Source of the DNA: Hyalangium minutum
GTDB taxonomy: Bacteria; Myxococcota; Myxococcia; Myxococcales; Myxococcaceae
Length of the DNA: 64,000 bases
Direction of reading: 5' to 3'
Assembly (NCBI RefSeq): GCF_000737315.1
Contig: NZ_JMCB01000014.1
Span: 248,001-312,000 of the forward strand
Each line of letters opens with the position of its first letter. Positions within the stretch are counted from its first letter, which is position 1. The notes under the pieces were generated by a model that was given only the letters and a program-made list of their open reading frames with translations, was not told the DNA's origin and did no database searches. Positions 1 through 64,000 of this stretch are shown here, one piece after another. The translations under genes were made by a program, and so were the position numbers.

Positions 1-1
1 G

Positions 2-91
2 CAGGACTGGCAGGGCGAGTACGCGCTCGTGCGCGGCTTCGATGGCCGCGACTGGGGTTGGACCTCGCGCGCCAACCTTCGCTTTCGCTGA
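2..91 (+). CDS. 3' end of a CDS entering the window; SH3-like tail (partial)
   Basis: Frame 2 reads QDWQGEYALVRGFDGRDWGWTSRANLRFR-stop with GC3-rich codons. The W..V....G..GW....L pattern resembles bacterial SH3 domains. Confidence 0.35.
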   Translation, partial: QDWQGEYALVRGFDGRDWGWTSRANLRFR

Positions 92-138
92 TGGGTTTCT
101 GCTAAGTCGGGACGGAACGCTTCAGGGGGCCCAAGAGC

Positions 139-1143
139 ATGGCGACGAAGAATCGGGAACCGCAGCCCATCGACGAATACCTGGCGAGCGTAAGTGACCC
201 GGTGGCGAGGAAGACGCTCGGGGAGCTGCGCCTGCAGCTCCGGAAGCTGCTTCCAGGGGCCGTCGAGACGATCAGCTACCGGATGCCCGCCTTCAAGGTC
301 GATGGGGACGTCGTGGCGGGCTTCGCGTTCTTCAAGAACCACTGTGGCTACTACCCGTTCAGCGGCGGTGTGGTACCGACACTGAAATCGGAGCTGGAGG
401 GGTACTCCACGTCGAAGAGCGGCGTCACCTTCCGGCCCGACACGCCGCTGCCGGCGAAGCTGGTGAAGCGGCTGGTGCAGGCACGGCTCGCGGAGATCGC
501 CACAGGCGGGAAGAAGCCCTCGGCCGCGAAGAAAAAGGCGCTCATCACCGAGCGAGTGACAAACAGCGCAGTGAAGGACGCCACCGGACGGGATTGGAAG
601 GCCTGGATGCGCGCCTTGGATGCAGCGGGGGCGGCCGAGCTGAACCACCAGCAGCTCGTCGCGCTCGTGGCCCAGGAGGTGGAATCCGGTTGGTGGCAGC
701 AGTCCATCTCGGTGGCGTATGAGCAAGCTCACGGCAAGCGGGTGGTGGGCGAGACCGCCACGACGGGCTTCCAGGTGGGGGTGGTGCGCACGCTGCCGAT
801 GACCGCCCCCGAGTTGTGGGACCTGCTCACGAAGCAGGAGGAGCGCTGGCTCGGCCCGGGCGCGGCGCTGAAGCTCGAGCCAGGGAAGGAATATGAGGTT
901 CCCAAGAAGCGCGGAGCCCCCGGCGTGCGCGGAGTGCTCCGGGTGGTGAAGCCCGGGCAGCGCCTGCGCATGACGTGGCAGCCCGACGGCTGGAAGAAGC
1001 CGGCCACGTTGCAGCTCACCCTGGTGCCCAAGGCGCGGGGCGCCGCTCTCCACGTGCACATGGAGAAGCTGCCGGACGCAAAGGCTCGGGAGGCCATGCG
1101 CGAGCACTGGTCGAAGCTCCTCGTGAAGCTCGCGGCTGGGTGA
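139..1143 (+). CDS. DUF1801/YdhG-like domain fused to a C-terminal SRPBCC (START-like) domain
   Basis: N-term IDEYLASV...ETISYRMPAFK...GFAFFKNHCGYYPFS is typical of DUF1801. It is followed by AVKDATGRDW..W...LD and an SRPBCC-like LRMTW/LQLTL region. Confidence 0.8.
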   Translation: MATKNREPQPIDEYLASVSDPVARKTLGELRLQLRKLLPGAVETISYRMPAFKVDGDVVAGFAFFKNHCGYYPFSGGVVPTLKSELEGYSTSKSGVTFRPDTPLPAKLVKRLVQARLAEIATGGKKPSAAKKKALITERVTNSAVKDATGRDWKAWMRALDAAGAAELNHQQLVALVAQEVESGWWQQSISVAYEQAHGKRVVGETATTGFQVGVVRTLPMTAPELWDLLTKQEERWLGPGAALKLEPGKEYEVPKKRGAPGVRGVLRVVKPGQRLRMTWQPDGWKKPATLQLTLVPKARGAALHVHMEKLPDAKAREAMREHWSKLLVKLAAG

Positions 1144-1173
1144 GAGGGTTCACGTCAACCTGACGGAGCTGCA

Positions 1174-2094
1174 TCAGGCGGCCTCGGTCGACCTGAGGAT
1201 GGCGAGCGCGGAGTACCAGCCCAACACGGGTCCCGCGCCCGCCCCCAACACAGGGACTGGGAAGTTTCCCAGCTCGGTGACGGCAAAGGTTGCCACGAGG
1301 TAGACAGCGAGCGCCGTCGCCACCGGCGCGCTCTCGCTGCGAGCCCTGTGCAACCACACCGAGCCGTGAACCAGGGGGACGAAGAGACATCCCACAGCCA
1401 AGAGCGCAGCGAGGAGCCACGGAAGCCCCTGTGCACTGGCCAGATGGAGGATGCGCTCGACATGGGGCACCGCGCCCAGCGGATCGGGCCGCAGCCAGGT
1501 GAGGATGGCTCCCAGACAGGTGACCATGATGCCCGCGAGCCGCCAGCCGATGGCGACGGAATGTGTCGCGACAAAGAGGGCGATGGTGCCAGCACTGAAC
1601 GCGATCGCCTGCCCCGCATCGGGCTGGGCGAAGTGGAGCACCTGAGTCACCGTGGCAACGCTGAGCGCCAGGACGGGGCGCGCTCGAGCCAGGAAGACGC
1701 CGACAGAAAGCAGGAGCCATGGCGTGACGGCTGTCGATGCGTTCAGCCGCAGGGGCCCGACGACGAGCCAGCGCTTCACTCCCTCCAGTCCGGGAAACAG
1801 GAGCGTCGCGGCGAGCAGGAGCAGGGCCACGGCGCCCGCCACCCATGACGGACGCACCTGCACTCTCGAGGAGCGGTGGCCCCACCAAGCTGCCAACATC
1901 AGACCCAGCGCGGCGGCCACGGCATTGATGGCGAAGACTTTTGGGGCGACTCCATGAGCCGAAGCCACCCTGCCGCCGACGAGGATGGCCAGGAACGGCA
2001 GGACTCCCGCCGTGCTCAGACGCAGGGAGATGTTCATCCGGAAGTGTTCGTTGCTGACGATGGGTTGCTCAGGAAGACGCGGATTCGAAGCCAT
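1174..2094 (-). CDS. Polytopic membrane protein, divergent FtsW/RodA/SpoVE (SEDS)-like
   Basis: About 9 hydrophobic segments. GVKRWLVVGPLRLNAS and QPDAGQA resemble the SEDS motifs GA.RW..LG...QPSE and QPDLG. ATG at 2094 has GGGAG upstream; the ORF-track extension to 2226 is probably non-coding. Confidence 0.6.
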   Translation of the reverse strand: MASNPRLPEQPIVSNEHFRMNISLRLSTAGVLPFLAILVGGRVASAHGVAPKVFAINAVAAALGLMLAAWWGHRSSRVQVRPSWVAGAVALLLLAATLLFPGLEGVKRWLVVGPLRLNASTAVTPWLLLSVGVFLARARPVLALSVATVTQVLHFAQPDAGQAIAFSAGTIALFVATHSVAIGWRLAGIMVTCLGAILTWLRPDPLGAVPHVERILHLASAQGLPWLLAALLAVGCLFVPLVHGSVWLHRARSESAPVATALAVYLVATFAVTELGNFPVPVLGAGAGPVLGWYSALAILRSTEAA

Positions 2095-2283
2095 GGTGTG
2101 CTCCCGTGGATGACGGGTGCGGCCGCCGCTCGGCATGGTATCTGAGTTCAGCGATGTGGTGTGTGCCTGTAGGGCACTGCACGGCCTCTCCACACAGCCT
2201 CGATCCGACTTACGGATGATCCGCAACTTGCAGCCCTTGAGGGCGATAACCTCCCCACGGTCTCATTTTACGAGGTTTTCGAA

Positions 2284-3414
2284 ATGCGGGTCTCCTCCGC
2301 CGCACGCAGCACCTTCTCCGCAGCAAGTTCCCCTTCGCAGCCCACCCTGAAGCTCGGCTCGTCCGGCGCGGCGGTGAAGGCCCTGCAGCAGGCGCTGGCC
2401 AACGCGGGCTTTTCGCCGGGCGCGGCCGATGGCCAGTTCGGTCCGAAGACGGCCGCGGCGGTGAAGGCCTTCCAGAACGCGAAGGGCCTCGTCGCCGATG
2501 GCGTCGTCGGGCCCAAGACGTGGGCCAAGCTGACCGCGGCTCCCTCGGGCGGCGCGACCCCCACGCTCAAGCAGGGGGCAACGGGTCCCTCCGTCACCAA
2601 CCTGCAGAATCGCCTCGCCCAGCACGGCTTCAACCCGGGCGCGGCCGACGGCCAGTTCGGTCCGAAGACCACCGCGGCCGTGAAGGCCTTCCAGAGCGCG
2701 AAGGGCCTCGCCGCCGACGGTGTCGTCGGGCCGAAGACGTGGGCCGCGCTAAATGCCGCGCCGACATCTTCGGCTCCGGGCGGTAGCGGACCCACGCTCA
2801 AGCAGGGCCACAGTGGCGCTCCGGTGGCCGCGCTTCAGAACCGGCTCAATCAGCTCGGCTTCAATGCCGGTGCGGCGGATGGCCAGTTCGGTCCGAAGAC
2901 CACCGCAGCGGTGAAGGCGTTCCAGCGCGCGAAGGGCCTGACCGCCGATGGCGTCGTCGGGCCGAAGACCTGGAACCAGCTCGGCATCACGGTGAGCGGC
3001 ACGCCCTCGACTCCCCCCAGCACCGGTGGCGTGCGCGGCAGCTCCGCTCTCGCCAACAACGCCCGCTCGGTGGCGATGAGCATGGGCGGCTACTCGAGCC
3101 AGGGCCTCTGCGCCACGGGCGTGAGCCGCGCCATTCAGAACACCTATGGCATCAAGGTGTGGGGCGACGGCAACGATATCGACAACAACCTGCCGAGGGA
3201 CAAGTTCAAGCAGGTGAACCTGTCGCTCGCCGAAGCGCTGAAGATCCCCGGCCTCATCCTCACCTGGGAGAAGACCTCCACCCGCCTTGGCAGCATCTAC
3301 GGCCACACCGCCATCACCTCGGGCGATGGCCGCAGCTCCTACAGCGACTTCGTGGAGAGCAACACCCTGGGCGTGGGCGGCCGCAGCGGCTTCAAGGTCT
3401 TCATGCCGATCTAG
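2284..3414 (+). CDS. Peptidoglycan-binding protein (3 PGBD repeats) with C-terminal CHAP/NlpC-like Cys-His domain
   Basis: Three copies of PTLK.G..G..V..LQ..L...GF.PGAADGQFGPKT.AAVKAFQ.AKGL.ADGVVGPKTW. The C-terminal domain has LCATGV and YGHTAI. Confidence 0.9.
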   Translation: MRVSSAARSTFSAASSPSQPTLKLGSSGAAVKALQQALANAGFSPGAADGQFGPKTAAAVKAFQNAKGLVADGVVGPKTWAKLTAAPSGGATPTLKQGATGPSVTNLQNRLAQHGFNPGAADGQFGPKTTAAVKAFQSAKGLAADGVVGPKTWAALNAAPTSSAPGGSGPTLKQGHSGAPVAALQNRLNQLGFNAGAADGQFGPKTTAAVKAFQRAKGLTADGVVGPKTWNQLGITVSGTPSTPPSTGGVRGSSALANNARSVAMSMGGYSSQGLCATGVSRAIQNTYGIKVWGDGNDIDNNLPRDKFKQVNLSLAEALKIPGLILTWEKTSTRLGSIYGHTAITSGDGRSSYSDFVESNTLGVGGRSGFKVFMPI

Positions 3415-3475
3415 GTTTTCGACGGAAAGCCACGGCCCGGTCACACAGCAGCGTGCCCGGGCCGCGCTGGGGCGC

Positions 3476-5200
3476 TCAGCAGCAGCGATGCTGGGGCCGG
3501 AAGGAGCTCAGGGCCAGGGGCTTCGTCGAGGAAGCGAGGCGCCGGAGCGCGGGGGCGCGCATCTCCTTCTGGCGGTGGTAGATCGTGGTCCCCCCTTTGA
3601 TGGTCTCCCAGACATACAGGCCCCGCAGCACGTCCGTGGACACGGTGAGCGGGTTGTCTGACAGCACCACCAGATCCGCCAGCTTGCCCGGCTCCAGCGT
3701 GCCCTTCTCTTTCTCCTCAAAGTTCTGGTAGGCGGCCCAGGCGGTCACCGCCTTGAGCGCCTCCAGCGGCGTTGCGCATTGCTTGGGGCCCAGCACCTGC
3801 CCGCTGCGCGTGGTGCGAGCCACGGCACTCCACACGAGCGGCAGGATGTCCGGAGGCACGACCGGCGAGTCATTGTGAATCGTGTAGATCATCCCCCGCT
3901 CCGTGGTGGAGCGCAGGGGCGAGATGCGCTTGGCGCGCCACTCTCCCAGCGTCTCGTCCCGGTGCCAGTCGCCCCAGTAGAAGGTATGCGACACGAAGTA
4001 GGTGGGAATGATGCCCAGTTCCTTCATCCGGTCCAGCTGATCCTCCCGCACCGTCTGCGCATGCACCATCACCGGGCGCCGGTCGGCCGACGGGAAGTTC
4101 TGGTTCGCGCGCGCGATGGCCTCCAACATCATGTCCGCGGCGGCGTCCCCGTTGCAGTGGATGTGCAGCTGCCAGCCCCTATTGAAGGCCTTGTCCACCT
4201 CGTCGTTGAGCTTCTGCTGGCTCATGATGGGGGCCCCTTGGTAGGTGGCATCCTTGCCCGTGGGGGGAACAATGTAGGGCTCTCGGAGGAACGCCGTCTT
4301 CCCCTGAGGCGAGCCGTCCTGGGTAATCTTCACGCCGCCTACCTTGAAGTGGCCGACGTACTCCTTGCGAGGCAGGCCCGGGAGCGCGTCGATCTCCTCG
4401 GCGAACGTCCACTTCGGGAACGCGAGCACGTCCAGGAAGAGCACCTGTTCGGAAGCGGCGTACTGCAGCAGCTTGATCGAGTCCGTGTCCGAGATGCCAT
4501 CCTCCACGGTCGTGATGCCCAGGCTCGCGTAGCGCTGCTGCACCTCCGTCAGCGTCTTCAGCAGCTCTTCCAGGTTGGGCTTGGGCAGCAGCTTATGGAA
4601 GGCCTCGACGGCCGTCTCTTCCACCACGCCCGTGGGCTCGCCTTTCCCGTCTACCCGGATGGCCCCACCCTCCGGAGCGGAATCCTTATCCACGTAGCCC
4701 ACCGCCTTGAGCAGCGGGGTGTTGTACACCGCGAGATGCGCCGAGGTGTGCACGATGCAGATGAGGTGCTGTTCGGAGACCTGATTCAACTCTTCTTTCG
4801 TGGGGTGCCGCTTCTCCTCCAGCAACGAGTCGTCATACCCGCTGGCGAGCACGAGCGTGCCCTGGGGAATCTTCTTGTCTGCGATGTACTTCCCCAGCGC
4901 ATCGAGGATGTCGGAGATCTTCTGGATGGGACCGGCGGGCGGTGGTGCCAGATTCGGGGTCCCCCAATAAAGGATCCAGCCCATCAGGTGACCGTGGGCG
5001 TCGATGAAGCCTGGCATCAGGGTGCGGCCTTTCAGGTCCACCACCTCGGTGCTCTCGCCCACGAGCCCCTGGAGTTCTTCCCAGGAGCCTACCGCGAGGA
5101 TGCGCTCGCCTTGGACTGCCAGTGCCTCCACCTGGGGTTGCGCGTCATTCATGGTGAGAATGGTCCCGCCTCGGTAGATGCGGTCCGCTGTCTGCTGCAT
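3476..5200 (-). CDS. Amidohydrolase family 3 (YtcJ-like) metal-dependent hydrolase
   Basis: DLKGRTLMPGFIDAHGH (HxH), KITQDGSPQGKTA, HCNGD, HAQ, HNDSP, GTLEPGKLADLVVL. Start is 5200 or 5221. Confidence 0.9.
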   Translation of the reverse strand: MQQTADRIYRGGTILTMNDAQPQVEALAVQGERILAVGSWEELQGLVGESTEVVDLKGRTLMPGFIDAHGHLMGWILYWGTPNLAPPPAGPIQKISDILDALGKYIADKKIPQGTLVLASGYDDSLLEEKRHPTKEELNQVSEQHLICIVHTSAHLAVYNTPLLKAVGYVDKDSAPEGGAIRVDGKGEPTGVVEETAVEAFHKLLPKPNLEELLKTLTEVQQRYASLGITTVEDGISDTDSIKLLQYAASEQVLFLDVLAFPKWTFAEEIDALPGLPRKEYVGHFKVGGVKITQDGSPQGKTAFLREPYIVPPTGKDATYQGAPIMSQQKLNDEVDKAFNRGWQLHIHCNGDAAADMMLEAIARANQNFPSADRRPVMVHAQTVREDQLDRMKELGIIPTYFVSHTFYWGDWHRDETLGEWRAKRISPLRSTTERGMIYTIHNDSPVVPPDILPLVWSAVARTTRSGQVLGPKQCATPLEALKAVTAWAAYQNFEEKEKGTLEPGKLADLVVLSDNPLTVSTDVLRGLYVWETIKGGTTIYHRQKEMRAPALRRLASSTKPLALSSFRPQHRCC

Positions 5201-5299
5201 GGAGTTAGGATTCAGGGGCATGGACGCCAGCCTATCCTGATGCGCTGGATTCGTCGCAGGACGTTGAATCAAACCTGCCTTCCAACATCAGACGCGCGC

Positions 5300-5476
5300 G
5301 GTACCCCGCGCTACCGTACGTCCGCGGAGCTGTACGATCCAGCCACGGGGACCTGGAGCCCCGCAGGCTCCATGGCCACGACGCGCGTTTACCCCACGAT
5401 GACCCTGTTGCCGAGCGGCAAGGTGCTCAGCATCGGGGGATCCAAGGACAACTCGGCGGAGCTGTACACACCGTAA
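5300..5476 (+). pseudogene. Orphan 3' fragment of a Kelch-repeat gene
   Basis: [51 protein letters not shown]-stop is about 1.3 Kelch blades. There is no matching 5' part upstream. Confidence 0.7.
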
Positions 5477-5572
5477 CGCGCCTGACGGGGGGCCATGGAG
5501 ACCGACCGGGTGTGCCATGATGCGCGCTCCAGGGGAGAACATGCACGAATCGTCTCAAGGAGAGGCCCTCCC

Positions 5573-6025
5573 ATGACCACTCGCAAGCCACTGCGCAAGC
5601 CTGCGCGAAAGTCCGCTCGCAAGCCCGCTCGCAAGCCCATCGTTCTCACCCCCGGTGGGGGGCGTCAGTATCCGATGGGAAGGATCAGCGCCGTGTTCAA
5701 GGCCGACTGCGACGAGACGGCGCAGGCCTACTCCATCTCCGAATGGTGGCTCGAGCCGAACACCCAGGGCCCCGGTGCGCACTCGCACCCGGAGGATGAT
5801 GTGTTCTTCGTCATCGAAGGCACGATGAGCATCCGGGTCGGGAAGAAGTGGATCGATGCGCCCCCCGGCTCCTTCGTGCTCGTGCCTGGCGGGGTGATCC
5901 ACGATTTCGAGAACCGGAGCCAAAAGCGCGCAGGGATGCTCAACTTCACCCCGGGCGTCTTCGAGCCCGAGATGGAGGGCATCGCCCAGTGGTTCAAGGA
6001 GCATCCCCCGGGTGATGCGCGCTAG
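5573..6025 (+). CDS. Cupin domain protein with basic N-terminal repeat
   Basis: Cupin motif GPGAHSHPEDDVFFVIEG...PGGVIHDFEN. AGGAG lies upstream of ATG 5573. Confidence 0.85.
   Translation: MTTRKPLRKPARKSARKPARKPIVLTPGGGRQYPMGRISAVFKADCDETAQAYSISEWWLEPNTQGPGAHSHPEDDVFFVIEGTMSIRVGKKWIDAPPGSFVLVPGGVIHDFENRSQKRAGMLNFTPGVFEPEMEGIAQWFKEHPPGDAR
5582..5641 (+). repeat. 5 x 12-bp tandem repeat (CGCAAGCCnnnn) encoding RKP(A/L)
   Basis: cgcaagccactg cgcaagcctgcg cgaaagtccgct cgcaagcccgct cgcaagcccatc. Confidence 0.75.
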
Positions 6026-6277
6026 AGGGACCCGAGTCCGATGGGACGCGCCGGCGGGCTCGCTGGTGGTCATCAACATCGCGGGCGGCTCAGCCACGTT
6101 CACAGGGTTCGGGCACACGTTCAGCGGGGGGCATCGACCAACAGGCGCAGCGCCGTCAGCGCGGAACGGAATGCCTTGCGCAGCACCCCTGCCGGGCCCA
6201 CTCGCGAGGCCCTGAAATTTGACACATTCAAAGAGCGCTTGCATAACCAATCATTGGCCTGAAAAAGGGGTGTTGTC

Positions 6278-8215
6278 TTGTCATGCTCCAGTCGCGCGCG
6301 CTCTGGCAAACTGTTCCACCGGTTCTGTGTTGCCACTCTTTTCTTGATAGGGATTGCTGGCTGTAGCTCTTCCCAGCCACAGGAGAGCAGCTCTATCCAG
6401 GTGCTGAGCACCCTCCAGCAGGCCGCTGTCGCGGACCAGATCTCCCACGTTTCCCTCTCCATCTCCGCACCAGACATGGCAGAGCGCATCTTTGCGCTCG
6501 ACAGGACTGGCAATACCTGGGGCAGCCTCATCCACCTGCTCCCAGCGGGCCCCGATCGCACCTTCGTCGCCTCCGCCTATGCCGCGGACGGCACCCTCCT
6601 CTTCCAGGGGAGCGTCTCCGGCGTCACCCTCATCGCGGGGCAGACCACGCTCGTCTCCATCACGCTCCAGCAGGTCAACCCGCCTGACACCTATGAGAAC
6701 TCTGCGCCCGTCATTACCTCCCTGATTGCCTCTCCCAGTACCGTCTCTCCAGGGGGCACAGTCTCTCTGTCTGCGGCGGCCGTGGACGCAGACGGAGACA
6801 CTCTCTCCTACGCATGGAGCGCCGCAGCTGGCACTTTCTCTTCAGCCTCCAGCGCCTCCACCACCTGGACCGCCCCCTCCCAGCCCGGCGCCTATACCCT
6901 CACCCTCACGGTCACGGACTCCCGAGAGGCCACGGCCACTGCCCAGGTGACCCTCAACGTGCGCGCCGCCACCGGCAGCGCCGCCGTCAACGTCTCCTTC
7001 AATACCTGGCCCCAAGTGACTCGCATGACCGCCTCCTCCAACCCCGTGCAGGTGGGGCACTCCACCGCTGTCTCCGTCACCGCCTCGGATGCGGATGGGG
7101 ACACGCTCTCCTATGCCTGGAGTGCCAGTTGCCAGGGCTCTTTCAGCAACGCTTCCTCGGCCACTGCTCAGTTCACGCCGTCCGCCCTCCCGGCCACCAA
7201 CACCTGCCCCAACTGCACTCTCTCCGTGCAGGTAATGGATGGCCGCGGCGGGAGCACCACTGGCACGTACTCGCTCTGCATCGGCGCACAGACCTCGCCC
7301 CAGCTGGCCCCCGTGTTGACCGATGCCTTCCAGTCCGTTTCCACCGTGGCCGGAGGCGGGACTGTTGTCCTGCACGCGGCTGCGCAGGATCCGCAGAACA
7401 GCGCGCTCACCTTCTCCTGGCAGGCCAGCGCTGGCACCCTCGGAGCCGCCAGCAACGCCGCCAATACCAGCCAGGTGCTGTGGACCGCGCCGAGCTGCGC
7501 GGCAGCAGGCTCGCCTCCCACGATGACGGTGACGGTGACCAATGTCTTCGGCCTCTCAGACTCCTTCATCTTCTCCGTGACGGTGAGCGAGACGTGCTCC
7601 GAGCAGATCGTCTACGCCGACACCAGCTTGACCGCGTGTCCTGAAGGCCAGGAGCTGAGCTACTTCTATTGCGCCCTTATGGGCGACCGGCTTGAGTCGC
7701 ACGCCGGCACCTGGTGCGGCGCAGCGGAGCAAGACCTCCTCAACGCCAACCTCACGGATCCCAACCCATGGCGAATTCCGTACTTGCTGGAGCAATGCAC
7801 CCCCGGGGTCTCATGGTCGTACTCTCACGCTTTCCCAGACGGCTCGCGCTTTTACAGTCCCCCTTACCGAGGTATCAACATGGTGTGTCATGTACCTCCC
7901 CCTCGGCGGATCGTCTACACCGACACCAACCTGACGGCGTGTCCTGACGGCCAGTCATTGCTCTACTTCTACACGGACTGGATCGGACTGGGTGATATCC
8001 CCGACGCCCGCGCCAGCACATGGTGCGGCTCAGTTGAGCAAGGACTGCTCTGGTCTAACACCCATGACCCGGTCCAATGGCATGTCCCCTATCTAGTGGA
8101 GCACTGCACTCCCGGGGTCTCATGGTCGTACTCTCACGCCTTCCAAGACGGCTCGCGCTATCACAGCCCTCCCAACCGAAACATCAACATGGTGTGTCAG
8201 CTCTCTCTGCCGTAG
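6278..8215 (+). CDS. Lipoprotein with three PKD/Ig-like repeats and a duplicated C-terminal Cys-rich domain
   Basis: Lipobox IAGC; D.DGDTLSYAW-type repeats; two ~100-aa homologous C-terminal units, each with 4 conserved Cys. TTG start is uncertain. Confidence 0.8.
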   Translation: MSCSSRARSGKLFHRFCVATLFLIGIAGCSSSQPQESSSIQVLSTLQQAAVADQISHVSLSISAPDMAERIFALDRTGNTWGSLIHLLPAGPDRTFVASAYAADGTLLFQGSVSGVTLIAGQTTLVSITLQQVNPPDTYENSAPVITSLIASPSTVSPGGTVSLSAAAVDADGDTLSYAWSAAAGTFSSASSASTTWTAPSQPGAYTLTLTVTDSREATATAQVTLNVRAATGSAAVNVSFNTWPQVTRMTASSNPVQVGHSTAVSVTASDADGDTLSYAWSASCQGSFSNASSATAQFTPSALPATNTCPNCTLSVQVMDGRGGSTTGTYSLCIGAQTSPQLAPVLTDAFQSVSTVAGGGTVVLHAAAQDPQNSALTFSWQASAGTLGAASNAANTSQVLWTAPSCAAAGSPPTMTVTVTNVFGLSDSFIFSVTVSETCSEQIVYADTSLTACPEGQELSYFYCALMGDRLESHAGTWCGAAEQDLLNANLTDPNPWRIPYLLEQCTPGVSWSYSHAFPDGSRFYSPPYRGINMVCHVPPPRRIVYTDTNLTACPDGQSLLYFYTDWIGLGDIPDARASTWCGSVEQGLLWSNTHDPVQWHVPYLVEHCTPGVSWSYSHAFQDGSRYHSPPNRNINMVCQLSLP

Positions 8216-8270
8216 GCCCTACTCCTCGGCAGGAGAGGGTTGGCGTCAGCAGGCGCCCCAGGAGATACCG

Positions 8271-8912
8271 ATGAGCGATCTTGAGCCACCGATGGCGTGG
8301 GAGCTTCACAGCAACGAAGGCCCTCGCGGCGACGTGACCTGGCTCGGCGGCGCCCAGCTCGACCTGAACACCGGCCCGGGGTTGAAGGGGTTGCTCGAGG
8401 GCGAGCTCGCGCCGCTGCTGGCGGCGCCGGAGGTCGGCGCCTCTCTCGCCGCGTACTTCGAGCGGTTGCGGGTGACATCGGGCGGGGCGGTCTGGGCCAA
8501 GCCGGTACCGCGCCAGATCGTGCTCGAGACGCTCTACGATGACTACAAGCGCAACACGTTCCCGGAGGACCTGACGCCAGAGACGCTCCTGGCCGCGACG
8601 CTGGCGGGCACGGTGGTGTGGACGACCACGCGCCAGTCCGTGCCTGGGGCCGAGCCGACCTACAAGGCTGGCGGACAGCTCGGTGGCAAGGAGCACTGGC
8701 TGACCCTCGGCGCCAAAGCCGGCAACGCGCGCCACCTGGTTCTCGCGATCACGACCGGCCCGGCCGACCCGCCGCGCGTCATCGAGCAGCGTGACGGCTT
8801 CTTCCGCAAGTCGGCTCTCGGCAAGCTGCTCGCGCACTTGCGCGGCGGCAGCAGCCCGAAGCGCGAGCCGCGGCTGCCGACGCGTGCCGACGGTGGCGGG
8901 CGAAACGCGTAG
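8271..8912 (+). CDS. Hypothetical protein
   Basis: 213-aa ORF with strong GC3 bias and GGAG upstream of the ATG. No family recognised. Confidence 0.6.
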   Translation: MSDLEPPMAWELHSNEGPRGDVTWLGGAQLDLNTGPGLKGLLEGELAPLLAAPEVGASLAAYFERLRVTSGGAVWAKPVPRQIVLETLYDDYKRNTFPEDLTPETLLAATLAGTVVWTTTRQSVPGAEPTYKAGGQLGGKEHWLTLGAKAGNARHLVLAITTGPADPPRVIEQRDGFFRKSALGKLLAHLRGGSSPKREPRLPTRADGGGRNA

Positions 8913-9086
8913 CACGCTGGCCCCTGGCGCCGGCCACGTCCGCTGACTCAGAAATTCGTGGCCCACGGGTCATGGCTGGCAGCCCTGCCCCTGCTTCGCG
9001 TGTCCCCTGCGCCTGCGTCTCGGACGGTGGCGGCTGGCTGGCAAAGCCCTTGCTAGTCCATGGAGCGTCCAAACAAGGGGAACTCC

Positions 9087-10022
9087 ATGGTCTTGCGAAA
9101 GCGTGGGTTGCTGCCGACGAACCGCGTGGTGAGAAGCACCCTGTACCGCCTGCTGCTTGCCGCGCCCGCGCTCCCATTGACGGCCTGCGGGCCGACCGAC
9201 GACTGCGGAGGGCCAGCTCCCCGCATCATCGACAGCGTCGAGCGCAATCCGGATGGAACCACGAACTGCAGCAAATGCCCCAAGAGCTCCGCTGGAACCA
9301 CCGCGATCGCCTGTTGGGCGATCTCCGACGATGGGCGAATGAAGACCCAGTGCGACTACTACTCGTGTTCCAACGATGGCCGCCGGCCGGAGGGGCTGCG
9401 AGAGGCACAGCAGCACGAGCCAGGATGTGAGCTTGGCGCGCTCTATGCCCATGTCGCCTGGCTGGAAGCGGCTTCGGTCCCAGCCTTCCTCCGGCTTGCC
9501 GACGAGCTGCTCGCGCATGGCGCCCCGGAGGCCCTGGTGAGCGCGGCACGGCGCTCGGCCCAGGACGAGGTGCGCCACACTCGCATCATGCAGGCCCTGG
9601 CGCACCGCCACGGAGCGAGCATGCCCGAGGTGGACATTCCGCCCTTCCAGCCCCGCTCCCTGGAGGCCATGTGCGCGGAGAATGCGGTCGAAGGCTGCGT
9701 ACGCGAGACTTTCGGCGCGCTGGTCACCGGCTGGCAGGCGCGCACCGCGGGTGACGCGGAGGTACGCCGCGCGTTGGGCTCCATCTCGCGAGACGAGCTG
9801 CGCCACGCTGAGCTGGCTTGGGCCGTGGATGCCTGGGCTGCGGAGCGCCTCACCCCGCCGGAGCGTGAGCGAATCCTCCAGCTTCGCCGGGAGACGCTGC
9901 GCGCGCTGGAGCATGAAGTGGGCAGCCAGCCTCCGCCCGAGCACTTCGTGCGCGAGGCAGGAGTCCCCTCCCGTGACCAAGCGCTGAGCCTGCTTCAGGG
10001 ACTGGCGGCGCTCGTCGCGTAG
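9087..10022 (+). CDS. Ferritin-like domain lipoprotein (myxobacterial type)
   Basis: Lipobox LTAC, Cys-rich N-term, DGRRPEGL, then LEAASVPAF, DEVRH, ENAVEGCVRETFGA and DELRH di-iron-type motifs. Confidence 0.8.
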   Translation: MVLRKRGLLPTNRVVRSTLYRLLLAAPALPLTACGPTDDCGGPAPRIIDSVERNPDGTTNCSKCPKSSAGTTAIACWAISDDGRMKTQCDYYSCSNDGRRPEGLREAQQHEPGCELGALYAHVAWLEAASVPAFLRLADELLAHGAPEALVSAARRSAQDEVRHTRIMQALAHRHGASMPEVDIPPFQPRSLEAMCAENAVEGCVRETFGALVTGWQARTAGDAEVRRALGSISRDELRHAELAWAVDAWAAERLTPPERERILQLRRETLRALEHEVGSQPPPEHFVREAGVPSRDQALSLLQGLAALVA

Positions 10023-10248
10023 CCGCGCCAGCCCTCCATGTGCCCCTCTGGCGTCTCTGCCCCAGAGCGGCGCCCCGAGGTGAGCCTCGGCGGTTTGTGG
10101 TGCGCGCCAAAGTCCCGAGCTTGCTGCCTCTGCGCCTCGTCGCAGTGCCGTCCACGTGGCTCTCGGGTTCCCACCGCCCGGAGATCTCGAAGGGGCCTCT
10201 GCGGGGATCTCGTATTGGTTTCCCTCAGCGCATCCCGAGGAGACACCT

Positions 10249-10683
10249 CTACTTGCCCGCTCGCTTCTCGATCTCGGCGCGCAGGCGGTCCTCTTGCGCG
10301 CGGAGCTCGGGGGTGAACTCCTCGCCGAAGTCGTCCGCTTCGAAGACAGGACGGATCTCGAGCTCGGCGTCCTCGCCCGGCATCGGATCAGGACAGCGGC
10401 GAGCCCACTCAACCGCCTCCTCCATCGACTTGACCTGCCAGAGCCAGAAGCCCGCGATGAGCTCCTTGGTCTCGGCGAACGGTCCATCGACCACGGTGCG
10501 CTTGCCCCCCGAGAACTGGATCCGCTTGCCCTTGGAGCTGGGATGCAAACCTTCTCCGGCGAGCATGATGCCGGCCTTGACCAGCTCCTCGTTGTACTTG
10601 CCCATCTCCGCGTGGAGCTTCTCGCTCGGCATGACGTTCGCTTCCGAGTTCTTCGTCGCCTTCACAACCACCATGACCCTCAT
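10249..10683 (-). CDS. YciI/DGPF family protein
   Basis: VVDGPFAETKELIAGFWLWQVKSMEEAVEWARRCP signature. Confidence 0.9.
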   Translation of the reverse strand: MRVMVVVKATKNSEANVMPSEKLHAEMGKYNEELVKAGIMLAGEGLHPSSKGKRIQFSGGKRTVVDGPFAETKELIAGFWLWQVKSMEEAVEWARRCPDPMPGEDAELEIRPVFEADDFGEEFTPELRAQEDRLRAEIEKRAGK

Positions 10684-10856
10684 CGTTCTCTCCCGGGTTC
10701 GAGCTCGGCGTCATGCCTCGCTTCTAAAATGGCGTCGAATCAGCCCAGACCGGATCGACACGCGCTCCATTTTTTTTGCCGTCGCCTGACGTTTTCAGTG
10801 AAACGCCTGCATTTTCAATACGTTACACCCCTAGGAAATCCAGAGGAGAACCCTTC

Positions 10857-12152
10857 ATGAGAGCCACCCCTCCGAAAGCCATCCCTCCCCGTCTCTGGCC
10901 GGAGGCGATGACCCGCCGGCGCCTCTTCGGCTTCATGGCCGCCGCGTGCCTCGCCGCCGGACTGAGCGCCTGCGACGATGACGACGACGCTGCACGGCAG
11001 CTGCAGGCCACATGGACGGCCTCGCCGCAGGACTACGCCGAGACTCTTCCCATCCTGGGAGCGCCGCCGCCGGAGCCGCAATCGTTCCAGGACCAATCGA
11101 TACGCCATGTGATGAGGGCATCGGCCGGCGGGGATACAGTCCGGGTGAGGGTGTCGAACCTCTTCGGCGACGATCCGGTCACCCTGGGCGGGGTGCACAT
11201 CGCCCGCAGCATGGGCGGCGCCTCCATCCAGGCCACCACGGACACCGTCCTGCGCTTCAACGGTCAGGAGTCCGTGACGGTTCCTGCGGGCCAGGAGGCC
11301 TGGAGTGACGAGACGCGCTTCTCGCTCCCACCCCAGACGGACGTGGCAGTCACCGTGTACGTGCCCCAGAAGACGCCCGTGGCGACCCTGCACTCACAGG
11401 GGCAGCAGACCAGCTCGGTCGCGGCCGGAAACGCCCTCGGAAGCGAGACCTTCACCCCGACGGAGACTCGGCAGTCGTACTACTGGGTGACCGGCATCGA
11501 CGTGCGCACCGACGATGCCCGCGGAGTCATCGTCGCCTTCGGGGATTCCATCACCGATGGAGCGGCGTCGACCGTGGATGCGGTCAACCGCTACCCCGAC
11601 TTCCTTGCGCGTCGCATCGCGGCCGACCCGGCGATGAAAGGGTTCAGCGTGGTCAACCACGGGATTGGGGGCAACCGGGTGCTCAACGACGTCAGCGGGC
11701 CTCGGGGAGTGGACCGCTTCCAGCGTGACGTGCTGGGAACAACGGGCGTCACCCACGCCATCATCCTGCTGGGCATCAACGACATCGGCTTCGGAGCCTT
11801 CGTGCCGGAGCAGGCGGTGACGGCCGACCAAATCACCGCCGGCCTCCAGACGATGGTGAACCAGGCGAAGGCACGCAACGTCAAGGTGTTCCTGGGCACC
11901 CTCCTCCCGTTCAAGGGCGCCTTTCCGCCGTACTACAGCCAGGAGACGGATGCCAAACGGCTGGCGGTGAATGCCTGGATTCGCGCGAACACCGCACAGG
12001 CCCAAGGCATCATCGACTTCGAAGCGGCCACCCGTGACCCAGCCGACCCGCTCCAACTGCGCGCGGAGTACGACAGCGGCGACCACCTGCACCCCAACGA
12101 TACCGGCTACGAGGCGATGGCCCAGGCCATCGAGCTCGCCTTGTTCCGGTAG
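10857..12152 (+). CDS. Secreted (Tat/lipoprotein) SGNH/GDSL hydrolase
   Basis: TRRRLFGF twin-arginine motif and LSAC lipobox. Catalytic blocks FGDSITDG, GIGGNR, GIND, DHLHP. GAGGAG RBS upstream. Confidence 0.9.
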   Translation: MRATPPKAIPPRLWPEAMTRRRLFGFMAAACLAAGLSACDDDDDAARQLQATWTASPQDYAETLPILGAPPPEPQSFQDQSIRHVMRASAGGDTVRVRVSNLFGDDPVTLGGVHIARSMGGASIQATTDTVLRFNGQESVTVPAGQEAWSDETRFSLPPQTDVAVTVYVPQKTPVATLHSQGQQTSSVAAGNALGSETFTPTETRQSYYWVTGIDVRTDDARGVIVAFGDSITDGAASTVDAVNRYPDFLARRIAADPAMKGFSVVNHGIGGNRVLNDVSGPRGVDRFQRDVLGTTGVTHAIILLGINDIGFGAFVPEQAVTADQITAGLQTMVNQAKARNVKVFLGTLLPFKGAFPPYYSQETDAKRLAVNAWIRANTAQAQGIIDFEAATRDPADPLQLRAEYDSGDHLHPNDTGYEAMAQAIELALFR

Positions 12153-12334
12153 CGCAGCTCACGAGGGGACTTCACCCGCCTAACACATACATACAAGGTG
12201 TCGCGCACCCACTCCTCGGCCTTTGCGGCCATGGCCCCGAAGCTACTACGGTGGTGTCGAGCCGGTACGTGGGGCATGGGGCGCCGTGAGCGCGCGCCCA
12301 GCCTGGTGGAATCACGCTCCTGAAGGCTCTGGGG

Positions 12335-13195
12335 TTAGTAGTTGAAGGCCACCGTCCCGCTGCAGAGCCCGGTGCCGTAGCACCCAGCGCGCACCACGTA
12401 CGTGCCCGTCACCGGCACGATGACGGAGAAGTTGGACAAAATGCCACAAGCGCCTTGCGAGTCGTCATTGGAGGCAATCTCCTGCCCGGACGGATTGAAC
12501 AACCGCAGGTACGTGTCTCCGGTGCCGGTGGAACCCGGCACTCCGCAGGTACCGAGGGTGAAGAGCTGGCCGGCGTACAGGTTGATCACGTAGTTGTAGG
12601 TGTTGGCCGTGGCGGAGGAGGTGTTCGAGGTGCTGTAGGAGAAGCTGCCGCGGTTGGCCGTGGGCTCCGGCCGGCGCTCGCAGATGAAGGAAAAGGTCTC
12701 GTCACACCGGAAGTCATTCCACTCCTCACTTTGGATGTTCTGGCTCGGGTTGGTGTACCGATCCACGGCGCAGTCCTCTTGCTGCAGGTAGTCATCGGGC
12801 TGGCCGGGGTACCAGTGGGTGTACGTGGACACGCCGTTGGCCCAGGCCCAAAGCCCCTCGAAGCCCTGATCCGTGTAGCCGATCCACACGTTGCGCATGT
12901 TGCGAGCCGCCTCCTGGGTCTGAAGGAAAGCCTCCTCGGCGCTGTCATCGATGGTGACCAGGTCATAGCCCTGAATGAGGCAGGCGCTGCGTGCCTCATT
13001 CCAGGTCTTGGGCGTGGTGACGAACAGGTAGTCGCCCCCGTTGTAGCTGATAGCCTGCTCGGTGGTGCCCAGTTTCACTTCCTCCTCGAACCCGGCCTCC
13101 AGTGGCGCTCCTCCACAGCCCACCAGGGGCGAGACCGTGAGGGCCAGCGTGCACAGCAGGGAGAAAGGCTTCTTGATGAGAGAGAACAACGGCAT
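12335..13195 (-). CDS. Lipoprotein with C-type lectin domain and C-terminal PPC-like domain
   Basis: LVGC lipobox; KTWNEARSAC...LVTIDD..E..FL, WIGYTD, W.PGQPDD...EDC, WND..C...FSFICE; then GDTYLRLF...ASNDD. GGAGG RBS upstream. Confidence 0.85.
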   Translation of the reverse strand: MPLFSLIKKPFSLLCTLALTVSPLVGCGGAPLEAGFEEEVKLGTTEQAISYNGGDYLFVTTPKTWNEARSACLIQGYDLVTIDDSAEEAFLQTQEAARNMRNVWIGYTDQGFEGLWAWANGVSTYTHWYPGQPDDYLQQEDCAVDRYTNPSQNIQSEEWNDFRCDETFSFICERRPEPTANRGSFSYSTSNTSSATANTYNYVINLYAGQLFTLGTCGVPGSTGTGDTYLRLFNPSGQEIASNDDSQGACGILSNFSVIVPVTGTYVVRAGCYGTGLCSGTVAFNY

Positions 13196-13555
13196 GGCAG
13201 TACCTCCTGTGTTTAAGAGCACCGTCAGTGGCGCCCTTGATGGAGCACACAGTGCCAGCCAGCGCGATGTGGCTCAGTGAGCCCGCCCACGCGAAAACGG
13301 TGAAACCGCTCACACCTGAGACTGGGCAAGCGCAGGCGGCCACGTCTCCTGCAGCCCAGCATTCTCACCGGACTCCAGTCCGCCCTGGGCGCTATCCTCC
13401 TGGCCACACCGGTGAAGGACAACCTCTCCACGCCATGAACACGAGAGCATGCTCATGAAGCCAGAACTGTTCGAGAAGATTGCTGACTCGCTGACCGCGT
13501 CCGCCAGACGACGATTCAATATCAGCTGATCCGACTATTTCGCGGCCTGTGGATT

Positions 13556-14101
13556 GTGTTTGAAAAGACGGGCACGAATTGGCGTGGGCTGATCAATGAC
13601 CTGCCAACGATGTTCGATGGGTTCAAACCAAGGCATCCTGAACTCGATGAAGAGAACCCAGAGGTGGTTCATAGGACCGCCAGGAAGTACGCCTTCTATG
13701 GCCGTCTATGGCTGGAGGAGCGTGGTCAGACCCAAAGCGACTGGGCGCATTTCAACAAGCTATCCCGATTGAAGGAGTTCGTTTCCATTGAAGGGACGGG
13801 AACCGGGATCGTCGTCGATTTCCATGATGAGAAGAAGCAGTATGCCCTGTGTTATTTCGATGGCAGGGCCAATCACCTGTTTCCCTTGAACCTCACCTTG
13901 GGGAAGTTCCTTGCCAGCTTCCTCTACTTCGACACGAGCCATGGTTGGTACTGCGCGTTTCTTTCGAAGCGGGATTTTCGGAAGTCCGGAGCGAGCGCAA
14001 AGGAGATCATCAAAGGCGGGAAGAAGGACTATGGCCGATGGGAGGTGTACGACAAGCCGATAGCGGATCTGTCGCGAAGGCTGAGCGCGCTCGAGGAATG
14101 A
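13556..14101 (+). CDS. Hypothetical protein of atypical (lower GC) composition; possibly SUKH/SMI1-like immunity protein
   Basis: 181-aa ORF from GTG with many A/T-ending codons. The C-terminal half (IVVDF...LCYFD...LFPLNLTLGKFL) loosely resembles SUKH folds. Family assignment is weak. Confidence 0.5.
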   Translation: MFEKTGTNWRGLINDLPTMFDGFKPRHPELDEENPEVVHRTARKYAFYGRLWLEERGQTQSDWAHFNKLSRLKEFVSIEGTGTGIVVDFHDEKKQYALCYFDGRANHLFPLNLTLGKFLASFLYFDTSHGWYCAFLSKRDFRKSGASAKEIIKGGKKDYGRWEVYDKPIADLSRRLSALEE

Positions 14102-14154
14102 CCGTATCCGAGTACGGGAACCGTTCGCGGCATTGAAATACAGGGTTGGGCCAC

Positions 14155-14265
14155 GCATAGGTGGAATAGAGGCCATGTTGAGGGCGAGGACTGGAGAGGA
14201 GGGGCCGAGGAGGGCAGCGGACAGGAGCGCAATCCCAGGTGCTCCAGAATCGATCGTACCCCGTG
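14155..14265 (-). mobile_element. IS91-like (rolling-circle) element 3' remnant: end of transposase plus oriIS-like terminus
   Basis: cccaggtgctccagaatcg (14234-14252) is identical to 52343-52361 (ILEHLG). 14155-14210 also aligns with 52079-52135 (gcatagg/gtatagg...atagaggccatgt.gaggg.gagg.ctggag). Confidence 0.65.
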
Positions 14266-14730
14266 GGGGCCTCGAGCACCGCCACGTCCATCACACCCTT
14301 GGACCGAAGCGCCTGGACCAGGGCGGCCAGCGCTTCCGGTGTGACGATCATGGAGGGATCGCCGTGGTGCACTCCGAGCATGAAGGACGTCTTCACCGCG
14401 GCCTCCGCTTCCCAGGAGGTGGCGCGCCTCCGCGGTCCTCTGATTCCAGGGCAGGAAACCCGGGTGAATCGCTCCAATCCTCCCGGCGAGCGCCTCGACG
14501 CTGAGGCCCTCTCTCAGACGATCATCGGCCGTGAGGGCGTCTGCCAACAACGCGAACAACTTCTCGTGCTGGACCTCGTCCTCGTGGACTCGCTCGAAGA
14601 GTTCGACACTGCCTGCTTCGATGCGGGCCTGCCGCCCCAGCGTCGCGAGCCGCTCCCAGGGGAGCGCGGCGGTCTTCTCCGCGTCGACATTGAACGCGTG
14701 AAAGGTTCGCCCGCAGCGGTACCGCAAACT
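14266..14730 (-). pseudogene. Fragmented ferritin-like/DUF362-type gene
   Basis: One frame gives ERVHEDEVQHEKLFALLADAL; another gives KTSFMLGVHHGDPSMIVTPEALAALVQALRSKGVMDVAVLEAP. No intact start or stop; fused to the IS91-like remnant. Confidence 0.5.
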
Positions 14731-14872
14731 CCATGCTCAGCTGTGGGCAGCCAAACGTTCAGGAAAGATGCAGGAAGACCTGTGGTCTCTGCGAGGATTA
14801 AGAGTGGAAACGATTCTCCAGAAACGCGGGCTTTCGATCGCGGGGACCGCGGGAAAGCCCCTCAACCTGAGA

Positions 14873-16183
14873 CTATTGCCCCAGAGCAGAGGCCTGGGTG
14901 CTGGAGGGGAGCTCGTTTCGGACCACGAGCCCTCCCTTCATCACGAACCGGACGCGCTGCAGCTCCGTCACATCCTCAAGCGGGGAGCCCGAGACGGCGA
15001 TCAGATCGGCGTACCTGCCCGGCTCCAGCGTGCCCACGTGTTCCTGGAGCCCGAGCAGCTCCGCGGCCCGCGAGGTGGCCGACCGGATCGCCTCGATGGG
15101 CGGGAGCCCGGCGCGCTGGAGCGCCACCACCTCCCAGGCGTTGCTCCCCTGGCCTGATGCCGAGCTTGCGTCGAAGCCGCTGACGATCTTCACGCCGAGC
15201 TTGTGCGCGAGCGCCACCTCTTTGCGCAGGGCCTGAAGCGTCTTGTCGCGGAACTGCCGCGCCTGGTCATTGGGAGCGTCCACCAAAGACAGCTCGAAGT
15301 AGCCAATGGTCGGGACGAGAAAGACTCCCTGCTTCTTCATCAGCTCCAGGGTGGCGCGATCCGCCTCATGCCCGTGTTCGATCGAGTCCACGCCGGCTGC
15401 CAGGGCGTTGCGGATGGCTTCGCTCGTCACGGCGTGGGCAGCCACCTTGCGGCCGGCCTTGTGCGCCTCCTCGACGACGGGGCGCATCTCGTCGACGGTG
15501 AGCGTGGGATGGTGCCAGTCCGCGTAGAGCTTGAGGAGATCGGCGCCATGGCCCAGCTGCTCCCGTGCCGCGCGGCGCGCCTCCTCGGCGCCACTGATGA
15601 GCTGCGCGCCGGTGGGGGGATCCTTGAGGTCGGGTGAGAGGCCGTTCGGATAGTAGGTGCCCACCGCGCCAATCCCTCGGGTGGACACCAGCATCCTGGG
15701 CCCTTCCACCAGCCCCTGGCGGATGGCATCTCGCAACGCGACATCCGCGTAGAAGGCCCCCTCGCTCTCGACATCCCGGACGGTGGTGAAGCCGGCGCGC
15801 AGCGTGGCCCGGGCGTTCGCCGCACCCTCCAGCGCACGAAACGCCTGGGACTTGGTGATCAGGTCCAGGGCATAGCCCTCGGGTGTCTCGGGCATCCGCG
15901 CCATCAGGTGCGTGTGGCCGTCAATCAGCCCCGGCAGCACGGTGGCTGCGCCGAGGTCGATCACCTCCGCCCCTTCAGGAACCGGCAGGCCGGGCCCCAC
16001 CGCCGAGATCCGCTCGTTCTCGATCACGATGACCGGGTTCTCGAGGAAGGTGCCGGCGCGGACATCGAGCAGCCGGGCCGCGCGGACGACCCGCGTCTTC
16101 TTGGGAGCGCTCTGCGGAACGGGCTGGGCCGCCGCGCTCCCGGCCAGGAGGAGCAACGACAACACCGTGACGAACTGGCTCAT
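14873..16183 (-). CDS. Secreted metal-dependent amidohydrolase (Xaa-Pro dipeptidase-like)
   Basis: Signal peptide; DLGAATVLPGLIDGHTH, KVAAHA, DSIEHG, GTLEPGRYADLIAV. GGAGG RBS upstream. Confidence 0.9.
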   Translation of the reverse strand: MSQFVTVLSLLLLAGSAAAQPVPQSAPKKTRVVRAARLLDVRAGTFLENPVIVIENERISAVGPGLPVPEGAEVIDLGAATVLPGLIDGHTHLMARMPETPEGYALDLITKSQAFRALEGAANARATLRAGFTTVRDVESEGAFYADVALRDAIRQGLVEGPRMLVSTRGIGAVGTYYPNGLSPDLKDPPTGAQLISGAEEARRAAREQLGHGADLLKLYADWHHPTLTVDEMRPVVEEAHKAGRKVAAHAVTSEAIRNALAAGVDSIEHGHEADRATLELMKKQGVFLVPTIGYFELSLVDAPNDQARQFRDKTLQALRKEVALAHKLGVKIVSGFDASSASGQGSNAWEVVALQRAGLPPIEAIRSATSRAAELLGLQEHVGTLEPGRYADLIAVSGSPLEDVTELQRVRFVMKGGLVVRNELPSSTQASALGQ

Positions 16184-16202
16184 GAGACCTCCGAGAGTGC
16201 GC

Positions 16203-16231
16203 TTGACACACTATTCACCGACAACAACAAT
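16203..16231 (+). promoter_or_regulatory. Sigma70-type promoter (TTGACA-N17-AACAAT), predicted leaderless start at ATG 16238
   Basis: TTGACA at 16203-16208, 17-bp spacer, AACAAT at 16226-16231. The ATG is 7 nt downstream with no SD sequence. Confidence 0.6.
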
Positions 16232-16237
16232 GAAAGC

Positions 16238-16813
16238 ATGAAAACGGTCAATGGCAACAAGAATAAGCTGTCACCCGCGCAGCGTGAAGAGCTGCTCGGA
16301 GCATTGAAAGCCCGTTTCGAGAAGAACATGAAGCGCCACAAAGGTCTTGAATGGGCCAAAGTCCAAGCAAGGCTGGAAGCCAATCCTGGGAAGCTGTGGT
16401 CACTCCATGAAATGGAGAGGACGGGGGGCGAACCGGATGTCGTGGGCTATGACAAGAAGACGGGCGAGTGCATCTTCTATGATTGTTCGGAGGAGAGCCC
16501 CAAAGGCCGCAGAAGTGTTTGTTACGACCGTGAAAGTCTGGACTCCAGGAAGGAACACAAACCCGAAAACAACGCCATGAACATGGCAGCTGCCATGGGC
16601 ATTGAGCTTCTAACGGAAGAGCAATATCGGGAATTGCAGCAGCTTGGAGAGTTCGACACGAAGACGTCGAGCTGGGTGCAAACACCCCCTGAGATTAGAA
16701 AGCTCGGCGGTGCTCTCTTCTGTGATCGCCGCTATGACACTGTCTTCGTGTATCACAACGGCGCCCCCTCTTATTATGCCGCCAGGGGGTTCCGAGGCTC
16801 GCTCAAGATCTAA
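16238..16813 (+). CDS. DUF4256 domain protein
   Basis: LKARFEKNMKRH.GLEW..V..RL, MERTGGEPDVV, ESPKGRRSVCYD, TKTSSWV.TP..IRKLGGALFCDRRY..VFVYHNGA.SYYAARGFRG. Lower GC than the flanks. Confidence 0.9.
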   Translation: MKTVNGNKNKLSPAQREELLGALKARFEKNMKRHKGLEWAKVQARLEANPGKLWSLHEMERTGGEPDVVGYDKKTGECIFYDCSEESPKGRRSVCYDRESLDSRKEHKPENNAMNMAAAMGIELLTEEQYRELQQLGEFDTKTSSWVQTPPEIRKLGGALFCDRRYDTVFVYHNGAPSYYAARGFRGSLKI

Positions 16814-16839
16814 ACGCGGAGGAGGGGACGGAGCGGCCC

Positions 16840-17169
16840 TCAACTTCCCCAGATCTCACCCCTGGGACTCGCCGCGACGCGGACAACGGCCTCACAGAAG
16901 GCCACCGCGGCGGCTTCGCAGGACTCCAGCGAGCCCGTGAGCCAAGCGGACGCGAAGTTCGTCTCCGAGGGGGGCGGGAAGATCTTCACCACGCTCACGT
17001 CCGCCTCCTTCAGCGCCATGGCGAAGCCGATGGTGGCCTCCATGGGCGGCGCCACCAGGTAGGCCATGGGAGCGCCCACGGAGAGCCCCGCCGCGGCGCT
17101 CAGGTAGTGGCCCAGCGAGGCGATCACGTGCGGAAAGACAGCGGTCTTCTTCGCCTCGTCCGCGTCCAC
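16840..17169 (-). pseudogene. eutL: C-terminal half of ethanolamine microcompartment shell protein EutL (5'-truncated)
   Basis: [15 protein letters not shown]...[22 protein letters not shown]......[28 protein letters not shown] matches the EutL second BMC domain. The 5' half is replaced by transposase sequence. Confidence 0.75.
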
Positions 17170-17400
17170 TGCCGGTAGGGCACGTGCGGCAGCACCTGCT
17201 CCACCAGGTGCACTGTTCGCTCGCCTCCTCCACCAGCGTGGCTAGGTTGTCCCTCGCCGCCTCGTACAGCACCGTCCCCTCCGGCCGCCTGCGCCGGTAC
17301 TCCCACCCGTGTTCCCCCACCTGCCCCTCCCCAGCCACACCTCGCTAGGGCACAGATTACGGGTGGGCTCCCACGGAACTTCGCCAAGCCCACCTTTGGA
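17160..17400 (-). mobile_element. IS91-like element 5' remnant (terIS-like hairpin plus internally deleted transposase N-terminus)
   Basis: [30 protein letters not shown] is joined to [15 protein letters not shown]. Inverted repeat GGTGGGCT/AGCCCACC at 17362-17394. Confidence 0.7.
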
Positions 17401-17416
17401 AGACAGTCCCCGGAGC

Positions 17417-18274
17417 TCAGATCCGGAAGAGGACCCGCACGCCGCCCATGAGCCAGAAGTGGAAGGCCTTGTTCGGGATCTCGCCGGACAGCCCCTCCTC
17501 CTCACCGGGCTCGCCACCGATACCGCCGAGATCGCCCAGATCGAGGCTCAGGTGCGAGTACTGCCCCACGGTGAAGTTTGCGTAGGGGCCCACCCACAAG
17601 GACTTGCCGATCCGGAAGTCGACGCCGCCCTGGAGGTTCGCGAACTCGAACCCGCGGAGACTCTGGCCGACCTTGAAGGTGATGCCTTCGATCTTCGACG
17701 AGACGTTGACGTTCAACATCTCGTACCCGATCCCCAGGCCCATCCAGGGGCTCAGCTTGCCCTCCGGCGTGAAGGAGTAAGCGGCATTGAGGCCGAACCG
17801 AAGCTGGCTGGCACTGCAGTCTGCGGGGGCGGGGCACTCCTGGCCGAACATCATCAGCCCGTACTGAAAGAAGCCGCCCACGTAGAGGCGGGAGTCGATG
17901 AAGTATCCGACGTCGAGCTGCGCTGGGAAGCCGCCGCTGACGAGGTCGCTCAGCGCGGGCGACACCTCTCCAGCGTCTTCCCCTAAGCCCAGCTTGCCGA
18001 AAGGCAACCCGAATCCGAGGCGCGCCCCGACGGCGACGCCTGAGCCCGCAGCGCCGTCTTCACCCTCGGACTCCGACGCTTCCTCCGCATCCGAAGACGT
18101 TGCGTCTTCCTCGCTCGTGCTCTTCTTCTTCGAGTCCTTCTCGTAATCGTCGTCGTAGCCGGAGGCCTTCTTGGGCTTGTTCCGGAACCCGTCGTTCCTG
18201 TTCCAGTCGGCCATCGCAGCAGAGGGGAGGAAGACGGACAGCGAGAGGAGAATCGAGAGGATGCGAGCGAGCAT
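17417..18274 (-). CDS. Outer-membrane beta-barrel protein (OmpA-like transmembrane barrel) with acidic linker
   Basis: Signal peptide, D/E/S-rich linker, amphipathic strands (GARLGFGLPFG, QLRFGLNAAYSF, WMGLGIGYE), terminal VRVLFRI. Confidence 0.75.
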   Translation of the reverse strand: MLARILSILLSLSVFLPSAAMADWNRNDGFRNKPKKASGYDDDYEKDSKKKSTSEEDATSSDAEEASESEGEDGAAGSGVAVGARLGFGLPFGKLGLGEDAGEVSPALSDLVSGGFPAQLDVGYFIDSRLYVGGFFQYGLMMFGQECPAPADCSASQLRFGLNAAYSFTPEGKLSPWMGLGIGYEMLNVNVSSKIEGITFKVGQSLRGFEFANLQGGVDFRIGKSLWVGPYANFTVGQYSHLSLDLGDLGGIGGEPGEEEGLSGEIPNKAFHFWLMGGVRVLFRI

Positions 18275-18411
18275 GGATGTACCTTCCCCGGAGGAAGGCC
18301 GGGATGGGTGCGAGCAGCCGGTGAGGACGGGCTCGGAGAGGGTGGCTGCGAGGGCCCGTGCCGCCAGGGACGGTCAGTCCGGGCCCTTATTCATTCGGGC
18401 GGTCAAAGGAT

Positions 18412-18717
18412 TCATCCCTCTTCCTGGTCCAGGTACGTGCCATTGGTGGAGTTCAAGTCCCTCACGTGGAAGCATGCCTCGTGCCGGGTCACCTGCAGGT
18501 GGCGGCTGGAGACGAACCGGTCCTGGATGACCAGCGCGTTGCCAGGATCCGTCAAGTCTTCCAGCACCCAGCGCGCGCCCTCCTGCCTCAGCGCCGCGTG
18601 ATGGCGGCTCACGTGGGGATCCGGAATGACGATGTCATTGTCCTCGGCGCGGCCGAGCCCCGGCGAAAGAACACAAGCTCTGGCATGTTCAATCCTGTTG
18701 CTGCGCACTCTATCCAT
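18412..18717 (-). pseudogene. Fused FHA-domain fragments
   Basis: LGRAEDNDIVIPDPHVSRHHA...WVLEDL is joined to a second partial FHA, VSSRHLQV...VRDLNSTNGTYL. Confidence 0.6.
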
Positions 18718-19939
18718 CCGAGGCGTTCAGCAGCCCCGCATCGTTGATCTTTCCCAGGCCCTTCACCGGGGTCGAGCTGTCCGCGACGACGTCATACAGC
18801 ACGAGCCCGCCAAACGTGTCCACGAGCAGCGTCCGTCCATCCTCGCTGATGTCGAGCACACGGATCACCGATTCAATCGCCAGCTCGCGGGTCGCATCGC
18901 GATCCAGATCGTACTCGTACAGACGAACGGGGGTGTAGTGAGGAACACCCTCGCGGAAATACACGGTCCGCCGGAGCGGGCTCGCCGCGTCGAAGGAGTC
19001 GTGAGAGCTGCACATTCCCTAGTGAAGTCGCCAGACCCGCTCCTGGCCGGTGCTCAACTCGACGCGCCGGTAGGTCGAGGAATCGGGCCCCTCGCAGTCG
19101 GTCCCGCGCGTGCCTTCGCGATAGAACAGCATCGTGTCCCCGAGCACCACGGGCGTCAGCATCCCGAGGCGGACCTGCCGCAAGGGAGGGCCGACCTGCC
19201 ACGGCTTCTTGCCCGCCCTGTCCAACGTGGCGAGACGGACGCCACGGCTGGGATGCCTCAGCACGGTGCGCGGCTCACCGTTGACCAGCATGTTGCCCGC
19301 GGTGTCGGTCAGGCCGCGAGGGAGCACGCGAATGCCCTCGGGCCGCGGGCCGAAGTTCCAACTCCACCACTCGTACAGGGTCGAATCTGCCACGGAGACG
19401 AGCACGCGCGAGCCGTCCGGCGTGAACTGCTCGGGGAACTGAGGGAAGAAGCGCGCCCCCTGCGTCCATGTCTCCGACCACGTCTCCAGCATGCCGGGGG
19501 TGATGGCCACGATTCCGTTGAGGTCTCCGAGGACGAGGAAGGTGCCGCCCTTGGCACGTCCGGCCTTGCTGGTGGGCACGGCGAGCTCGCGACCCGACAC
19601 CACGAAGCTCACCAGACGGCTCGAGGGGATATCGCTGTCCCCTGTGACGTCTGCGGATGCCGCCCAGCGTCCTGTCTGCGGGTGCACGGCGAGCCCGAAG
19701 AAGCTGCACGGCTTCGACTCGCGCACGATCTTGCCCCGCTCAGGACCTCCGAGCATGCGCTTATCGATGGTCTGTCGGCAGTCCGCGAGGATTCGTGGGC
19801 CGTCCATTCCCACGTAGACGACACTCCCCTCCTGGGCGACGATCATCGGCACGGGCGACACGGGGGTTTCGGCCCACGCCACGGTCGCAGACGTGGCCAA
19901 CAGGGCGAGCAGCACGGTGGCGCGATAAGCGTTGAGCAT
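18710..19939 (-). pseudogene. Secreted beta-rich protein interrupted by an in-frame TAG at 19019-19021
   Basis: Signal peptide at 19939. ORFs 19019..19939 and 18710..19015 are in the same frame (...RLH-TAG-GGA-ATG-CSSHD...). Confidence 0.6.
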
Positions 19940-20085
19940 GCCGCAGAGGACGGACGCATCCAGCCGGTATTCACGCGCAGTGAGACAGCCGGGTCAGCCG
20001 CTCTCCACGCGTGTCGCATTCATTCAAGCGCGTCCCCTCCCTCCTTCTTACGCTCCGCACGAGAGAACGAAAGGAGCAGAGGGTC

Positions 20086-20394
20086 ATGTCGAGTCGAGCA
20101 CCGGTCGGCGGCACGCTTTCCATTGAGGTCCATCTCCGCGCCGAGGCGGCCTCCAGCCTCAAGGCCGTGGGCCACAGGCTGGACCGTCAGCTCACAGCGC
20201 TGCGGGAGTTGGGAGCACAGATGCAAGCGATGCCACTCGGAGCCGCGCGTGAGAAGAGGGTCGCCGAGTACGACGAGAAGCGGCGTGAAGCGGAGTACCT
20301 CAAGTGGACCCTCATCGTTCAACGCGAGGCGATGGGCCTCGCCCACCACGAGGACGTGCACGAGCTCTACCGCGTTCCGCCCAAGCTGAGCTGA
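20086..20394 (+). CDS. Small conserved-type myxobacterial hypothetical protein
   Basis: AAGGAG RBS upstream; helical; ends W.LIVQREAMGLAHHEDVHELYRVPP. Confidence 0.6.
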   Translation: MSSRAPVGGTLSIEVHLRAEAASSLKAVGHRLDRQLTALRELGAQMQAMPLGAAREKRVAEYDEKRREAEYLKWTLIVQREAMGLAHHEDVHELYRVPPKLS

Positions 20395-20539
20395 GGGCGG
20401 CCCTGCCAAAGGGCATGCGCCGAGCCCCCCTCCTCCCCTCGCATCGTCCTACCCACAAAGTCTCTGGACTTTGCCCAATGCACCGGATTGGATCCCACCC
20501 CTGACAGCAGGCGGGGCTCAGAGGAGCCCGGGGGGAGAC

Positions 20540-23500
20540 ATGCGGCAGGTTCTTGGGTGGGGAATGGTAGTGGCCCTGTGCTGTGCGGCCAGTGCGGTGG
20601 GCGCGCAGCAGCCGGATGCGCGGCTACAGGAAGCGCAGACGGCCTATGACGAGGCGATAACGCTCAACAAGGCGGGCAAGTACGCCGAGGCTGTGGCGCG
20701 GGGTGAGCGTGCGCTCGGCCTGCGGGAGGCGGTTCTCGGGGGCACGCATCCAGAGGTCGCCACGTGTCTGGATCTGCTCGGCGGGGTGCACCTGCAGCAG
20801 GGGAACTTCGCCCAGGCCGAGCCACTGCTTCAACGCGGGCTGACCCTTCGGGAAGCGGCGCTCGGCAAGGACCATCCCGACGTTGCCCAATCGCTCTACA
20901 ACCTCGCCAATCTCTACGTGGCCCAGGGAATGAGGGGCCGTGCCGAGCCGCTCTACCAGCGCTCGCTCGCCATTCGGGAAGCGGCGCTCGGCAAGGACCA
21001 TCCCGACGTTGCCCAATCGCTCACCAGTCTCGCCAACCTCTACAGGGATCTGGGGAAGTACGCTCAGGCCGAGCCGCTCTACCTGCGCGCGGTCGCCATT
21101 CGGGAGGCGGCCCTTGGTAAGAACCATCTCGACGTTGCCCAATCGCTCAACAGCTTCGCCACGCTCTACAAGCTCCAGGGGAAGTACACACAGTCCGAGT
21201 CGCTCTACCAGCGTGCGCTCGCCATTCGGGAAGCGGCCCTCAGCAAGAATCACCCCTCCATCGCTGCCTCGCTCAACAACCTCGCCATCCTCTATGTGGA
21301 GCAGGGGATGTACGGCCGCGCCGAGCCGCTCTACCAGCGCGCGCTCGCCCTCATGGAAGAGACCTTCGGCAAGAACCACCCTGCCGTCGCCAGCGCGCTG
21401 AACAACCTCGCCGAGCTCTACAGGCTCCAAGGGAAGTACGCTCAGGCCGAGCCGCTCTACCAGCGTGCGCTCGCCATTCGGGAGGCGGCGCTTGGCAAGG
21501 ACCATCCCAACGTCGCCGATTCGCTCAACGACCTCGCCCATCTCTACCAACGTCAGGGAATGTACGGCCGGGCCAAGCCGCTCTTCGAACGCGCGCTCAC
21601 CATTCGGGAAGCGAGCCTTGGCAAGGACCATCCCGACGTTGCCAAATCGCTCAACAACCTGGGCAACCTCTACAGGGAGCAGGGGATATACGACCGGGCC
21701 GAGCCGCTCTACCAGCGCGCGATCGCCATCAAGGAGGCGGCCCTCGGCCAGAATCATCCCAGTCTCGCCTTCTCGCTCCACGGCCTCGCCATCCTCTATG
21801 CGGAGCAGGGGATGTACGGCCGCGCCGAGCCGCTCTACCAGCGCGCGCTCGCCATGCGGGAAGCGACCCTGGGCAAGGACCATCCTGATGTCGCCGCCTC
21901 GCTCTACGATCTCGCCAGCCTCTACAAGACCCGGGGGATGTACGACCAGGCCGAGCCGCTCTACCAGCGCGCGCTCGCCATTGAGGAAGCGGCTGTCGGC
22001 AAGACCCACCCTGACGTCGCCAGAACGCTCACCGGCCTCGCCCTCCTCTACGGGGAACAGGGGATGCACGACCGGGCCAAGCCGCTCTTCGAACGCGCGC
22101 TCGCCATTTTTGAAGCGGTGCTCGGTCAGAATCCTTCCGAAGCCGTCACCGCTCCCGCAGTCGTCGCTTCGCTCACTGGCCTGGCCAACCTCTACCAGGA
22201 GCAGGGGATGTACGACCGGGCCGAGTCGCTCCACAAGCGCGCGCTGGCCATCGTGGAAGCAGTCCTCGGCAAGAACCACCCCGATGTTGTCAGCGCTCTC
22301 AACCGCATCGCCTTACTCAGGCTGGCCCAGAATCGTCTCGGCGCCGCCGTTCCGCTGTTCACCCGCGCTTTTGCCGTGTCCGAGCGGCGCCTGCGCCACG
22401 AGGCCCTTGATCTCTCCGAGGCGCGCCTGGCCAGCTTTCTCCAGCTGCTGCGCACCGACGAGGAACGCATCTATGCGCTGCTGCACGCGCATCCTGATGA
22501 CGCCCGCGTGAGACGGCTGGCCCTGGGCGCCGCGTTGCTGCTCAAAGGCCGCTCCGCGGAGGAGACGGCCGACATCTCCCGCTCCGTCTACCGGAGCCTG
22601 GGAGCCCAGGAGCGCGACACCTTCGAGCGGTTGCGCGGGCTGCGCACCCAACTGGCCACGCTGTCGCTCCAAGGCCCTGGCTCGCTGACACCCACCGCCT
22701 ACCAACAACACCTCAAAGAGCTCTCCGAGCAGGGTGATGCGCTCGAAGCGGGCCTGGCCAGGCGCTCGGCCCCCCTGCGCGCGCTGGCCGCACTGCCGCC
22801 TCCCGGCGAGATTGTGGACCGTGTCGCCCAAGCCCTGCCCAGAGATGGCGCCCTCATCGAGTTCATCACCTATGAGGACCGTCCGCTGGTGCCCAAACCC
22901 GGTACACCGCAGGAACAGCTCAAGGGACAGCTGCGCTACCTGGCGCTGGTGCTCTTGCCAGACGCCACCATTCGCGTCCGGGATCTCGGCCCCGCCGAGC
23001 CGATGGATGTGGCCGCCACGCGCCTGAGAGACGCGCTGGCCAACCGGGACACTGCCTTCCAAACCCACGCTCAGGCGCTCTACCAGCAGGCGTTCCAACC
23101 GCTGCTTCCGCTGTTAGGGAAGACGCGCCGTCTCTTCCTCTCCCCGGATGGACAGCTGGCCCTGGTGCCGTTTGCCGCCCTGCACGATGGAGAGCAGTTC
23201 CTCGTGGAGCGCTTCGATTTCAGCTACCTCACCTCCGGCAAGGATCTGCTGCCTCGCCCCCTGGAGGGAGCCCCCGCGACCTCCGTGGTCGTCCTGGCCG
23301 ATCCGGACTTCAGCGCCCCGTTGCCAACACCCGCTCCCTCGATGGAAGCGCCTTCAGCGCAGGCCTACCGCTCCAGCTCTCTCGAGCGCTTCTTCTCCAG
23401 GCTGAGCGAGGAGCCGACGCAGCGAGCATGGGCGCCTGTGCCATTGCCAGGCACCCGCCAGGAGGCCGAAGCCATCCAGCGTCTGGTGCCCCAGGCTCAG

Positions 23501-24148
23501 CTCTTCCTGGGCGCAGAGGCCACCAAGGAGCGGCTGCTGCAACTGCCTCCCCCGAGCATCCTGCACCTGGCCACGCACGGCTTCTTCTTGAAGGATGCCT
23601 CCGCGCCTCCACGCTCGCGCGCCATAGGAAAATGCTGCGCGTTGGGAGAGGACCCTGAGGCCTCAAGCCCGCCGGATCCGCTGCTGCGCTCCGGGCTGAT
23701 GTTCGCGGGGGCGGGGGCGCGGCCGGCCTCTCACACCCGAGCTGCTCAGGCCCCGCCAGAAAGTGCGTTGGCAACGGCGCTGGAGCTGGCAGGCCTCAAC
23801 CTGTGGGGGACGCAGCTGGTGGTGCTGTCTGCCTGTGACACGGGCAGAGGTGAGGTGAACCTGGGCCAGGGAGTGTACGGGCTGAGGCGAGCCTTCGTGG
23901 TGGCTGGAGCGGAGACGGTGGTGATGAGCCTGTGGAAGGTGAACGACGAGACAACGAGCGAGTTGATGGAGGCCTACTACCGCAACCTGCTGGCGGGGCA
24001 TGGCCGAGCCACCGCGCTGCACGAGGCGATGCGCTGGCTGCGTACCACCCAGCCCCATCCTCACTTCTGGGCACCGTTCATCGCGCTGGGCCGGGACGCC
24101 CCGCTGCGCGCGCTGGAACTCAGCCGGCCGGAGCCGCCGAAGCAGTAG
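20540..24148 (+). CDS. Secreted TPR (about 14 x 42-aa) - CHAT caspase-like protease
   Basis: Signal peptide; repeats AEPLYQRALAIREAALGKDHPDVA; CHAT dyad LHLATHGF and VVLSACDTG; ends HPHFWAPF. Confidence 0.95.
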   Translation: MRQVLGWGMVVALCCAASAVGAQQPDARLQEAQTAYDEAITLNKAGKYAEAVARGERALGLREAVLGGTHPEVATCLDLLGGVHLQQGNFAQAEPLLQRGLTLREAALGKDHPDVAQSLYNLANLYVAQGMRGRAEPLYQRSLAIREAALGKDHPDVAQSLTSLANLYRDLGKYAQAEPLYLRAVAIREAALGKNHLDVAQSLNSFATLYKLQGKYTQSESLYQRALAIREAALSKNHPSIAASLNNLAILYVEQGMYGRAEPLYQRALALMEETFGKNHPAVASALNNLAELYRLQGKYAQAEPLYQRALAIREAALGKDHPNVADSLNDLAHLYQRQGMYGRAKPLFERALTIREASLGKDHPDVAKSLNNLGNLYREQGIYDRAEPLYQRAIAIKEAALGQNHPSLAFSLHGLAILYAEQGMYGRAEPLYQRALAMREATLGKDHPDVAASLYDLASLYKTRGMYDQAEPLYQRALAIEEAAVGKTHPDVARTLTGLALLYGEQGMHDRAKPLFERALAIFEAVLGQNPSEAVTAPAVVASLTGLANLYQEQGMYDRAESLHKRALAIVEAVLGKNHPDVVSALNRIALLRLAQNRLGAAVPLFTRAFAVSERRLRHEALDLSEARLASFLQLLRTDEERIYALLHAHPDDARVRRLALGAALLLKGRSAEETADISRSVYRSLGAQERDTFERLRGLRTQLATLSLQGPGSLTPTAYQQHLKELSEQGDALEAGLARRSAPLRALAALPPPGEIVDRVAQALPRDGALIEFITYEDRPLVPKPGTPQEQLKGQLRYLALVLLPDATIRVRDLGPAEPMDVAATRLRDALANRDTAFQTHAQALYQQAFQPLLPLLGKTRRLFLSPDGQLALVPFAALHDGEQFLVERFDFSYLTSGKDLLPRPLEGAPATSVVVLADPDFSAPLPTPAPSMEAPSAQAYRSSSLERFFSRLSEEPTQRAWAPVPLPGTRQEAEAIQRLVPQAQLFLGAEATKERLLQLPPPSILHLATHGFFLKDASAPPRSRAIGKCCALGEDPEASSPPDPLLRSGLMFAGAGARPASHTRAAQAPPESALATALELAGLNLWGTQLVVLSACDTGRGEVNLGQGVYGLRRAFVVAGAETVVMSLWKVNDETTSELMEAYYRNLLAGHGRATALHEAMRWLRTTQPHPHFWAPFIALGRDAPLRALELSRPEPPKQ

Positions 24149-24182
24149 CCCTCGGTCCCGCCTCATACATAAGGCAGCGGTA

Positions 24183-24204
24183 GGTTCGATTGCCGCCGCT
24201 TCCA
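24183..24204 (+). repeat. 22-bp tRNA/tmRNA 3'-end-like sequence (att-like), exact direct repeat of 51900-51921
   Basis: GGTTCGATTGCCGCCGCTTCCA is identical at both sites and contains the T-loop TTCGATT. Confidence 0.65.
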
Positions 24205-24211
24205 TCCCGAG

Positions 24212-24249
24212 AAGCCCAGCAATCTTGACGGGTTGCTGGGCTTTTCTTT
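24212..24249 (+). terminator. Intrinsic terminator
   Basis: AAGCCCAGCAA / TTGCTGGGCTT 11-bp stem, 10-nt loop, then TTTTCTTT. Lies between convergent genes. Confidence 0.7.
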
Positions 24250-24340
24250 CGTGGGAGGAGTGGCGCAATTCATGCCAGCCGCTGCGCCCCTCCGCGCGCT
24301 GATGTCCACCCTGCGTAGTGCCCACAGTAGCTGCGTTTGG

Positions 24341-26122
24341 TCAATGATTGCCCGTCCAAACAACGGCCCGCTCATCGGCGGGATTGATGCCCACGACGTC
24401 GGCCCCGCCGCCTCCAGTGACGTCCGCCACGCGGAACTGGTAGCCCGAATAGTTGTATGGCCCGTTCAGCCATTCCACACCACCGCTGAAGCTGCCGCCT
24501 GTGCTCGCCCACACAACGGCCCGCTCATCGGCGGCACTGATGCCCACCACCTCGGCCCTGCCGTCTCCAGTGACGTCCGCCACGTGGAATTGGTAGCCCG
24601 AGTAGTTGTATGGCCCGTTCAGCCATTCCACACCACCGCTGAAGCTGCCGCCTGTGCTCGCCCACACAACGGCCCGCTCATCGGCGGGACTGATGCCCAC
24701 CACCTCGGCCCTGCCGTCTCTATTAACGTCTGCCACGTGAAATTGATAGCCCGAGTAGTTGTATGGCCCGTTCAGCCATTCCACACCACCGCTGAAGCTG
24801 CCGCCTGTGCTCGCCCACACAACGGCCCGCTCATCGGCGGCACTGATGCCCACCACCTCGGCCCTGCCGTCTCCAGTGACGTCCGCCACGTGGAATTGGT
24901 AGCCCGAGTAGTTGTATGGCCCGTTCAGCCATTCCACACCACCGCTGAAGCCGCCGCCTGTGCTCGCCCACACAACGGCCCGTTCATCGGCGGGATTGAT
25001 GCCCACCACGTCGGCCCTGCCGTCTCCATTAACGTCTGCCACGTGGAACTGATAGCCCGAATAATTGTATGGCCCGTTCAGCCATTCCACACCACCGCTG
25101 AAGCCGCCGCCTGTGCTCGCCCACACAACGGCCCGTTCATCGGCGGGATTGATGCCCACCACCTCAGCCCTACCGTCTCCAGTGACGTCCGCCACGTGGA
25201 ACTGGTAGCCCGAATAATTGTATGGCCCGTTCAGCCATTCCACACCACCGTTGAAAAGAAAGGCAGAGCGGGAGTAGAGAGCACGTACACCCTGCGCATC
25301 AAGATTGGTGATCGACAGATCTGAGGTGAGAACGCCGTTGCACCATGGGTAATGCATCACTGAACTCGCGTCGTAGGTTGTCAGGGCTCTCCAAGAGCTA
25401 TCCTCGTAGCAGTCGACGCGGATGTGCTCGTGACGGAAGCCCAGGACGTGGCCGAGTTCGTGGCGGAGGACTCCGAGCGTAGTAACGTTAGGAGCGTTCT
25501 GCCGATAGAAGGGATTGGTGTCCAGATCCGTCATGTCAATAACAATGGTCCGTGGGACGCACCCACCGCCGGAGGGGAAGAATGCGCATGCCCCCCCACC
25601 TGACCAAGGACGAACAGAGAAAGTCGTCGCGGCATTGCCGTTGTGACAGTTAGCATCATGGGTCGGGTCATAAATGAAATCGACGTCAGCCACGGCTTCC
25701 CACGCGCTGGTTGCTTGACTCATTTCAAAAACAGCGCGTGACTTACGGGCGCCAAACTCATTGCTCACGCAGTATCGTAAGTTGCGCCGCAACGTGCCAT
25801 TCCATATGTCGTCCTGGGAGTTCACGCGATTCACAATGAGCGGTTGCTGCAAAGTGCCGGAAAGATCGCTTGGCACTTCGGCTGCAACGTTTCGCTCGTA
25901 GTAGTCACGCAGTTCTTCGTGGGTGAGCGGTAAATCCCCTTCAACCACAAAGGACAGGGTCCCCTCGAAGCTGCGCGTGGAGTCACGTTCAAACTCTTCC
26001 CAAGAAGGAGGAGTCTTTCTTTCCTCGACAGAACCGCAGCCCGCAGCCCCCAAGATGAGGACTCCAGCCATGGTCATGAACTTGGCAGTTGCATTGAAAG
26101 GCACTCTGATTTTTGGGTTCAT
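24341..26122 (-). CDS. Lipoprotein M57/matrixin-like zinc metalloprotease with six FG-GAP-like repeats
   Basis: AAGC lipobox; FVVEGDL prodomain; HELGHVLGFRHEH metzincin motif; YDASSVMHYP Met-turn; six 51-aa repeats. Start taken at ATG 26122 (AGGA upstream). Confidence 0.9.
   Translation of the reverse strand: MNPKIRVPFNATAKFMTMAGVLILGAAGCGSVEERKTPPSWEEFERDSTRSFEGTLSFVVEGDLPLTHEELRDYYERNVAAEVPSDLSGTLQQPLIVNRVNSQDDIWNGTLRRNLRYCVSNEFGARKSRAVFEMSQATSAWEAVADVDFIYDPTHDANCHNGNAATTFSVRPWSGGGACAFFPSGGGCVPRTIVIDMTDLDTNPFYRQNAPNVTTLGVLRHELGHVLGFRHEHIRVDCYEDSSWRALTTYDASSVMHYPWCNGVLTSDLSITNLDAQGVRALYSRSAFLFNGGVEWLNGPYNYSGYQFHVADVTGDGRAEVVGINPADERAVVWASTGGGFSGGVEWLNGPYNYSGYQFHVADVNGDGRADVVGINPADERAVVWASTGGGFSGGVEWLNGPYNYSGYQFHVADVTGDGRAEVVGISAADERAVVWASTGGSFSGGVEWLNGPYNYSGYQFHVADVNRDGRAEVVGISPADERAVVWASTGGSFSGGVEWLNGPYNYSGYQFHVADVTGDGRAEVVGISAADERAVVWASTGGSFSGGVEWLNGPYNYSGYQFRVADVTGGGGADVVGINPADERAVVWTGNH
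24344..25255 (-). repeat. Six near-identical 153-bp coding tandem repeats
   Basis: Unit FSGGVEWLNGPYNYSGYQFHVADV.GDGRA.VVGI..ADERAVVWASTGG.; 153-bp period (e.g. 24461 vs 24614). Confidence 0.9.
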
Positions 26123-26462
26123 CGGATTTCCTGAACTCTTAGTGGGTGGCATTGTCTCGGCCGGATGAGTCCGTAGGCGCACGGCCCTGAGTAAATGGAG
26201 ATAGCGCGCCAATTTCACAAGTGGGCACTGCACCGAGCCACCAGCAAACCCCTCATGAAGTCACGGGTCCACAGTGTCACGGAGTGAGGACCGAAGCAGC
26301 TTCTTGGAGGCTTAGATTATCACAACTCAAGATTTGCGCAGATTTCGCTCCGTCTCCAACGAGAACTCGCCTGAGCCCGCACCAGCCCTTGGCGTGGCTT
26401 GACAGCAGATTATTCTCTCCCAATATTGCGCGTCCCTTACAAACGGCTTTTAGGGAGACCAC

Positions 26463-26604
26463 ATGCGATGGCACTGGGGAGCGCTTGGCGCAGGCATCAT
26501 TTTGAGTCTCGCAATCAATCCTGCCTGGGGTAACGATGCGCGCTTACCGGAGAGGCATGGATCACCTCACGAGTCTCCTCTTATCCCTGAGTATAAGAAG
26601 CTAG
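26463..26604 (+). pseudogene. 5' part (signal peptide) of the C1q + fibrinogen-like gene split by IS1380
   Basis: MRWHWGALGAGIILSLAINPAWG...EYKKL. Removing the IS and one CTAG joins it in frame to LDPVLNQSS at 28258. Confidence 0.8.
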
Positions 26605-28257
26605 CCCGGATCTGTCACACGGAGGAGCGCGCCGGGCGGCTCGGCCTCAATCCTCGGAGTCTGGTTGCCGCGCTTGGCAAAAGGAAGCTCGGCAGCGTGC
26701 TGCAGGCATGACAGGAGCCTGCACCGGCCGGTGTTGGGACCCGTCAAGGTTGTCAAAGAGCAACAGGGTGTCAGGAGGGAGCTGGGACTTCGCAGAGCTG
26801 TTGCGCGACGCGCGCGAACAAGTCCTGCACTGGGGCCGCCGCGCTGAGCGAGAGCACGACACGACGGACGCTGACGCGGACGATGGCGGCGACCTTGAGC
26901 AGCTTCAGCCGGAGGGTGCCCACTTGGGCCCGCTCCATCTCGGTGCCGCGCAGGCCGAAGTGGCGCAGCAGGTTGAGCAGCACGTACGCGGCGGAGGAAA
27001 ACCAGAGGCGCAGCTGGTTGGCGCGCAGGGTGTGGGCACTGGTCCTGTCGGCGAACAGGCCCAGCTGCTGCTCCTTGATACGGTTCTCCATGTCGCCGCG
27101 GGCGCAGTAGAGCTGCTCGTACAGAGCTCGGGCCCCACACGCCTCGGTGCGCAAGGAAGTCACCACGAAGCGCGGGTTGAATTTGTCGCTGAGCCACTCT
27201 GCTTTGGCCACGACGCGGCGTTCGCGCGTCCAGGACTCCCGCGTGCGGTAGCGCAACTCCCGGTACGCCCGCACCGGAGCGCCTTTGCGCTCCTGGAGGG
27301 AGACGGCGCGCATCAGCTTCAGGTCCTCGCCAATCATGGCTTCCAGCCGGGCGTTTCTGGCAAGGCCGAACACGAAGTCGACGGTGTTCTGCTCGCACCA
27401 GCTCATGAGCTCATCCCGAGCGAAGCCGGAGTCTGCACGCAGCAGGATTCGTGTGGTGGGCCAGCGCGCTCGGATGCGCGAGACGATGCGCTGCACTTCC
27501 TCCAGCGAGCCTGCGGCAGCGTCGACGTCGGCGGTGCGCAGCCTGGCGCACAGCAGGAAGTCGCCCGCGAAGATGTAGAGTGGCAGGTAGCAGTAGTTGC
27601 CGTAGTAGCCGTGGAAGAAACGGCCCTCCTGCGTGCCATGAATCGGGTCGTCGGTGGCATCCAGGTCCAGCACCACTTGTTTCAGCGGCTCACGGTGCGC
27701 ATCCAGGAACGCCTCGACGAAGAAGTTCTCGATGGCTTGGCCGTCGTAAACCACCTTCCGGTAGCGGGCCTGCGCCGTCGCGTCCGCGGGCGTCAACTCC
27801 AGCCGGTTGAGCGTGCTCGGGCTGGCCAACGGCTGCTTCTGGGGCTCCGCCTTGCCCACCACGGCCGCCAGCAGCGGGTCGTTGCGCAGCGTCTCATGGT
27901 CCACCAGGTCCTCGTAGCCGCAGGCGAGGCCAAACACGCGCTGACGGACGAGCTCTTCCACCGAGTGCTCAATCAACTCCGGCTTTCTCAAGTCCTTGAA
28001 GCACTCAGCGAACTTCCTCATCAGCCCGAACCGCTGGTCCGTCCGGTGCAACAGCGCCAGCCCTCCGTCCGACGAGATGTGCTCGCCGTCGAACGCCGCC
28101 ACCAGTTTCCTTTTCCCCACGTTGTCGAACTCGACCTGCTTCGCGTTACACTCTGTTTTCACCGCGTAGCTCCTTCCAATGAGTGGAAAGCCTTGAGAAC
28201 TCTCCAGTTATCGGCCGGTCGCTACGCGGTGTTCCCTCCCTTTGTGATCGATCCGGG
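26605..28257 (-). mobile_element. Complete IS1380-family insertion sequence (1653 bp)
   Basis: TIRs CCCGGATCTGTCACA / CCCGGATCGATCACA. CTAG is duplicated at 26601-26604 and 28258-28261. Confidence 0.9.
26771..28162 (-). CDS. IS1380-family DDE transposase
   Basis: AAFDGEHISSDGGLALL, LDLDATDDPIHGTQEGRFFHGYY..YCYLPL, LLRADSGF, YCARGDMENRIKE. GTG start with GGAAGGAG. Confidence 0.95.
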   Translation of the reverse strand: MKTECNAKQVEFDNVGKRKLVAAFDGEHISSDGGLALLHRTDQRFGLMRKFAECFKDLRKPELIEHSVEELVRQRVFGLACGYEDLVDHETLRNDPLLAAVVGKAEPQKQPLASPSTLNRLELTPADATAQARYRKVVYDGQAIENFFVEAFLDAHREPLKQVVLDLDATDDPIHGTQEGRFFHGYYGNYCYLPLYIFAGDFLLCARLRTADVDAAAGSLEEVQRIVSRIRARWPTTRILLRADSGFARDELMSWCEQNTVDFVFGLARNARLEAMIGEDLKLMRAVSLQERKGAPVRAYRELRYRTRESWTRERRVVAKAEWLSDKFNPRFVVTSLRTEACGARALYEQLYCARGDMENRIKEQQLGLFADRTSAHTLRANQLRLWFSSAAYVLLNLLRHFGLRGTEMERAQVGTLRLKLLKVAAIVRVSVRRVVLSLSAAAPVQDLFARVAQQLCEVPAPS

Positions 28258-29307
28258 CTAGACCCTGTCCTGAATCAAAGTTCAGGACTGTCCTCTTCCA
28301 GCGGCTGTCCCGCATCAGGAATTGTTGGCTTCAGTGTCGTAGGGACAGGCCATGTCTCGAGTGGTGGGCCAACCCTGCTTGGCTACTCAGGCGTCTACGA
28401 GAGCGTAGGGGGAGGCTGGACCCCAGGGGGCGGAACCTTCATCGCGCCCTGCCCAGGTCTCTATTCCTTTACCATCTCCTTCGTGAAGGACGCTTACTAC
28501 CAGGGTGGAACGACGAGCGATGTGTTTGTGCACATCCATCACAATGGAATTGACAAGGGATATGCCTGGAGCGGCGCGGGCGCTGGAAACCGTGACACTG
28601 GGACCTACAGCCTCGTCCTCCTTCTCAACCAGGGGGACTATGTCCAAACATTCGTCAGCAGCGGCTCTGGCGGTGCAACTCGTCACCTCATGAGATACAA
28701 CTTCACGGGCCACTTGGTAAAGTCAGCTCTCAAGGCAAGCTGTCGAGAGATTCTGGAGAGCGGGATGTCGACCGGTAGCGGTGTGTACCAGGTCGATATC
28801 GACGACGCCGGTCCTCTGAACCCCATTGGGGTTTACTGTGATATGACAACGGATGGTGGCGGCTGGACGCTGATGATGAACCAGAGTCCGTCCGAGCGCC
28901 TGCCTTACGATTTCTCCACCATCAATTCACAGAATTTCGGCAGTCTGACTGCGAGTTACCGGTTGGGCGCCAGCGCCATCAGGGCCCTGAGGCCAACGGT
29001 CGCCTGGGTTCTGACGGATGACACCAATCGAGTCTATTTCCGGCCAAGTTGCGTGGTAGATTGGGAGAACAGCCTACACAACAAGCCGATCGGCCCCTGC
29101 AGCCAAGGGTTTACTTCTCGCTCCTTCTCGACTCCTGTGTCACCGGTGACAACCGCCAATGGCAGTATGGGCATCGGCCAGAACAACGCTGGGCAGTATT
29201 GCAGCATCCGGGCCTTCATGTTCAACCTGGATCCGAGTTGGCCTCCCGGAGCTGCGATCAGTTGCGCGGGAACTACGAGTCAAACCGTTCGGCTGTGGTT
29301 CAAGTAG
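28258..29307 (+). pseudogene. 3' part of a secreted protein with a C1q-like domain plus a fibrinogen-related domain
   Basis: C1q pattern GGTFIAPCPGLYSF...LVLLLNQGDYV...FTGHLV. FReD motif SCREIL..G.STGSGVY.VD...VYCDMTTDGGGWTL. Confidence 0.8.
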
Positions 29308-29435
29308 TCCAAGGACTTCCCTCACGCGCTTGGGCATGGCTCTTGTCCATCTGCGTCTGAGTCTGCCCCGGTTTTCGTACCGGGGCAGGACTGGTGGCCG
29401 CGCACGGCTCCAGTTCTTGGCCGACCGTGCCGGAC

Positions 29436-31244
29436 TCACGGCCAGTAACGGACGGGGAAAGCGCTCGACTCTCGCGGCAGGATCACCTCCCCTGGCTTGG
29501 ATTCAAACGTCTTGAAGAGCCCTGTATGCGGGTCAGCCAGCACGAAGCAGACGGGGAACCGGACACCATCCGGCAGAAGGACCTCGGTGTAGCGGCCCAT
29601 GACCGCCGGCTCCCCCTCCTTCGTGAGCCCCTCCGTCCAGAGTTGCCCGTAGAGGAGAGTCCCCTCGGGCAAGGGGTTTGAGTCAAAGACTCCCTTCACC
29701 ACCTTGCTGACGATGGGCCCCGGCCGGTAGACGCCCTGTTGTGACGCCCACCCGGGCTGGTTGATGTCGATGACCACCGCCACGGAGTGCGCCCCGCTGA
29801 AGAGTCTCCTCTCATCCATGCTCCGGAGCGCCTCTTGGGGGCAGGCCTCCGACATCGGCCGCACCTGGGGGGCCGCGCATCCCACGCTGAAGGTGGTGCA
29901 CAGCCAGGCGATGGTGGCCCTCACGGGCCGGGAGTTGCGAACGGTGGACACGAACGGGTTTCCTTTCTCGGAGACAGCGGGAGAAGCAGGGACCGGCGTG
30001 CGCCACACCTGCCAGGCCACGAAGAGCACCAGGCCCAACAGCAACGCCCCCGCTCCCCCGCCGATTCTCCTCCATCTCCGCTTGCGGCGGGCGGCCTCCT
30101 CATCGGCGAGCTGCAGCTGGCCATGGATCTCTCGGGTGAGGAAGGACAGCTGCTCCACAGCCTGCTCCCGAGACAACTCCTCCGGTGGCTCCTTCTGGGC
30201 CTCCTGGGCCCTGCGCTCGGCCTCCCGCTTCTGGAGGCGGCGCTCCTCCAGTTCCTCCAGAGTCGCCGGGGCGGGGCCCTCGGGGGGAAGCTCCACAGGC
30301 ACCTTCCAGGCCGGCGTGGAGCGCTCCTTGGCCGCCTCCCAGAGGGCCTGGAGCAGGGCCTCGGCGCTCGGGTAGCGATCCTCCGGCCGCTTCTCGAGCA
30401 GCTTCAGCGTGATGCGGCTCAGCGACTCGGGCACCTCGGGGTTGATGTGATGAGGCGCGCGCGGCACCACGGTCTCGATGGCCACCAGCAGCTCGTCTTT
30501 CGTCAACCGGGGATTGAAGGGCCAGCCGTCTGTGAGGGCCTCGTACATGAAGACCCCTACCTGGTAGAGGTCTCCCGTGGCGTCCGCGTTGAACCGGGCG
30601 CCCTCCCTCCACGCACCCTGGCGAATGAAGGCAATGCACTCGGGCGGCAGCGCATGGGGCGTGCCCGGCGCCAGCCCCACGGTGAGCGTGGAGCCCCCCG
30701 GCAGCCAGGCGCTGCCCAGGTCCACCAGCACCGGCTTGTTGTCCTCCGGGTTGATGATGACGTGCTCGCTCTTGAAGTCCCGGATGAGGACGCCGCGCCT
30801 GTGCAGCCGGGCCACCGCGCGCACCACTTCGATGAACACGTCCACGAGCTGGGCGGCGGTGGGACGGACCTGCGCGCGCCACGCATGGAAGGGCCCTCCC
30901 GGCACGAAGTCCGTGACGAAGTAGAAGTAGTCCTTGGTGGAGTGCGGCCACCGGCCGACCTCGCGCAGGTGAGGCAGCCCTGGATGGCTCGTGTTCGCCA
31001 TGAGGATGGCGGCCTCATGGTACATGCGCCCGTCCACCTGCCGCTCCTCCAGGGTCTTCTCAGAGGTTTCCTGGGGCAGCTCCGGCGCTGGCCGCACCGC
31101 CATCTTCAACGTGAAGAAAGCCCCATCCCGCTCGGCCTTGAAGGCATGGCCGAAGGTGCCGCTGCCCAGCGACTCGACGATGCGCCAGGTGCCCACCATG
31201 TCCCCGGGCTTGAGGTGATCCGGGTGAAAAGTCTCTGTCGTCAT
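29436..31244 (-). CDS. Membrane-anchored Ser/Thr protein kinase (DUF2381-associated type)
   Basis: GSGTFG, TLKMA, IRDFKSEH, LVDLG, GTPHALPPE; coiled coil, TM helix and a C-terminal extracytoplasmic domain. True start is ATG 31244 (MTTETFHPDHL). Confidence 0.9.
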   Translation of the reverse strand: MTTETFHPDHLKPGDMVGTWRIVESLGSGTFGHAFKAERDGAFFTLKMAVRPAPELPQETSEKTLEERQVDGRMYHEAAILMANTSHPGLPHLREVGRWPHSTKDYFYFVTDFVPGGPFHAWRAQVRPTAAQLVDVFIEVVRAVARLHRRGVLIRDFKSEHVIINPEDNKPVLVDLGSAWLPGGSTLTVGLAPGTPHALPPECIAFIRQGAWREGARFNADATGDLYQVGVFMYEALTDGWPFNPRLTKDELLVAIETVVPRAPHHINPEVPESLSRITLKLLEKRPEDRYPSAEALLQALWEAAKERSTPAWKVPVELPPEGPAPATLEELEERRLQKREAERRAQEAQKEPPEELSREQAVEQLSFLTREIHGQLQLADEEAARRKRRWRRIGGGAGALLLGLVLFVAWQVWRTPVPASPAVSEKGNPFVSTVRNSRPVRATIAWLCTTFSVGCAAPQVRPMSEACPQEALRSMDERRLFSGAHSVAVVIDINQPGWASQQGVYRPGPIVSKVVKGVFDSNPLPEGTLLYGQLWTEGLTKEGEPAVMGRYTEVLLPDGVRFPVCFVLADPHTGLFKTFESKPGEVILPRESSAFPVRYWP

Positions 31245-31252
31245 GGGTGGGG

Positions 31253-32121
31253 CTATTGCTTCATCAGGTGGATGGAAAAGCGGTGCTCGCCGCTGGTATC
31301 CGAGAGCACCACGTGGAAGGTCTGACGGGTCGCCCAGGGTGGCGTCTCCGCCTCCACCACCACGAGCCCCTGCTCGCCAGGCGCCAACCGCATCGGCTTC
31401 ATCGCCACCGAGAGCACCTTCACCGGCACGGCTCCGGGCACGATGATGCTCGCCGCCCCCGGCCCCAGGGCTGTAGGCCCAGGTTGTGCAGCTTGATGGC
31501 GACCAGCGCGGAGGATGTGCTCTGGTAGCCAAAGGCCTGTTGCACCACCAGCCCACGGGCATCGGCCACAGGGGACTTCGCCTCCAGACGCAAAGGACCA
31601 CTTGCCGCGGTGAGCCACCCCGCCAACATGAGTCCCACAGGCCCGCTTCCCTCGCACCGGACCTTGAGCGACTCCAGCTCCGCTTCCTTCTGCGTGAGGG
31701 CCGCCAGCAGAGCCTCGGGGGTGTTCGCCCGCCGGTCCACCTCCACCTTCCCGTCCACCACGTCCACCTTGGAGACGACCGCGAGCACGGCCTTCGCAGG
31801 CAGGGCCTTGTCCTTGAAGCCCACCTGAAGGATGAGCCGCTCCCCAGTACCCAGGTCCGTGAAGGGCTCCAGGGCAAGGATGCGGTCACCGACGTCCACC
31901 CACCTGAAGCGGGTGCGGTCCACCACGAGGCTGTCGCGGTCCAGCGGGCCGTTGAAGGCCACCAGGGTGAGGTTTCCCGCGGCGACGTACAGCTCGGGGA
32001 CGGGTTCGGCGGAGGTGGTGGGCAGCGCGGCCCGCCGATCCTGGCGCTGGCGGGCGGGAAGTGGGGGCTGGGCGGCCGCAGCGCTCGCCTCCAGGAGGAG
32101 GGCCAGCAGAAGCCACTTCAT
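31253..32121 (-). pseudogene. DUF2381-family protein with a 1-nt frameshift near 31465
   Basis: Signal peptide; PELYVAAGNLTLVAFNGPLDR, LALEP, VDGKVEVDR. After LQPWG the homologous tail (PGAASI...LAPGEQGLVVVEAE) continues in another frame at a G-rich tract. Confidence 0.8.
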
Positions 32122-32218
32122 GGGTAGGGACACAGAAGGAGAACCTCCAAGGTCACTACCCTACCCCCCGGAGAAGAACGGTGCCAGCGACGTACCGCTC
32201 CCCTCCCAGAGTTCCTCC

Positions 32219-32313
32219 GCGCAGACTTCCGACTCAGTCGGAACTGGCCCACGGCGTGTTGCCCCTGCCCGCTGAGCGGCGAGCGCAGACTTCCGACTCA
32301 GTCGGAACTGGCC
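32219..32313. promoter_or_regulatory. Two identical 31-bp direct repeats (64-bp period), each with palindrome TTCCGACT-C-AGTCGGAA
   Basis: GCGCAGACTTCCGACTCAGTCGGAACTGGCC at 32219-32249 and 32283-32313. Confidence 0.75.
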
Positions 32314-32338
32314 ATCAGGCCCGCGAGCCGGAGGCACC

Positions 32339-32514
32339 GTCCACGTTCGTGGACTGCACCTGTCGGGTGCGGGGGGAACCCACCCTCGTTGATTCAAGGC
32401 TTTACACAGCCCCCTCGGTGATTTGCTTTGAGCTACAACCTCGTAAGCCTCTGATATCTCCGCTCTTTTTTGTGAACGTCTCTCCGCGCGGACGAATCGT
32501 CCGCGTTCGTGGAC
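32339..32514. promoter_or_regulatory. Second palindrome family GTCC(A/G)CG-TT-CGTGGAC (32339-32354, 32499-32514) plus CGCGGACGA-A-TCGTCCGCG (32487-32505)
   Basis: Perfect or near-perfect inverted repeats with 1-2 nt centres in a divergent intergenic region. Confidence 0.6.
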
Positions 32515-32611
32515 CTCCTGGAAGGCTGTTTCTCGCAAGTCCCTGTTTTCGCAGGCGCCCAGGCGTTGGCCCGCCGCGTGCTCTGGGGATGTTTCGCCGC
32601 GAACACACGCG

Positions 32612-32636
32612 GCGGGAACGCATGGTGCGTTCCCGC
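32612..32636 (+). promoter_or_regulatory. 11-bp stem-loop immediately 5' of the SD of the 32651 gene
   Basis: GCGGGAACGCA-TGG-TGCGTTCCCGC followed by AGGAG (32637-32641). Confidence 0.5.
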
Positions 32637-32650
32637 AGGAGAACCCTCGC

Positions 32651-33187
32651 ATGTTCAATCTGTTGAAGATCCCAGGAGCCGCTCGCGCCATTTCGGAGAG
32701 CCCCCCCGTCCACCGCGCCATCCCGGAGGGCACCCCGCTGGAGCAGCTGCGCAAAGAGCTGCTCGAGCTGTTCGCCCAGGAGAACTCCAACCACCACCGC
32801 ATGGGGGAGATCTACAACCACATCGTGGACCAGCGGCTGGCAGAGAAGGCTGGGTACAAGGACGCCCCGGAGTACTTCAGCAAGCACCTGGCGGACCTGT
32901 CCCAGTCGACGCTGAGCACGTACGGGGCGGTGGCCCGCGTGTTCAGCGAGCCGGTGGCGCGGCGCTTCGGCGTCACGTGCCTGCAGCTGTTGCTCCGCTA
33001 CAAGGAGATCGCCGACCTGGAGGTGAACCCCGCGGAGCCGGGCCCCACGCCCATCGAGGTGCCGGACGAGAAGGGCGTGGTGTCCACGCTGCCGTTCTCG
33101 CAGTGCAGCGTGGAGCAGATGCGCCGGGCGCTGCAGCGCAAGCCGGCCTCCACCAAGCCGCTGCCGCCGGAAGTCCAGCCGTCCTGA
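32651..33187 (+). CDS. Conserved-type myxobacterial helical hypothetical protein, possibly C-terminally truncated
   Basis: AGGAG RBS; NHHRMGEIYNHIVDQRLAEKAGY, FGVTCLQLLLRY, PFSQCSVEQMRRAL. Ends abruptly at LPPEVQPS. Confidence 0.7.
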   Translation: MFNLLKIPGAARAISESPPVHRAIPEGTPLEQLRKELLELFAQENSNHHRMGEIYNHIVDQRLAEKAGYKDAPEYFSKHLADLSQSTLSTYGAVARVFSEPVARRFGVTCLQLLLRYKEIADLEVNPAEPGPTPIEVPDEKGVVSTLPFSQCSVEQMRRALQRKPASTKPLPPEVQPS

Positions 33188-33211
33188 GGCCAGGTTCGTG
33201 AGTCACAGCCC

Positions 33212-33244
33212 CGCGTTCCGGAAGCCCGGGACGCGAGCTTTTTT
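33212..33244 (+). terminator. Intrinsic terminator
   Basis: CGCGTTCCGG-AAGC-CCGGGACGCG followed by a T6 run. Confidence 0.65.
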
Positions 33245-33286
33245 CCGCCTTCTCTGCTGTGAAACCAGGGGTGCCTCCTGACATCT

Positions 33287-34024
33287 TCAATCCCTACGCT
33301 CTTCCGCTCTGACGCCGCGCACTGGCAGTTCGCGGAAGGCAATGTCTTGCTCGTAGCCCAGCCGCCGCACTGCCTCGACGAAGCGCTCCGTGGCGATGAT
33401 CATCGTCAGAAAACCGGCCAGCCTGACTTGAGGCAGCGTCTCTGCGTCGAGAAGCGGCTCTGAGGGGCGCGTCCAGCCCTGACGACCACACTTCGAGCAG
33501 GGAGCTGGCCGGTCTGGGGGAAGACAGTCTGGGTGAAGTTGGCCGTATGGCAGCAACTCCATCTCCAGCAACTCCGGCGGGTTCTTCTTTCGGAAGCGAA
33601 GTTCTGTGCGGTACCCCTTGAGGCCTCGCAGCCCCTCTTTCTGAAGCCGCTCCAACGGCTCGGGCTGCATAAGCAGTGTCCACGCGTGATGGAGGACCAA
33701 CGGAGCAAACTCTCCTTGGGCCGACCCCACCATGGGTCCCAGGTTGGTCCCTGGCCAGAGCGGAATGCCAGGCGGCATCAAAGGACGGAGCTGTTCGCGC
33801 AACCGCTCGAACTCCGCGTAGTCCTCCTCCAACCGGGCCGAGTACTTCTTCTGTTCCTTGACGGGCAATGGGGACAGATCGACCGACGGGTAAGCATCTG
33901 TTCCTGTGGACCAGCGCGCATCACACGCAGGGCAGTGCGTACCCGGCAGGTACCATTTGTGACCATACGTGTGCGTGCCCAAGTAACGCGGGTCCGGAAC
34001 GTCATCCAACACGTAGAATCGCAT
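33287..34024 (-). CDS. Double-CXXCG motif protein (SitI6-type immunity protein)
   Basis: MRFY...KWYLPGTHCPACDARW...AYPSVDLS, LWPGTNLGPMVG, ELRFRKKNPPELLEMEL, CSKCGR, IIATERFVEAVRRL. Confidence 0.8.
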   Translation of the reverse strand: MRFYVLDDVPDPRYLGTHTYGHKWYLPGTHCPACDARWSTGTDAYPSVDLSPLPVKEQKKYSARLEEDYAEFERLREQLRPLMPPGIPLWPGTNLGPMVGSAQGEFAPLVLHHAWTLLMQPEPLERLQKEGLRGLKGYRTELRFRKKNPPELLEMELLPYGQLHPDCLPPDRPAPCSKCGRQGWTRPSEPLLDAETLPQVRLAGFLTMIIATERFVEAVRRLGYEQDIAFRELPVRGVRAEERRD

Positions 34025-34029
34025 GGCTC

Positions 34030-34085
34030 TCAATACCCAGGCGGCATCGACTGCGGCAGCCGCTTGCGATACAGGCTCCCCAGCG
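34030..34085 (-). pseudogene. Probable C-terminal scar of a SitA6/DUF2380-type toxin gene
   Basis: LGSLYRKRLPQSMPPGY-TGA ends 5 nt before the immunity ATG. It resembles recalled toxin tails (..Y.RQLPQ....GY). Confidence 0.4.
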
Positions 34086-34223
34086 CCCCATATTGTCCAC
34101 CCCCGCCATGAGACCGCTGGGTGCGCACGGGGCAAACCTGTCGGACAGCTTGACAGGTTCGGCCAAGGACACGGGTCGTGGGGGCCTCCTTCCGGGCACG
34201 CCCCTGGCCGTGGCGGGCAGAGC

Positions 34224-35609
34224 TCAACCCGCGGTGATAAAGGCATCGTGCACGGCGTTCAGCCCGGCCACGGCTTGCTCTTCTTTGACCACGCAGCTGA
34301 TGTTTATCTCCGAGGCGCCCTGGGAGATCATCTCGATGTTCACCCCAGCGGTGCCCAGGGTGGAGAACATCTTGCCCGCGGTTCCGGTGGCCAGCTTCAT
34401 TCCCTCGCCGACGATGGCGAGGATCGCGTGCCCCGGCGTCAGCTCGACGGTGCCGAACTCCCCGAGCGCCGCGCGAACCCTCTCCGGCTCGGCGAGCCGC
34501 TCGATGGTGCAGGAGATGCTGACCTCGCTCGTCGAGACGAGATCGACCACCACGCCGTGCTCCGCCAGAGCGATGAAGACGCGCGACAGGAAGCCATAGG
34601 CGTTGTACATGCGGTTCGAGGTGATGTTGAGCACGGAGACGCCCCGCTTCACCGTCACGGCCGTGATGCGGCCCGCCTTCTCGGCCGGCGACGCGGCGAT
34701 CACCGTGCCCTCGGCATCAGGCTTGAAGCTGTTCTTGATCCGGATCGGCACGTTGGCCGAGACGACGCGCTCCATGGTGAACGGGTGGAGCACTTCGGAG
34801 CCGAAGTAGGTCAGCTCGGCGGCCTCGGCGGGAGAGATGCGCGAGAGCACGCGCGCGCTCGGCACCTTGCGTGGATCGGCGGTGAAGATGCCGTCGACCT
34901 CCTTCCACACCTGCAGCTCATCGACCTGCTCACGGCCCAGGCCGGCAGCGATCATCGCGGTGGTGAAGTCGGTGTAGCCTCGGCCGACCGCGGCGAGCAG
35001 TCCTCCGGGCACCGGGCCGAAGAAGCCCGTGACCACTGGCACCTCTCCTCCGCGCGGCCGGCACTTCTCGCCGAGCTGGCCTTGCAACCGGCGGAAGAAG
35101 GCAGGGTTCACGGCCGTCTCGTCGTGGGAGATGACGTGCGCCAGGTCGGTGAACACGGCCTTCACGCCGCGATCGTTCAGCACTGCGGTGAGGATGCGCG
35201 CCGAGAGCTTCTCGCCCACCGCGAGCACGTTGTCCTGCGAGCGCGGCGACAGCTCACGGATGACCGAGATGGCGTCGAGGAAGTTCTTCAGCCGGGTGAG
35301 CTCGTCGGTGACGAATTGCTTCGCCTCGTCGCGGAGCGCGGCATCGCGGACGCTGTCACCGAGCGCCTTGAAGTGGTTCTGCTCGATCAGCTCGAGCTCG
35401 CGCGCGAACGGAGCGCCCTGGCGCGCGGCGTCGGCCGCGGCGAGCAACAGGCTCGTGGTGCCTTCGCTCTTGGTGGTGCCGCTCATCGCCGAGACCACGA
35501 CGATCACAGGTTGCTTGGCCAACGTGCGCTCGACGATTCCGGCGACGTTCTGCATCCGCTCGCCGTTGCCAACGCTGGTCCCTCCGAACTTCTGAACGAT
35601 GATGCCCAT
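34224..35609 (-). CDS. lysC: Monofunctional aspartate kinase with two ACT domains (fungal Hom3-like subtype)
   Basis: VQKFGGTSVG, TKSEGTTSLLL, GEKLS, GRGYTD, ELQVWKEVDGIFTADPRKVP, ELTYFGSEVLHPFTME, NIEMISQGASEINISCVV. Confidence 0.95.
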   Translation of the reverse strand: MGIIVQKFGGTSVGNGERMQNVAGIVERTLAKQPVIVVVSAMSGTTKSEGTTSLLLAAADAARQGAPFARELELIEQNHFKALGDSVRDAALRDEAKQFVTDELTRLKNFLDAISVIRELSPRSQDNVLAVGEKLSARILTAVLNDRGVKAVFTDLAHVISHDETAVNPAFFRRLQGQLGEKCRPRGGEVPVVTGFFGPVPGGLLAAVGRGYTDFTTAMIAAGLGREQVDELQVWKEVDGIFTADPRKVPSARVLSRISPAEAAELTYFGSEVLHPFTMERVVSANVPIRIKNSFKPDAEGTVIAASPAEKAGRITAVTVKRGVSVLNITSNRMYNAYGFLSRVFIALAEHGVVVDLVSTSEVSISCTIERLAEPERVRAALGEFGTVELTPGHAILAIVGEGMKLATGTAGKMFSTLGTAGVNIEMISQGASEINISCVVKEEQAVAGLNAVHDAFITAG

Positions 35610-35685
35610 GCTCGAACCGAGTCCTTCCTTTCGAGCCCCCTTCTACACGATCAATAGGCCGAGGTGACGGCCATCCACTCCGAGC

Positions 35686-36738
35686 TCAGGGCAGCACGCC
35701 GGCTCGCAAGTCAGGGAAGACCTTGCCCACCTTGCCGAGCAGGTAGTCCCCATAGGTTCCACGGAAGGCGTGGACGCTCTGGCCATCCCACCGCTCGGTC
35801 TGATCATCGGCCGCGGCTTCCCCCAGGGCAGCGGCCTCGATGGGCCTCACCTCCGCGGTCCAGCTCGGGTCGAAGAAGAACGGCAGCGACAGCCGGTCCC
35901 GGCCCGCGCGGTTCAGGACCCGGTGCGGCGTGGAGCGGTAGACCCCGCGCGTCATCCGGTCGAGCATGTCGCCGATGTTGCACACGAACGAGCCAGGCAC
36001 GGGGGGTGCGTCGATCCAGCTCACCTGCCCGCCTGCGCGTGATTTGACTTGGAGCCCGCCCACGTCGTCCTGCTTGAGGATGGTGAGCACGCCATAGTCG
36101 GTGTGCTCGCCCACGCCCCAGCTGGGCTGACCATCGTCGGCGTGCTCGGGGCCGGGCGGGTAGTTGAAGATGCGGAAGAGCACGAGCGGATCCGAGGTAT
36201 AGCGCGCGGCGAAGTACTCCTCGTCCAGGCCCAGGCTGAGCGCGATGCCTCTCATGAGCGCATGGGCCAGCTGGGTGAGCGCGGCCATGTAGTCCAGCAC
36301 GGCCTCACGCAGCCCGGCAGGCTCTCGCGGGAACAGGTTGGGACCATGCAGCGGCGTGCCAGCACGCACGAGCGGGTGCTCGTCCCCCAGCTCCGCGCCG
36401 AAGTAGAGACCCTCTTTGCGATCCGGGCGTCCGGAGGTGAGCTCGCCCCCCACGGGGAAGTAGCCGCGCCAGGCCCGCCCGCCGAGCGCCATGCGGATGG
36501 CCCTCTTCTCCTCCGGCGGGAGCGCGAAGAAGCGGCGGCTCAGGTCCTCGAGGCGCTGCTGGAGCCCGGCGTCGACCCCGTGGCCGACAATGTAGAAGAA
36601 GCCATTGTCCCGACAGGCCGCGCCGATCTGGGTGGCGACCGCGAGGCGCTCGGCGACGCTCGAGGAAGGCTCCATGAGCGCACGGACATCCAGAACGGGG
36701 ACACGGGCGAACCCTTCGGCAACCGGCACGACATTCAT
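35686..36738 (-). CDS. Isopenicillin N synthase-like 2OG-Fe(II) dioxygenase
   Basis: VPVLDV, ACRDNGFFYIVGHGV, EHTDYG (HxD), GGLQV, NIGDMLDRMT.G.Y.STPHRV, RLSLPFF. Confidence 0.9.
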   Translation of the reverse strand: MNVVPVAEGFARVPVLDVRALMEPSSSVAERLAVATQIGAACRDNGFFYIVGHGVDAGLQQRLEDLSRRFFALPPEEKRAIRMALGGRAWRGYFPVGGELTSGRPDRKEGLYFGAELGDEHPLVRAGTPLHGPNLFPREPAGLREAVLDYMAALTQLAHALMRGIALSLGLDEEYFAARYTSDPLVLFRIFNYPPGPEHADDGQPSWGVGEHTDYGVLTILKQDDVGGLQVKSRAGGQVSWIDAPPVPGSFVCNIGDMLDRMTRGVYRSTPHRVLNRAGRDRLSLPFFFDPSWTAEVRPIEAAALGEAAADDQTERWDGQSVHAFRGTYGDYLLGKVGKVFPDLRAGVLP

Positions 36739-36996
36739 GGTGAGAAGCTCCTGGGGGGCGCTATTGGAGGGGACGCCCTGGTTCGGACGCAAGTCCCGCG
36801 ACACCTCCCCGGCAGTCCCAGGCTTCCGAGCCCTCACCTAAATCGACGCCCGCTCACGCGGCAACGGACTCAGGGTGGGAGACACTGGCGGGCAGACGGA
36901 TGCATAGCCGGGCCCCACCCTCTTCGCGGTTCGAGTGCAGCGTGCGAGTGTCACAGGAGTGACAGGGCAATTAAGGTGGCAGGTGGAGGACACCCC

Positions 36997-37410
36997 ATGA
37001 ACCCGCTTCGTCCCTCACTGTTCCGCCGCGCTGCTCCCGCCTTCCTCATCAGCCTCGCGCTGGCATTGCCCACCCACGCCGAGGCCCCTGCTGCCAAGCC
37101 CGCCTCGGCGAACGGCACCCTGCTGCTGACCCTCTTCCTGCGCCATGACCAGAGCAAGCCGCTGGACGAAATCAACGCCCAGCTCGATCGCACCGGCTTC
37201 CGGAAGAACTTCCCTCCCGAGGGCGTGGAGGTCGTCTCCTGGTACGTGATGATGGGCATTGGCCAGGTCGTCACCCTGCGCCTGCCGCCGGAGAAGCTGC
37301 GCACGGTGAACCTGGCCATCGAGAAGGGCGCATGGGGCGCGTTCCGCACCGAGATGTACGCCACCTACGACTACCGCCCCATCTGGGAGGAGCTGCGCTC
37401 CAAGAAGTGA
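36997..37410 (+). CDS. Secreted hypothetical protein (small alpha/beta domain)
   Basis: GGAGG RBS; signal peptide; LTLFLRHDQSKPL...FPPEGVEVVSWYVMMGIGQVVTLR. Confidence 0.7.
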   Translation: MNPLRPSLFRRAAPAFLISLALALPTHAEAPAAKPASANGTLLLTLFLRHDQSKPLDEINAQLDRTGFRKNFPPEGVEVVSWYVMMGIGQVVTLRLPPEKLRTVNLAIEKGAWGAFRTEMYATYDYRPIWEELRSKK

Positions 37411-37443
37411 GCGCCGCCTCCTCCCACCCCCGCGCCCCCCTCG

Positions 37444-39339
37444 CTAGGACCGAGCGCGCGGCCGGAGTGCCGCCAGCGCCAGCAGCGTCAGCCACGCGGT
37501 CGGGCGCGGCGCGGCGCTGCACCCTCCTCCCGCCAGGTGGGGCAGCTTGACCGTCCACTGCGCCTCGGCGGGCAGAGGATCGGCGTTCCCCGCGGCGTCC
37601 ACCGCGCGGACGCGCAGCACATGGGCACCCGGCGCAAGGGTGTAGCGGGACACGCAAGGCGTGAAGCTGTCCTCGTCCAGGCTGCACTCGTAGGCCACTC
37701 CCGCCTCGTCCGAGGAGAACTCGAACTCCGCCTCCACGCCGAGGACGAGGGCCGGAGGGCCACTCGTGATGAAGGTGTCCGGCGCCTGGGTGTCGACCGT
37801 GAAGGAGGTAGCGAGGGTGTCCGGGCCCCTGTTCCCCACGGCATCCGTGGCGGTGGCCGTGAGCATGTGCCCGCCCTCGGCCAGCGGCGTGCCCACCGTG
37901 CAGTTCCAGGAGCCGTCCACCGCGGCCACCGCCGTGCAGACAGGCACCGCCAGGCCGTCGAGGTGAACACGGACGAGGGAGCCTGGCTCCGCGACTCCTC
38001 CCACGCGGGGAGTATTGGCCGCCAGCGCCTGGCCAGGTCCCGGCTCCGTCAGGGCCGGTGCTGCGGGCGCCGCCGCATCCACGATGAAGGCGCGCCAGGC
38101 CGAGGACGAGGAGCTGTTGGTCGCCACGTCCGTCGCGGTGGCCAGCACGGTGTGCGGGCCTGCGACGAGCGGCTGCGAGGGCATGCAGCTCCAGTTGCCA
38201 CTGGCGGAGGTGGTGGCGGTGCAGAGGATGAGAGCGTCCTCGGCCACCGTGATCTGGCTGCCGGGCTCCGCCAGCCCCCCGAGCTCAGGCGCCGCGCTGA
38301 CGACAGCGCCTTGCGCCGGAGTGAGGACCGAAGGAGCCGCCGGGGCGATCGTGTCCCGGAGGAAGACCACCGGGGCCGAACTCACCGTGGCACTCAACCT
38401 GGTAACCGTGGCCACCGCCGAATGAGGCCCCTCCGCGAGCGCTGGGATGGCACAGGTCCACTCGCCGGACCCGCTGGCCACCGCCGTACACGCGGGCGTG
38501 GCGCCTCCATCGAGGTAGACTTCCACCGTCGTGCCAGGAGCGGATTGCCCCGCGAAGGCTTGGGGCACATTCCCAGCGGGGGCCTGGGAGATGACGGGCT
38601 CCTGCTGGCAGATGGCGAGCGCATCCACGCGGTAGATGATGATCGTGTTGCTGTTGTTGTTCGCCGCGCAGTCGGTGTCCACCATTCCCAGGAGCACGGG
38701 ACCGGAGACCGCCTCGAAGTCCCTCTTCAGTCCAACGCTGAAGCCGGCACTCATGGCCGCCACGCGCGAGGGCTGCCCGCCGGGAGGGTTGGCACCCAGG
38801 GAGACGACGCCGAGGCCTGATGCGCCAGTGAAGTTCACGCCCAGGACTCCCGGCAGCCAGGCTCCTCCCGCATAGTAGCTGATGGCGCCCGAGACGTACT
38901 GAACCCGGTACCGGCCGGGCGTGCTCAGGAGGGCCTGGGCGACGGAGTTGGGAAGAACGGGAGAGGTGAGGCTGGTGACCGTCGTGCAGTCCGAGTTGCC
39001 CCGGTGCGTGAAGAAGGCGCTCACGGGGGTGGTTTGGCAGCCGAAGCCCGCCTCGACGGTGCACGCCCCCGAGCAGCCATCCCCGTCCATCGCGTTGCCG
39101 TCGTCACAGGCCTCTGACGCGTCCTGGATTCCGTCGCCACACGCCACGGTGCACACCGAGGGAATGCCCGTGCAGCCGTAGCCTGGCTCGATGTCGCAGA
39201 GGACTCCGCAGCCATCGCCGCTGGTGCTGTTACCATCGTCGCACGGCTCGCCGTCATCGAGCGCTCCATCGCCGCACACGAGGGTGGTGTTCACGAAGGT
39301 GAGCAGGAGCGGGAGCGCCACGAGGCTGGCCGGGATCAT
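37444..39339 (-). CDS. Surface adhesin: Myxococcus Cys-rich repeats (DUF4215-like), unknown beta domain, Ig-like repeats, MYXO-CTERM-like tail
   Basis: CGDG....E.CDDGN...GDGC (x2); DT.APAAP Ig repeats; LAGGGCSAAPRPTAWLTLLALAALRPRARS. ATG overlaps the OmpA stop (TGATG). Confidence 0.85.
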   Translation of the reverse strand: MIPASLVALPLLLTFVNTTLVCGDGALDDGEPCDDGNSTSGDGCGVLCDIEPGYGCTGIPSVCTVACGDGIQDASEACDDGNAMDGDGCSGACTVEAGFGCQTTPVSAFFTHRGNSDCTTVTSLTSPVLPNSVAQALLSTPGRYRVQYVSGAISYYAGGAWLPGVLGVNFTGASGLGVVSLGANPPGGQPSRVAAMSAGFSVGLKRDFEAVSGPVLLGMVDTDCAANNNSNTIIIYRVDALAICQQEPVISQAPAGNVPQAFAGQSAPGTTVEVYLDGGATPACTAVASGSGEWTCAIPALAEGPHSAVATVTRLSATVSSAPVVFLRDTIAPAAPSVLTPAQGAVVSAAPELGGLAEPGSQITVAEDALILCTATTSASGNWSCMPSQPLVAGPHTVLATATDVATNSSSSSAWRAFIVDAAAPAAPALTEPGPGQALAANTPRVGGVAEPGSLVRVHLDGLAVPVCTAVAAVDGSWNCTVGTPLAEGGHMLTATATDAVGNRGPDTLATSFTVDTQAPDTFITSGPPALVLGVEAEFEFSSDEAGVAYECSLDEDSFTPCVSRYTLAPGAHVLRVRAVDAAGNADPLPAEAQWTVKLPHLAGGGCSAAPRPTAWLTLLALAALRPRARS

Positions 39340-41048
39340 CAGGGAGACCTCACGGTGATGATGAAGTCGACGCGGCGGTTGGCAGCGCGCCCGAGGGGGG
39401 TGGCGTTGTCTGTGACGGGGCGGCTGGGGCCATAGCCAGCGGTCTGCAGCCGGCCGGCGTCGATGCCATGCTCCACCAGCCACCGCTTCACGCTCTCGGC
39501 GCGGCGCAGCGAGAGCAGGTTGTTGAAGTCCACGTTGCCGCTGTTGTCGGTGTGCCCCTCGATGCGCAGCTGCTGGATCCAGGAGCGCTCTTGAATCGCC
39601 CGGGCCAGGGCCTGCAGCACCGGGAGGTTCTCCTCCAGCAGCACATCCGTGCCCGCGGCGAAGACAACGGGCTGCCGGGTGATCAGCCGGTCTTCCTTCA
39701 GCTCCACCAGGTTGAGCGCGCAGCCGTTCATCTTCGGCTCCAGGCTGGGAACTCCGGGCGCGTCGGGGCAGGCGTCTTCCGGATCGAAGACGCCGTCATG
39801 ATCGGGATCGCTGACGGGACACCCCAGGCGCCGGGGTTCGGGGGTGTCCCCCATGGGCGTGTCCGGGCAGAGATCCTTCTCGTTCAGCACGCCGTCCTCG
39901 TCCAGATCCAGGCTCGCGCGCAGCGTCTCCAGGGAAGGGCCCAGGGTGAGCTGCGGTAGCTCCGCAGGGGCAGGCACGCGCACCTGCGGGCGCTCGCGGC
40001 GGAGGGGCGGGGCCGCTGGCGGAGAAACCCGCTCGCTCGCGCGGAGGGCGTCATAGGACATGCGGACGAGCAGGCGAAATGTCGGTGTCCCCGGCTGCCG
40101 CTGCAGGCCCGCCCCCGCGCCCACTCCGAGGCGAAGCCGTTCCCCGAAACGGACATGAAGGCCGAGCAGGGCATCGAGGCTCGAGAAGAAGGGCTTGAAG
40201 GCATACGCTCGCGGCGTGATCACCGTGGCGTAGAAGGCCTCGGGGCCCAGCGCGAAGCGCCCCGCCGGGTGGACGTACTGAAGGCTCGCTCCGAGCTGAG
40301 CCTCGGAGCCCGCCGAGCTGCCCTCGGGGCCGGGCAGCTCTCCCAGGTGCGCCTCGGGACGCAGGAGGAAGCCCCCCGTCACGGACCAGCGTAATGAGGA
40401 GCGCCTGCCGGACAGCACCAGCTTGGACAGCATGCGCGCCTCCAGATCGCTGGTGTGAGCGGCCGTGCCGTCGAAGAACTTGCGCAGCGGCACCCACAGG
40501 GTGCCGCCGAGGCTGGCGGAGAAGGCGCTCTGGCCGGGCTGGCCATACAGGCGCACCATGAGGCCAATGCGCGGATCACTCGCGCCCAGTCCGCTCACGG
40601 GGACCACGCCCACCAGCGGCTCTTCCTGGGCGGCGGCCCGTAGGCCCAGGGCCCGCGAGGAGGCGTTGGTGGAGGACGAGGAGGAGCCCCGCTCCAGGAG
40701 GGTGAGCGGCACCGAGGCCGACACCGTCATGCAGCCACAGAACGAACCCGACAGCTCAAGGTTACCGAGCAGCTGGTGCTGAATAAGGACCCGGAGCTGT
40801 TGGAACTCTCCGTCCTCATCCTCCACCCCCAACACCAGAGGCCGGTAGGCATAGTCGAGGCTGATGCCCGCCGACCAGGTGCCCGACTCGAACCGGGGCG
40901 AGTCCACCAGGAAGGAGGACTCGCCCGCGGGGGTCGGCTGGGTGCGATGAATCTCGAAGCCCGAGCGTGGGAGGCTCGGGCCCTGCTGGGCCATGGCCGT
41001 CAGAGGAAAGGCCCAGACGGCCAACCACCAGAGGAGGTGCCGGGTCAT
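39339..41048 (-). CDS. OmpA family protein: N-terminal beta-barrel, thrombospondin type-3-like repeats, C-terminal OmpA domain
   Basis: Signal peptide; DLDEDGV....DLCPD, DPDHDGVFD..DACPD; IEGHTDNSG, LSLRRAESV, GYGPSRPV, NRRVDF. Confidence 0.9.
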   Translation of the reverse strand: MTRHLLWWLAVWAFPLTAMAQQGPSLPRSGFEIHRTQPTPAGESSFLVDSPRFESGTWSAGISLDYAYRPLVLGVEDEDGEFQQLRVLIQHQLLGNLELSGSFCGCMTVSASVPLTLLERGSSSSSTNASSRALGLRAAAQEEPLVGVVPVSGLGASDPRIGLMVRLYGQPGQSAFSASLGGTLWVPLRKFFDGTAAHTSDLEARMLSKLVLSGRRSSLRWSVTGGFLLRPEAHLGELPGPEGSSAGSEAQLGASLQYVHPAGRFALGPEAFYATVITPRAYAFKPFFSSLDALLGLHVRFGERLRLGVGAGAGLQRQPGTPTFRLLVRMSYDALRASERVSPPAAPPLRRERPQVRVPAPAELPQLTLGPSLETLRASLDLDEDGVLNEKDLCPDTPMGDTPEPRRLGCPVSDPDHDGVFDPEDACPDAPGVPSLEPKMNGCALNLVELKEDRLITRQPVVFAAGTDVLLEENLPVLQALARAIQERSWIQQLRIEGHTDNSGNVDFNNLLSLRRAESVKRWLVEHGIDAGRLQTAGYGPSRPVTDNATPLGRAANRRVDFIITVRSP

Positions 41049-41117
41049 GTCAGCTCATTGGAGGGAATAGAAAGGCAGTAGAGACTGGTGACCCGAGCGA
41101 GGGAGGCAGGGGCCGCG

Positions 41118-42089
41118 TCAGTTCAGCGGCATCTTCACGAGCTTGAACTTCTCGTTGTCGGTGCCCGACTTCGGCCACTGGACGAGCTCCCCGCCGTCAG
41201 CCTTGCTGTTCCCGGAGACGTTGAGCACCTGCCCGCTGTGCTTGGCGGTGAGGGTGACGAAGCCATCCGGCGTGCTGTCGATCTTCCACTTCTCGTTGTC
41301 AGTGCCGGACTGCGGCCACTGAACGACCTTGGCGCCAGGGGTCTTGCTGTTCCCGGAGACGTTGAGCACCTTGCCGCTGTGCATGGCCTTGAGAATCACA
41401 TAGCCATCCGCGGCGGGCTCGACGATCCACTTCTCGTTGTCGGTCTTCGACGGAGCCCACTGAATCACCGGGGCGCCATTGTCCTTGCTCTGGCCGGCCA
41501 CGCCGACCACCTTGCCGCTGTGCTTGGCAATGAGGACGACGTAGGACGCTGGGGCCGGAGCCGGAGCCGGAGCCGGAGCCGGGGCTGATGCCGAGGCTGG
41601 GGCACCGCTGCCCAGCATCCCCTTGAAGCTGATCGGGCCCTCTCCCTTGTACGTGACGGTGCCGGACAGGCTCTTTCCCTGATCCGCCGACTTCACGTCG
41701 AGAGCGACCACCGCCTGCCCGCTGCGGCCACCAATGACCCACGTGCCGCCCGGCTGCCACGGCGCAGAGGCCCCGCCCCACTGGTTCTCCACGGCGTACT
41801 GGTTGTTTCCTGTGGCCTTGGCTCGGAAGCCAATGGGCCCTTCACCGTTGTAAGTCATGGTGCCCGTCAGCGTCTGGCCATCATCCTGGGACTTGACCTG
41901 GATGGCGACGACACTCTGGTTCGGGCGGCCGCCCAGCACCCAGGTGCCTCCTGGATTCCAGGGGGCTGTGCTCCCGCCCCACTGATTCGTCACCGTGTAG
42001 CTGTTGGCCTGAGCGTGCGCGGCCTGCCCAGTGAGGAGTGAAACAAGAACTGCGGTGAACACAACGGCTTGGGATAGGAATCGACGCAT
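41118..42089 (-). CDS. Secreted two-module lectin: OAA/MBHA-family domain plus ricin-B beta-trefoil
   Basis: Signal peptide; two NQWGG..APW..GGTWV.GGR / EGPI.F repeats; PA linker; three AKHSGKVL.V...SK..G..V.QW..S.TDNEKW repeats. Confidence 0.9.
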   Translation of the reverse strand: MRRFLSQAVVFTAVLVSLLTGQAAHAQANSYTVTNQWGGSTAPWNPGGTWVLGGRPNQSVVAIQVKSQDDGQTLTGTMTYNGEGPIGFRAKATGNNQYAVENQWGGASAPWQPGGTWVIGGRSGQAVVALDVKSADQGKSLSGTVTYKGEGPISFKGMLGSGAPASASAPAPAPAPAPAPASYVVLIAKHSGKVVGVAGQSKDNGAPVIQWAPSKTDNEKWIVEPAADGYVILKAMHSGKVLNVSGNSKTPGAKVVQWPQSGTDNEKWKIDSTPDGFVTLTAKHSGQVLNVSGNSKADGGELVQWPKSGTDNEKFKLVKMPLN

Positions 42090-42180
42090 CAGGCGCTCCT
42101 TGAAAGCACTCAGGATGCGGCCATCTCTACCCAGAATGTCAGGCAATGAATATTGGACCTGGTGCTTAGACAGCGTGGGC

Positions 42181-42795
42181 TCAGGCCTGGCCCAGCCGGT
42201 CCACGAACCGCACCAGCTCCGCCACCGAGTCCACACCCAGCTTCTGGATGACGCGGGCGCGGTGCACCTTGATGGTCTTCTCGGTGGTGCCCAGCTGCTG
42301 GGCGACTTCCTTGTTGGTCAGCCCCTGGGCCACCAGCGTGCACACCTCGCGCTCGCGGGGCGTGAGGACGGAATGACGGGCCTGCAGCGCGGCTGACTCG
42401 GCGCGGCCGGCGCGGGCCGACGCGTCCTTGAGCAAGGCCTGGGAGATGGCTCCCAGCAGTTGTTGCTCATCAAAGGGCTTCAGGAGGAAGTCCACGGCGC
42501 CGGCCTTCATGGCCCTGACGCTGGCAGGCACATCCCCGTGGCCGGAGATGAAGATGACAGGCAGGTGGCAGCCCTTGGACTCCATGGCCTGCTGCAGCTC
42601 CAGCCCGTTCAGCCCCGGCATCCTCAGGTCCAGCACGGCGCAGCCCGGCATGTCCCCGGACAGTTGCTCGAGGAACTCGGTGGGCGAGGCGAAGGGCTTC
42701 GTTGCATGGCCGGCAGCCCGCAGCAGCCGCCCCAGCCCCCGCAGCACGGAGTCATCGTCGTCCACGAGGAAGATGGTCGCGGGGGCTTGTGTCAT
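42181..42795 (-). CDS. FixJ/LuxR-type response regulator
   Basis: FLVDDD, VLDLRMPG, GAVDFLLKPF, LTPREREV..LVAQGLTNKEVA..LG..EKTIKVHRA. Confidence 0.95.
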   Translation of the reverse strand: MTQAPATIFLVDDDDSVLRGLGRLLRAAGHATKPFASPTEFLEQLSGDMPGCAVLDLRMPGLNGLELQQAMESKGCHLPVIFISGHGDVPASVRAMKAGAVDFLLKPFDEQQLLGAISQALLKDASARAGRAESAALQARHSVLTPREREVCTLVAQGLTNKEVAQQLGTTEKTIKVHRARVIQKLGVDSVAELVRFVDRLGQA

Positions 42796-44702
42796 GACAA
42801 GAGCTCCGGGTGCGCCGAAGGAAGCACACACCGTAACAGAGCCCCCTGTCCCGGAGGACTCTCGGCGTGCAAGTGGCCGCCGTGCGCCTCCACGATGGAG
42901 CGGCTGATGGACAGCCCCATGCCCAGCCCGTGCTCCTTGGTGGAGTAGAAGGGCTCGAAGATGAGGGCCAGCCGCGACGGCTCGATCCCTCCTCCCGAGT
43001 CCTGCACGCTCAGCGCCACCTGCCCCGGGCCTGACGAGGCGGTGCGGACCTGGATCTGGCGCTGACCTGCGGGGACATCGGCCATGGCATCCATGGCGTT
43101 GATGAGCAGGTTGAGCACCACCTGCTGGAGCTGGATTCCATCCCCCTGGATGGCGGGCAGCGACGGGGCCAGCTCCAGGTGCAGGGTCGCGCCGCGCAGT
43201 TGCATGTCGTTGGCCAGCAGGCGCGCCACCTCGCGCACCAGGTCATTGAGGGAGTGGAACTCCTGCCGGGGCTCCCCCCGCTTGAGCAGCGCGCGCATGC
43301 GGTGGATGACTTCGCCCGCGCGCTTGTCGTCGGAGATGATGTCCCCGAGCGCCTCGCGCACCTCGCCCAGCTCCGCAGGGGTGGCGTTCAGCAGGCGGCG
43401 TGCGGCCTGGGCGTTGCTGAGGATGGCGGCCAGGGGCTGGTTGAGCTCATGAGCCAGCGAGGCAGCCAGCTCGCCCATGGCGGCCACCCGGCTTACGTGG
43501 GCCAGCTGATCCAGGGTTCTGCGCGCCTCCATCTCCGCGAGCTTCTCCATGTGTTGGCGCTCGATGATCTCGGCCTGGGCCCGCATGCGGCGGCGGCGCT
43601 CCACCACGAGCCCTGCAGCCACCAACGCCTGCAGGCCGCTGAGCGCCAGGGCCCCCAGGACATACCAGCGGTAGCGCTCCCAGAGCGTGGGCTCGTCGAA
43701 GGCGAGCCGCACCCCCGGAGGCACCCGGTCGCGGGGGATGCCCCAGCGCCGCAGCGCGCGGGCATCGACCGTCAGCGTGTCCACGGGCGCCGGCTTCAGG
43801 GGCGCGAGGAACTCCCCCTCCTCTCCGCGCAACACGCGGGCGGTGAGCATGCCCAGTTGTTGGCCCACGGCCTCGTAGCTGACGAGCGCTCCGCCGACGA
43901 ACCCCCCTCCTAGGACGGTGTCGTGGAGGGCGAAACAGGGCCTGCTGCTGGCGGCGAGCAACAGGCGCGCGACCTCGCGCCCCACGAAGGGCCTTCCGCT
44001 GGGGTCGGTCATGAAGGTGAAGGTGAGGACCGCGGTGTCGTCCGGCAGGGTCTTCGCGCGCTCGAGCAGCTCAGCCAGCGGCAGGCCGCTCAGGTCGATG
44101 AACTCCAGCCCTCGCTGCGTTAGCAGCGGTTGCAGCTCTCGCACCATCTGCTCCTGCTGAGCGCGCTCCCAGCGACTGGCGCCGTTGATGAGCGCCAGCC
44201 GCCGTGTGCCGGGCAGCAGCTGCAGGGCCAGCTCCGCGGTGGCCCTCATGTCATAACGCAGCCAGAGGCCCGCCACCCGCTCCGGGCGAGGTTGCTGCTC
44301 CCAGAGCCGCTCGTCCTCGGAGAGGATGATCACCGGGATGTCCGGCCACAGCTCCCGGCGCAGCTGCAGGGCCACCTGGATGGCGTCCGTGCGGAAGGTG
44401 ATGAGGGCATCCGGCCGGCGCTCCCGGTACTTGGCCAGATACCAGGTGTGCAGGGCCTGTGTGTATGAAGACCCACGGGCCCAGCCCAGATCCAGGCTCT
44501 CGACATCCACGGTGATCGGGACGTCCTGAGCCTCCCACAAGGAGGAGCGGAGACTGGCGACGAGCATCGCCATGGCGGGCAGCGCCGTGTCCTCGGGGAC
44601 GAGCAGGAGCACGGACTTGCCAGCCGGACGCGCCTCCTGGGCCACCGCCTGGGGTGTCATCAGCGATAGGAGGCAGAAGACAAAGACCGTGCGCCAGAAC
44701 AT
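42792..44702 (-). CDS. Sensor histidine kinase (FixL-like HisKA/HATPase) with periplasmic substrate-binding-like domain
   Basis: Signal peptide, one TM helix, AHELNQPL, QQVVLNLLINAMDA, DSGGG, FYSTKEHGLGMGL. ATGA overlap with the response regulator. Confidence 0.95.
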   Translation of the reverse strand: MFWRTVFVFCLLSLMTPQAVAQEARPAGKSVLLLVPEDTALPAMAMLVASLRSSLWEAQDVPITVDVESLDLGWARGSSYTQALHTWYLAKYRERRPDALITFRTDAIQVALQLRRELWPDIPVIILSEDERLWEQQPRPERVAGLWLRYDMRATAELALQLLPGTRRLALINGASRWERAQQEQMVRELQPLLTQRGLEFIDLSGLPLAELLERAKTLPDDTAVLTFTFMTDPSGRPFVGREVARLLLAASSRPCFALHDTVLGGGFVGGALVSYEAVGQQLGMLTARVLRGEEGEFLAPLKPAPVDTLTVDARALRRWGIPRDRVPPGVRLAFDEPTLWERYRWYVLGALALSGLQALVAAGLVVERRRRMRAQAEIIERQHMEKLAEMEARRTLDQLAHVSRVAAMGELAASLAHELNQPLAAILSNAQAARRLLNATPAELGEVREALGDIISDDKRAGEVIHRMRALLKRGEPRQEFHSLNDLVREVARLLANDMQLRGATLHLELAPSLPAIQGDGIQLQQVVLNLLINAMDAMADVPAGQRQIQVRTASSGPGQVALSVQDSGGGIEPSRLALIFEPFYSTKEHGLGMGLSISRSIVEAHGGHLHAESPPGQGALLRCVLPSAHPELLS

Positions 44703-44780
44703 GGTGGACACTTTGAACCAGATGGAGGGTATCAGGCGATTCCCAAAAGGTTCATGTGGAGAACCTCCTGCGGGGGCACC

Positions 44781-45347
44781 CTACGGCGCTGCGCCCGCGG
44801 GACGCTGCTCCCGCGCCGCTTTCCGAAAAAGCTGGGCCGATGTGAGCCACAGCGCGACAAAGAGCCCCGTCAGTATCAAGGCGTTGCCCCATCCGGCGAT
44901 CAGGGCGATCACAGCGGCCACCGCCTGGGCGAGCGCCGTCCCAGCCAACGCGCGTGCCATGCCCTGGGGCTGGAAGCGCGCAAGGAGGGCACCCATGAGC
45001 CCGACGGCGAGCACTCCACCATACATCAAGCTGGCGGGGTTCTCCTCACTCCCGATGATGCCCACGGCCAGGTTCAACCAGACGAGGATGAATGCCGCCG
45101 CGAGCGCAACACCAGCGGCGGCTCGGTACGCGGTGTTGCCCGTCACCCTCGCTGCGAGCTCGTAGGTGCCGCAGGCGGCGAACAGCATGGCGCCGAAGAG
45201 AGCGAAATCGGCCGGGCCCCAAGCCACTTCCTCGGTGAACTGCATCGCCACCCCGGGCGCCAGCAGGAGAAGCGCCGCAGTCCCCCAGAGCGCCCTCCTC
45301 CAACGGCTCCCGAGCCGTCCGCTGCCGTTTTCCGTGTTCCCCGCCAT
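44781..45347 (-). CDS. Membrane protein (about 5 TM)
   Basis: Hydrophobic helices; W...DF..FGAML, W.NLAVGIIGSE.NPA.LMY.GV. Confidence 0.7.
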   Translation of the reverse strand: MAGNTENGSGRLGSRWRRALWGTAALLLLAPGVAMQFTEEVAWGPADFALFGAMLFAACGTYELAARVTGNTAYRAAAGVALAAAFILVWLNLAVGIIGSEENPASLMYGGVLAVGLMGALLARFQPQGMARALAGTALAQAVAAVIALIAGWGNALILTGLFVALWLTSAQLFRKAAREQRPAGAAP

Positions 45348-45479
45348 GGCCTTGCCTCCGTGCATGAGTGAGGCCTATCCAGTAGCGCGGAGTAGAGCCC
45401 CGCACGACAGCGGCCGTGCGAGCGGTCGGGAGTCGCGTCCGAGCGGCCCGGCGGCGGGGGCGAGCCGCTCGGAGTTCCT

Positions 45480-46751
45480 TCAGCGCGGGGTGAGCTTGAG
45501 CAGCTTACCGTTGGCGTCGTCGGTGAGCAGGTAGAGCGCTCCTTCAGGGCCCTGCACCACCTCGCGGATGCGCGCGCCCAGGTTCGTAAGCAGCCGCTCC
45601 TCGCCCACCACGCGGTCATTCTTCATCATCAGCCGCACCAGCGCCTGGCCGGACAGGGCTCCGATGAAGATGTTGTCGCGCCACTCGGGGAAGAGCTCCC
45701 CGGTGTAGAGGGTCATCCCCGAGGGCGAGATGACCGGATCCCAGTAGTACACGGGCTGCTCCATGCCCTCGCCCTGCGTGCTCTGGTGGATGGGCGCACC
45801 CGAGTACTCCTCGCCATAGCCAATGGTGGGCCAGCCGTAGTCCTTGCCCGCCTCGGGGCGGTTGAGCTCGTCTCCGCCGCGCGGCCCCATCTCCACCGTC
45901 CACAGCCGCTGCTGGCGGTCGAGCGCCGCCGACAGAACGTTGCGGTGTCCCACCGACCAGATCTCCGGCTTGGCCCCCTCGGTCTTCAGGAACGGGTTGT
46001 CCTGGGGCACCGAGCCGTCGGGGTTGATGCGGACGATCTTGCCGAAGTGGCTCCGCACATCGCGCGCCTGCACCCGGCCCGCGAGGATGGAGCGCTCGCC
46101 GAGCGTGACGAACAGCTTGCCGTCGGGGGCGAACACCAAGCGGCCTCCCGCGTGCAGGGTCGACTCGAGCGTGGGCATCATGCGGAAGATGATCTGCAGG
46201 CCCTCCACGCGCGGCTGTGGACCCTCCACGAGCTTCGCGCGTGCCACCGCCAGACCATTGCCGCCCTGGCGCGGCTCGTAATAGGTCCAGTAGATGAGGC
46301 CGCTCTGGGCGTAGTCGGGGGCCACCTCCACGTCGAGCAGACCGCCCTGTCCACGGCCGTCAACGGGCGGCAGACCGGCGACGGCGGGGGACTTCGCGCC
46401 CTGGGGCGTGACGATGTAGAGCGAGCCGGTGGGCTTCTCGGTGACGAGCATGCGCCGGTCGGGGAGGAAGGCGATGGCCCAGGGATTCTTGAAGCCCGAG
46501 GCAATCTCGGTGACCTGAAAGGCCGTCTTCGACTGGATGGCCGGGGCGCGCGTCTGCCCGGGGAAAGCCGGCTGGAACTCGGGCACGTTGGGAGGGCCCG
46601 TCGGGACGGGGGGACCGCTCGGAAGGGCTTCCTCGGGCGGCGGCTGCGTGTCCCCGGGGGGCTGCGGCGTGCCCTCCGGCGGATTGGGGGTCTTACCGCT
46701 ACAGCCCGGCAGGAGGGCGGCCAGGAGGATGATCATCGACAACGTTCGCAT
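45480..46751 (-). CDS. PQQ-dependent sugar dehydrogenase (YliI/GSDH-like) lipoprotein
   Basis: LPGC lipobox; PWAIAFLPD, GQGGLLDV, HAGGRL.F.PDG.LFV..GER, IWSVGHRN, EMGPRGGDELN, SPSG, RIREV.QGPEGALY. Confidence 0.92.
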   Translation of the reverse strand: MRTLSMIILLAALLPGCSGKTPNPPEGTPQPPGDTQPPPEEALPSGPPVPTGPPNVPEFQPAFPGQTRAPAIQSKTAFQVTEIASGFKNPWAIAFLPDRRMLVTEKPTGSLYIVTPQGAKSPAVAGLPPVDGRGQGGLLDVEVAPDYAQSGLIYWTYYEPRQGGNGLAVARAKLVEGPQPRVEGLQIIFRMMPTLESTLHAGGRLVFAPDGKLFVTLGERSILAGRVQARDVRSHFGKIVRINPDGSVPQDNPFLKTEGAKPEIWSVGHRNVLSAALDRQQRLWTVEMGPRGGDELNRPEAGKDYGWPTIGYGEEYSGAPIHQSTQGEGMEQPVYYWDPVISPSGMTLYTGELFPEWRDNIFIGALSGQALVRLMMKNDRVVGEERLLTNLGARIREVVQGPEGALYLLTDDANGKLLKLTPR

Positions 46752-46929
46752 AGGACTCTCTCCAAGAGAGGGCAGGAAGGAATGCCTTCTTGGAGGTCCC
46801 ATAAACAAGGTGGAAGAGGCGCGCCATCAAACGCTCTGGCGGATGTCCACTACCGTGGCTTCCGGCGTGCCTCATTCCAAGCGCCGCACGGCCCCCCACT
46901 GGGCGCTGTTCCAACGGGCGGAAACGCTC

Positions 46930-48234
46930 CTAGCGGCGGCCGCTGGCGGCCCGCTTGCGCTGGGGCTCGGCCTTCCGCGCGAGGTGCTCCACGGTCTGCT
47001 CGACCGTCGCGAGGAACGCGCGCACCGACTTGTCGAGCGCCGGCTCCGGCGTGTCCTCGATGCGGGTGTGCGAGATGCCCGGTGAGGACTGCGCGAAGAC
47101 CATCGCGGTCGGCACGATGTCGGCCATCTCCGCCGCGTCGTGGAGCGGACCCGACGGAATCTCCGGCGCATGGCCGGTGACGCCCTTGACCGCCTTCCGC
47201 ACGAAGCCGGTGAGCGTCTCGTCGAAGATGCGTGGGGTGATCTTGAGGATCGGGCTCCACTCGACCTTGACGCTGAACTCCTTCGCCGCGGCGAGCGACG
47301 CCTTCTTCGTCCCCGCGAGCAGCTTCGCGAGCACGCCTGCGTCGAGCGCGCGCATGTCGATGGAGATCTCCGTGCGGCCCGGCACCGCGGTGACGAAGTT
47401 CGGCTCGACCTTCACCACGCCGCAGGTGGCGACCACGCGCGTGCGAGGCGTCTTGCCGGAGAGCTTCGTCGCGAGCTCCTGCGCGGCGAGCGCGAATCGG
47501 GCGCCTGCGAGGAACGCGTCCTGGCGGAGGTGCAGCGGCGCGGCGCCGGAGTGCGCCGCCTGCCCGATGAACTTCAGATGGTGGCGCTCGACGCCCATGG
47601 TCCCGAGCACCACGCCGACCGGGCGCTTCATCTCCTGCAGCACAGGCCCCTGCTCGATGTGCAGTTCGAGGTAGGCCTCGGCCTGAAGGCCGTCGAAGTA
47701 CTCCCGCGCGGTCTTCATGCCATCGAGGCTGATGCCGTTCTCCTTCAGCGCGTCGGGGAGCTTCACACCGGCGCGGTCTACGAGGTGCGCGAGCTCCTTC
47801 TGCGGATCGAGCGAGCCCGCGGACGCTGCGGACCCGGTGAGGCTGCGGCCGAAGCGCGCGCCCTCTTCGTCGGCCCAATCGACGATGTGAATCGTGACGG
47901 GTGGGCGTTCGCCCTTCGCGGCATAGACACGGAGGACCTCGAGACCTGCGAGCACGCCGAGGCAGCCATCGAGCCAGCCGCCACCGGGGACCGAGTCGAG
48001 GTGGCTGCCGATGACAATGCTCCGCTCGGAGGCGCCGGGGAGCGTGGTCCAGAGGTTACCGGCGCCATCCTGACGCACGGGGAGGGAGAGTTCCTCTTTC
48101 AGCTTGCCTGCGAACCACTCGCGCGCCTTGCGCCAGACGGGGCCCCACGCGACGCGCTGGGCGCCGCGCTCGTCGGAGGTGAGCTTCTCGAGTTCCTTCA
48201 GATCGGAGATCACGCGCTTCGAAGAAGGGTTCAT
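46930..48234 (-). CDS. M20-family hydantoinase/carbamoylase-type (allantoate amidohydrolase-like) amidase
   Basis: IGSHLDSVPGGGWLDGCLG, WADEEGARFG, YLELHIEQGP, GQAAHSG, SGPLHDA. Confidence 0.9.
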   Translation of the reverse strand: MNPSSKRVISDLKELEKLTSDERGAQRVAWGPVWRKAREWFAGKLKEELSLPVRQDGAGNLWTTLPGASERSIVIGSHLDSVPGGGWLDGCLGVLAGLEVLRVYAAKGERPPVTIHIVDWADEEGARFGRSLTGSAASAGSLDPQKELAHLVDRAGVKLPDALKENGISLDGMKTAREYFDGLQAEAYLELHIEQGPVLQEMKRPVGVVLGTMGVERHHLKFIGQAAHSGAAPLHLRQDAFLAGARFALAAQELATKLSGKTPRTRVVATCGVVKVEPNFVTAVPGRTEISIDMRALDAGVLAKLLAGTKKASLAAAKEFSVKVEWSPILKITPRIFDETLTGFVRKAVKGVTGHAPEIPSGPLHDAAEMADIVPTAMVFAQSSPGISHTRIEDTPEPALDKSVRAFLATVEQTVEHLARKAEPQRKRAASGRR

Positions 48235-48372
48235 GGACCCCTTCATAGCGCGGGTGCGGGGAGGGGTGGGCACGTCCCCGGCCGGAGCGGGTCAAAAGGA
48301 CAAGACCTTTCCATGGGCGAAGAGCAACTGCCTGGCCTCTTTCCAACTCGGCATGAGTAGATTGCTTCCTGA

Positions 48373-49773
48373 ATGCCTGTCGCGAACCCTGCCGCACACG
48401 AACTCCATGACCGGGGCCTGGCGTTGCTCCGATCAAACCGCGAGCGCGAGGCCGTATCATGCCTGCGTGAGGCGGTGGTGCTCTCGCCGGGTCATGCGGT
48501 CGCGCACTACCACCTCGGCATCGCCCACCGCCTCCTGGGGGAGCTCGAGGAGGCACGAGCCGAGCTGCGAACCGCGCTGGAGAGGGATCCCACGCTGGCT
48601 CCAGCCTGTGCGCAGCTGGGAGGACTTGCGCTCGTCTCGGGTGGACTCGAGGAGGCGCTCACGTGGTTTTCTCGGGCACTCACCCTCAAGCCTGGTCACC
48701 GCGTGTCGCGCTACCAGATGGGCATCGCACTGCGGTTCGCCGGATATCGGCAGGAGGCCATCGCGTTCCTGCGGGCAAGCCTCGAGCCAGGACCGGGAGC
48801 GCTTCCTCCGCTCCTGGAGCACCGGGTGCACGGACAGCTCACGGATGCCTTGAGCGACCTGGCCCCGGGACCGAGACCGTTGCCCCAGTGCGCCGCGCCC
48901 CTGCTGACGGAGTTGATCGATGTCGAGGCACCTGCCGCCGAGGATGCTCCGCCCTTGGAGGGCTCAGGGGAGCGGTCGCGGATCGTGACGCCTCTCGAGG
49001 CCGCGCAGGTGCTCTCCGAGGCTCGGTCCGTGCTGGCGCTGACGGGTTCGGGGATCTCGGTCGGTAGTGGCCTGGCCACACGCAAGGAGCTGTGGCAACG
49101 CTGGGACCGTGACGCGGCGGTGTCCGTGTTCAGGTTTCGCGAGGACCCTGGCGTGCTCTGGAAGGTGATTGCTGACTTCCTGGGCACGGGACCTCACGCT
49201 CCTGCCCCGGGACATCTCGCGCTGGCGGAGTGTCCGAACCTGATCGGCATCGTCACGCAGAACGTGGATGGGCTCCACCAAGCGGCGCACCGCACGGTGC
49301 ACGGAGAGCAGGTACCGATGCCCTCGGTCATCGAGCTGCATGGCACACTGCTCGAGACCCGGTGCCATACCTGCCACTCCCGAACCGGCCGGGCCGCCAC
49401 CTCCTTCCTGGAAGCCCCTCGGGCACATCCGCCCCTCTGTGAGAGCTGCGGCGGCCCGCTGCGGCCGGACGTCGTCCTTTTCGGGGAGAGGGTCTCTTCG
49501 GAGCGGATGCTCGAGGCCATCCAGCTCGTTCAGCGATGCGATGTGCTCCTGGTGGTTGGCACGGCCATGGATGTGGCTCCCGCGGCGGACCTTCCTCGGG
49601 TCGCTCGCGCGAGAGGGGCGGTTGTGATCGAGCTCAAGCGGACGCCCTCACTTCTGTCACGGAGCCTCGACACGCTGCTCGTGCCGGGAGAGGCGGACGT
49701 GGTGCTGCCCGCCCTGATGAGCGCTCTACGCGGTGATAACGCCTCGAAACGCACGCCTCCATCCCACGAGTAG
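48373..49773 (+). CDS. TPR-repeat - Sir2 (sirtuin) fusion protein
   Basis: About 4 N-terminal TPRs; LTGSGISVGSG, VTQNVDGLHQAA, ELHG, CHTC...CESC, LRPDVVLFGE, LVVGT. Confidence 0.9.
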   Translation: MPVANPAAHELHDRGLALLRSNREREAVSCLREAVVLSPGHAVAHYHLGIAHRLLGELEEARAELRTALERDPTLAPACAQLGGLALVSGGLEEALTWFSRALTLKPGHRVSRYQMGIALRFAGYRQEAIAFLRASLEPGPGALPPLLEHRVHGQLTDALSDLAPGPRPLPQCAAPLLTELIDVEAPAAEDAPPLEGSGERSRIVTPLEAAQVLSEARSVLALTGSGISVGSGLATRKELWQRWDRDAAVSVFRFREDPGVLWKVIADFLGTGPHAPAPGHLALAECPNLIGIVTQNVDGLHQAAHRTVHGEQVPMPSVIELHGTLLETRCHTCHSRTGRAATSFLEAPRAHPPLCESCGGPLRPDVVLFGERVSSERMLEAIQLVQRCDVLLVVGTAMDVAPAADLPRVARARGAVVIELKRTPSLLSRSLDTLLVPGEADVVLPALMSALRGDNASKRTPPSHE

Positions 49774-49898
49774 CCCACACGAACCTCCGGCGCTGTCCCT
49801 CTCCATGCGCTGAGTCCAACACTGCCCTCGGCCCGAGGCGCACGTGGAACCTCGGGCGCTGCGTGACCAGCCTCGGTGCTGGGCAAGGGGGGCGAATC

Positions 49899-51209
49899 AT
49901 GCGGCAGACCTGGAGAAGGCTCGCGAAGCAGGGGTGGATGCTGGCCGCGATGATGCTCGCGGCCTGTGCCTCCGAGCAGCCTGCGCCTTCCCTCACCTGG
50001 CACCGGGACGTTGCGCCGCTCATGCAGGAGCGGTGTGGAGGCTGCCACGTCGAGGGCGGCATCGCTCCGTTCGCGCTCCAGAGCCACGCGCAGGTCTTCG
50101 AGCGGAGAGCGGAGATCCGCGAGGCCGTGAGCTCGCGCCGCATGCCTCCCTGGCAGCCTGGGCCCGGCTGCGCGGAGTACCTCGACGACCTCTCTCTCTC
50201 CGAGGAGCAGATCACCCTGATCACCCGCTGGGTAGACGCCGGCGCTCCCGAGGGCAGCGTGCGTGACGCCCGACCCGTTGCGCCGAGCCCACCGGTGGGA
50301 CTGTCTCGCGTGGACCTCGAGCTGCGGATGCCCCTCGAGTACACGCCCCAGAAGGCGCCAGATGACTACCGCTGCTTCATCCTCGACTGGCCCCATGAGC
50401 GGGCCCAATACATCACCGGGTTCAACGGCAAGCCCGGCACCCTGGCGGAGATCCACCATCTCATCGCGTACCTGATCCGCCCCGAGGAGGTGGCCCAGGT
50501 GCAGGCCTTGGACAACGCGGAGCCGGGTCCGGGCTACACCTGCTTCGGTGGGCCTGGGGGCAAAGGCGCGCAAGTGTGGCTGGGAGCCTGGGCGCCCGGA
50601 GCCATGGGCGGAGACTACCCCGAGCGGACGGGGCTGGAGATCCAGCCCGGCTCCAAGATCGTCCTTCAGGTCCACTACAACACCCACAGCGCGGCCCCGA
50701 GCCCGGACCGATCCTCGCTGCAGTTCAAGCTGGATGAGCGGGTCGACACCCCCGCGTACATGCTGCTGTGGACCGATGCCTCCTGGGTCTTGAACAAGAC
50801 CATGGACATTCCCGCGGGCCAGGCCGATGTCATGCACCGCTGGACGTCCGAGCCCTCCTCGGTGCTGGAGGCCGTGACGCGGGGGGCGGTGCCCAACGGG
50901 GAGCCCCTCACCCTGCACACGGCCGCGCTGCACATGCACACGCTGGGCACGCGCGCGCGGCTGGAGGTGCTCCGCCAGGCGGGAGGAACGGAGTGCCTGT
51001 TGGACATTCCTCGCTGGAACTTCAGTTGGCAGAACAGCTACCGGCTGAGGGAGCCGCGCGAGCTGATGCCTGGAGATCGGCTCACCGTCGAGTGCCACTG
51101 GGACAACAGCGCTCCAGGCGCGGTGGACACCCACTGGGGCGAAGGCACCCACGACGAGATGTGCCTGGGCATCCTCTATATGACACCCAAGAAGACAACC
51201 GTGCGTTGA
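49899..51209 (+). CDS. Lipoprotein: c-type heme motif plus copper type II (PHM/DBH-like) monooxygenase domains
   Basis: LAAC lipobox; CGGCH; DDYRCF; IHH, LQVHY, HMH, HDEMC Cu-ligand pattern. Confidence 0.85.
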   Translation: MRQTWRRLAKQGWMLAAMMLAACASEQPAPSLTWHRDVAPLMQERCGGCHVEGGIAPFALQSHAQVFERRAEIREAVSSRRMPPWQPGPGCAEYLDDLSLSEEQITLITRWVDAGAPEGSVRDARPVAPSPPVGLSRVDLELRMPLEYTPQKAPDDYRCFILDWPHERAQYITGFNGKPGTLAEIHHLIAYLIRPEEVAQVQALDNAEPGPGYTCFGGPGGKGAQVWLGAWAPGAMGGDYPERTGLEIQPGSKIVLQVHYNTHSAAPSPDRSSLQFKLDERVDTPAYMLLWTDASWVLNKTMDIPAGQADVMHRWTSEPSSVLEAVTRGAVPNGEPLTLHTAALHMHTLGTRARLEVLRQAGGTECLLDIPRWNFSWQNSYRLREPRELMPGDRLTVECHWDNSAPGAVDTHWGEGTHDEMCLGILYMTPKKTTVR

Positions 51210-51425
51210 GGTGGGCTCGCTCCACGCACCCCCTCCCCAGACGAGGTGGGCCATTGCAGCTGCCGCTGGAAGTGGTGGCCCAGCATCTTCCGCTAGGGCG
51301 GCCTTCCTGGCGGCCCGCGTCACGGAGAAAAAATGTGGGGCGACCGATGACTTTTCCCACGGCGAGGAGTCTGAGCTTGAGAACCTCATGGGGTGGGCGT
51401 GGGCTCACCTGAAAGGAAGCAAGCC

Positions 51426-51845
51426 ATGACGATCCTGACTGCGACTCCCTACCTCATCCTCAACGGCGCCGCCGCGCGCGCCATCCCCTTCTATGAGCAG
51501 GCGCTGGGAGCCAAGACCACGGCGATGCAGCGCTTCGGCGACGTGAACCAGAGCTGTCCCGAGGCACAGAAGCACCTGGTGATGCACGCGGAGCTCCGCG
51601 TGGGAGAAGCCCGGGTGATGATGAGCGATGGCCCGGGCGAAGGCGCTCTGCCGGTGGGCGGCGCCGTGAGTATCGCGCTGAACTTCAGTGATGCCGCCCA
51701 GCTTCGGCGCTCCTTCGATGCGCTCGCCGCCCAGGGCAAGGTCATCCAGCCGGTCATCGATGCGCCTTGGGGTGACGTGTTCGGCGTGGTCAGCGATCAG
51801 TTCGGCGTGAACTGGATGGTGACCGCACCGATTCCCAAGAGCTGA
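51426..51845 (+). CDS. VOC/PhnB-family protein
   Basis: PYLILNG.A..AI.FYEQALG, VMHAEL, PWGDVFGVVSDQFGVNWM. Confidence 0.9.
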   Translation: MTILTATPYLILNGAAARAIPFYEQALGAKTTAMQRFGDVNQSCPEAQKHLVMHAELRVGEARVMMSDGPGEGALPVGGAVSIALNFSDAAQLRRSFDALAAQGKVIQPVIDAPWGDVFGVVSDQFGVNWMVTAPIPKS

Positions 51846-51847
51846 GT

Positions 51848-51921
51848 GGAAGCCGCGCTCGACACAGTGAGCGCACTCTCGCCAGAAGCTCGGGCGGCGG
51901 GTTCGATTGCCGCCGCTTCCA
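51848..51921 (+). other. Degenerate tRNA-like cloverleaf (pseudo-tRNA / att-associated)
   Basis: GGAAGC pairs with GCTTCC plus A73. GCTC/GAGC sit at tRNA positions 10-13/22-25. T-arm is GCGGG-TTCGATT-GCCGC. The anticodon arm pairs poorly and no CCA is encoded. Confidence 0.4.
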
Positions 51922-51946
51922 AGTAGAGCAACCCGCCGCTCTCAAG

Positions 51947-51985
51947 GCGCCGCCCTCTAAGAACGGGGGCGGCGCTCGCATTTTT
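51947..51985 (+). terminator. Possible intrinsic terminator
   Basis: GCGCCGCCC / GGGCGGCGC stem; the T5 run is offset by 5 nt. Confidence 0.4.
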
Positions 51986-52078
51986 GGGACCCAATCCGGT
52001 TTTTGGGACCCCAAAAGGACCAAACTGGAGACGGAAACGACATGAGCAAGACGTGGATCGGCAAGTGGAAGCGTATGC

Positions 52079-52545
52079 GTATAGGCGGGATAGAGGCCAT
52101 GTGGAGGGTGAGGGCTGGAGCGGAGGTGCCCTGGAGGACCGCTGACGGGGGCCGCCCGAGCAGTGAGCCAAGCGGGTGGAGAAGCCGCGCAGCCCCTTCG
52201 AGTACACGCCGGCCCTGGCCGCCCTCCCATGAGGTGCGCGGCAGGGGCTTGGTTCTCTTGGCCCTGGCGGCTTGAGCCTCAACACCCCGCGGCCTGAGGG
52301 GGCTCGCGCGCTGGGGCCAGCCTCACACCTGCCGTGGGCAGGCCCAGGTGCTCCAGAATCGCTCGCACTCCTCCCGCCTCGTTCACGTACGCCAGCACTC
52401 GCCGTCTACCTCCACACCTCACGCAGGCGAACACCTCGAAGTCGAACGTCCTGCTGAGCAACTCGGCCCAGTCTACTCGCGGCCTCTTCTCCATCAGCGG
52501 CTCCTTGCTGGCCGCTGCCTGAGGCGAAGCCAGAGTCGCCATTCA
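52079..52545 (-). mobile_element. IS91-like transposase C-terminus and downstream end (oriIS-like CCTATAC)
   Basis: RVDWAELLSRTFDFEVFACVRCGGRRRVLAYVNEAGGVRAILEHLGLP...PPQAAGC-stop. The minus-strand terminus CCTATAC lies at 52079-52085. Confidence 0.75.
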
Positions 52546-52814
52546 CCTCTGACACGTCACACCGCCGATGATGCGGGCGCTGCCACCTCTACAACGCCGG
52601 TGATCAGGCGGCCGCCGTCCCCTACGGACGGAGGTGGACGTCCGGCTCCCTCCCCGAAAACAGCCCCAGTGCGCCTCCCTGGAGGGCATCTCCCTGCGCG
52701 CCAATACACACCTGCCTGCCAAGACAGGCAGGGACTGGGATGAGGCTGACGTTCCGCACTGCGAGCCGCTGCATGCGGGACACGCTCCCGTCGGTTCCTG
52801 CTAAGGGGTTCTCC

Positions 52815-53924
52815 ATGGCGCAGAAAGAAAAAACTCCGCAACCTGAGCGGTCCCACACGGACGAAAGCCTGCGCTCGGAGCGGGAGCACTCCGACCGTGA
52901 ATACAGTAAGACGCAGAGTGCGACTGAAGAAGCGTCAGACGCCTCTGTCCAGACGGCCCGGGGAATGGCTGATCAGCTTTCCCAAGAGGCCCGCGACATC
53001 GCGGATGTGAAGCTGGCGCGGAGCAAGGCGTCCCCAGAAGCACGTGAGAGCGTTGACCGAGAGCGGGCACACGAGGATGCAGCCTTGCAGGGGGAGCGTG
53101 AGGCTTCTGACGCGGAAATGGAGGCCGAGCGCGTGGAGGGCAAGCGCGCGTTGGCTGCCCTCCTCTGCCTGGAACGAAAGGAAACGGATACGCGCCTCCT
53201 CTTGGAGCGGGCGCGCTCCGATGAAGGGCTTGCGACGCGGGATGATTTCCTGGGGATGGTCAGCCACGACGCGCGCACGCTTCTTGCGGGGATCGCTTTG
53301 CAGGCGACCCTTCTCAAGCGGAACGTCGCTGAAGATGAGGCGGGCAGGAGGACCGTACAAGGCCTCGAGAAGATCGAGCGCTTCACGGCGCGGTTGAACC
53401 GGCTGCTCGGAGACTTGATGGATGTGGCCAGTATCGAGGCGGGCAAGCTCCTCGTCGTCCCAGTATTGCAGGATGCAACCGCGCTTGTGCGGGAGTCAGC
53501 CGAGGCGTTCCACCCTCTGGCCACTGCCCAGGGCCTCTCTCTCTCCGTGGAGATCCGCGGGAAGGATTTGAAGGCGAAATTTGACCATGAGCGTGTCCTT
53601 CAGGTCCTCGCCAACCTGTTGAGCAATGCCATCAAGTTTACCAAGCCAGGAGGCAGGATTTCGATCCGATTGGAGTCTTTGGGCCACGAGGTTCACTGCT
53701 CTGTAACGGACACCGGCGCGGGAATCCCGAGCCATCAACTCGACGCCGTATTCGAGCGTTTCTGGCAAGCCCAAAGCAGGGATCGGCGAGGGATGGGGCT
53801 CGGCCTCTACATCTCCAAGTGCATTGTGGAAGCTCACGGTGGGCGTATCTGGGCCGAGAGTCAGCCGGGCGTGGGCAGCACCTTCACGTTCACTCTTCAG
53901 GGTGCCCCTACCGAGTCGCGGTAG
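52815..53924 (+). CDS. Cytoplasmic histidine kinase with charged coiled-coil N-terminus
   Basis: ER..TD..L..ER repeats; RDDFLGMVSHDAR H-box; QVLANLLSNAIKF, DTGAG, FERFWQ, GMGLGL. Confidence 0.9.
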   Translation: MAQKEKTPQPERSHTDESLRSEREHSDREYSKTQSATEEASDASVQTARGMADQLSQEARDIADVKLARSKASPEARESVDRERAHEDAALQGEREASDAEMEAERVEGKRALAALLCLERKETDTRLLLERARSDEGLATRDDFLGMVSHDARTLLAGIALQATLLKRNVAEDEAGRRTVQGLEKIERFTARLNRLLGDLMDVASIEAGKLLVVPVLQDATALVRESAEAFHPLATAQGLSLSVEIRGKDLKAKFDHERVLQVLANLLSNAIKFTKPGGRISIRLESLGHEVHCSVTDTGAGIPSHQLDAVFERFWQAQSRDRRGMGLGLYISKCIVEAHGGRIWAESQPGVGSTFTFTLQGAPTESR

Positions 53925-54080
53925 AGCCCTCCGGCTGAGAGAAGAGGATGGCGAGAGGTGTCTGGAGGAGAGCATCCCATCGAGCGCCGGTCGGCTGCTC
54001 ACTGCTGGCCAGGCCCCCCGACTTGAGGTGCCCGGAGCCTGTGCGCGTGTTCCTGGGTATTGGCACCTTATTTTCCCAGG

Positions 54081-56153
54081 ATGACGACGATGCTGCCCAA
54101 GCTCCCAAGACCCAAGCCGGAACGCCAACAGACCGACCGAAGCCTGTACGTCGAGCGTCAAAAGACCGACCAGGAGTTTGGCAGGCGGGAGGCGTCCATC
54201 GTGAAGGACGCGGATGCAGGCGTCCGGGAGGCTCGTGGGCGTGCCGACGAAGCGCTCGACGAGGCGCGGGAGCAGGCGGACGGAACGCTGGAGGGGGGTT
54301 CTTCGTGGGAACACCTTCGAGCGCTCGGGCAGGAGCGTACCCAGCAGGCTGCCGCCCTTCATCAGGAGCGGCTCACCGTCGATGAGAAGTTGCTCAGCGA
54401 GCGTCAAGAACGGATGCAGGCGCTGGTGAATCTCTTTCTGCGTGAGCGTCAGCAGACGGACGAACGGCTACTGACTGAACTCGGACGTGCCGATGCCACC
54501 CTGACGGCAAGGGATGACTTCATGGGAATGGTCTTCATGCAGCTGCCCATGCCCATCTGCCTGACGCGGGGGAGCGACCATGTCTTTGAGCTGGCCAATC
54601 CTTCGTACCTGCGGCTGGTGGGCAAGAGGGAGCTGGCGGGCCAGAGCATTCGCAGGGCGCTCCCTGAGCTGGAAGGACAGCCATTCTTCGAGCTGATGGA
54701 CCGCGTCTTCGCCTCAGGAGAGGCCTTTCACGGAAACGAGATGCCCGCTCGGCTCCATATGGGTGAAGGCGAGCTGACGGAGGAGCGCTTCTTCAACTTC
54801 GTCTACCAGCCGCTTCTCGGGCTCGACGGAAAGGTGGATGGCATCGTCACCTTCGCGTTCGAGGTGACAGAGCAGATTCGGGCGAGACAGAAACTACAGG
54901 AGGCCGAACGCCGTGCGCGATTCCTGGGGGAGGCCAGTGCGTTGCTGGGTGCCTCGCTGGAGCTCACCCTCACGCTCAACCGCCTGGCAAGCCTGGCGCT
55001 CCCGAGTCTCGCGGACTTCTGTGTCGTGGACGTGGCCGATGACGAACGACGGATCACTCGCGCAGCGACTGCTCATATTGACGCGGTCAAGGAGAACCTC
55101 CTGCGGGAGCTGGACCGTCGTCAGCCCATGACGTGGGACTCGTCACACCCCGTCCCTCGGGTCTTTCGCACAGGGCAGTCCGAGTTCCTGCCTGAGACGA
55201 CTCACGAGGCAATTGCCGCACGACCCCAGGATGCGGAGCACGCCACGCTCATGCGGCAGCTCGGTGTCCGCTCGTACATGGCGGTGCCCATGCTCGCACG
55301 AGGAAGGACCATTGGAGTGCTCAGCTTTGGATTGACGGAGCCGGGGCGGAGGTACACGACTGATGATCTGCTTCTTGCCCAGGAGCTTGCCGAGCGGGCC
55401 GCCCATGCGGTGGACAATGCCCGGCTCTACAGCGAGGCGCAGCAGGCCATCCGCATTCGGGATGAGTTTCTCTCCATTGCCAGTCACGAACTGAGGACGC
55501 CGCTGACTCCCATCCAGCTTCACCTTCAGAGCCTGACCCAGGACGCACGCGAGGAGCGGACGGACAAGTTGGACTCCTCGAAGCTGAGGCGGAAGCTCGA
55601 GACCCTTGGCCGACAGGTCCACCGGCTCAAGTTGCTTGTCTATGGCTTGCTCGATGTTTCCCGGCTCAGTGGCCATGACTTCAAACTGGAGATCGAGCGG
55701 GTGGACCTCTTGGAGCTCATCTCCGAGGTGACAGCACGATTCCGAGCCGAAGCGGAGCAGACGAAGACACCGCTGGAGGTGAATGTGCCCGCCTCGCTGA
55801 TAGGGGAGTGGGACAGAATTCGCGTGGATCAGATCATGACGAACCTGGTCAGCAATGCCCTGAAGTTCGGCAAAGGGAAGCCGGTGACGGTCTCCGCCAC
55901 GAGCGACGGCGAGTCGGCCCTCATCCAGGTTCGGGACCTGGGGATCGGCATCGCCCCGGAGGACCAGGAGCGCATCTTTCAGCGCTTCGAGCGGGCGGTG
56001 CCCACCCGCCATTTCGGAGGCTTTGGGCTCGGGCTGTGGATCGTGCGTCAGATTGTGGAAGCCCTCGGGGGCACCATCTGCGTGGAGAGCGAGCTGGGGA
56101 GGGGCGCCACGTTTACCGTCGAACTTCCGCTTCAGGCGAGGAGGGCCCGTTGA
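54081..56153 (+). CDS. Cytoplasmic PAS-GAF histidine kinase with the same coiled-coil N-terminus
   Basis: PAS (FELANP.Y...G...L.G..IR.ALPEL), GAF (YMAVPM.ARG...GVLSF), SHELRTPL, NLVSNALKF, GFGLGL. Confidence 0.92.
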   Translation: MTTMLPKLPRPKPERQQTDRSLYVERQKTDQEFGRREASIVKDADAGVREARGRADEALDEAREQADGTLEGGSSWEHLRALGQERTQQAAALHQERLTVDEKLLSERQERMQALVNLFLRERQQTDERLLTELGRADATLTARDDFMGMVFMQLPMPICLTRGSDHVFELANPSYLRLVGKRELAGQSIRRALPELEGQPFFELMDRVFASGEAFHGNEMPARLHMGEGELTEERFFNFVYQPLLGLDGKVDGIVTFAFEVTEQIRARQKLQEAERRARFLGEASALLGASLELTLTLNRLASLALPSLADFCVVDVADDERRITRAATAHIDAVKENLLRELDRRQPMTWDSSHPVPRVFRTGQSEFLPETTHEAIAARPQDAEHATLMRQLGVRSYMAVPMLARGRTIGVLSFGLTEPGRRYTTDDLLLAQELAERAAHAVDNARLYSEAQQAIRIRDEFLSIASHELRTPLTPIQLHLQSLTQDAREERTDKLDSSKLRRKLETLGRQVHRLKLLVYGLLDVSRLSGHDFKLEIERVDLLELISEVTARFRAEAEQTKTPLEVNVPASLIGEWDRIRVDQIMTNLVSNALKFGKGKPVTVSATSDGESALIQVRDLGIGIAPEDQERIFQRFERAVPTRHFGGFGLGLWIVRQIVEALGGTICVESELGRGATFTVELPLQARRAR

Positions 56154-56185
56154 TGGAGACGATCCTCCACTCTATTCACGAGGGC

Positions 56186-57379
56186 TCACTGGGGGGTCAC
56201 CTTCCACAGCTGCCCCGAGACATTGCCTGTCTTGGCGAGGATGGGGATGTTGTTGGCCTTGCCGTCATTGACGATTTCCAGCGACATGCCATCGCCCTGC
56301 GCCTGGGTCGTCAGCCGGTAGGTGCCGTTGGCCTCCGGAGTCAGCTTCCATCGCTGCTCCGGAACAGCCGCCGAGTTGACGAGGAGGGGGCGATTGCCGG
56401 CGGTGTTGGCCAGGGACAGGCTGGTCCCACGCCACTGGGTCGTCAGTCGGTAGAAGCCGTTGGCCTCCGGAGTCAGCTTCCACATCTGTCCCCAGACATT
56501 GCGTGTCTTGGCGAGGATGGGCACGTTGTTGGCCTTGCCGTCATAGAAGATGTCCAGCGACATGCCATCGCCCTGCGCCTGGGTCGTCAGCCGGTAGTAG
56601 CAGCGGGCATCGAAGGCGGCGGACACCGGCGGCGGGGTGGGTGTCGTGGGCGGGGTGGGTGTCGTGGGCGTGGGCACCTGCCACACCTGCTGGAGCAGCG
56701 CGAGCATGCCCGGGTCGTGCTTGCCCAGCTCTTCATGTGTGAAGGGATAGAAGTCGTTGCGGCCGAAGAGCGCCTCCGAGTTCTCCGCGAAGAACTCCCA
56801 CTCGTCGTTCATGGCATAGGCACGCTGGAACGTGTTGGGCACCCCGGGCCCACGCCAGCGCTCCACGCAGTCGTAGCTCTTGCTTGCAACCGCGCGCGCA
56901 TAGGCAGCCGCGAGGCCGGCGTGCTCGCCGAGCACCTGGTCGTGATAGGCGTGGCTGAGCTCGTGGAGCACGAACAGGGGCATCCGCTTGGATTCCTTCT
57001 CGAAGATGAAGACGTTCGAGAACTCGATGCTCTTCACCATCGCCCGGGTGCGACCATTCTGGATCATCCAGTCCTCGGCAGCATGGTACCGAGCCACCGG
57101 CTCCTCGTTGGGATAGGGCGGCGACAGCCACAGCGTCACCTTGCGGAGCTGAGCCACGGGGCCCGCAGGGACGATCCGGACGATCTCCTTGAGCTGCGCC
57201 GCCAGGATCACCAGGGCCTTGTCCGTCACGGGCTTGTTCGCCGCTGTCAGCAGGCGGTCATCGATGCGAACCGTCCAGCCCTCGAGGGTCTGGGTCTGGT
57301 AGGTGGGAACGGGGCTGGCCGCGGAGGCGACGCAAGCGAATGCCAGGGCGGCCAGGAGGAGCCATTTGGGAGAGTGCAT
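56186..57379 (-). CDS. Secreted zincin metallopeptidase (lethal-factor/ATLF-like) plus ricin-type beta-trefoil
   Basis: Signal peptide; VLHELSHAYHD, YAM.DEWEFFAE.SEA.FG.NDFYPF; PT linker; three YRLTTQ...SL...GQ.WKLTP repeats. Confidence 0.85.
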   Translation of the reverse strand: MHSPKWLLLAALAFACVASAASPVPTYQTQTLEGWTVRIDDRLLTAANKPVTDKALVILAAQLKEIVRIVPAGPVAQLRKVTLWLSPPYPNEEPVARYHAAEDWMIQNGRTRAMVKSIEFSNVFIFEKESKRMPLFVLHELSHAYHDQVLGEHAGLAAAYARAVASKSYDCVERWRGPGVPNTFQRAYAMNDEWEFFAENSEALFGRNDFYPFTHEELGKHDPGMLALLQQVWQVPTPTTPTPPTTPTPPPVSAAFDARCYYRLTTQAQGDGMSLDIFYDGKANNVPILAKTRNVWGQMWKLTPEANGFYRLTTQWRGTSLSLANTAGNRPLLVNSAAVPEQRWKLTPEANGTYRLTTQAQGDGMSLEIVNDGKANNIPILAKTGNVSGQLWKVTPQ

Positions 57380-57477
57380 GCCTCATCCTAATCCCAACCA
57401 AGCGCGTCCGTGGCCGAAGGTGGGGCCCCCTCTGATCCCACGGAGCGCCGTCAAGCCCGCCGCCTCCAAGGCGAGCA

Positions 57478-57498
57478 ACACCTCACGCAGGCGAACAC
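57478..57498 (-). mobile_element. Micro-remnant of IS91-like transposase (VFACVRC)
   Basis: acacctcacgcaggcgaacac is identical to 52414-52434. Confidence 0.5.
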
Positions 57499-57582
57499 GT
57501 TGAGCCTCGTCATCGGCGTGTGACGTAGGGAGCTGGAGGCCTGCCGCCCCCGGGCACGGCCTTCTTCACCTCAGAGTATGTC

Positions 57583-57612
57583 TTGACACGCATATACTCC
57601 ATCGGGCATATA
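57583..57612 (+). promoter_or_regulatory. Probable promoter/operator of the ArsR operon
   Basis: TTGACA at 57583; GCATATA repeated at 57590 and 57606 (ATAT...ATAT imperfect dyad). GTG start at 57619 has no SD. Confidence 0.45.
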
Positions 57613-57618
57613 CCGCTT

Positions 57619-57954
57619 GTGGAATCTGCCTTCGACATCATCGCCGAGCCAAACCGCCGGGCGATCCTGAGCCTGCTGGCCTCCTCGGAGAGGTCCGTGG
57701 GGGAGATTGAACAGCAGCTCCAGATGCCCCAGCCGTCGGTCTCCAAGCACCTGCGCGTGTTGCGCGAGGCGGGCTTCGTCGAGGCGCGCGTCGACGCGCA
57801 GCGCCGCGTCTACCGGATCCGGCCCGAGCCCCTCATGGAGGTGGACGCCTGGCTGGTTCCCTTCCGGCGCTTCTGGTCCGCCCACGTCGATGCACTCGAA
57901 CGCCACCTGGATCGCATGGATCAGTTGCCGCCCAAGAAAGGGAAGAAGCGATGA
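57619..57954 (+). CDS. ArsR/SmtB-family transcriptional regulator
   Basis: AFDIIAEPNRRAILSLL...RSVGE......MPQPSVSKHLRVLREAGFV......QRRVY. Confidence 0.92.
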   Translation: MESAFDIIAEPNRRAILSLLASSERSVGEIEQQLQMPQPSVSKHLRVLREAGFVEARVDAQRRVYRIRPEPLMEVDAWLVPFRRFWSAHVDALERHLDRMDQLPPKKGKKR

Positions 57955-58517
57955 ACCGTCGTGAGAAATACACACCGGGTGCCGCAGCCGGCGCCAAGGT
58001 CCAAAAAGAGGGGGAGAAGTGGACGCTCGTGCTCGTCCGAGACCTCCGCCACCCTCCTGCCAAGGTCTGGGAGGCGATCACGGACCCCGAGCACCTCCGC
58101 GAATGGGCTCCGTTCGATTCGGACCGGAGCCTCGGGGCCGTGGGCACCGCCAGGCTCTCGACCGTGGGGGCGCCAACGCCGATGGTCTCCGAGACCCAGG
58201 TGAAGCGGGCCGATGCGCCCAAGCTGCTGGAGTACAGCTGGGGGGGACAGGACATCCGCTGGGAGCTGGAGCCGCTGGCAGGCCAAGGCACCCGGCTCAC
58301 GCTCTGGCACAACATTGATCGCCGCTTCATTGCGATGGGCGCTGCGGGCTGGCACATCTGCCTCGACGTGCTCGATGGGCTCCTCGCAGGCGAGCCCATC
58401 GGCCGCCTCGTCGCCGCCGACGCCCTGAAGTTCGACGGCTGGCAGCGATTGCACGCCGAGTACGCCCAGCAGTTCGGCGTTGAGACTCCTGGTTTTCCCC
58501 CTCTCCCGCGGACCTGA
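57951..58517 (+). CDS. SRPBCC/AHSA1-family protein
   Basis: LVRDLRHPPAKVWEAITDPEHLREWAPF, LLEYSWG, GWHICLD. ATGA overlap with ArsR. Confidence 0.9.
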   Translation: MNRREKYTPGAAAGAKVQKEGEKWTLVLVRDLRHPPAKVWEAITDPEHLREWAPFDSDRSLGAVGTARLSTVGAPTPMVSETQVKRADAPKLLEYSWGGQDIRWELEPLAGQGTRLTLWHNIDRRFIAMGAAGWHICLDVLDGLLAGEPIGRLVAADALKFDGWQRLHAEYAQQFGVETPGFPPLPRT

Positions 58518-58519
58518 AC

Positions 58520-58921
58520 ATGCCCCGCTCCAAAGGAATGGTCATCGGCTTCTGGATCGCCACCGCGCTCTTCTGCCTGCAGATAGGCTTCACCGCCTAT
58601 GCGCAGTTGCAACTGCCGCAGGTGGCGGAGGCGTTCACCCACCTCGGCTTCCCCGCATACTTCCGGGTGGAGCTCTCGTGGGCCAAGTTCCTCGGCGTGG
58701 CGCTGCTGCTTGCACCAGTGTCGGCGCGGCTCAAGGAGTGGGCCTACGCCGGCTTCGCCATCACCCTCGTCTCCGCGCTCGTTGCCCACTTCTCGGTGGG
58801 CGATGGCCCGCAGGCGTGGGGCTGGGCAGCGGCCACCGGCGTGCTCTGGGGGCTCTCGTACTTCCTCTGGCGCCGCATCCAGGCCACGCCGGCGAGCGTG
58901 CCTGGCCGCGCGGCCGCCTGA
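58520..58921 (+). CDS. DoxX-like membrane protein
   Basis: [31 protein letters not shown]. Confidence 0.88.
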
Positions 58922-61900
58922 GAGAAGCTCCACGCGACACGGCCGGTTCGACGTGGACCTGTCGCTCGCAGCGGTCGAGGCCTCCTTTGGCCTGAGTCCA
59001 GGGACTGGGCCCATGCACTGCGTGACTCGTTGCTCGCGAACACGACAGGCGTGCGCCGGCACTGACGGGAGCCCAGCGGGTTGCGCGGATTGCGCAGAGA
59101 TAAGGCCAGGAGCACCAAGGCCCAGGTGGCGGGGAGCGCGGGGGCAGTGGTGCACCCCTCCCAGCCGTAATGGCTCTGCTGAGGAAGGTTGAAACGAGAC
59201 TGGGAGATGGTGCTGGTATTGCCCGCCGCATCGATGGCGATGGCGGAGAGGGTGTGGTCCCTGAACGCCAACGGGGTGGTCAGCATGGAGTGCCAAGTGC
59301 CATCAGCGCCCGCGCTGGCCGTCGCGGCCTGCGACTCATCATCATCCAGCCAGAATTTCACCGTGCTGCCCGCCTCTGCAGTGCCGCCAATGCTGGGGGT
59401 GGGGGTATCGACGAAGGCTGCAGGCTCAATCACAGCGGGCGCGGCTGGCGGCACGGTGTCGACTGTGAAGGATCGGCTTGAAGTGGAGCTGATATGACCG
59501 ACCATGTCCGTGGCGAAGGTCCTGGCTGAGTAGACTCCGTCGTTGATCGCAGTGCTCAGAGTGAAACTCCAGGCCCCTGTCACGTCTGCCTTCACGGTGC
59601 CGAAAGTCATATCATCCAGAGACACCGTAATCGTGCTCCCAGTCTCAGCCTTGCCGCTAATCGTGAGTCTGGATGTAGAGACGAAGTTCCCGGGCGAAGT
59701 CATCACGGGCGCTGGTGGAGGAGTGGTGTCGACCGTGAAACAGAGTGCCTCGGAGCCAGGGCTGAGATTGCCTGCTTTGTCCCGGGCGGCGGTCGTGATC
59801 AGGTAGGCAGCATCGGGCAAAACCGTGCCCGGGGTGAATCTCCAACTCCCCGTTGCATCCGCCACGGTGGTGCCTGCCATGCTCCCACCGAGCCACACGG
59901 TGACTTGGCTCTCCGCCTCCGCCGTGCCCTCGATGACGGGCAGACCGTTGTTGAAGCCTGCGGGCGGAAGCGTTACCACGGGCGCTCGAGGGGGCACGGT
60001 GTCGACCGTGAAGAAGGAGCTGTTCAAGGCTGGGGGACTGAGATTGCCCGCCGCATCGGTGGCGGTGACTCTGAACAGGTGGAGTCCATTGACGAGTGCT
60101 GGAGGGGTGAAACTCCAAGCTCCCAGGGTATCCACCGGGACGGTGCCTCTCGTCTTGTCTGCATCCAGCGACACCGTGACGGTGGTGCCGGGCTCGGCCG
60201 TACCTGCAATAACAGGGGTGAGTGTGTTAGTGAATGCTCCTGGCGCGGTGATCACGGGTGTTTCTGGCGGGAGGGTGTCCACCGTGAAACGGTGTTCCTC
60301 GCAGTCAGGACCGATGTTGCCTATCGCATCGATTTCGAAGGCCGAGACGCTGTGCGGGCCCTCCGCCAATGCGCTGGCTGGGGTGACACTCCAAAGGCCC
60401 TGTGAGTCGGCCTGAACTGTGCCTGCAAGGCTTCCGTCCAGCCGCACGTCCACCGTGTTATCGGGCCTCGCGGTGCCGCTGATGGTGGGCTTCGAGGTAT
60501 TGGCCCAGGAAATAGGTGAGGTAATGGCAGGCGCTGAAGGAGCAGGCCCCGTGATGAGCACCAACTGCCCACCGTGGATGCCATTGGCCGTCACGGAGAG
60601 GATGTAATGGCCATTCGCAACCCAGGGTGTCCGGAAGGATATTTCCGTGTCAGAGAATAAGTCCAAAGCCTGGATACGCGTCAGCTTTCCTCCTTCCAGC
60701 GCGATAAGGCTGGCGACGGGCGCGTTCGTGGCAGAACTCTGGGTATTACCGCTGCTGGCCTCCGAGAGGCCTCGCAAGAGGCTCCCACTGATACGGAATT
60801 CCTCGCCCGGATGTTGCTCGGCGAGCGGGGTAATGACAGGGCGCCATTCCTGGCGAGCTCCCGTGTCTTCATACACCTCCGCGCTGGCCAGGGAAGGGCC
60901 CCAGCTATACCCCCCGGTGACGAGGACTTTTCCGGAGGGCAACAGGGTCGCCGTGTGGAGATAGCGAGCGGAGGCCATGGAGGTGGTGGAGTTCCAGGCG
61001 CCCGTGGCCGGGTCGTACACCTCCGCGCTGGCGGGGCCGCTGCCTCCTGTGACGAGGACCTTTCCGGAGGGCAACAAGGTCGCCGTATGGCGATAGCGAG
61101 CGGAGGACATGGAGATGGTGGAACTCCAGGTGCCCGTGGCCGGGTCGTACACCTCCGCGCTGGCGGGGCGGTGGGTGGGGTCACTGCCTCCTGTGACGAG
61201 GACCTTTCCGGAGGGCAACAAGGTCGCCGTGTGGAACTCGCGCGTGGAGGCCATGGAGGTGGTGGAACTCCAGGCGCCCGTGGTCGGGTCGTACACCTCC
61301 GCGCTCGCCAGAGGGATGTTGTCGTTATCTCCCCCGGTGACGAGGACTTTTCCGGAGGGCAACAGGGTCGCCGTGTGGCTAGAGCGAGCGGAGGCCATGG
61401 AGGTGGTGGAACGCCAGGTGCCCGTGGCCGGGTCGTACACCTCCGCGCTGGCCAGGGTGCTGTTGTCACGAAAGCCCCCGGTGACGAGGACTTTTCCGGA
61501 GGGCAACAGGGTCGCCGTGTGGCGACAGCGAGCAGAGGCCAAGGAGGCAGTGGAACTCCAGATGCCCGTGGCCGGGTCGTACACCTCCGCGCTCGCCAAG
61601 TATGAGGTGGCGCCATAGCCCCCGGTGACGAGGACCTTTCCAGAGGGCAACAGGGTCGCCGTGTGGTGAGAGCGAGCAGAGGCCATGGAGGCGGTGGAAC
61701 TCCAGACGCCCGTGGCCGGGTCGTACACCTCCGCGCTGACCGGGAAACCGTACCCGGTGACGAGGACCTTTCCGGAGGGCAACAGGGTCGCCGTGTGGAA
61801 CTCGCGCGTGGAGGCCATGGAGGTGGTGGAACTCCAGGCGCCCGTGGCCGGGGCGTGCACCTCCGCGGTTGCCCAGAGGCCATTGCCGCCATATCCCCCG

Positions 61901-63078
61901 GTGACGAGAACTCCTCCGGAAGGCAACAGGGTCGCCGTGTGAAACTCGCGCGTGGAGGCCATGGAGGTGGTGGAACTCCAGGTGCCCGTGACCGGGTCGT
62001 ACACCTCCGCGCTGGCCAGGGTGCCGTCGCTGCCAATCCCCCCGGTGACGAAAACCCCTCCAGAGGGCAACAGGGTTGCCGTGTGGCCATAGCGAGCGGA
62101 GGCCATGGAGGTGGTGGAACGCCAGGTGCCTGTGGCCGGGTCGTACACCTCCGCGCTGGCCAGAGGGCTGTTGCCAAATCTCCCTCCGGTGACGAGGACC
62201 TTTCCGGAGGGCAACAGGGTCGCCGTGTGGCCATAGCGAGCGGAGGCCATGGAGGTGATGGAACTCCAGGTGCCCGTGGCCGGGTCGTACACCTCCGCGC
62301 TGGCTATAGGGCTGTTGTCGATATCTCCCCCGGTGACGAGGACTTTTCCGGAGGGCAACAGGGTCGCCGTGTGGCGACAGCGAGCAGAGGCCAAGGAGGC
62401 AGTGGAACTCCAGGTGCCTGTGGCCGGGTCGTACACCTCCGCGCTGGCCAAGCAGGAGGTGGCGTCATAGCCCCCGGTGACGAGGACCTTTCCGGAGGGC
62501 AACAGGGTCACCGTGTGGTGAGAGCGAGCAAAGGCCATGGAGGCGGTGGAATTCCAGGTGCCCGTGGCTGGGTCGTACACCTCCGCGCTGGCCAGGGTGT
62601 TGTAGACAAATCCCCCTCCGGTGACGAGGACCTTCCCGGAGGGCAATACGGTCGCCGTGTGGAACTCGCGTATGGCGGCCATGGAGGCGGTGGAACTCCA
62701 GACGCCCGTGGCCGGGTCGTACACCTCTGCGCTGGCCAGGTTGGCGATGCTGCCATATCCCCCGGTGATGAGGACTTTTCCGGATGGTAACAGGGTCGCC
62801 GTGTGGCCATAGCGAGCGGAGGCCATATCCCCCGTGTAATTCCACTGTCCAGAGGAGAGCGCCTGTGCCTGCAGATGCCTCGGAGGCAGCACTTGACCTC
62901 CAGCCTGCGGTGCCTCACTGCAAGCAAGCCACAGCCATACCGAGGCCAGGGCAAGCCACGCCACGTGCTTCAGTTCGGAACGAGGTGAGGCGAGCAAAGC
63001 GGGCGGCCTGGAACGAGAGAGGGAACTGCGGTTGCTGCTGAAACCTGAGCCGCGGGGAGGGGAGGGAAAATCGGTCAC
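58744..63078 (-). CDS. Large lipoprotein/surface protein: 14 Kelch repeats, Ig-like repeats, MYXO-CTERM-like TM; apparent loss of the native stop
   Basis: WLWLAC lipobox; 14 x [25 protein letters not shown]...[10 protein letters not shown] (60860-62844); five DT.PP.AP Ig units; SHYGW.GC...WALVLLAL near 59110-59175; then about 110 non-homologous codons. Confidence 0.9.
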
Positions 63079-63242
63079 GGGAGTCCGCTAAAAGCCAGAG
63101 GGCGAGTTCATCCTCCGTGAATGCAAGCGATGGACCTGGGGTGCCCATGCTCCGCGAACAGCAGTTCGGGGCTTATCGGCTCGGCACTGGGCGCCAGGGG
63201 ATCCCCCGCTTCGGGCTGGGCTCGGAGGCGCCCGGACACAAC

Positions 63243-63305
63243 TGACGCGCCAATTGACGCGCCAGCGCGCTCGTTGACGCGCCAGCGCGCTCGTTGACGC
63301 GTCAA
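63243..63305. repeat. Array of four TGACGCG(C/T)CA boxes (two exact 20-bp tandem units) ending in palindrome TTGACGCGTCAA
   Basis: Boxes at 63243, 63255, 63275 and 63295; palindrome at 63294-63305; about 165 bp upstream of the Kelch gene. Confidence 0.75.
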
Positions 63306-63399
63306 CCGCTCGGAGTCTCGGAGGTGCGAGAGCCTTGAGACATGCGCCGCTGCAGGTGGGGGGCCAGATGCCTCAACGTTAAGACACGGGGTCCGCGCC

Positions 63400-63545
63400 G
63401 AGTACCTCCAGGCTTGGCTTCCGTCCACCTACTCGTGAGGGAGTCTACGGGAGCCTCACAGCCAGGACTCGCGAACACGTCCAACGCCAAGGTGCGACGC
63501 AGCAACCCCGCCCCATCCAGCCCAGGCTTGCGCCCCTTCTTCGAG
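63400..63545 (-). mobile_element. Degenerate IS91-like transposase C-terminal remnant
   Basis: GLDGAGLLRRTLALDVFA matches RVDWAELLSRTFDFEVFA at 52430-52490. Confidence 0.5.
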
Positions 63546-63821
63546 CTGACGCCGAGCCCGGACATCCAGGGGGACTGGTCCCCGGCACCGGCCACCATCG
63601 AGGTCAACGGCGTGGCGGCCGCCGGCTCGCTATTGATGGACACCGGCGTCCCCTCCATGTTCCTCAGGCCACCGGAGGACACTTCGCAGGTGCCCCCCAA
63701 GCCCGTCCTCGTGCCCGCTCAGCCCGTCCCCAATGGCACCGAGGAGTGGACGCGTGGAGCCAAGGCGGAGTTCAGTGGCGTGGTACCCAGCAAGTAGTTC
63801 AGCCCTGAGGAGCGAGGACTC

Positions 63822-64000
63822 CTACCGATAGACCTCGATGTAGTCGAGCTCTGTGAACTGGGCCCCTTTCGTGAAACGGATCGTGTTGGTGCCCGCGTTG
63901 AGGTTCACGGTGGTGGTGGCCGCCGTCCAGACATCGACGCCATTGTTGGCATAGCTCTGGCTGAAGGAAGCGCCTCCATTGACCGAGATGTTGTGGCTGC
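63822..64000 (-). CDS. 3' end of a CDS with a CBM6/CBM35-like carbohydrate-binding module (partial)
   Basis: SHNISVNGGASFSQSY...WTAATTTVNLNAGTNTIRFTKGAQFTELDYIEVYR-stop. Confidence 0.75.
   Translation of the reverse strand, partial: SHNISVNGGASFSQSYANNGVDVWTAATTTVNLNAGTNTIRFTKGAQFTELDYIEVYR

What the first reader, a model, noticed from the sequence alone, without database searches (positions are those of the whole stretch)
14155..17400. Candidate cargo-carrying rolling-circle (IS91-like) element: transposase interior replaced by captured genes
Seen in sequence, reading the minus strand: a hairpin (17362-17394) and the transposase N-terminus ([13 protein letters not shown]...[15 protein letters not shown]) are fused through a GTGGAC overlap to half of eutL. 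Then come intact DUF4256 and amidohydrolase genes, then ferritin/DUF362 fragments. These are fused to the transposase C-terminus (GVRSILEHLGL) and an end sequence that matches the oriIS-like end at 52079. The two transposase pieces are co-oriented and in the native order. Established: in IS91/ISCR elements terIS is upstream and oriIS downstream of tnp, and these elements mobilise adjacent DNA by rolling-circle read-through. Inference: this is a ~3.2-kb non-autonomous Pack-type/Helitron-like unit that shuffles genes and fragments in myxobacteria.
Basis: partly seen in the sequence, partly recalled or inferred. Interest (0 to 1): 0.72.

Follow-up and report, generated by a model that had tools for sequence, protein, structure and literature searches.

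The report
Decayed rolling-circle transposon relic enclosing foreign genes
Pieces of both ends of an IS91/ISCR-type rolling-circle transposon in Hyalangium minutum flank 2.9 kb of unrelated genes, but the element lacks its true start signal and looks like a dead, patched-up relic in a variable hot spot, not a proven gene-shuffling vehicle.

Summary
Read on the minus strand, 14154-17397 holds four short pieces of an ISCR/IS91-like element, in native order and one orientation. Mapped onto near-full-length relative L095 they are nt 103-277, 466-517, 1471-1504 and 1691-1765. Between them lie 2.9 kb of foreign DNA:
- the 3' half of a Hyalangium-type eutL
- an intact DUF4256 gene, on the plus strand
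- an intact amidohydrolase gene
- 0.6 kb I could not assign ("ferritin" not confirmed, DUF362 only weak)

The 3' terminus at 14154 is the family's exact oriIS-side end, also seen in nine other copies with eight unrelated flanks.

The 17362-17394 hairpin is not the element's end. The family's real 5' terminus is a 13-bp-stem palindrome about 105 nt further upstream, and it is absent here.

Two related strains lack the whole 12194-17399 stretch and each carries different genes there. So there is no clean empty site, and the variable block is larger than the proposed unit. No second copy of the cargo was found.

The family does produce multi-copy mini derivatives, and two other loci show the same end-cargo-end layout.

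Best reading: one decayed copy whose interior was replaced by illegitimate recombination, now immobile. A Pack/Helitron-like carrier remains possible (about 0.15).

The parts
17362..17394 (-). Hairpin GGTGGGCT...AGCCCACC. It is a conserved internal 5'-UTR feature of subfamily I, not the element terminus.
   Evidence: Fold. Family alignment puts the true terminal palindrome about 105 nt further upstream in L085, L084, L114, L116 and L117.
17217..17397 (-). 5' segment of the ISCR/IS91-like element: truncated 5' UTR plus the first ~45 transposase codons (..[31 protein letters not shown]). It starts directly after the conserved flank of the OMP gene.
   Evidence: blastn: 92% to L085, 91% to L084, 85% to L095 nt 103-277. 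tblastn. Flank boundary.
17162..17213 (-). Second transposase piece ([16 protein letters not shown]), following a precise 188-nt internal deletion.
   Evidence: 98% to L095 nt 466-517. tblastn.
16835..17163 (-). 3' half of eutL (codons ~116-222, stop, plus 5 nt), joined to the transposase piece with a 2-nt overlap.
16238..16813 (+). Intact DUF4256 gene, low GC (0.53-0.56), on the opposite strand.
   Evidence: Pfam. Composition.
14873..16183 (-). Intact secreted amidohydrolase (Xaa-Pro-dipeptidase-like). DNA homology to orthologs covers only 14893-16192.
14263..14872 (-).
   Evidence: No Pfam or PDB support for ferritin. DUF362 E 0.069 only.
14229..14262 (-). Transposase C-terminal piece (GVRSILEHLGL), about L095 nt 1471-1504.
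   Evidence: Repeat D13..
14154..14228 (-). 3'-terminal 75 nt of the element (oriIS-side end), ending ...TTCCACCTATGCG at 14154.
   Evidence: Repeat D14. Same terminus in nine other copies with eight unrelated flanks. 96% identical to the L109 mini over 77 nt, starting at the same base.
12194..17399 (.). Strain-variable block between the OMP gene (17417-18274) and the GDSL lipase gene. Relatives L002 and L003 carry 1.07 and 1.4 kb of unrelated DNA here.

Best explanation
The locus is the decayed remnant of one copy of an ISCR/IS91-family rolling-circle element. This family is abundant in Hyalangium, Archangium, Stigmatella, Corallococcus and relatives, mostly as deletion derivatives. The remnant sits in a strain-variable hot spot just downstream of an outer-membrane-protein gene in Hyalangium minutum DSM 14724.

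SHOWN
- The 3' (oriIS-side) terminus is intact to the base.
- The 5' part begins about 105 nt inside the element, so the terminal terIS palindrome is gone.
- Only 338 nt of element sequence survive, as four collinear patches.
- About 950 nt of the transposase gene are replaced by 2.9 kb of discrete, tightly packed modules: a eutL 3' half, DUF4256, an amidohydrolase, and 0.6 kb unknown.
- The one junction that could be resolved has only 2 nt of overlap.

INFERRED
- The interior was replaced by illegitimate (microhomology-level) recombination or template switching.
- In its present form the unit cannot complete normal rolling-circle transposition.
- It persists as neutral DNA carrying accessory genes.
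- Whether the patchwork arose in place or before arrival cannot be decided from the data.
For: - Source genome.
- Collinear transposase patches mapped on near-full-length relatives L095 and L091. Those relatives carry Zn_Tnp_IS91 + Y2_Tnp domains and score best to the ISCR clade Ia model.
- Exact 3' terminus.
- Missing terminal palindrome.
- A 5'-only relic cannot be made by rolling-circle transposition, which starts at oriIS (PMC13181058, PMC3189936). So it once had a 3' partner downstream. The collinear 3' relic 2.9 kb away is the most economical candidate.
- Patchy internal deletions are typical of this family: L109, L087 copy A, L102, L085.
- eutL' is 88.5% identical to a native Hyalangium eutBCL operon gene, with an abrupt junction.
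- Amidohydrolase orthologs at 80-86% protein identity sit in unrelated contexts, with no IS relics nearby.
- The block is absent from two relatives.
Against: - No direct evidence links the two ends to one original copy.
- The 3' terminal module is closest to L109 (96%), whose 5' UTR belongs to another subfamily. The subfamily-I minis have a different 3' type.
- Relics are dense here: at least five in 64 kb. Chance juxtaposition is therefore not negligible, roughly 0.07 by density.
- The 5' boundary lies immediately 5' of a palindrome. That could instead reflect rolling-circle termination at a pseudo-terIS.
Confidence: 0.5

Rival explanations
1. The 3.2-kb unit is, or recently was, a non-autonomous cargo-carrying rolling-circle element. 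A family transposase acting in trans moved it here as a unit, starting at oriIS (14154) and terminating at the secondary hairpin (17394) as a pseudo-terIS.
For: - Ends-only IS91 derivatives carrying a marker do transpose in trans; 89 bp of left end plus 82 bp of right end is sufficient (PMC13181058).
- IS801 often terminates at non-canonical sites (PMC3189936).
- Minis with one shared deletion junction sit in four or more contexts.
- A 75-77-nt terminal module is retained from the same base in the window and in L109.
- L099 and L087 copies C/B show the same end-cargo-end layout.
- The 5' boundary coincides with the strain-specific junction and abuts a palindrome.
- L084 carries an extra 870-bp insert inside a mini.
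Against: - The canonical terIS palindrome is absent.
- No other copy of the cargo was found by exact protein look-up or in 117 fetched loci.
- The variable block extends 2 kb beyond the 3' end, and there is no empty site.
- No other family copy ends at this hairpin.
- The best transposase genes recovered are themselves defective or incomplete. L091 has a stop codon and L095 a frameshift. L090 is open but cut by the contig end.
Confidence: 0.15
2. Two independent relics. One is a 5' stump of an old copy. The other is a separately inserted right-end fragment, of the kind made by prematurely terminated one-ended transposition. They happen to flank ordinary accessory genes in a junkyard hot spot.
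For: - Solo right-end relics are very common: 188 small ORFs in the 83-aa family.
- Solo 5' relics with no 3' partner within 4-8 kb occur in L086, L094, L096 and L116.
- Relics cluster and lie in both orientations in L087, L100, L102 and in the window at 52 kb.
- IS801 produces right-end fragments in 26% of events (PMC3189936).
- Related strain L003 has its own weak, diverged C-terminal relic at the same hot spot.
Against: - It needs more events than one copy plus replacement.
- All three solo 5' relics that have a nearby 3' relic have it collinear: the window, L099 and L087 copy C. Chance of this is 1/8.
- The 3' relic here is not a continuous right-end fragment; it has a 186-nt internal deletion.
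Confidence: 0.25
3. The transposase similarities are chance matches of short peptides in GC-rich DNA.
For: Each piece is short (11-58 codons), and Pfam and NCBIfam do not score them.
Against: DNA identity is 85-98% over 52-177 nt to elements from other genera and metagenomes. The pieces are collinear and share the exact family terminus.
Confidence: 0.01

Closest known systems
IS91 family (IS91, IS801, IS1294) rolling-circle insertion sequences
   Same: Full-length relatives encode a Zn_Tnp_IS91 + Y2_Tnp HUH transposase. The two ends are unlike each other. The 5' end is a terminal palindrome. There is no target duplication. Abundant right-end fragments fit prematurely terminated one-ended transposition.
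   Different: No conserved CTTG/GTTC tetranucleotide sits next to the 3' terminus in 8 distinct flanks. No significant palindrome is predicted in the last 85 nt of the 3' end. At this locus no catalytic domain and no terIS remain. Cargo lies inside the element, not beyond terIS.
ISCR elements (e.g. ISCR1, ISCR2)
   Same: ISCR clade Ia is the best-scoring NCBIfam model, though below its cut-off. Both are associated with mosaics of unrelated genes and truncated ends.
   Different: ISCR cargo is adjacent to the element, next to a complete transposase gene. ISCR cargo is antibiotic-resistance genes in proteobacteria; here it is housekeeping or accessory genes in a myxobacterium. ISCR transposition itself had not been shown experimentally as of 2018 (PMC6218425).
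IS801 miniature right-end fragments and read-through products in Pseudomonas syringae (PMC3189936)
   Same: This explains the many solo 3' relics with recurrent 5' boundaries, and shows that non-canonical termination is frequent. That paper also concluded that most genomic fragments are reorganisations, not transposition products.
   Different: Those fragments are continuous from the right end and carry no internal cargo. The window's 3' piece is discontinuous and is paired with a 5' piece.
Laboratory mini-IS91 (terIS-CmR-oriIS) mobilised in trans (PMC13181058)
   Same: Same architecture in principle: ends only, foreign gene between them.
   Different: It needs the terIS cleavage region, which is missing here. 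It is an engineered construct, not a natural element.
Eukaryotic non-autonomous Helitrons and Pack-MULEs
   Same: A patchwork of host gene fragments and whole genes between retained element ends. The family has many non-autonomous copies.
   Different: Different transposase lineage. Gene capture here is not shown to be element-mediated, and copies with this cargo are not amplified.

Membership tests
IS91/ISCR family insertion sequence | Encodes an HUH Y2 transposase (Zn_Tnp_IS91 + Y2_Tnp domains). | tested here: not met
   Only about 84 codons survive, in three pieces, and the catalytic domain is absent. Relatives L090 and L091 do have both domains. So this locus derives from a family member but is not an autonomous one.
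IS91/ISCR family insertion sequence | Conserved oriIS-side (3') terminus downstream of the transposase gene. | tested here: met
   The terminus ...CCACCTATGCG at 14154 is the same as in nine other copies with eight unrelated flanks.
IS91/ISCR family insertion sequence | terIS: a subterminal palindrome next to the cleavage site at the 5' end. | tested here: not met
   The family terminus TGGAGGCGGCGGGAATCGAACCCGCCGCCTCCA lies about 105 nt upstream of the point where this copy begins. The only copy in the window is at 51894-51917.
IS91/ISCR family insertion sequence | Target tetranucleotide (CTTG/GTTC) adjacent to oriIS. | tested here: not met
   The flank here starts TGGC. The 8 distinct flanks start with C or T and share no tetranucleotide.
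IS91/ISCR family insertion sequence | No target-site duplication. | tested here: met
   The flanks ...GTCTTCC (17398 and up) and TGGCCCAAC (14153 and down) share no repeat.
IS91/ISCR family insertion sequence | Transposition through single-stranded circles with an oriIS-terIS junction. | not testable with these tools
   This needs PCR or a mating-out assay.
Non-autonomous cargo-carrying (Pack-type) element | Both functional ends retained. | tested here: not met
   The 3' end is intact and the 5' terminal palindrome is absent.
Non-autonomous cargo-carrying (Pack-type) element | Further copies with the same ends and junctions at other sites. | tested here: inconclusive
   The exact cargo proteins occur only on this contig. 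There is no cargo DNA in 117 fetched loci. The rest of the H. minutum genome could not be searched at DNA level.
Non-autonomous cargo-carrying (Pack-type) element | Insertion polymorphism with a precise empty site. | tested here: not met
   Relatives differ over 12194-17399 and carry other genes there.
Non-autonomous cargo-carrying (Pack-type) element | Cargo derived from host genes. | tested here: met
   eutL' is 88.5% identical to Hyalangium eutL. The amidohydrolase is 80-86% identical in protein to myxobacterial orthologs.
IS801-type right-end miniature fragment | Continuous stretch from the right terminus to an internal termination site. | tested here: not met
   14154-14262 has a 186-nt internal deletion relative to the 52-kb copy and to L087 copy A. 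The 52078-52526 copy does fit this definition.

The most novel reading that the evidence does not exclude
An ISCR-like family in Cystobacterineae spawns non-autonomous derivatives that take up host gene fragments and whole genes between their retained ends and move them. That would be a bacterial counterpart of Helitron or Pack-MULE gene capture. This locus, L099 and L087 copies C/B would be examples, and termination at secondary palindromes would explain the truncated 5' ends.
Probability: 0.13. Interest if true: 0.72.

Novelty: new member of a known kind. Interest (0 to 1): 0.35.

Why it matters
If the conservative reading holds, this is ordinary genome decay. It does document three things:
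- An undescribed, abundant ISCR-like family in myxobacteria, seen mostly as mini derivatives. Its small ORFs are mislabelled 'ATP-dependent helicase HrpA' in public databases.
- A well-defined pair of family termini.
- A hyper-variable integration hot spot.

If the carrier reading holds, it would be the first natural case of a bacterial rolling-circle element carrying captured genes inside itself. That would bear on how the very large, mosaic genomes of myxobacteria shuffle accessory genes.

Tried and rejected
- Native context of the amidohydrolase and DUF4256. A scan of species-representative genomes gave 80 loci. DNA homology stops at the gene borders in every genus, and none has DUF4256, eutL', IS relics or the window's flanks nearby. 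No native context could be defined.
- Empty site. The only close relatives are two Logan contigs, and both have other DNA at the site.
- Ferritin and DUF362 assignments. Pfam at E <= 10 and a PDB sequence search found nothing.
- The sequence module upstream of 5' ends. It looked tRNA-like (T-arm plus terminator), but ARAGORN and Rfam find no tRNA or tmRNA. It is better read as the terIS palindrome plus adjoining sequence.
- Cargo as defence genes. PADLOC gave nothing relevant.
- Chance similarity. Rejected from DNA identities of 85-98% to foreign copies.
- Subfamily test of the two ends. L095 combines a subfamily-I 5' end with a type-A 3' UTR, so the window's combination is neither concordant nor discordant.
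Full report
SOURCE AND SETTING

The window is from Hyalangium minutum DSM 14724 (GCA_000737315.1, contig JMCB01000014.1), identified by exact look-up of the amidohydrolase. The finding lies between an outer-membrane beta-barrel protein gene (17417-18274, minus strand) and, further left, three genes: a 181-aa gene of unknown function (13556-14101, GC 0.53), a C-type lectin gene (12335-13222) and a GDSL lipase gene.

CHECKING THE OBSERVATION

- The hairpin at 17362-17394 exists: -9.5 kcal/mol, z = -2.1.
- On the minus strand, two reading frames carry [28 protein letters not shown] and [16 protein letters not shown]. Both match the N-terminal region of full-length IS91/ISCR-type transposases.
- The next ORF is the C-terminal half of EutL: NCBIfam model positions 112-212 of 214, E 8e-36; E. 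coli EutL structure residues 116-215, E 2e-29.
- DUF4256 is intact (Pfam E 9e-95) but lies on the plus strand (16238-16813). The amidohydrolase (14873-16183, minus) is intact.
- GVRSILEHLGL (14229-14262) and the following 75 nt (14154-14228) repeat the copy at 52078-52371, at 85% and 80%.
- The 'ferritin' fragment has no support in Pfam or the PDB even at E <= 10. DUF362 reaches only E 0.069.

THE ELEMENT FAMILY

- The 87-aa ORF at 52279-52542 is the C-terminus of an ISCR-like transposase (NCBIfam ISCR clade Ia, positions 438-490 of 509).
- It belongs to a family of at least 188 small ORFs, 72-83 aa long. They occur in Stigmatella, Archangium, Cystobacter, Myxococcus, Corallococcus and Hyalangium, several per genome. 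Public sources usually name them 'ATP-dependent helicase HrpA'.
- N-terminal relics also exist as small ORFs.
- A metagenome scan gave 30 more loci.
- L095 is near full length with one frameshift. L091 has a single in-frame stop. L090 is open up to the contig end. These carry Zn_Tnp_IS91 and Y2_Tnp domains and score best to the ISCR clade Ia model, below its cut-off.

MAPPING THE WINDOW ON L095

| Window (minus strand) | L095 position | Identity |
|---|---|---|
| 17391-17217 | 103-277 | 85% (92% to mini element L085) |
| 17213-17162 | 466-517 | 98% |
| 14262-14229 | about 1471-1504 | - |
| 14228-14154 | last 75 nt of the element | - |

Sources. Only 338 nt of element sequence survive. They form four collinear patches enclosing 2899 nt of unrelated DNA.

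THE TRUE ENDS OF THE FAMILY

3' end:
- Ten copies end at ...CATGGCCTCTATYCCGCCTATRCG and diverge immediately afterwards into eight unrelated flanks. Window 14154 is one of them.
- The window's last 77 nt are 96% identical to those of the patchwork mini element in L109, and they begin at the same base.
- IS91 needs only 82 bp of its right end (PMC13181058), so a retained ~75-nt module is plausible as a minimal origin.

5' end:
- In an alignment of 25 copies, sequences become unrelated upstream of the palindrome TGGAGGCGGCGGGAATCGAACCCGCCGCCTCCA. This is seen in L116, L117, L089, L105, L108 and L106.
- That fits the IS91-family definition of terIS: a subterminal palindrome next to the cleavage site (PMC13181058).
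- In the window's subfamily (L084, L085, L114, L116, L117) the palindrome lies about 105 nt upstream of the GTGGGCT...AGCCCAC hairpin.
- The window copy begins at that hairpin and lacks the palindrome. The only good copy in 64 kb is at 51894-51917.

RELATIVES AND THE 'EMPTY SITE'

- Two Logan contigs carry the OMP at 93% and 90% identity.
- Their homology to the window stops 11-19 nt after the OMP stop codon (window 17400/17406) and resumes at 12193/12226, next to the lipase gene.
- In between they carry 1.07 kb (L002, a secreted Endonuclease_NS_2 protein) and 1.4 kb (L003). These inserts are unrelated to each other and to the window's 5.2 kb.
- The amidohydrolase and DUF4256 are therefore not syntenic in relatives. 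But the strain-specific block is 2 kb longer than the proposed element, and no empty site exists.
- L003 has its own weak, diverged C-terminal relic (37% over 35 aa) in the same orientation.

THE CARGO

- eutL': its protein clusters at 90% or more with full-length EutL of Hyalangium.
- In a Hyalangium MAG, eutL closes a eutB-eutC-eutL operon. Its nt 5346-5674 match window 17163-16835 at 88.5%, ending 5 nt after the stop codon.
- A three-way alignment with L095 places the transposase/eutL junction at 17162/17163 with a 2-nt (GC) overlap, not GTGGAC.
- Amidohydrolase: orthologs at 80-86% protein identity occur in H. versicolor, Archangium lansingense and MAGs. DNA homology is confined to 14893-16192, every genus has different flanks, and no IS relics are nearby.
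- DUF4256: low GC (0.53-0.56). It fills the space between the two modules almost exactly.
- The exact proteins of all three occur only on this contig in the 15-billion-protein collection. The cargo DNA has no match in any fetched locus.

FAMILY BEHAVIOUR RELEVANT TO THE HYPOTHESIS

- A mini element with the same deletion junction (L095 nt 268 joined to 1401) occurs in L084/L103, L085, L107 and L111, each with different flanks. This argues that ends-only derivatives have been mobilised.
- L084 carries an extra 870-bp insert inside that mini.
- L087 copy A, L102 and L109 are other patchwork deletion derivatives.
- Two loci repeat the window's layout. L099 has a 5' relic, a 1360-aa gene, and a 3' relic 4.3 kb on. 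L087 has 5' relic C, then LysR, a GMC-oxidoreductase fragment and an Amidohydro_3 gene, then 3' relic B, over 3.4 kb.
- Against this, solo 5' relics without a 3' partner within 4-8 kb are at least as common (L086, L094, L096, L116). Relics also cluster in both orientations (L087, L100, L102, window at 52 kb).
- 3' ends are sometimes followed head-to-tail by the terIS region of another copy (window 52078 followed by 52008-51848; L089; L087 copy B; L100).

MECHANISM

Established knowledge:
- IS91-family transposition starts at oriIS, runs through the transposase gene and ends at terIS.
- Failure to terminate captures DNA beyond terIS.
- Premature termination gives right-end fragments, 26% of IS801 events.
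- Ends-only constructs move in trans.

(Sources: PMC13181058, PMC3189936.)

None of these processes places cargo inside the transposase gene. A 5'-only relic also cannot arise by transposition, so the 17-kb stump once had a 3' partner downstream.

The most economical reading is one copy whose interior was replaced through illegitimate joins. The supporting points are the 2-nt overlap, the modules trimmed to gene borders, and the patchy deletions typical of the family. The 5' terminus was then lost, so the unit is now immobile. I give this 0.5.

Two independent relics in a junkyard hot spot: 0.25.

It is not excluded, because the 5' boundary coincides with the strain junction and sits immediately 5' of a palindrome.

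VERDICT

The locus is a new, degenerate member of a known kind (IS91/ISCR). The family-level picture is of moderate specialist interest: abundant mini derivatives, defined ends, mislabelled ORFs and a variable hot spot.

Noticed in passing
window 52078-52542 (minus) and 51848-52008: Second relic: an 87-aa C-terminal transposase ORF plus a complete 3' end. About 70 nt later comes the terIS palindrome region of another copy, head-to-tail, cut off at the stop codon of the 150-aa gene 51393-51845.
   Followed up: partly
window 52626-52738 (plus): Inverted 113-nt fragment from the middle of the transposase gene (..LEGISLRANTHL..), 89% to L095 nt 932-1045. It lies next to the minus-strand relic and overlaps the start of the histidine-kinase ORF 52740-53924.
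   Followed up: no
window 63389-63598 (minus): Third, strongly degenerate C-terminal relic (..GLLRRTLALDVFASPGC..), 78% to L091 over 78 nt.
   Followed up: no
83-aa ORF family (P0002-P0120): At least 188 small ORFs are C-terminal stubs of this transposase. They occur several per genome across Cystobacterineae and are named 'ATP-dependent helicase HrpA' in NCBI and UniRef. This looks like a propagated misannotation. Many share the same 5' boundary at ..PQAG.., as expected for prematurely terminated one-ended transposition.
   Followed up: partly
window 12194-17399 versus L002 2288-3362 and L003 2293-3700: The OMP-lipase interval is a hot spot: three strains carry three unrelated contents. L002 encodes a secreted Endonuclease_NS_2 protein and L003 a low-GC 274-aa protein. 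The window adds a lectin gene and a low-GC 181-aa gene. These may be toxin/immunity-like cassettes.
   Followed up: partly
window 18713-20444: Further indels beside the OMP gene. L002 lacks about 18713-19966 and L003 lacks about 18814-20444, a stretch that includes the 306-aa gene 19019-19939.
   Followed up: no
window 14893-16192; L004-L010: The amidohydrolase gene behaves as a 1.3-kb module. It is 76-89% identical in DNA across seven genomes, but homology stops within about 10-50 nt of the start codon and near the stop codon. Flanks are unrelated everywhere except between two Pyxidicoccus species.
   Followed up: partly
L084 5828-6699; L109 4440-4825; L085 1580-2201: Mini derivatives of the family. 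L085 fuses about 30 N-terminal codons in frame to about 50 C-terminal codons. L084 is the same mini with an 870-bp insert of unknown origin. L109 is a 385-bp patchwork of four transposase-gene snippets.
   Followed up: partly
L094, L099, L111 (upstream of the 5' block): These three copies share a different upstream sequence (..GGGCGGGACTTCCACCCGCTGGTCAAGTGCACCTTCACGG..) in place of the usual 5' UTR. It may be co-mobilised upstream DNA or another end variant.
   Followed up: no
window 20674-22318, 24349-25260, 60767-62914: Long in-frame tandem repeats inside large ORFs: 126-nt units x ~12 (TPR-like), 153-nt units x 5 at 91-94% identity, and 144-nt units x ~12.
   Followed up: no
window 24176-24217: A weaker copy of the terIS-like palindrome (GGAAGCGGCGGCAATCGAACCTACCGC) with no transposase remnant beside it.
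   Followed up: no
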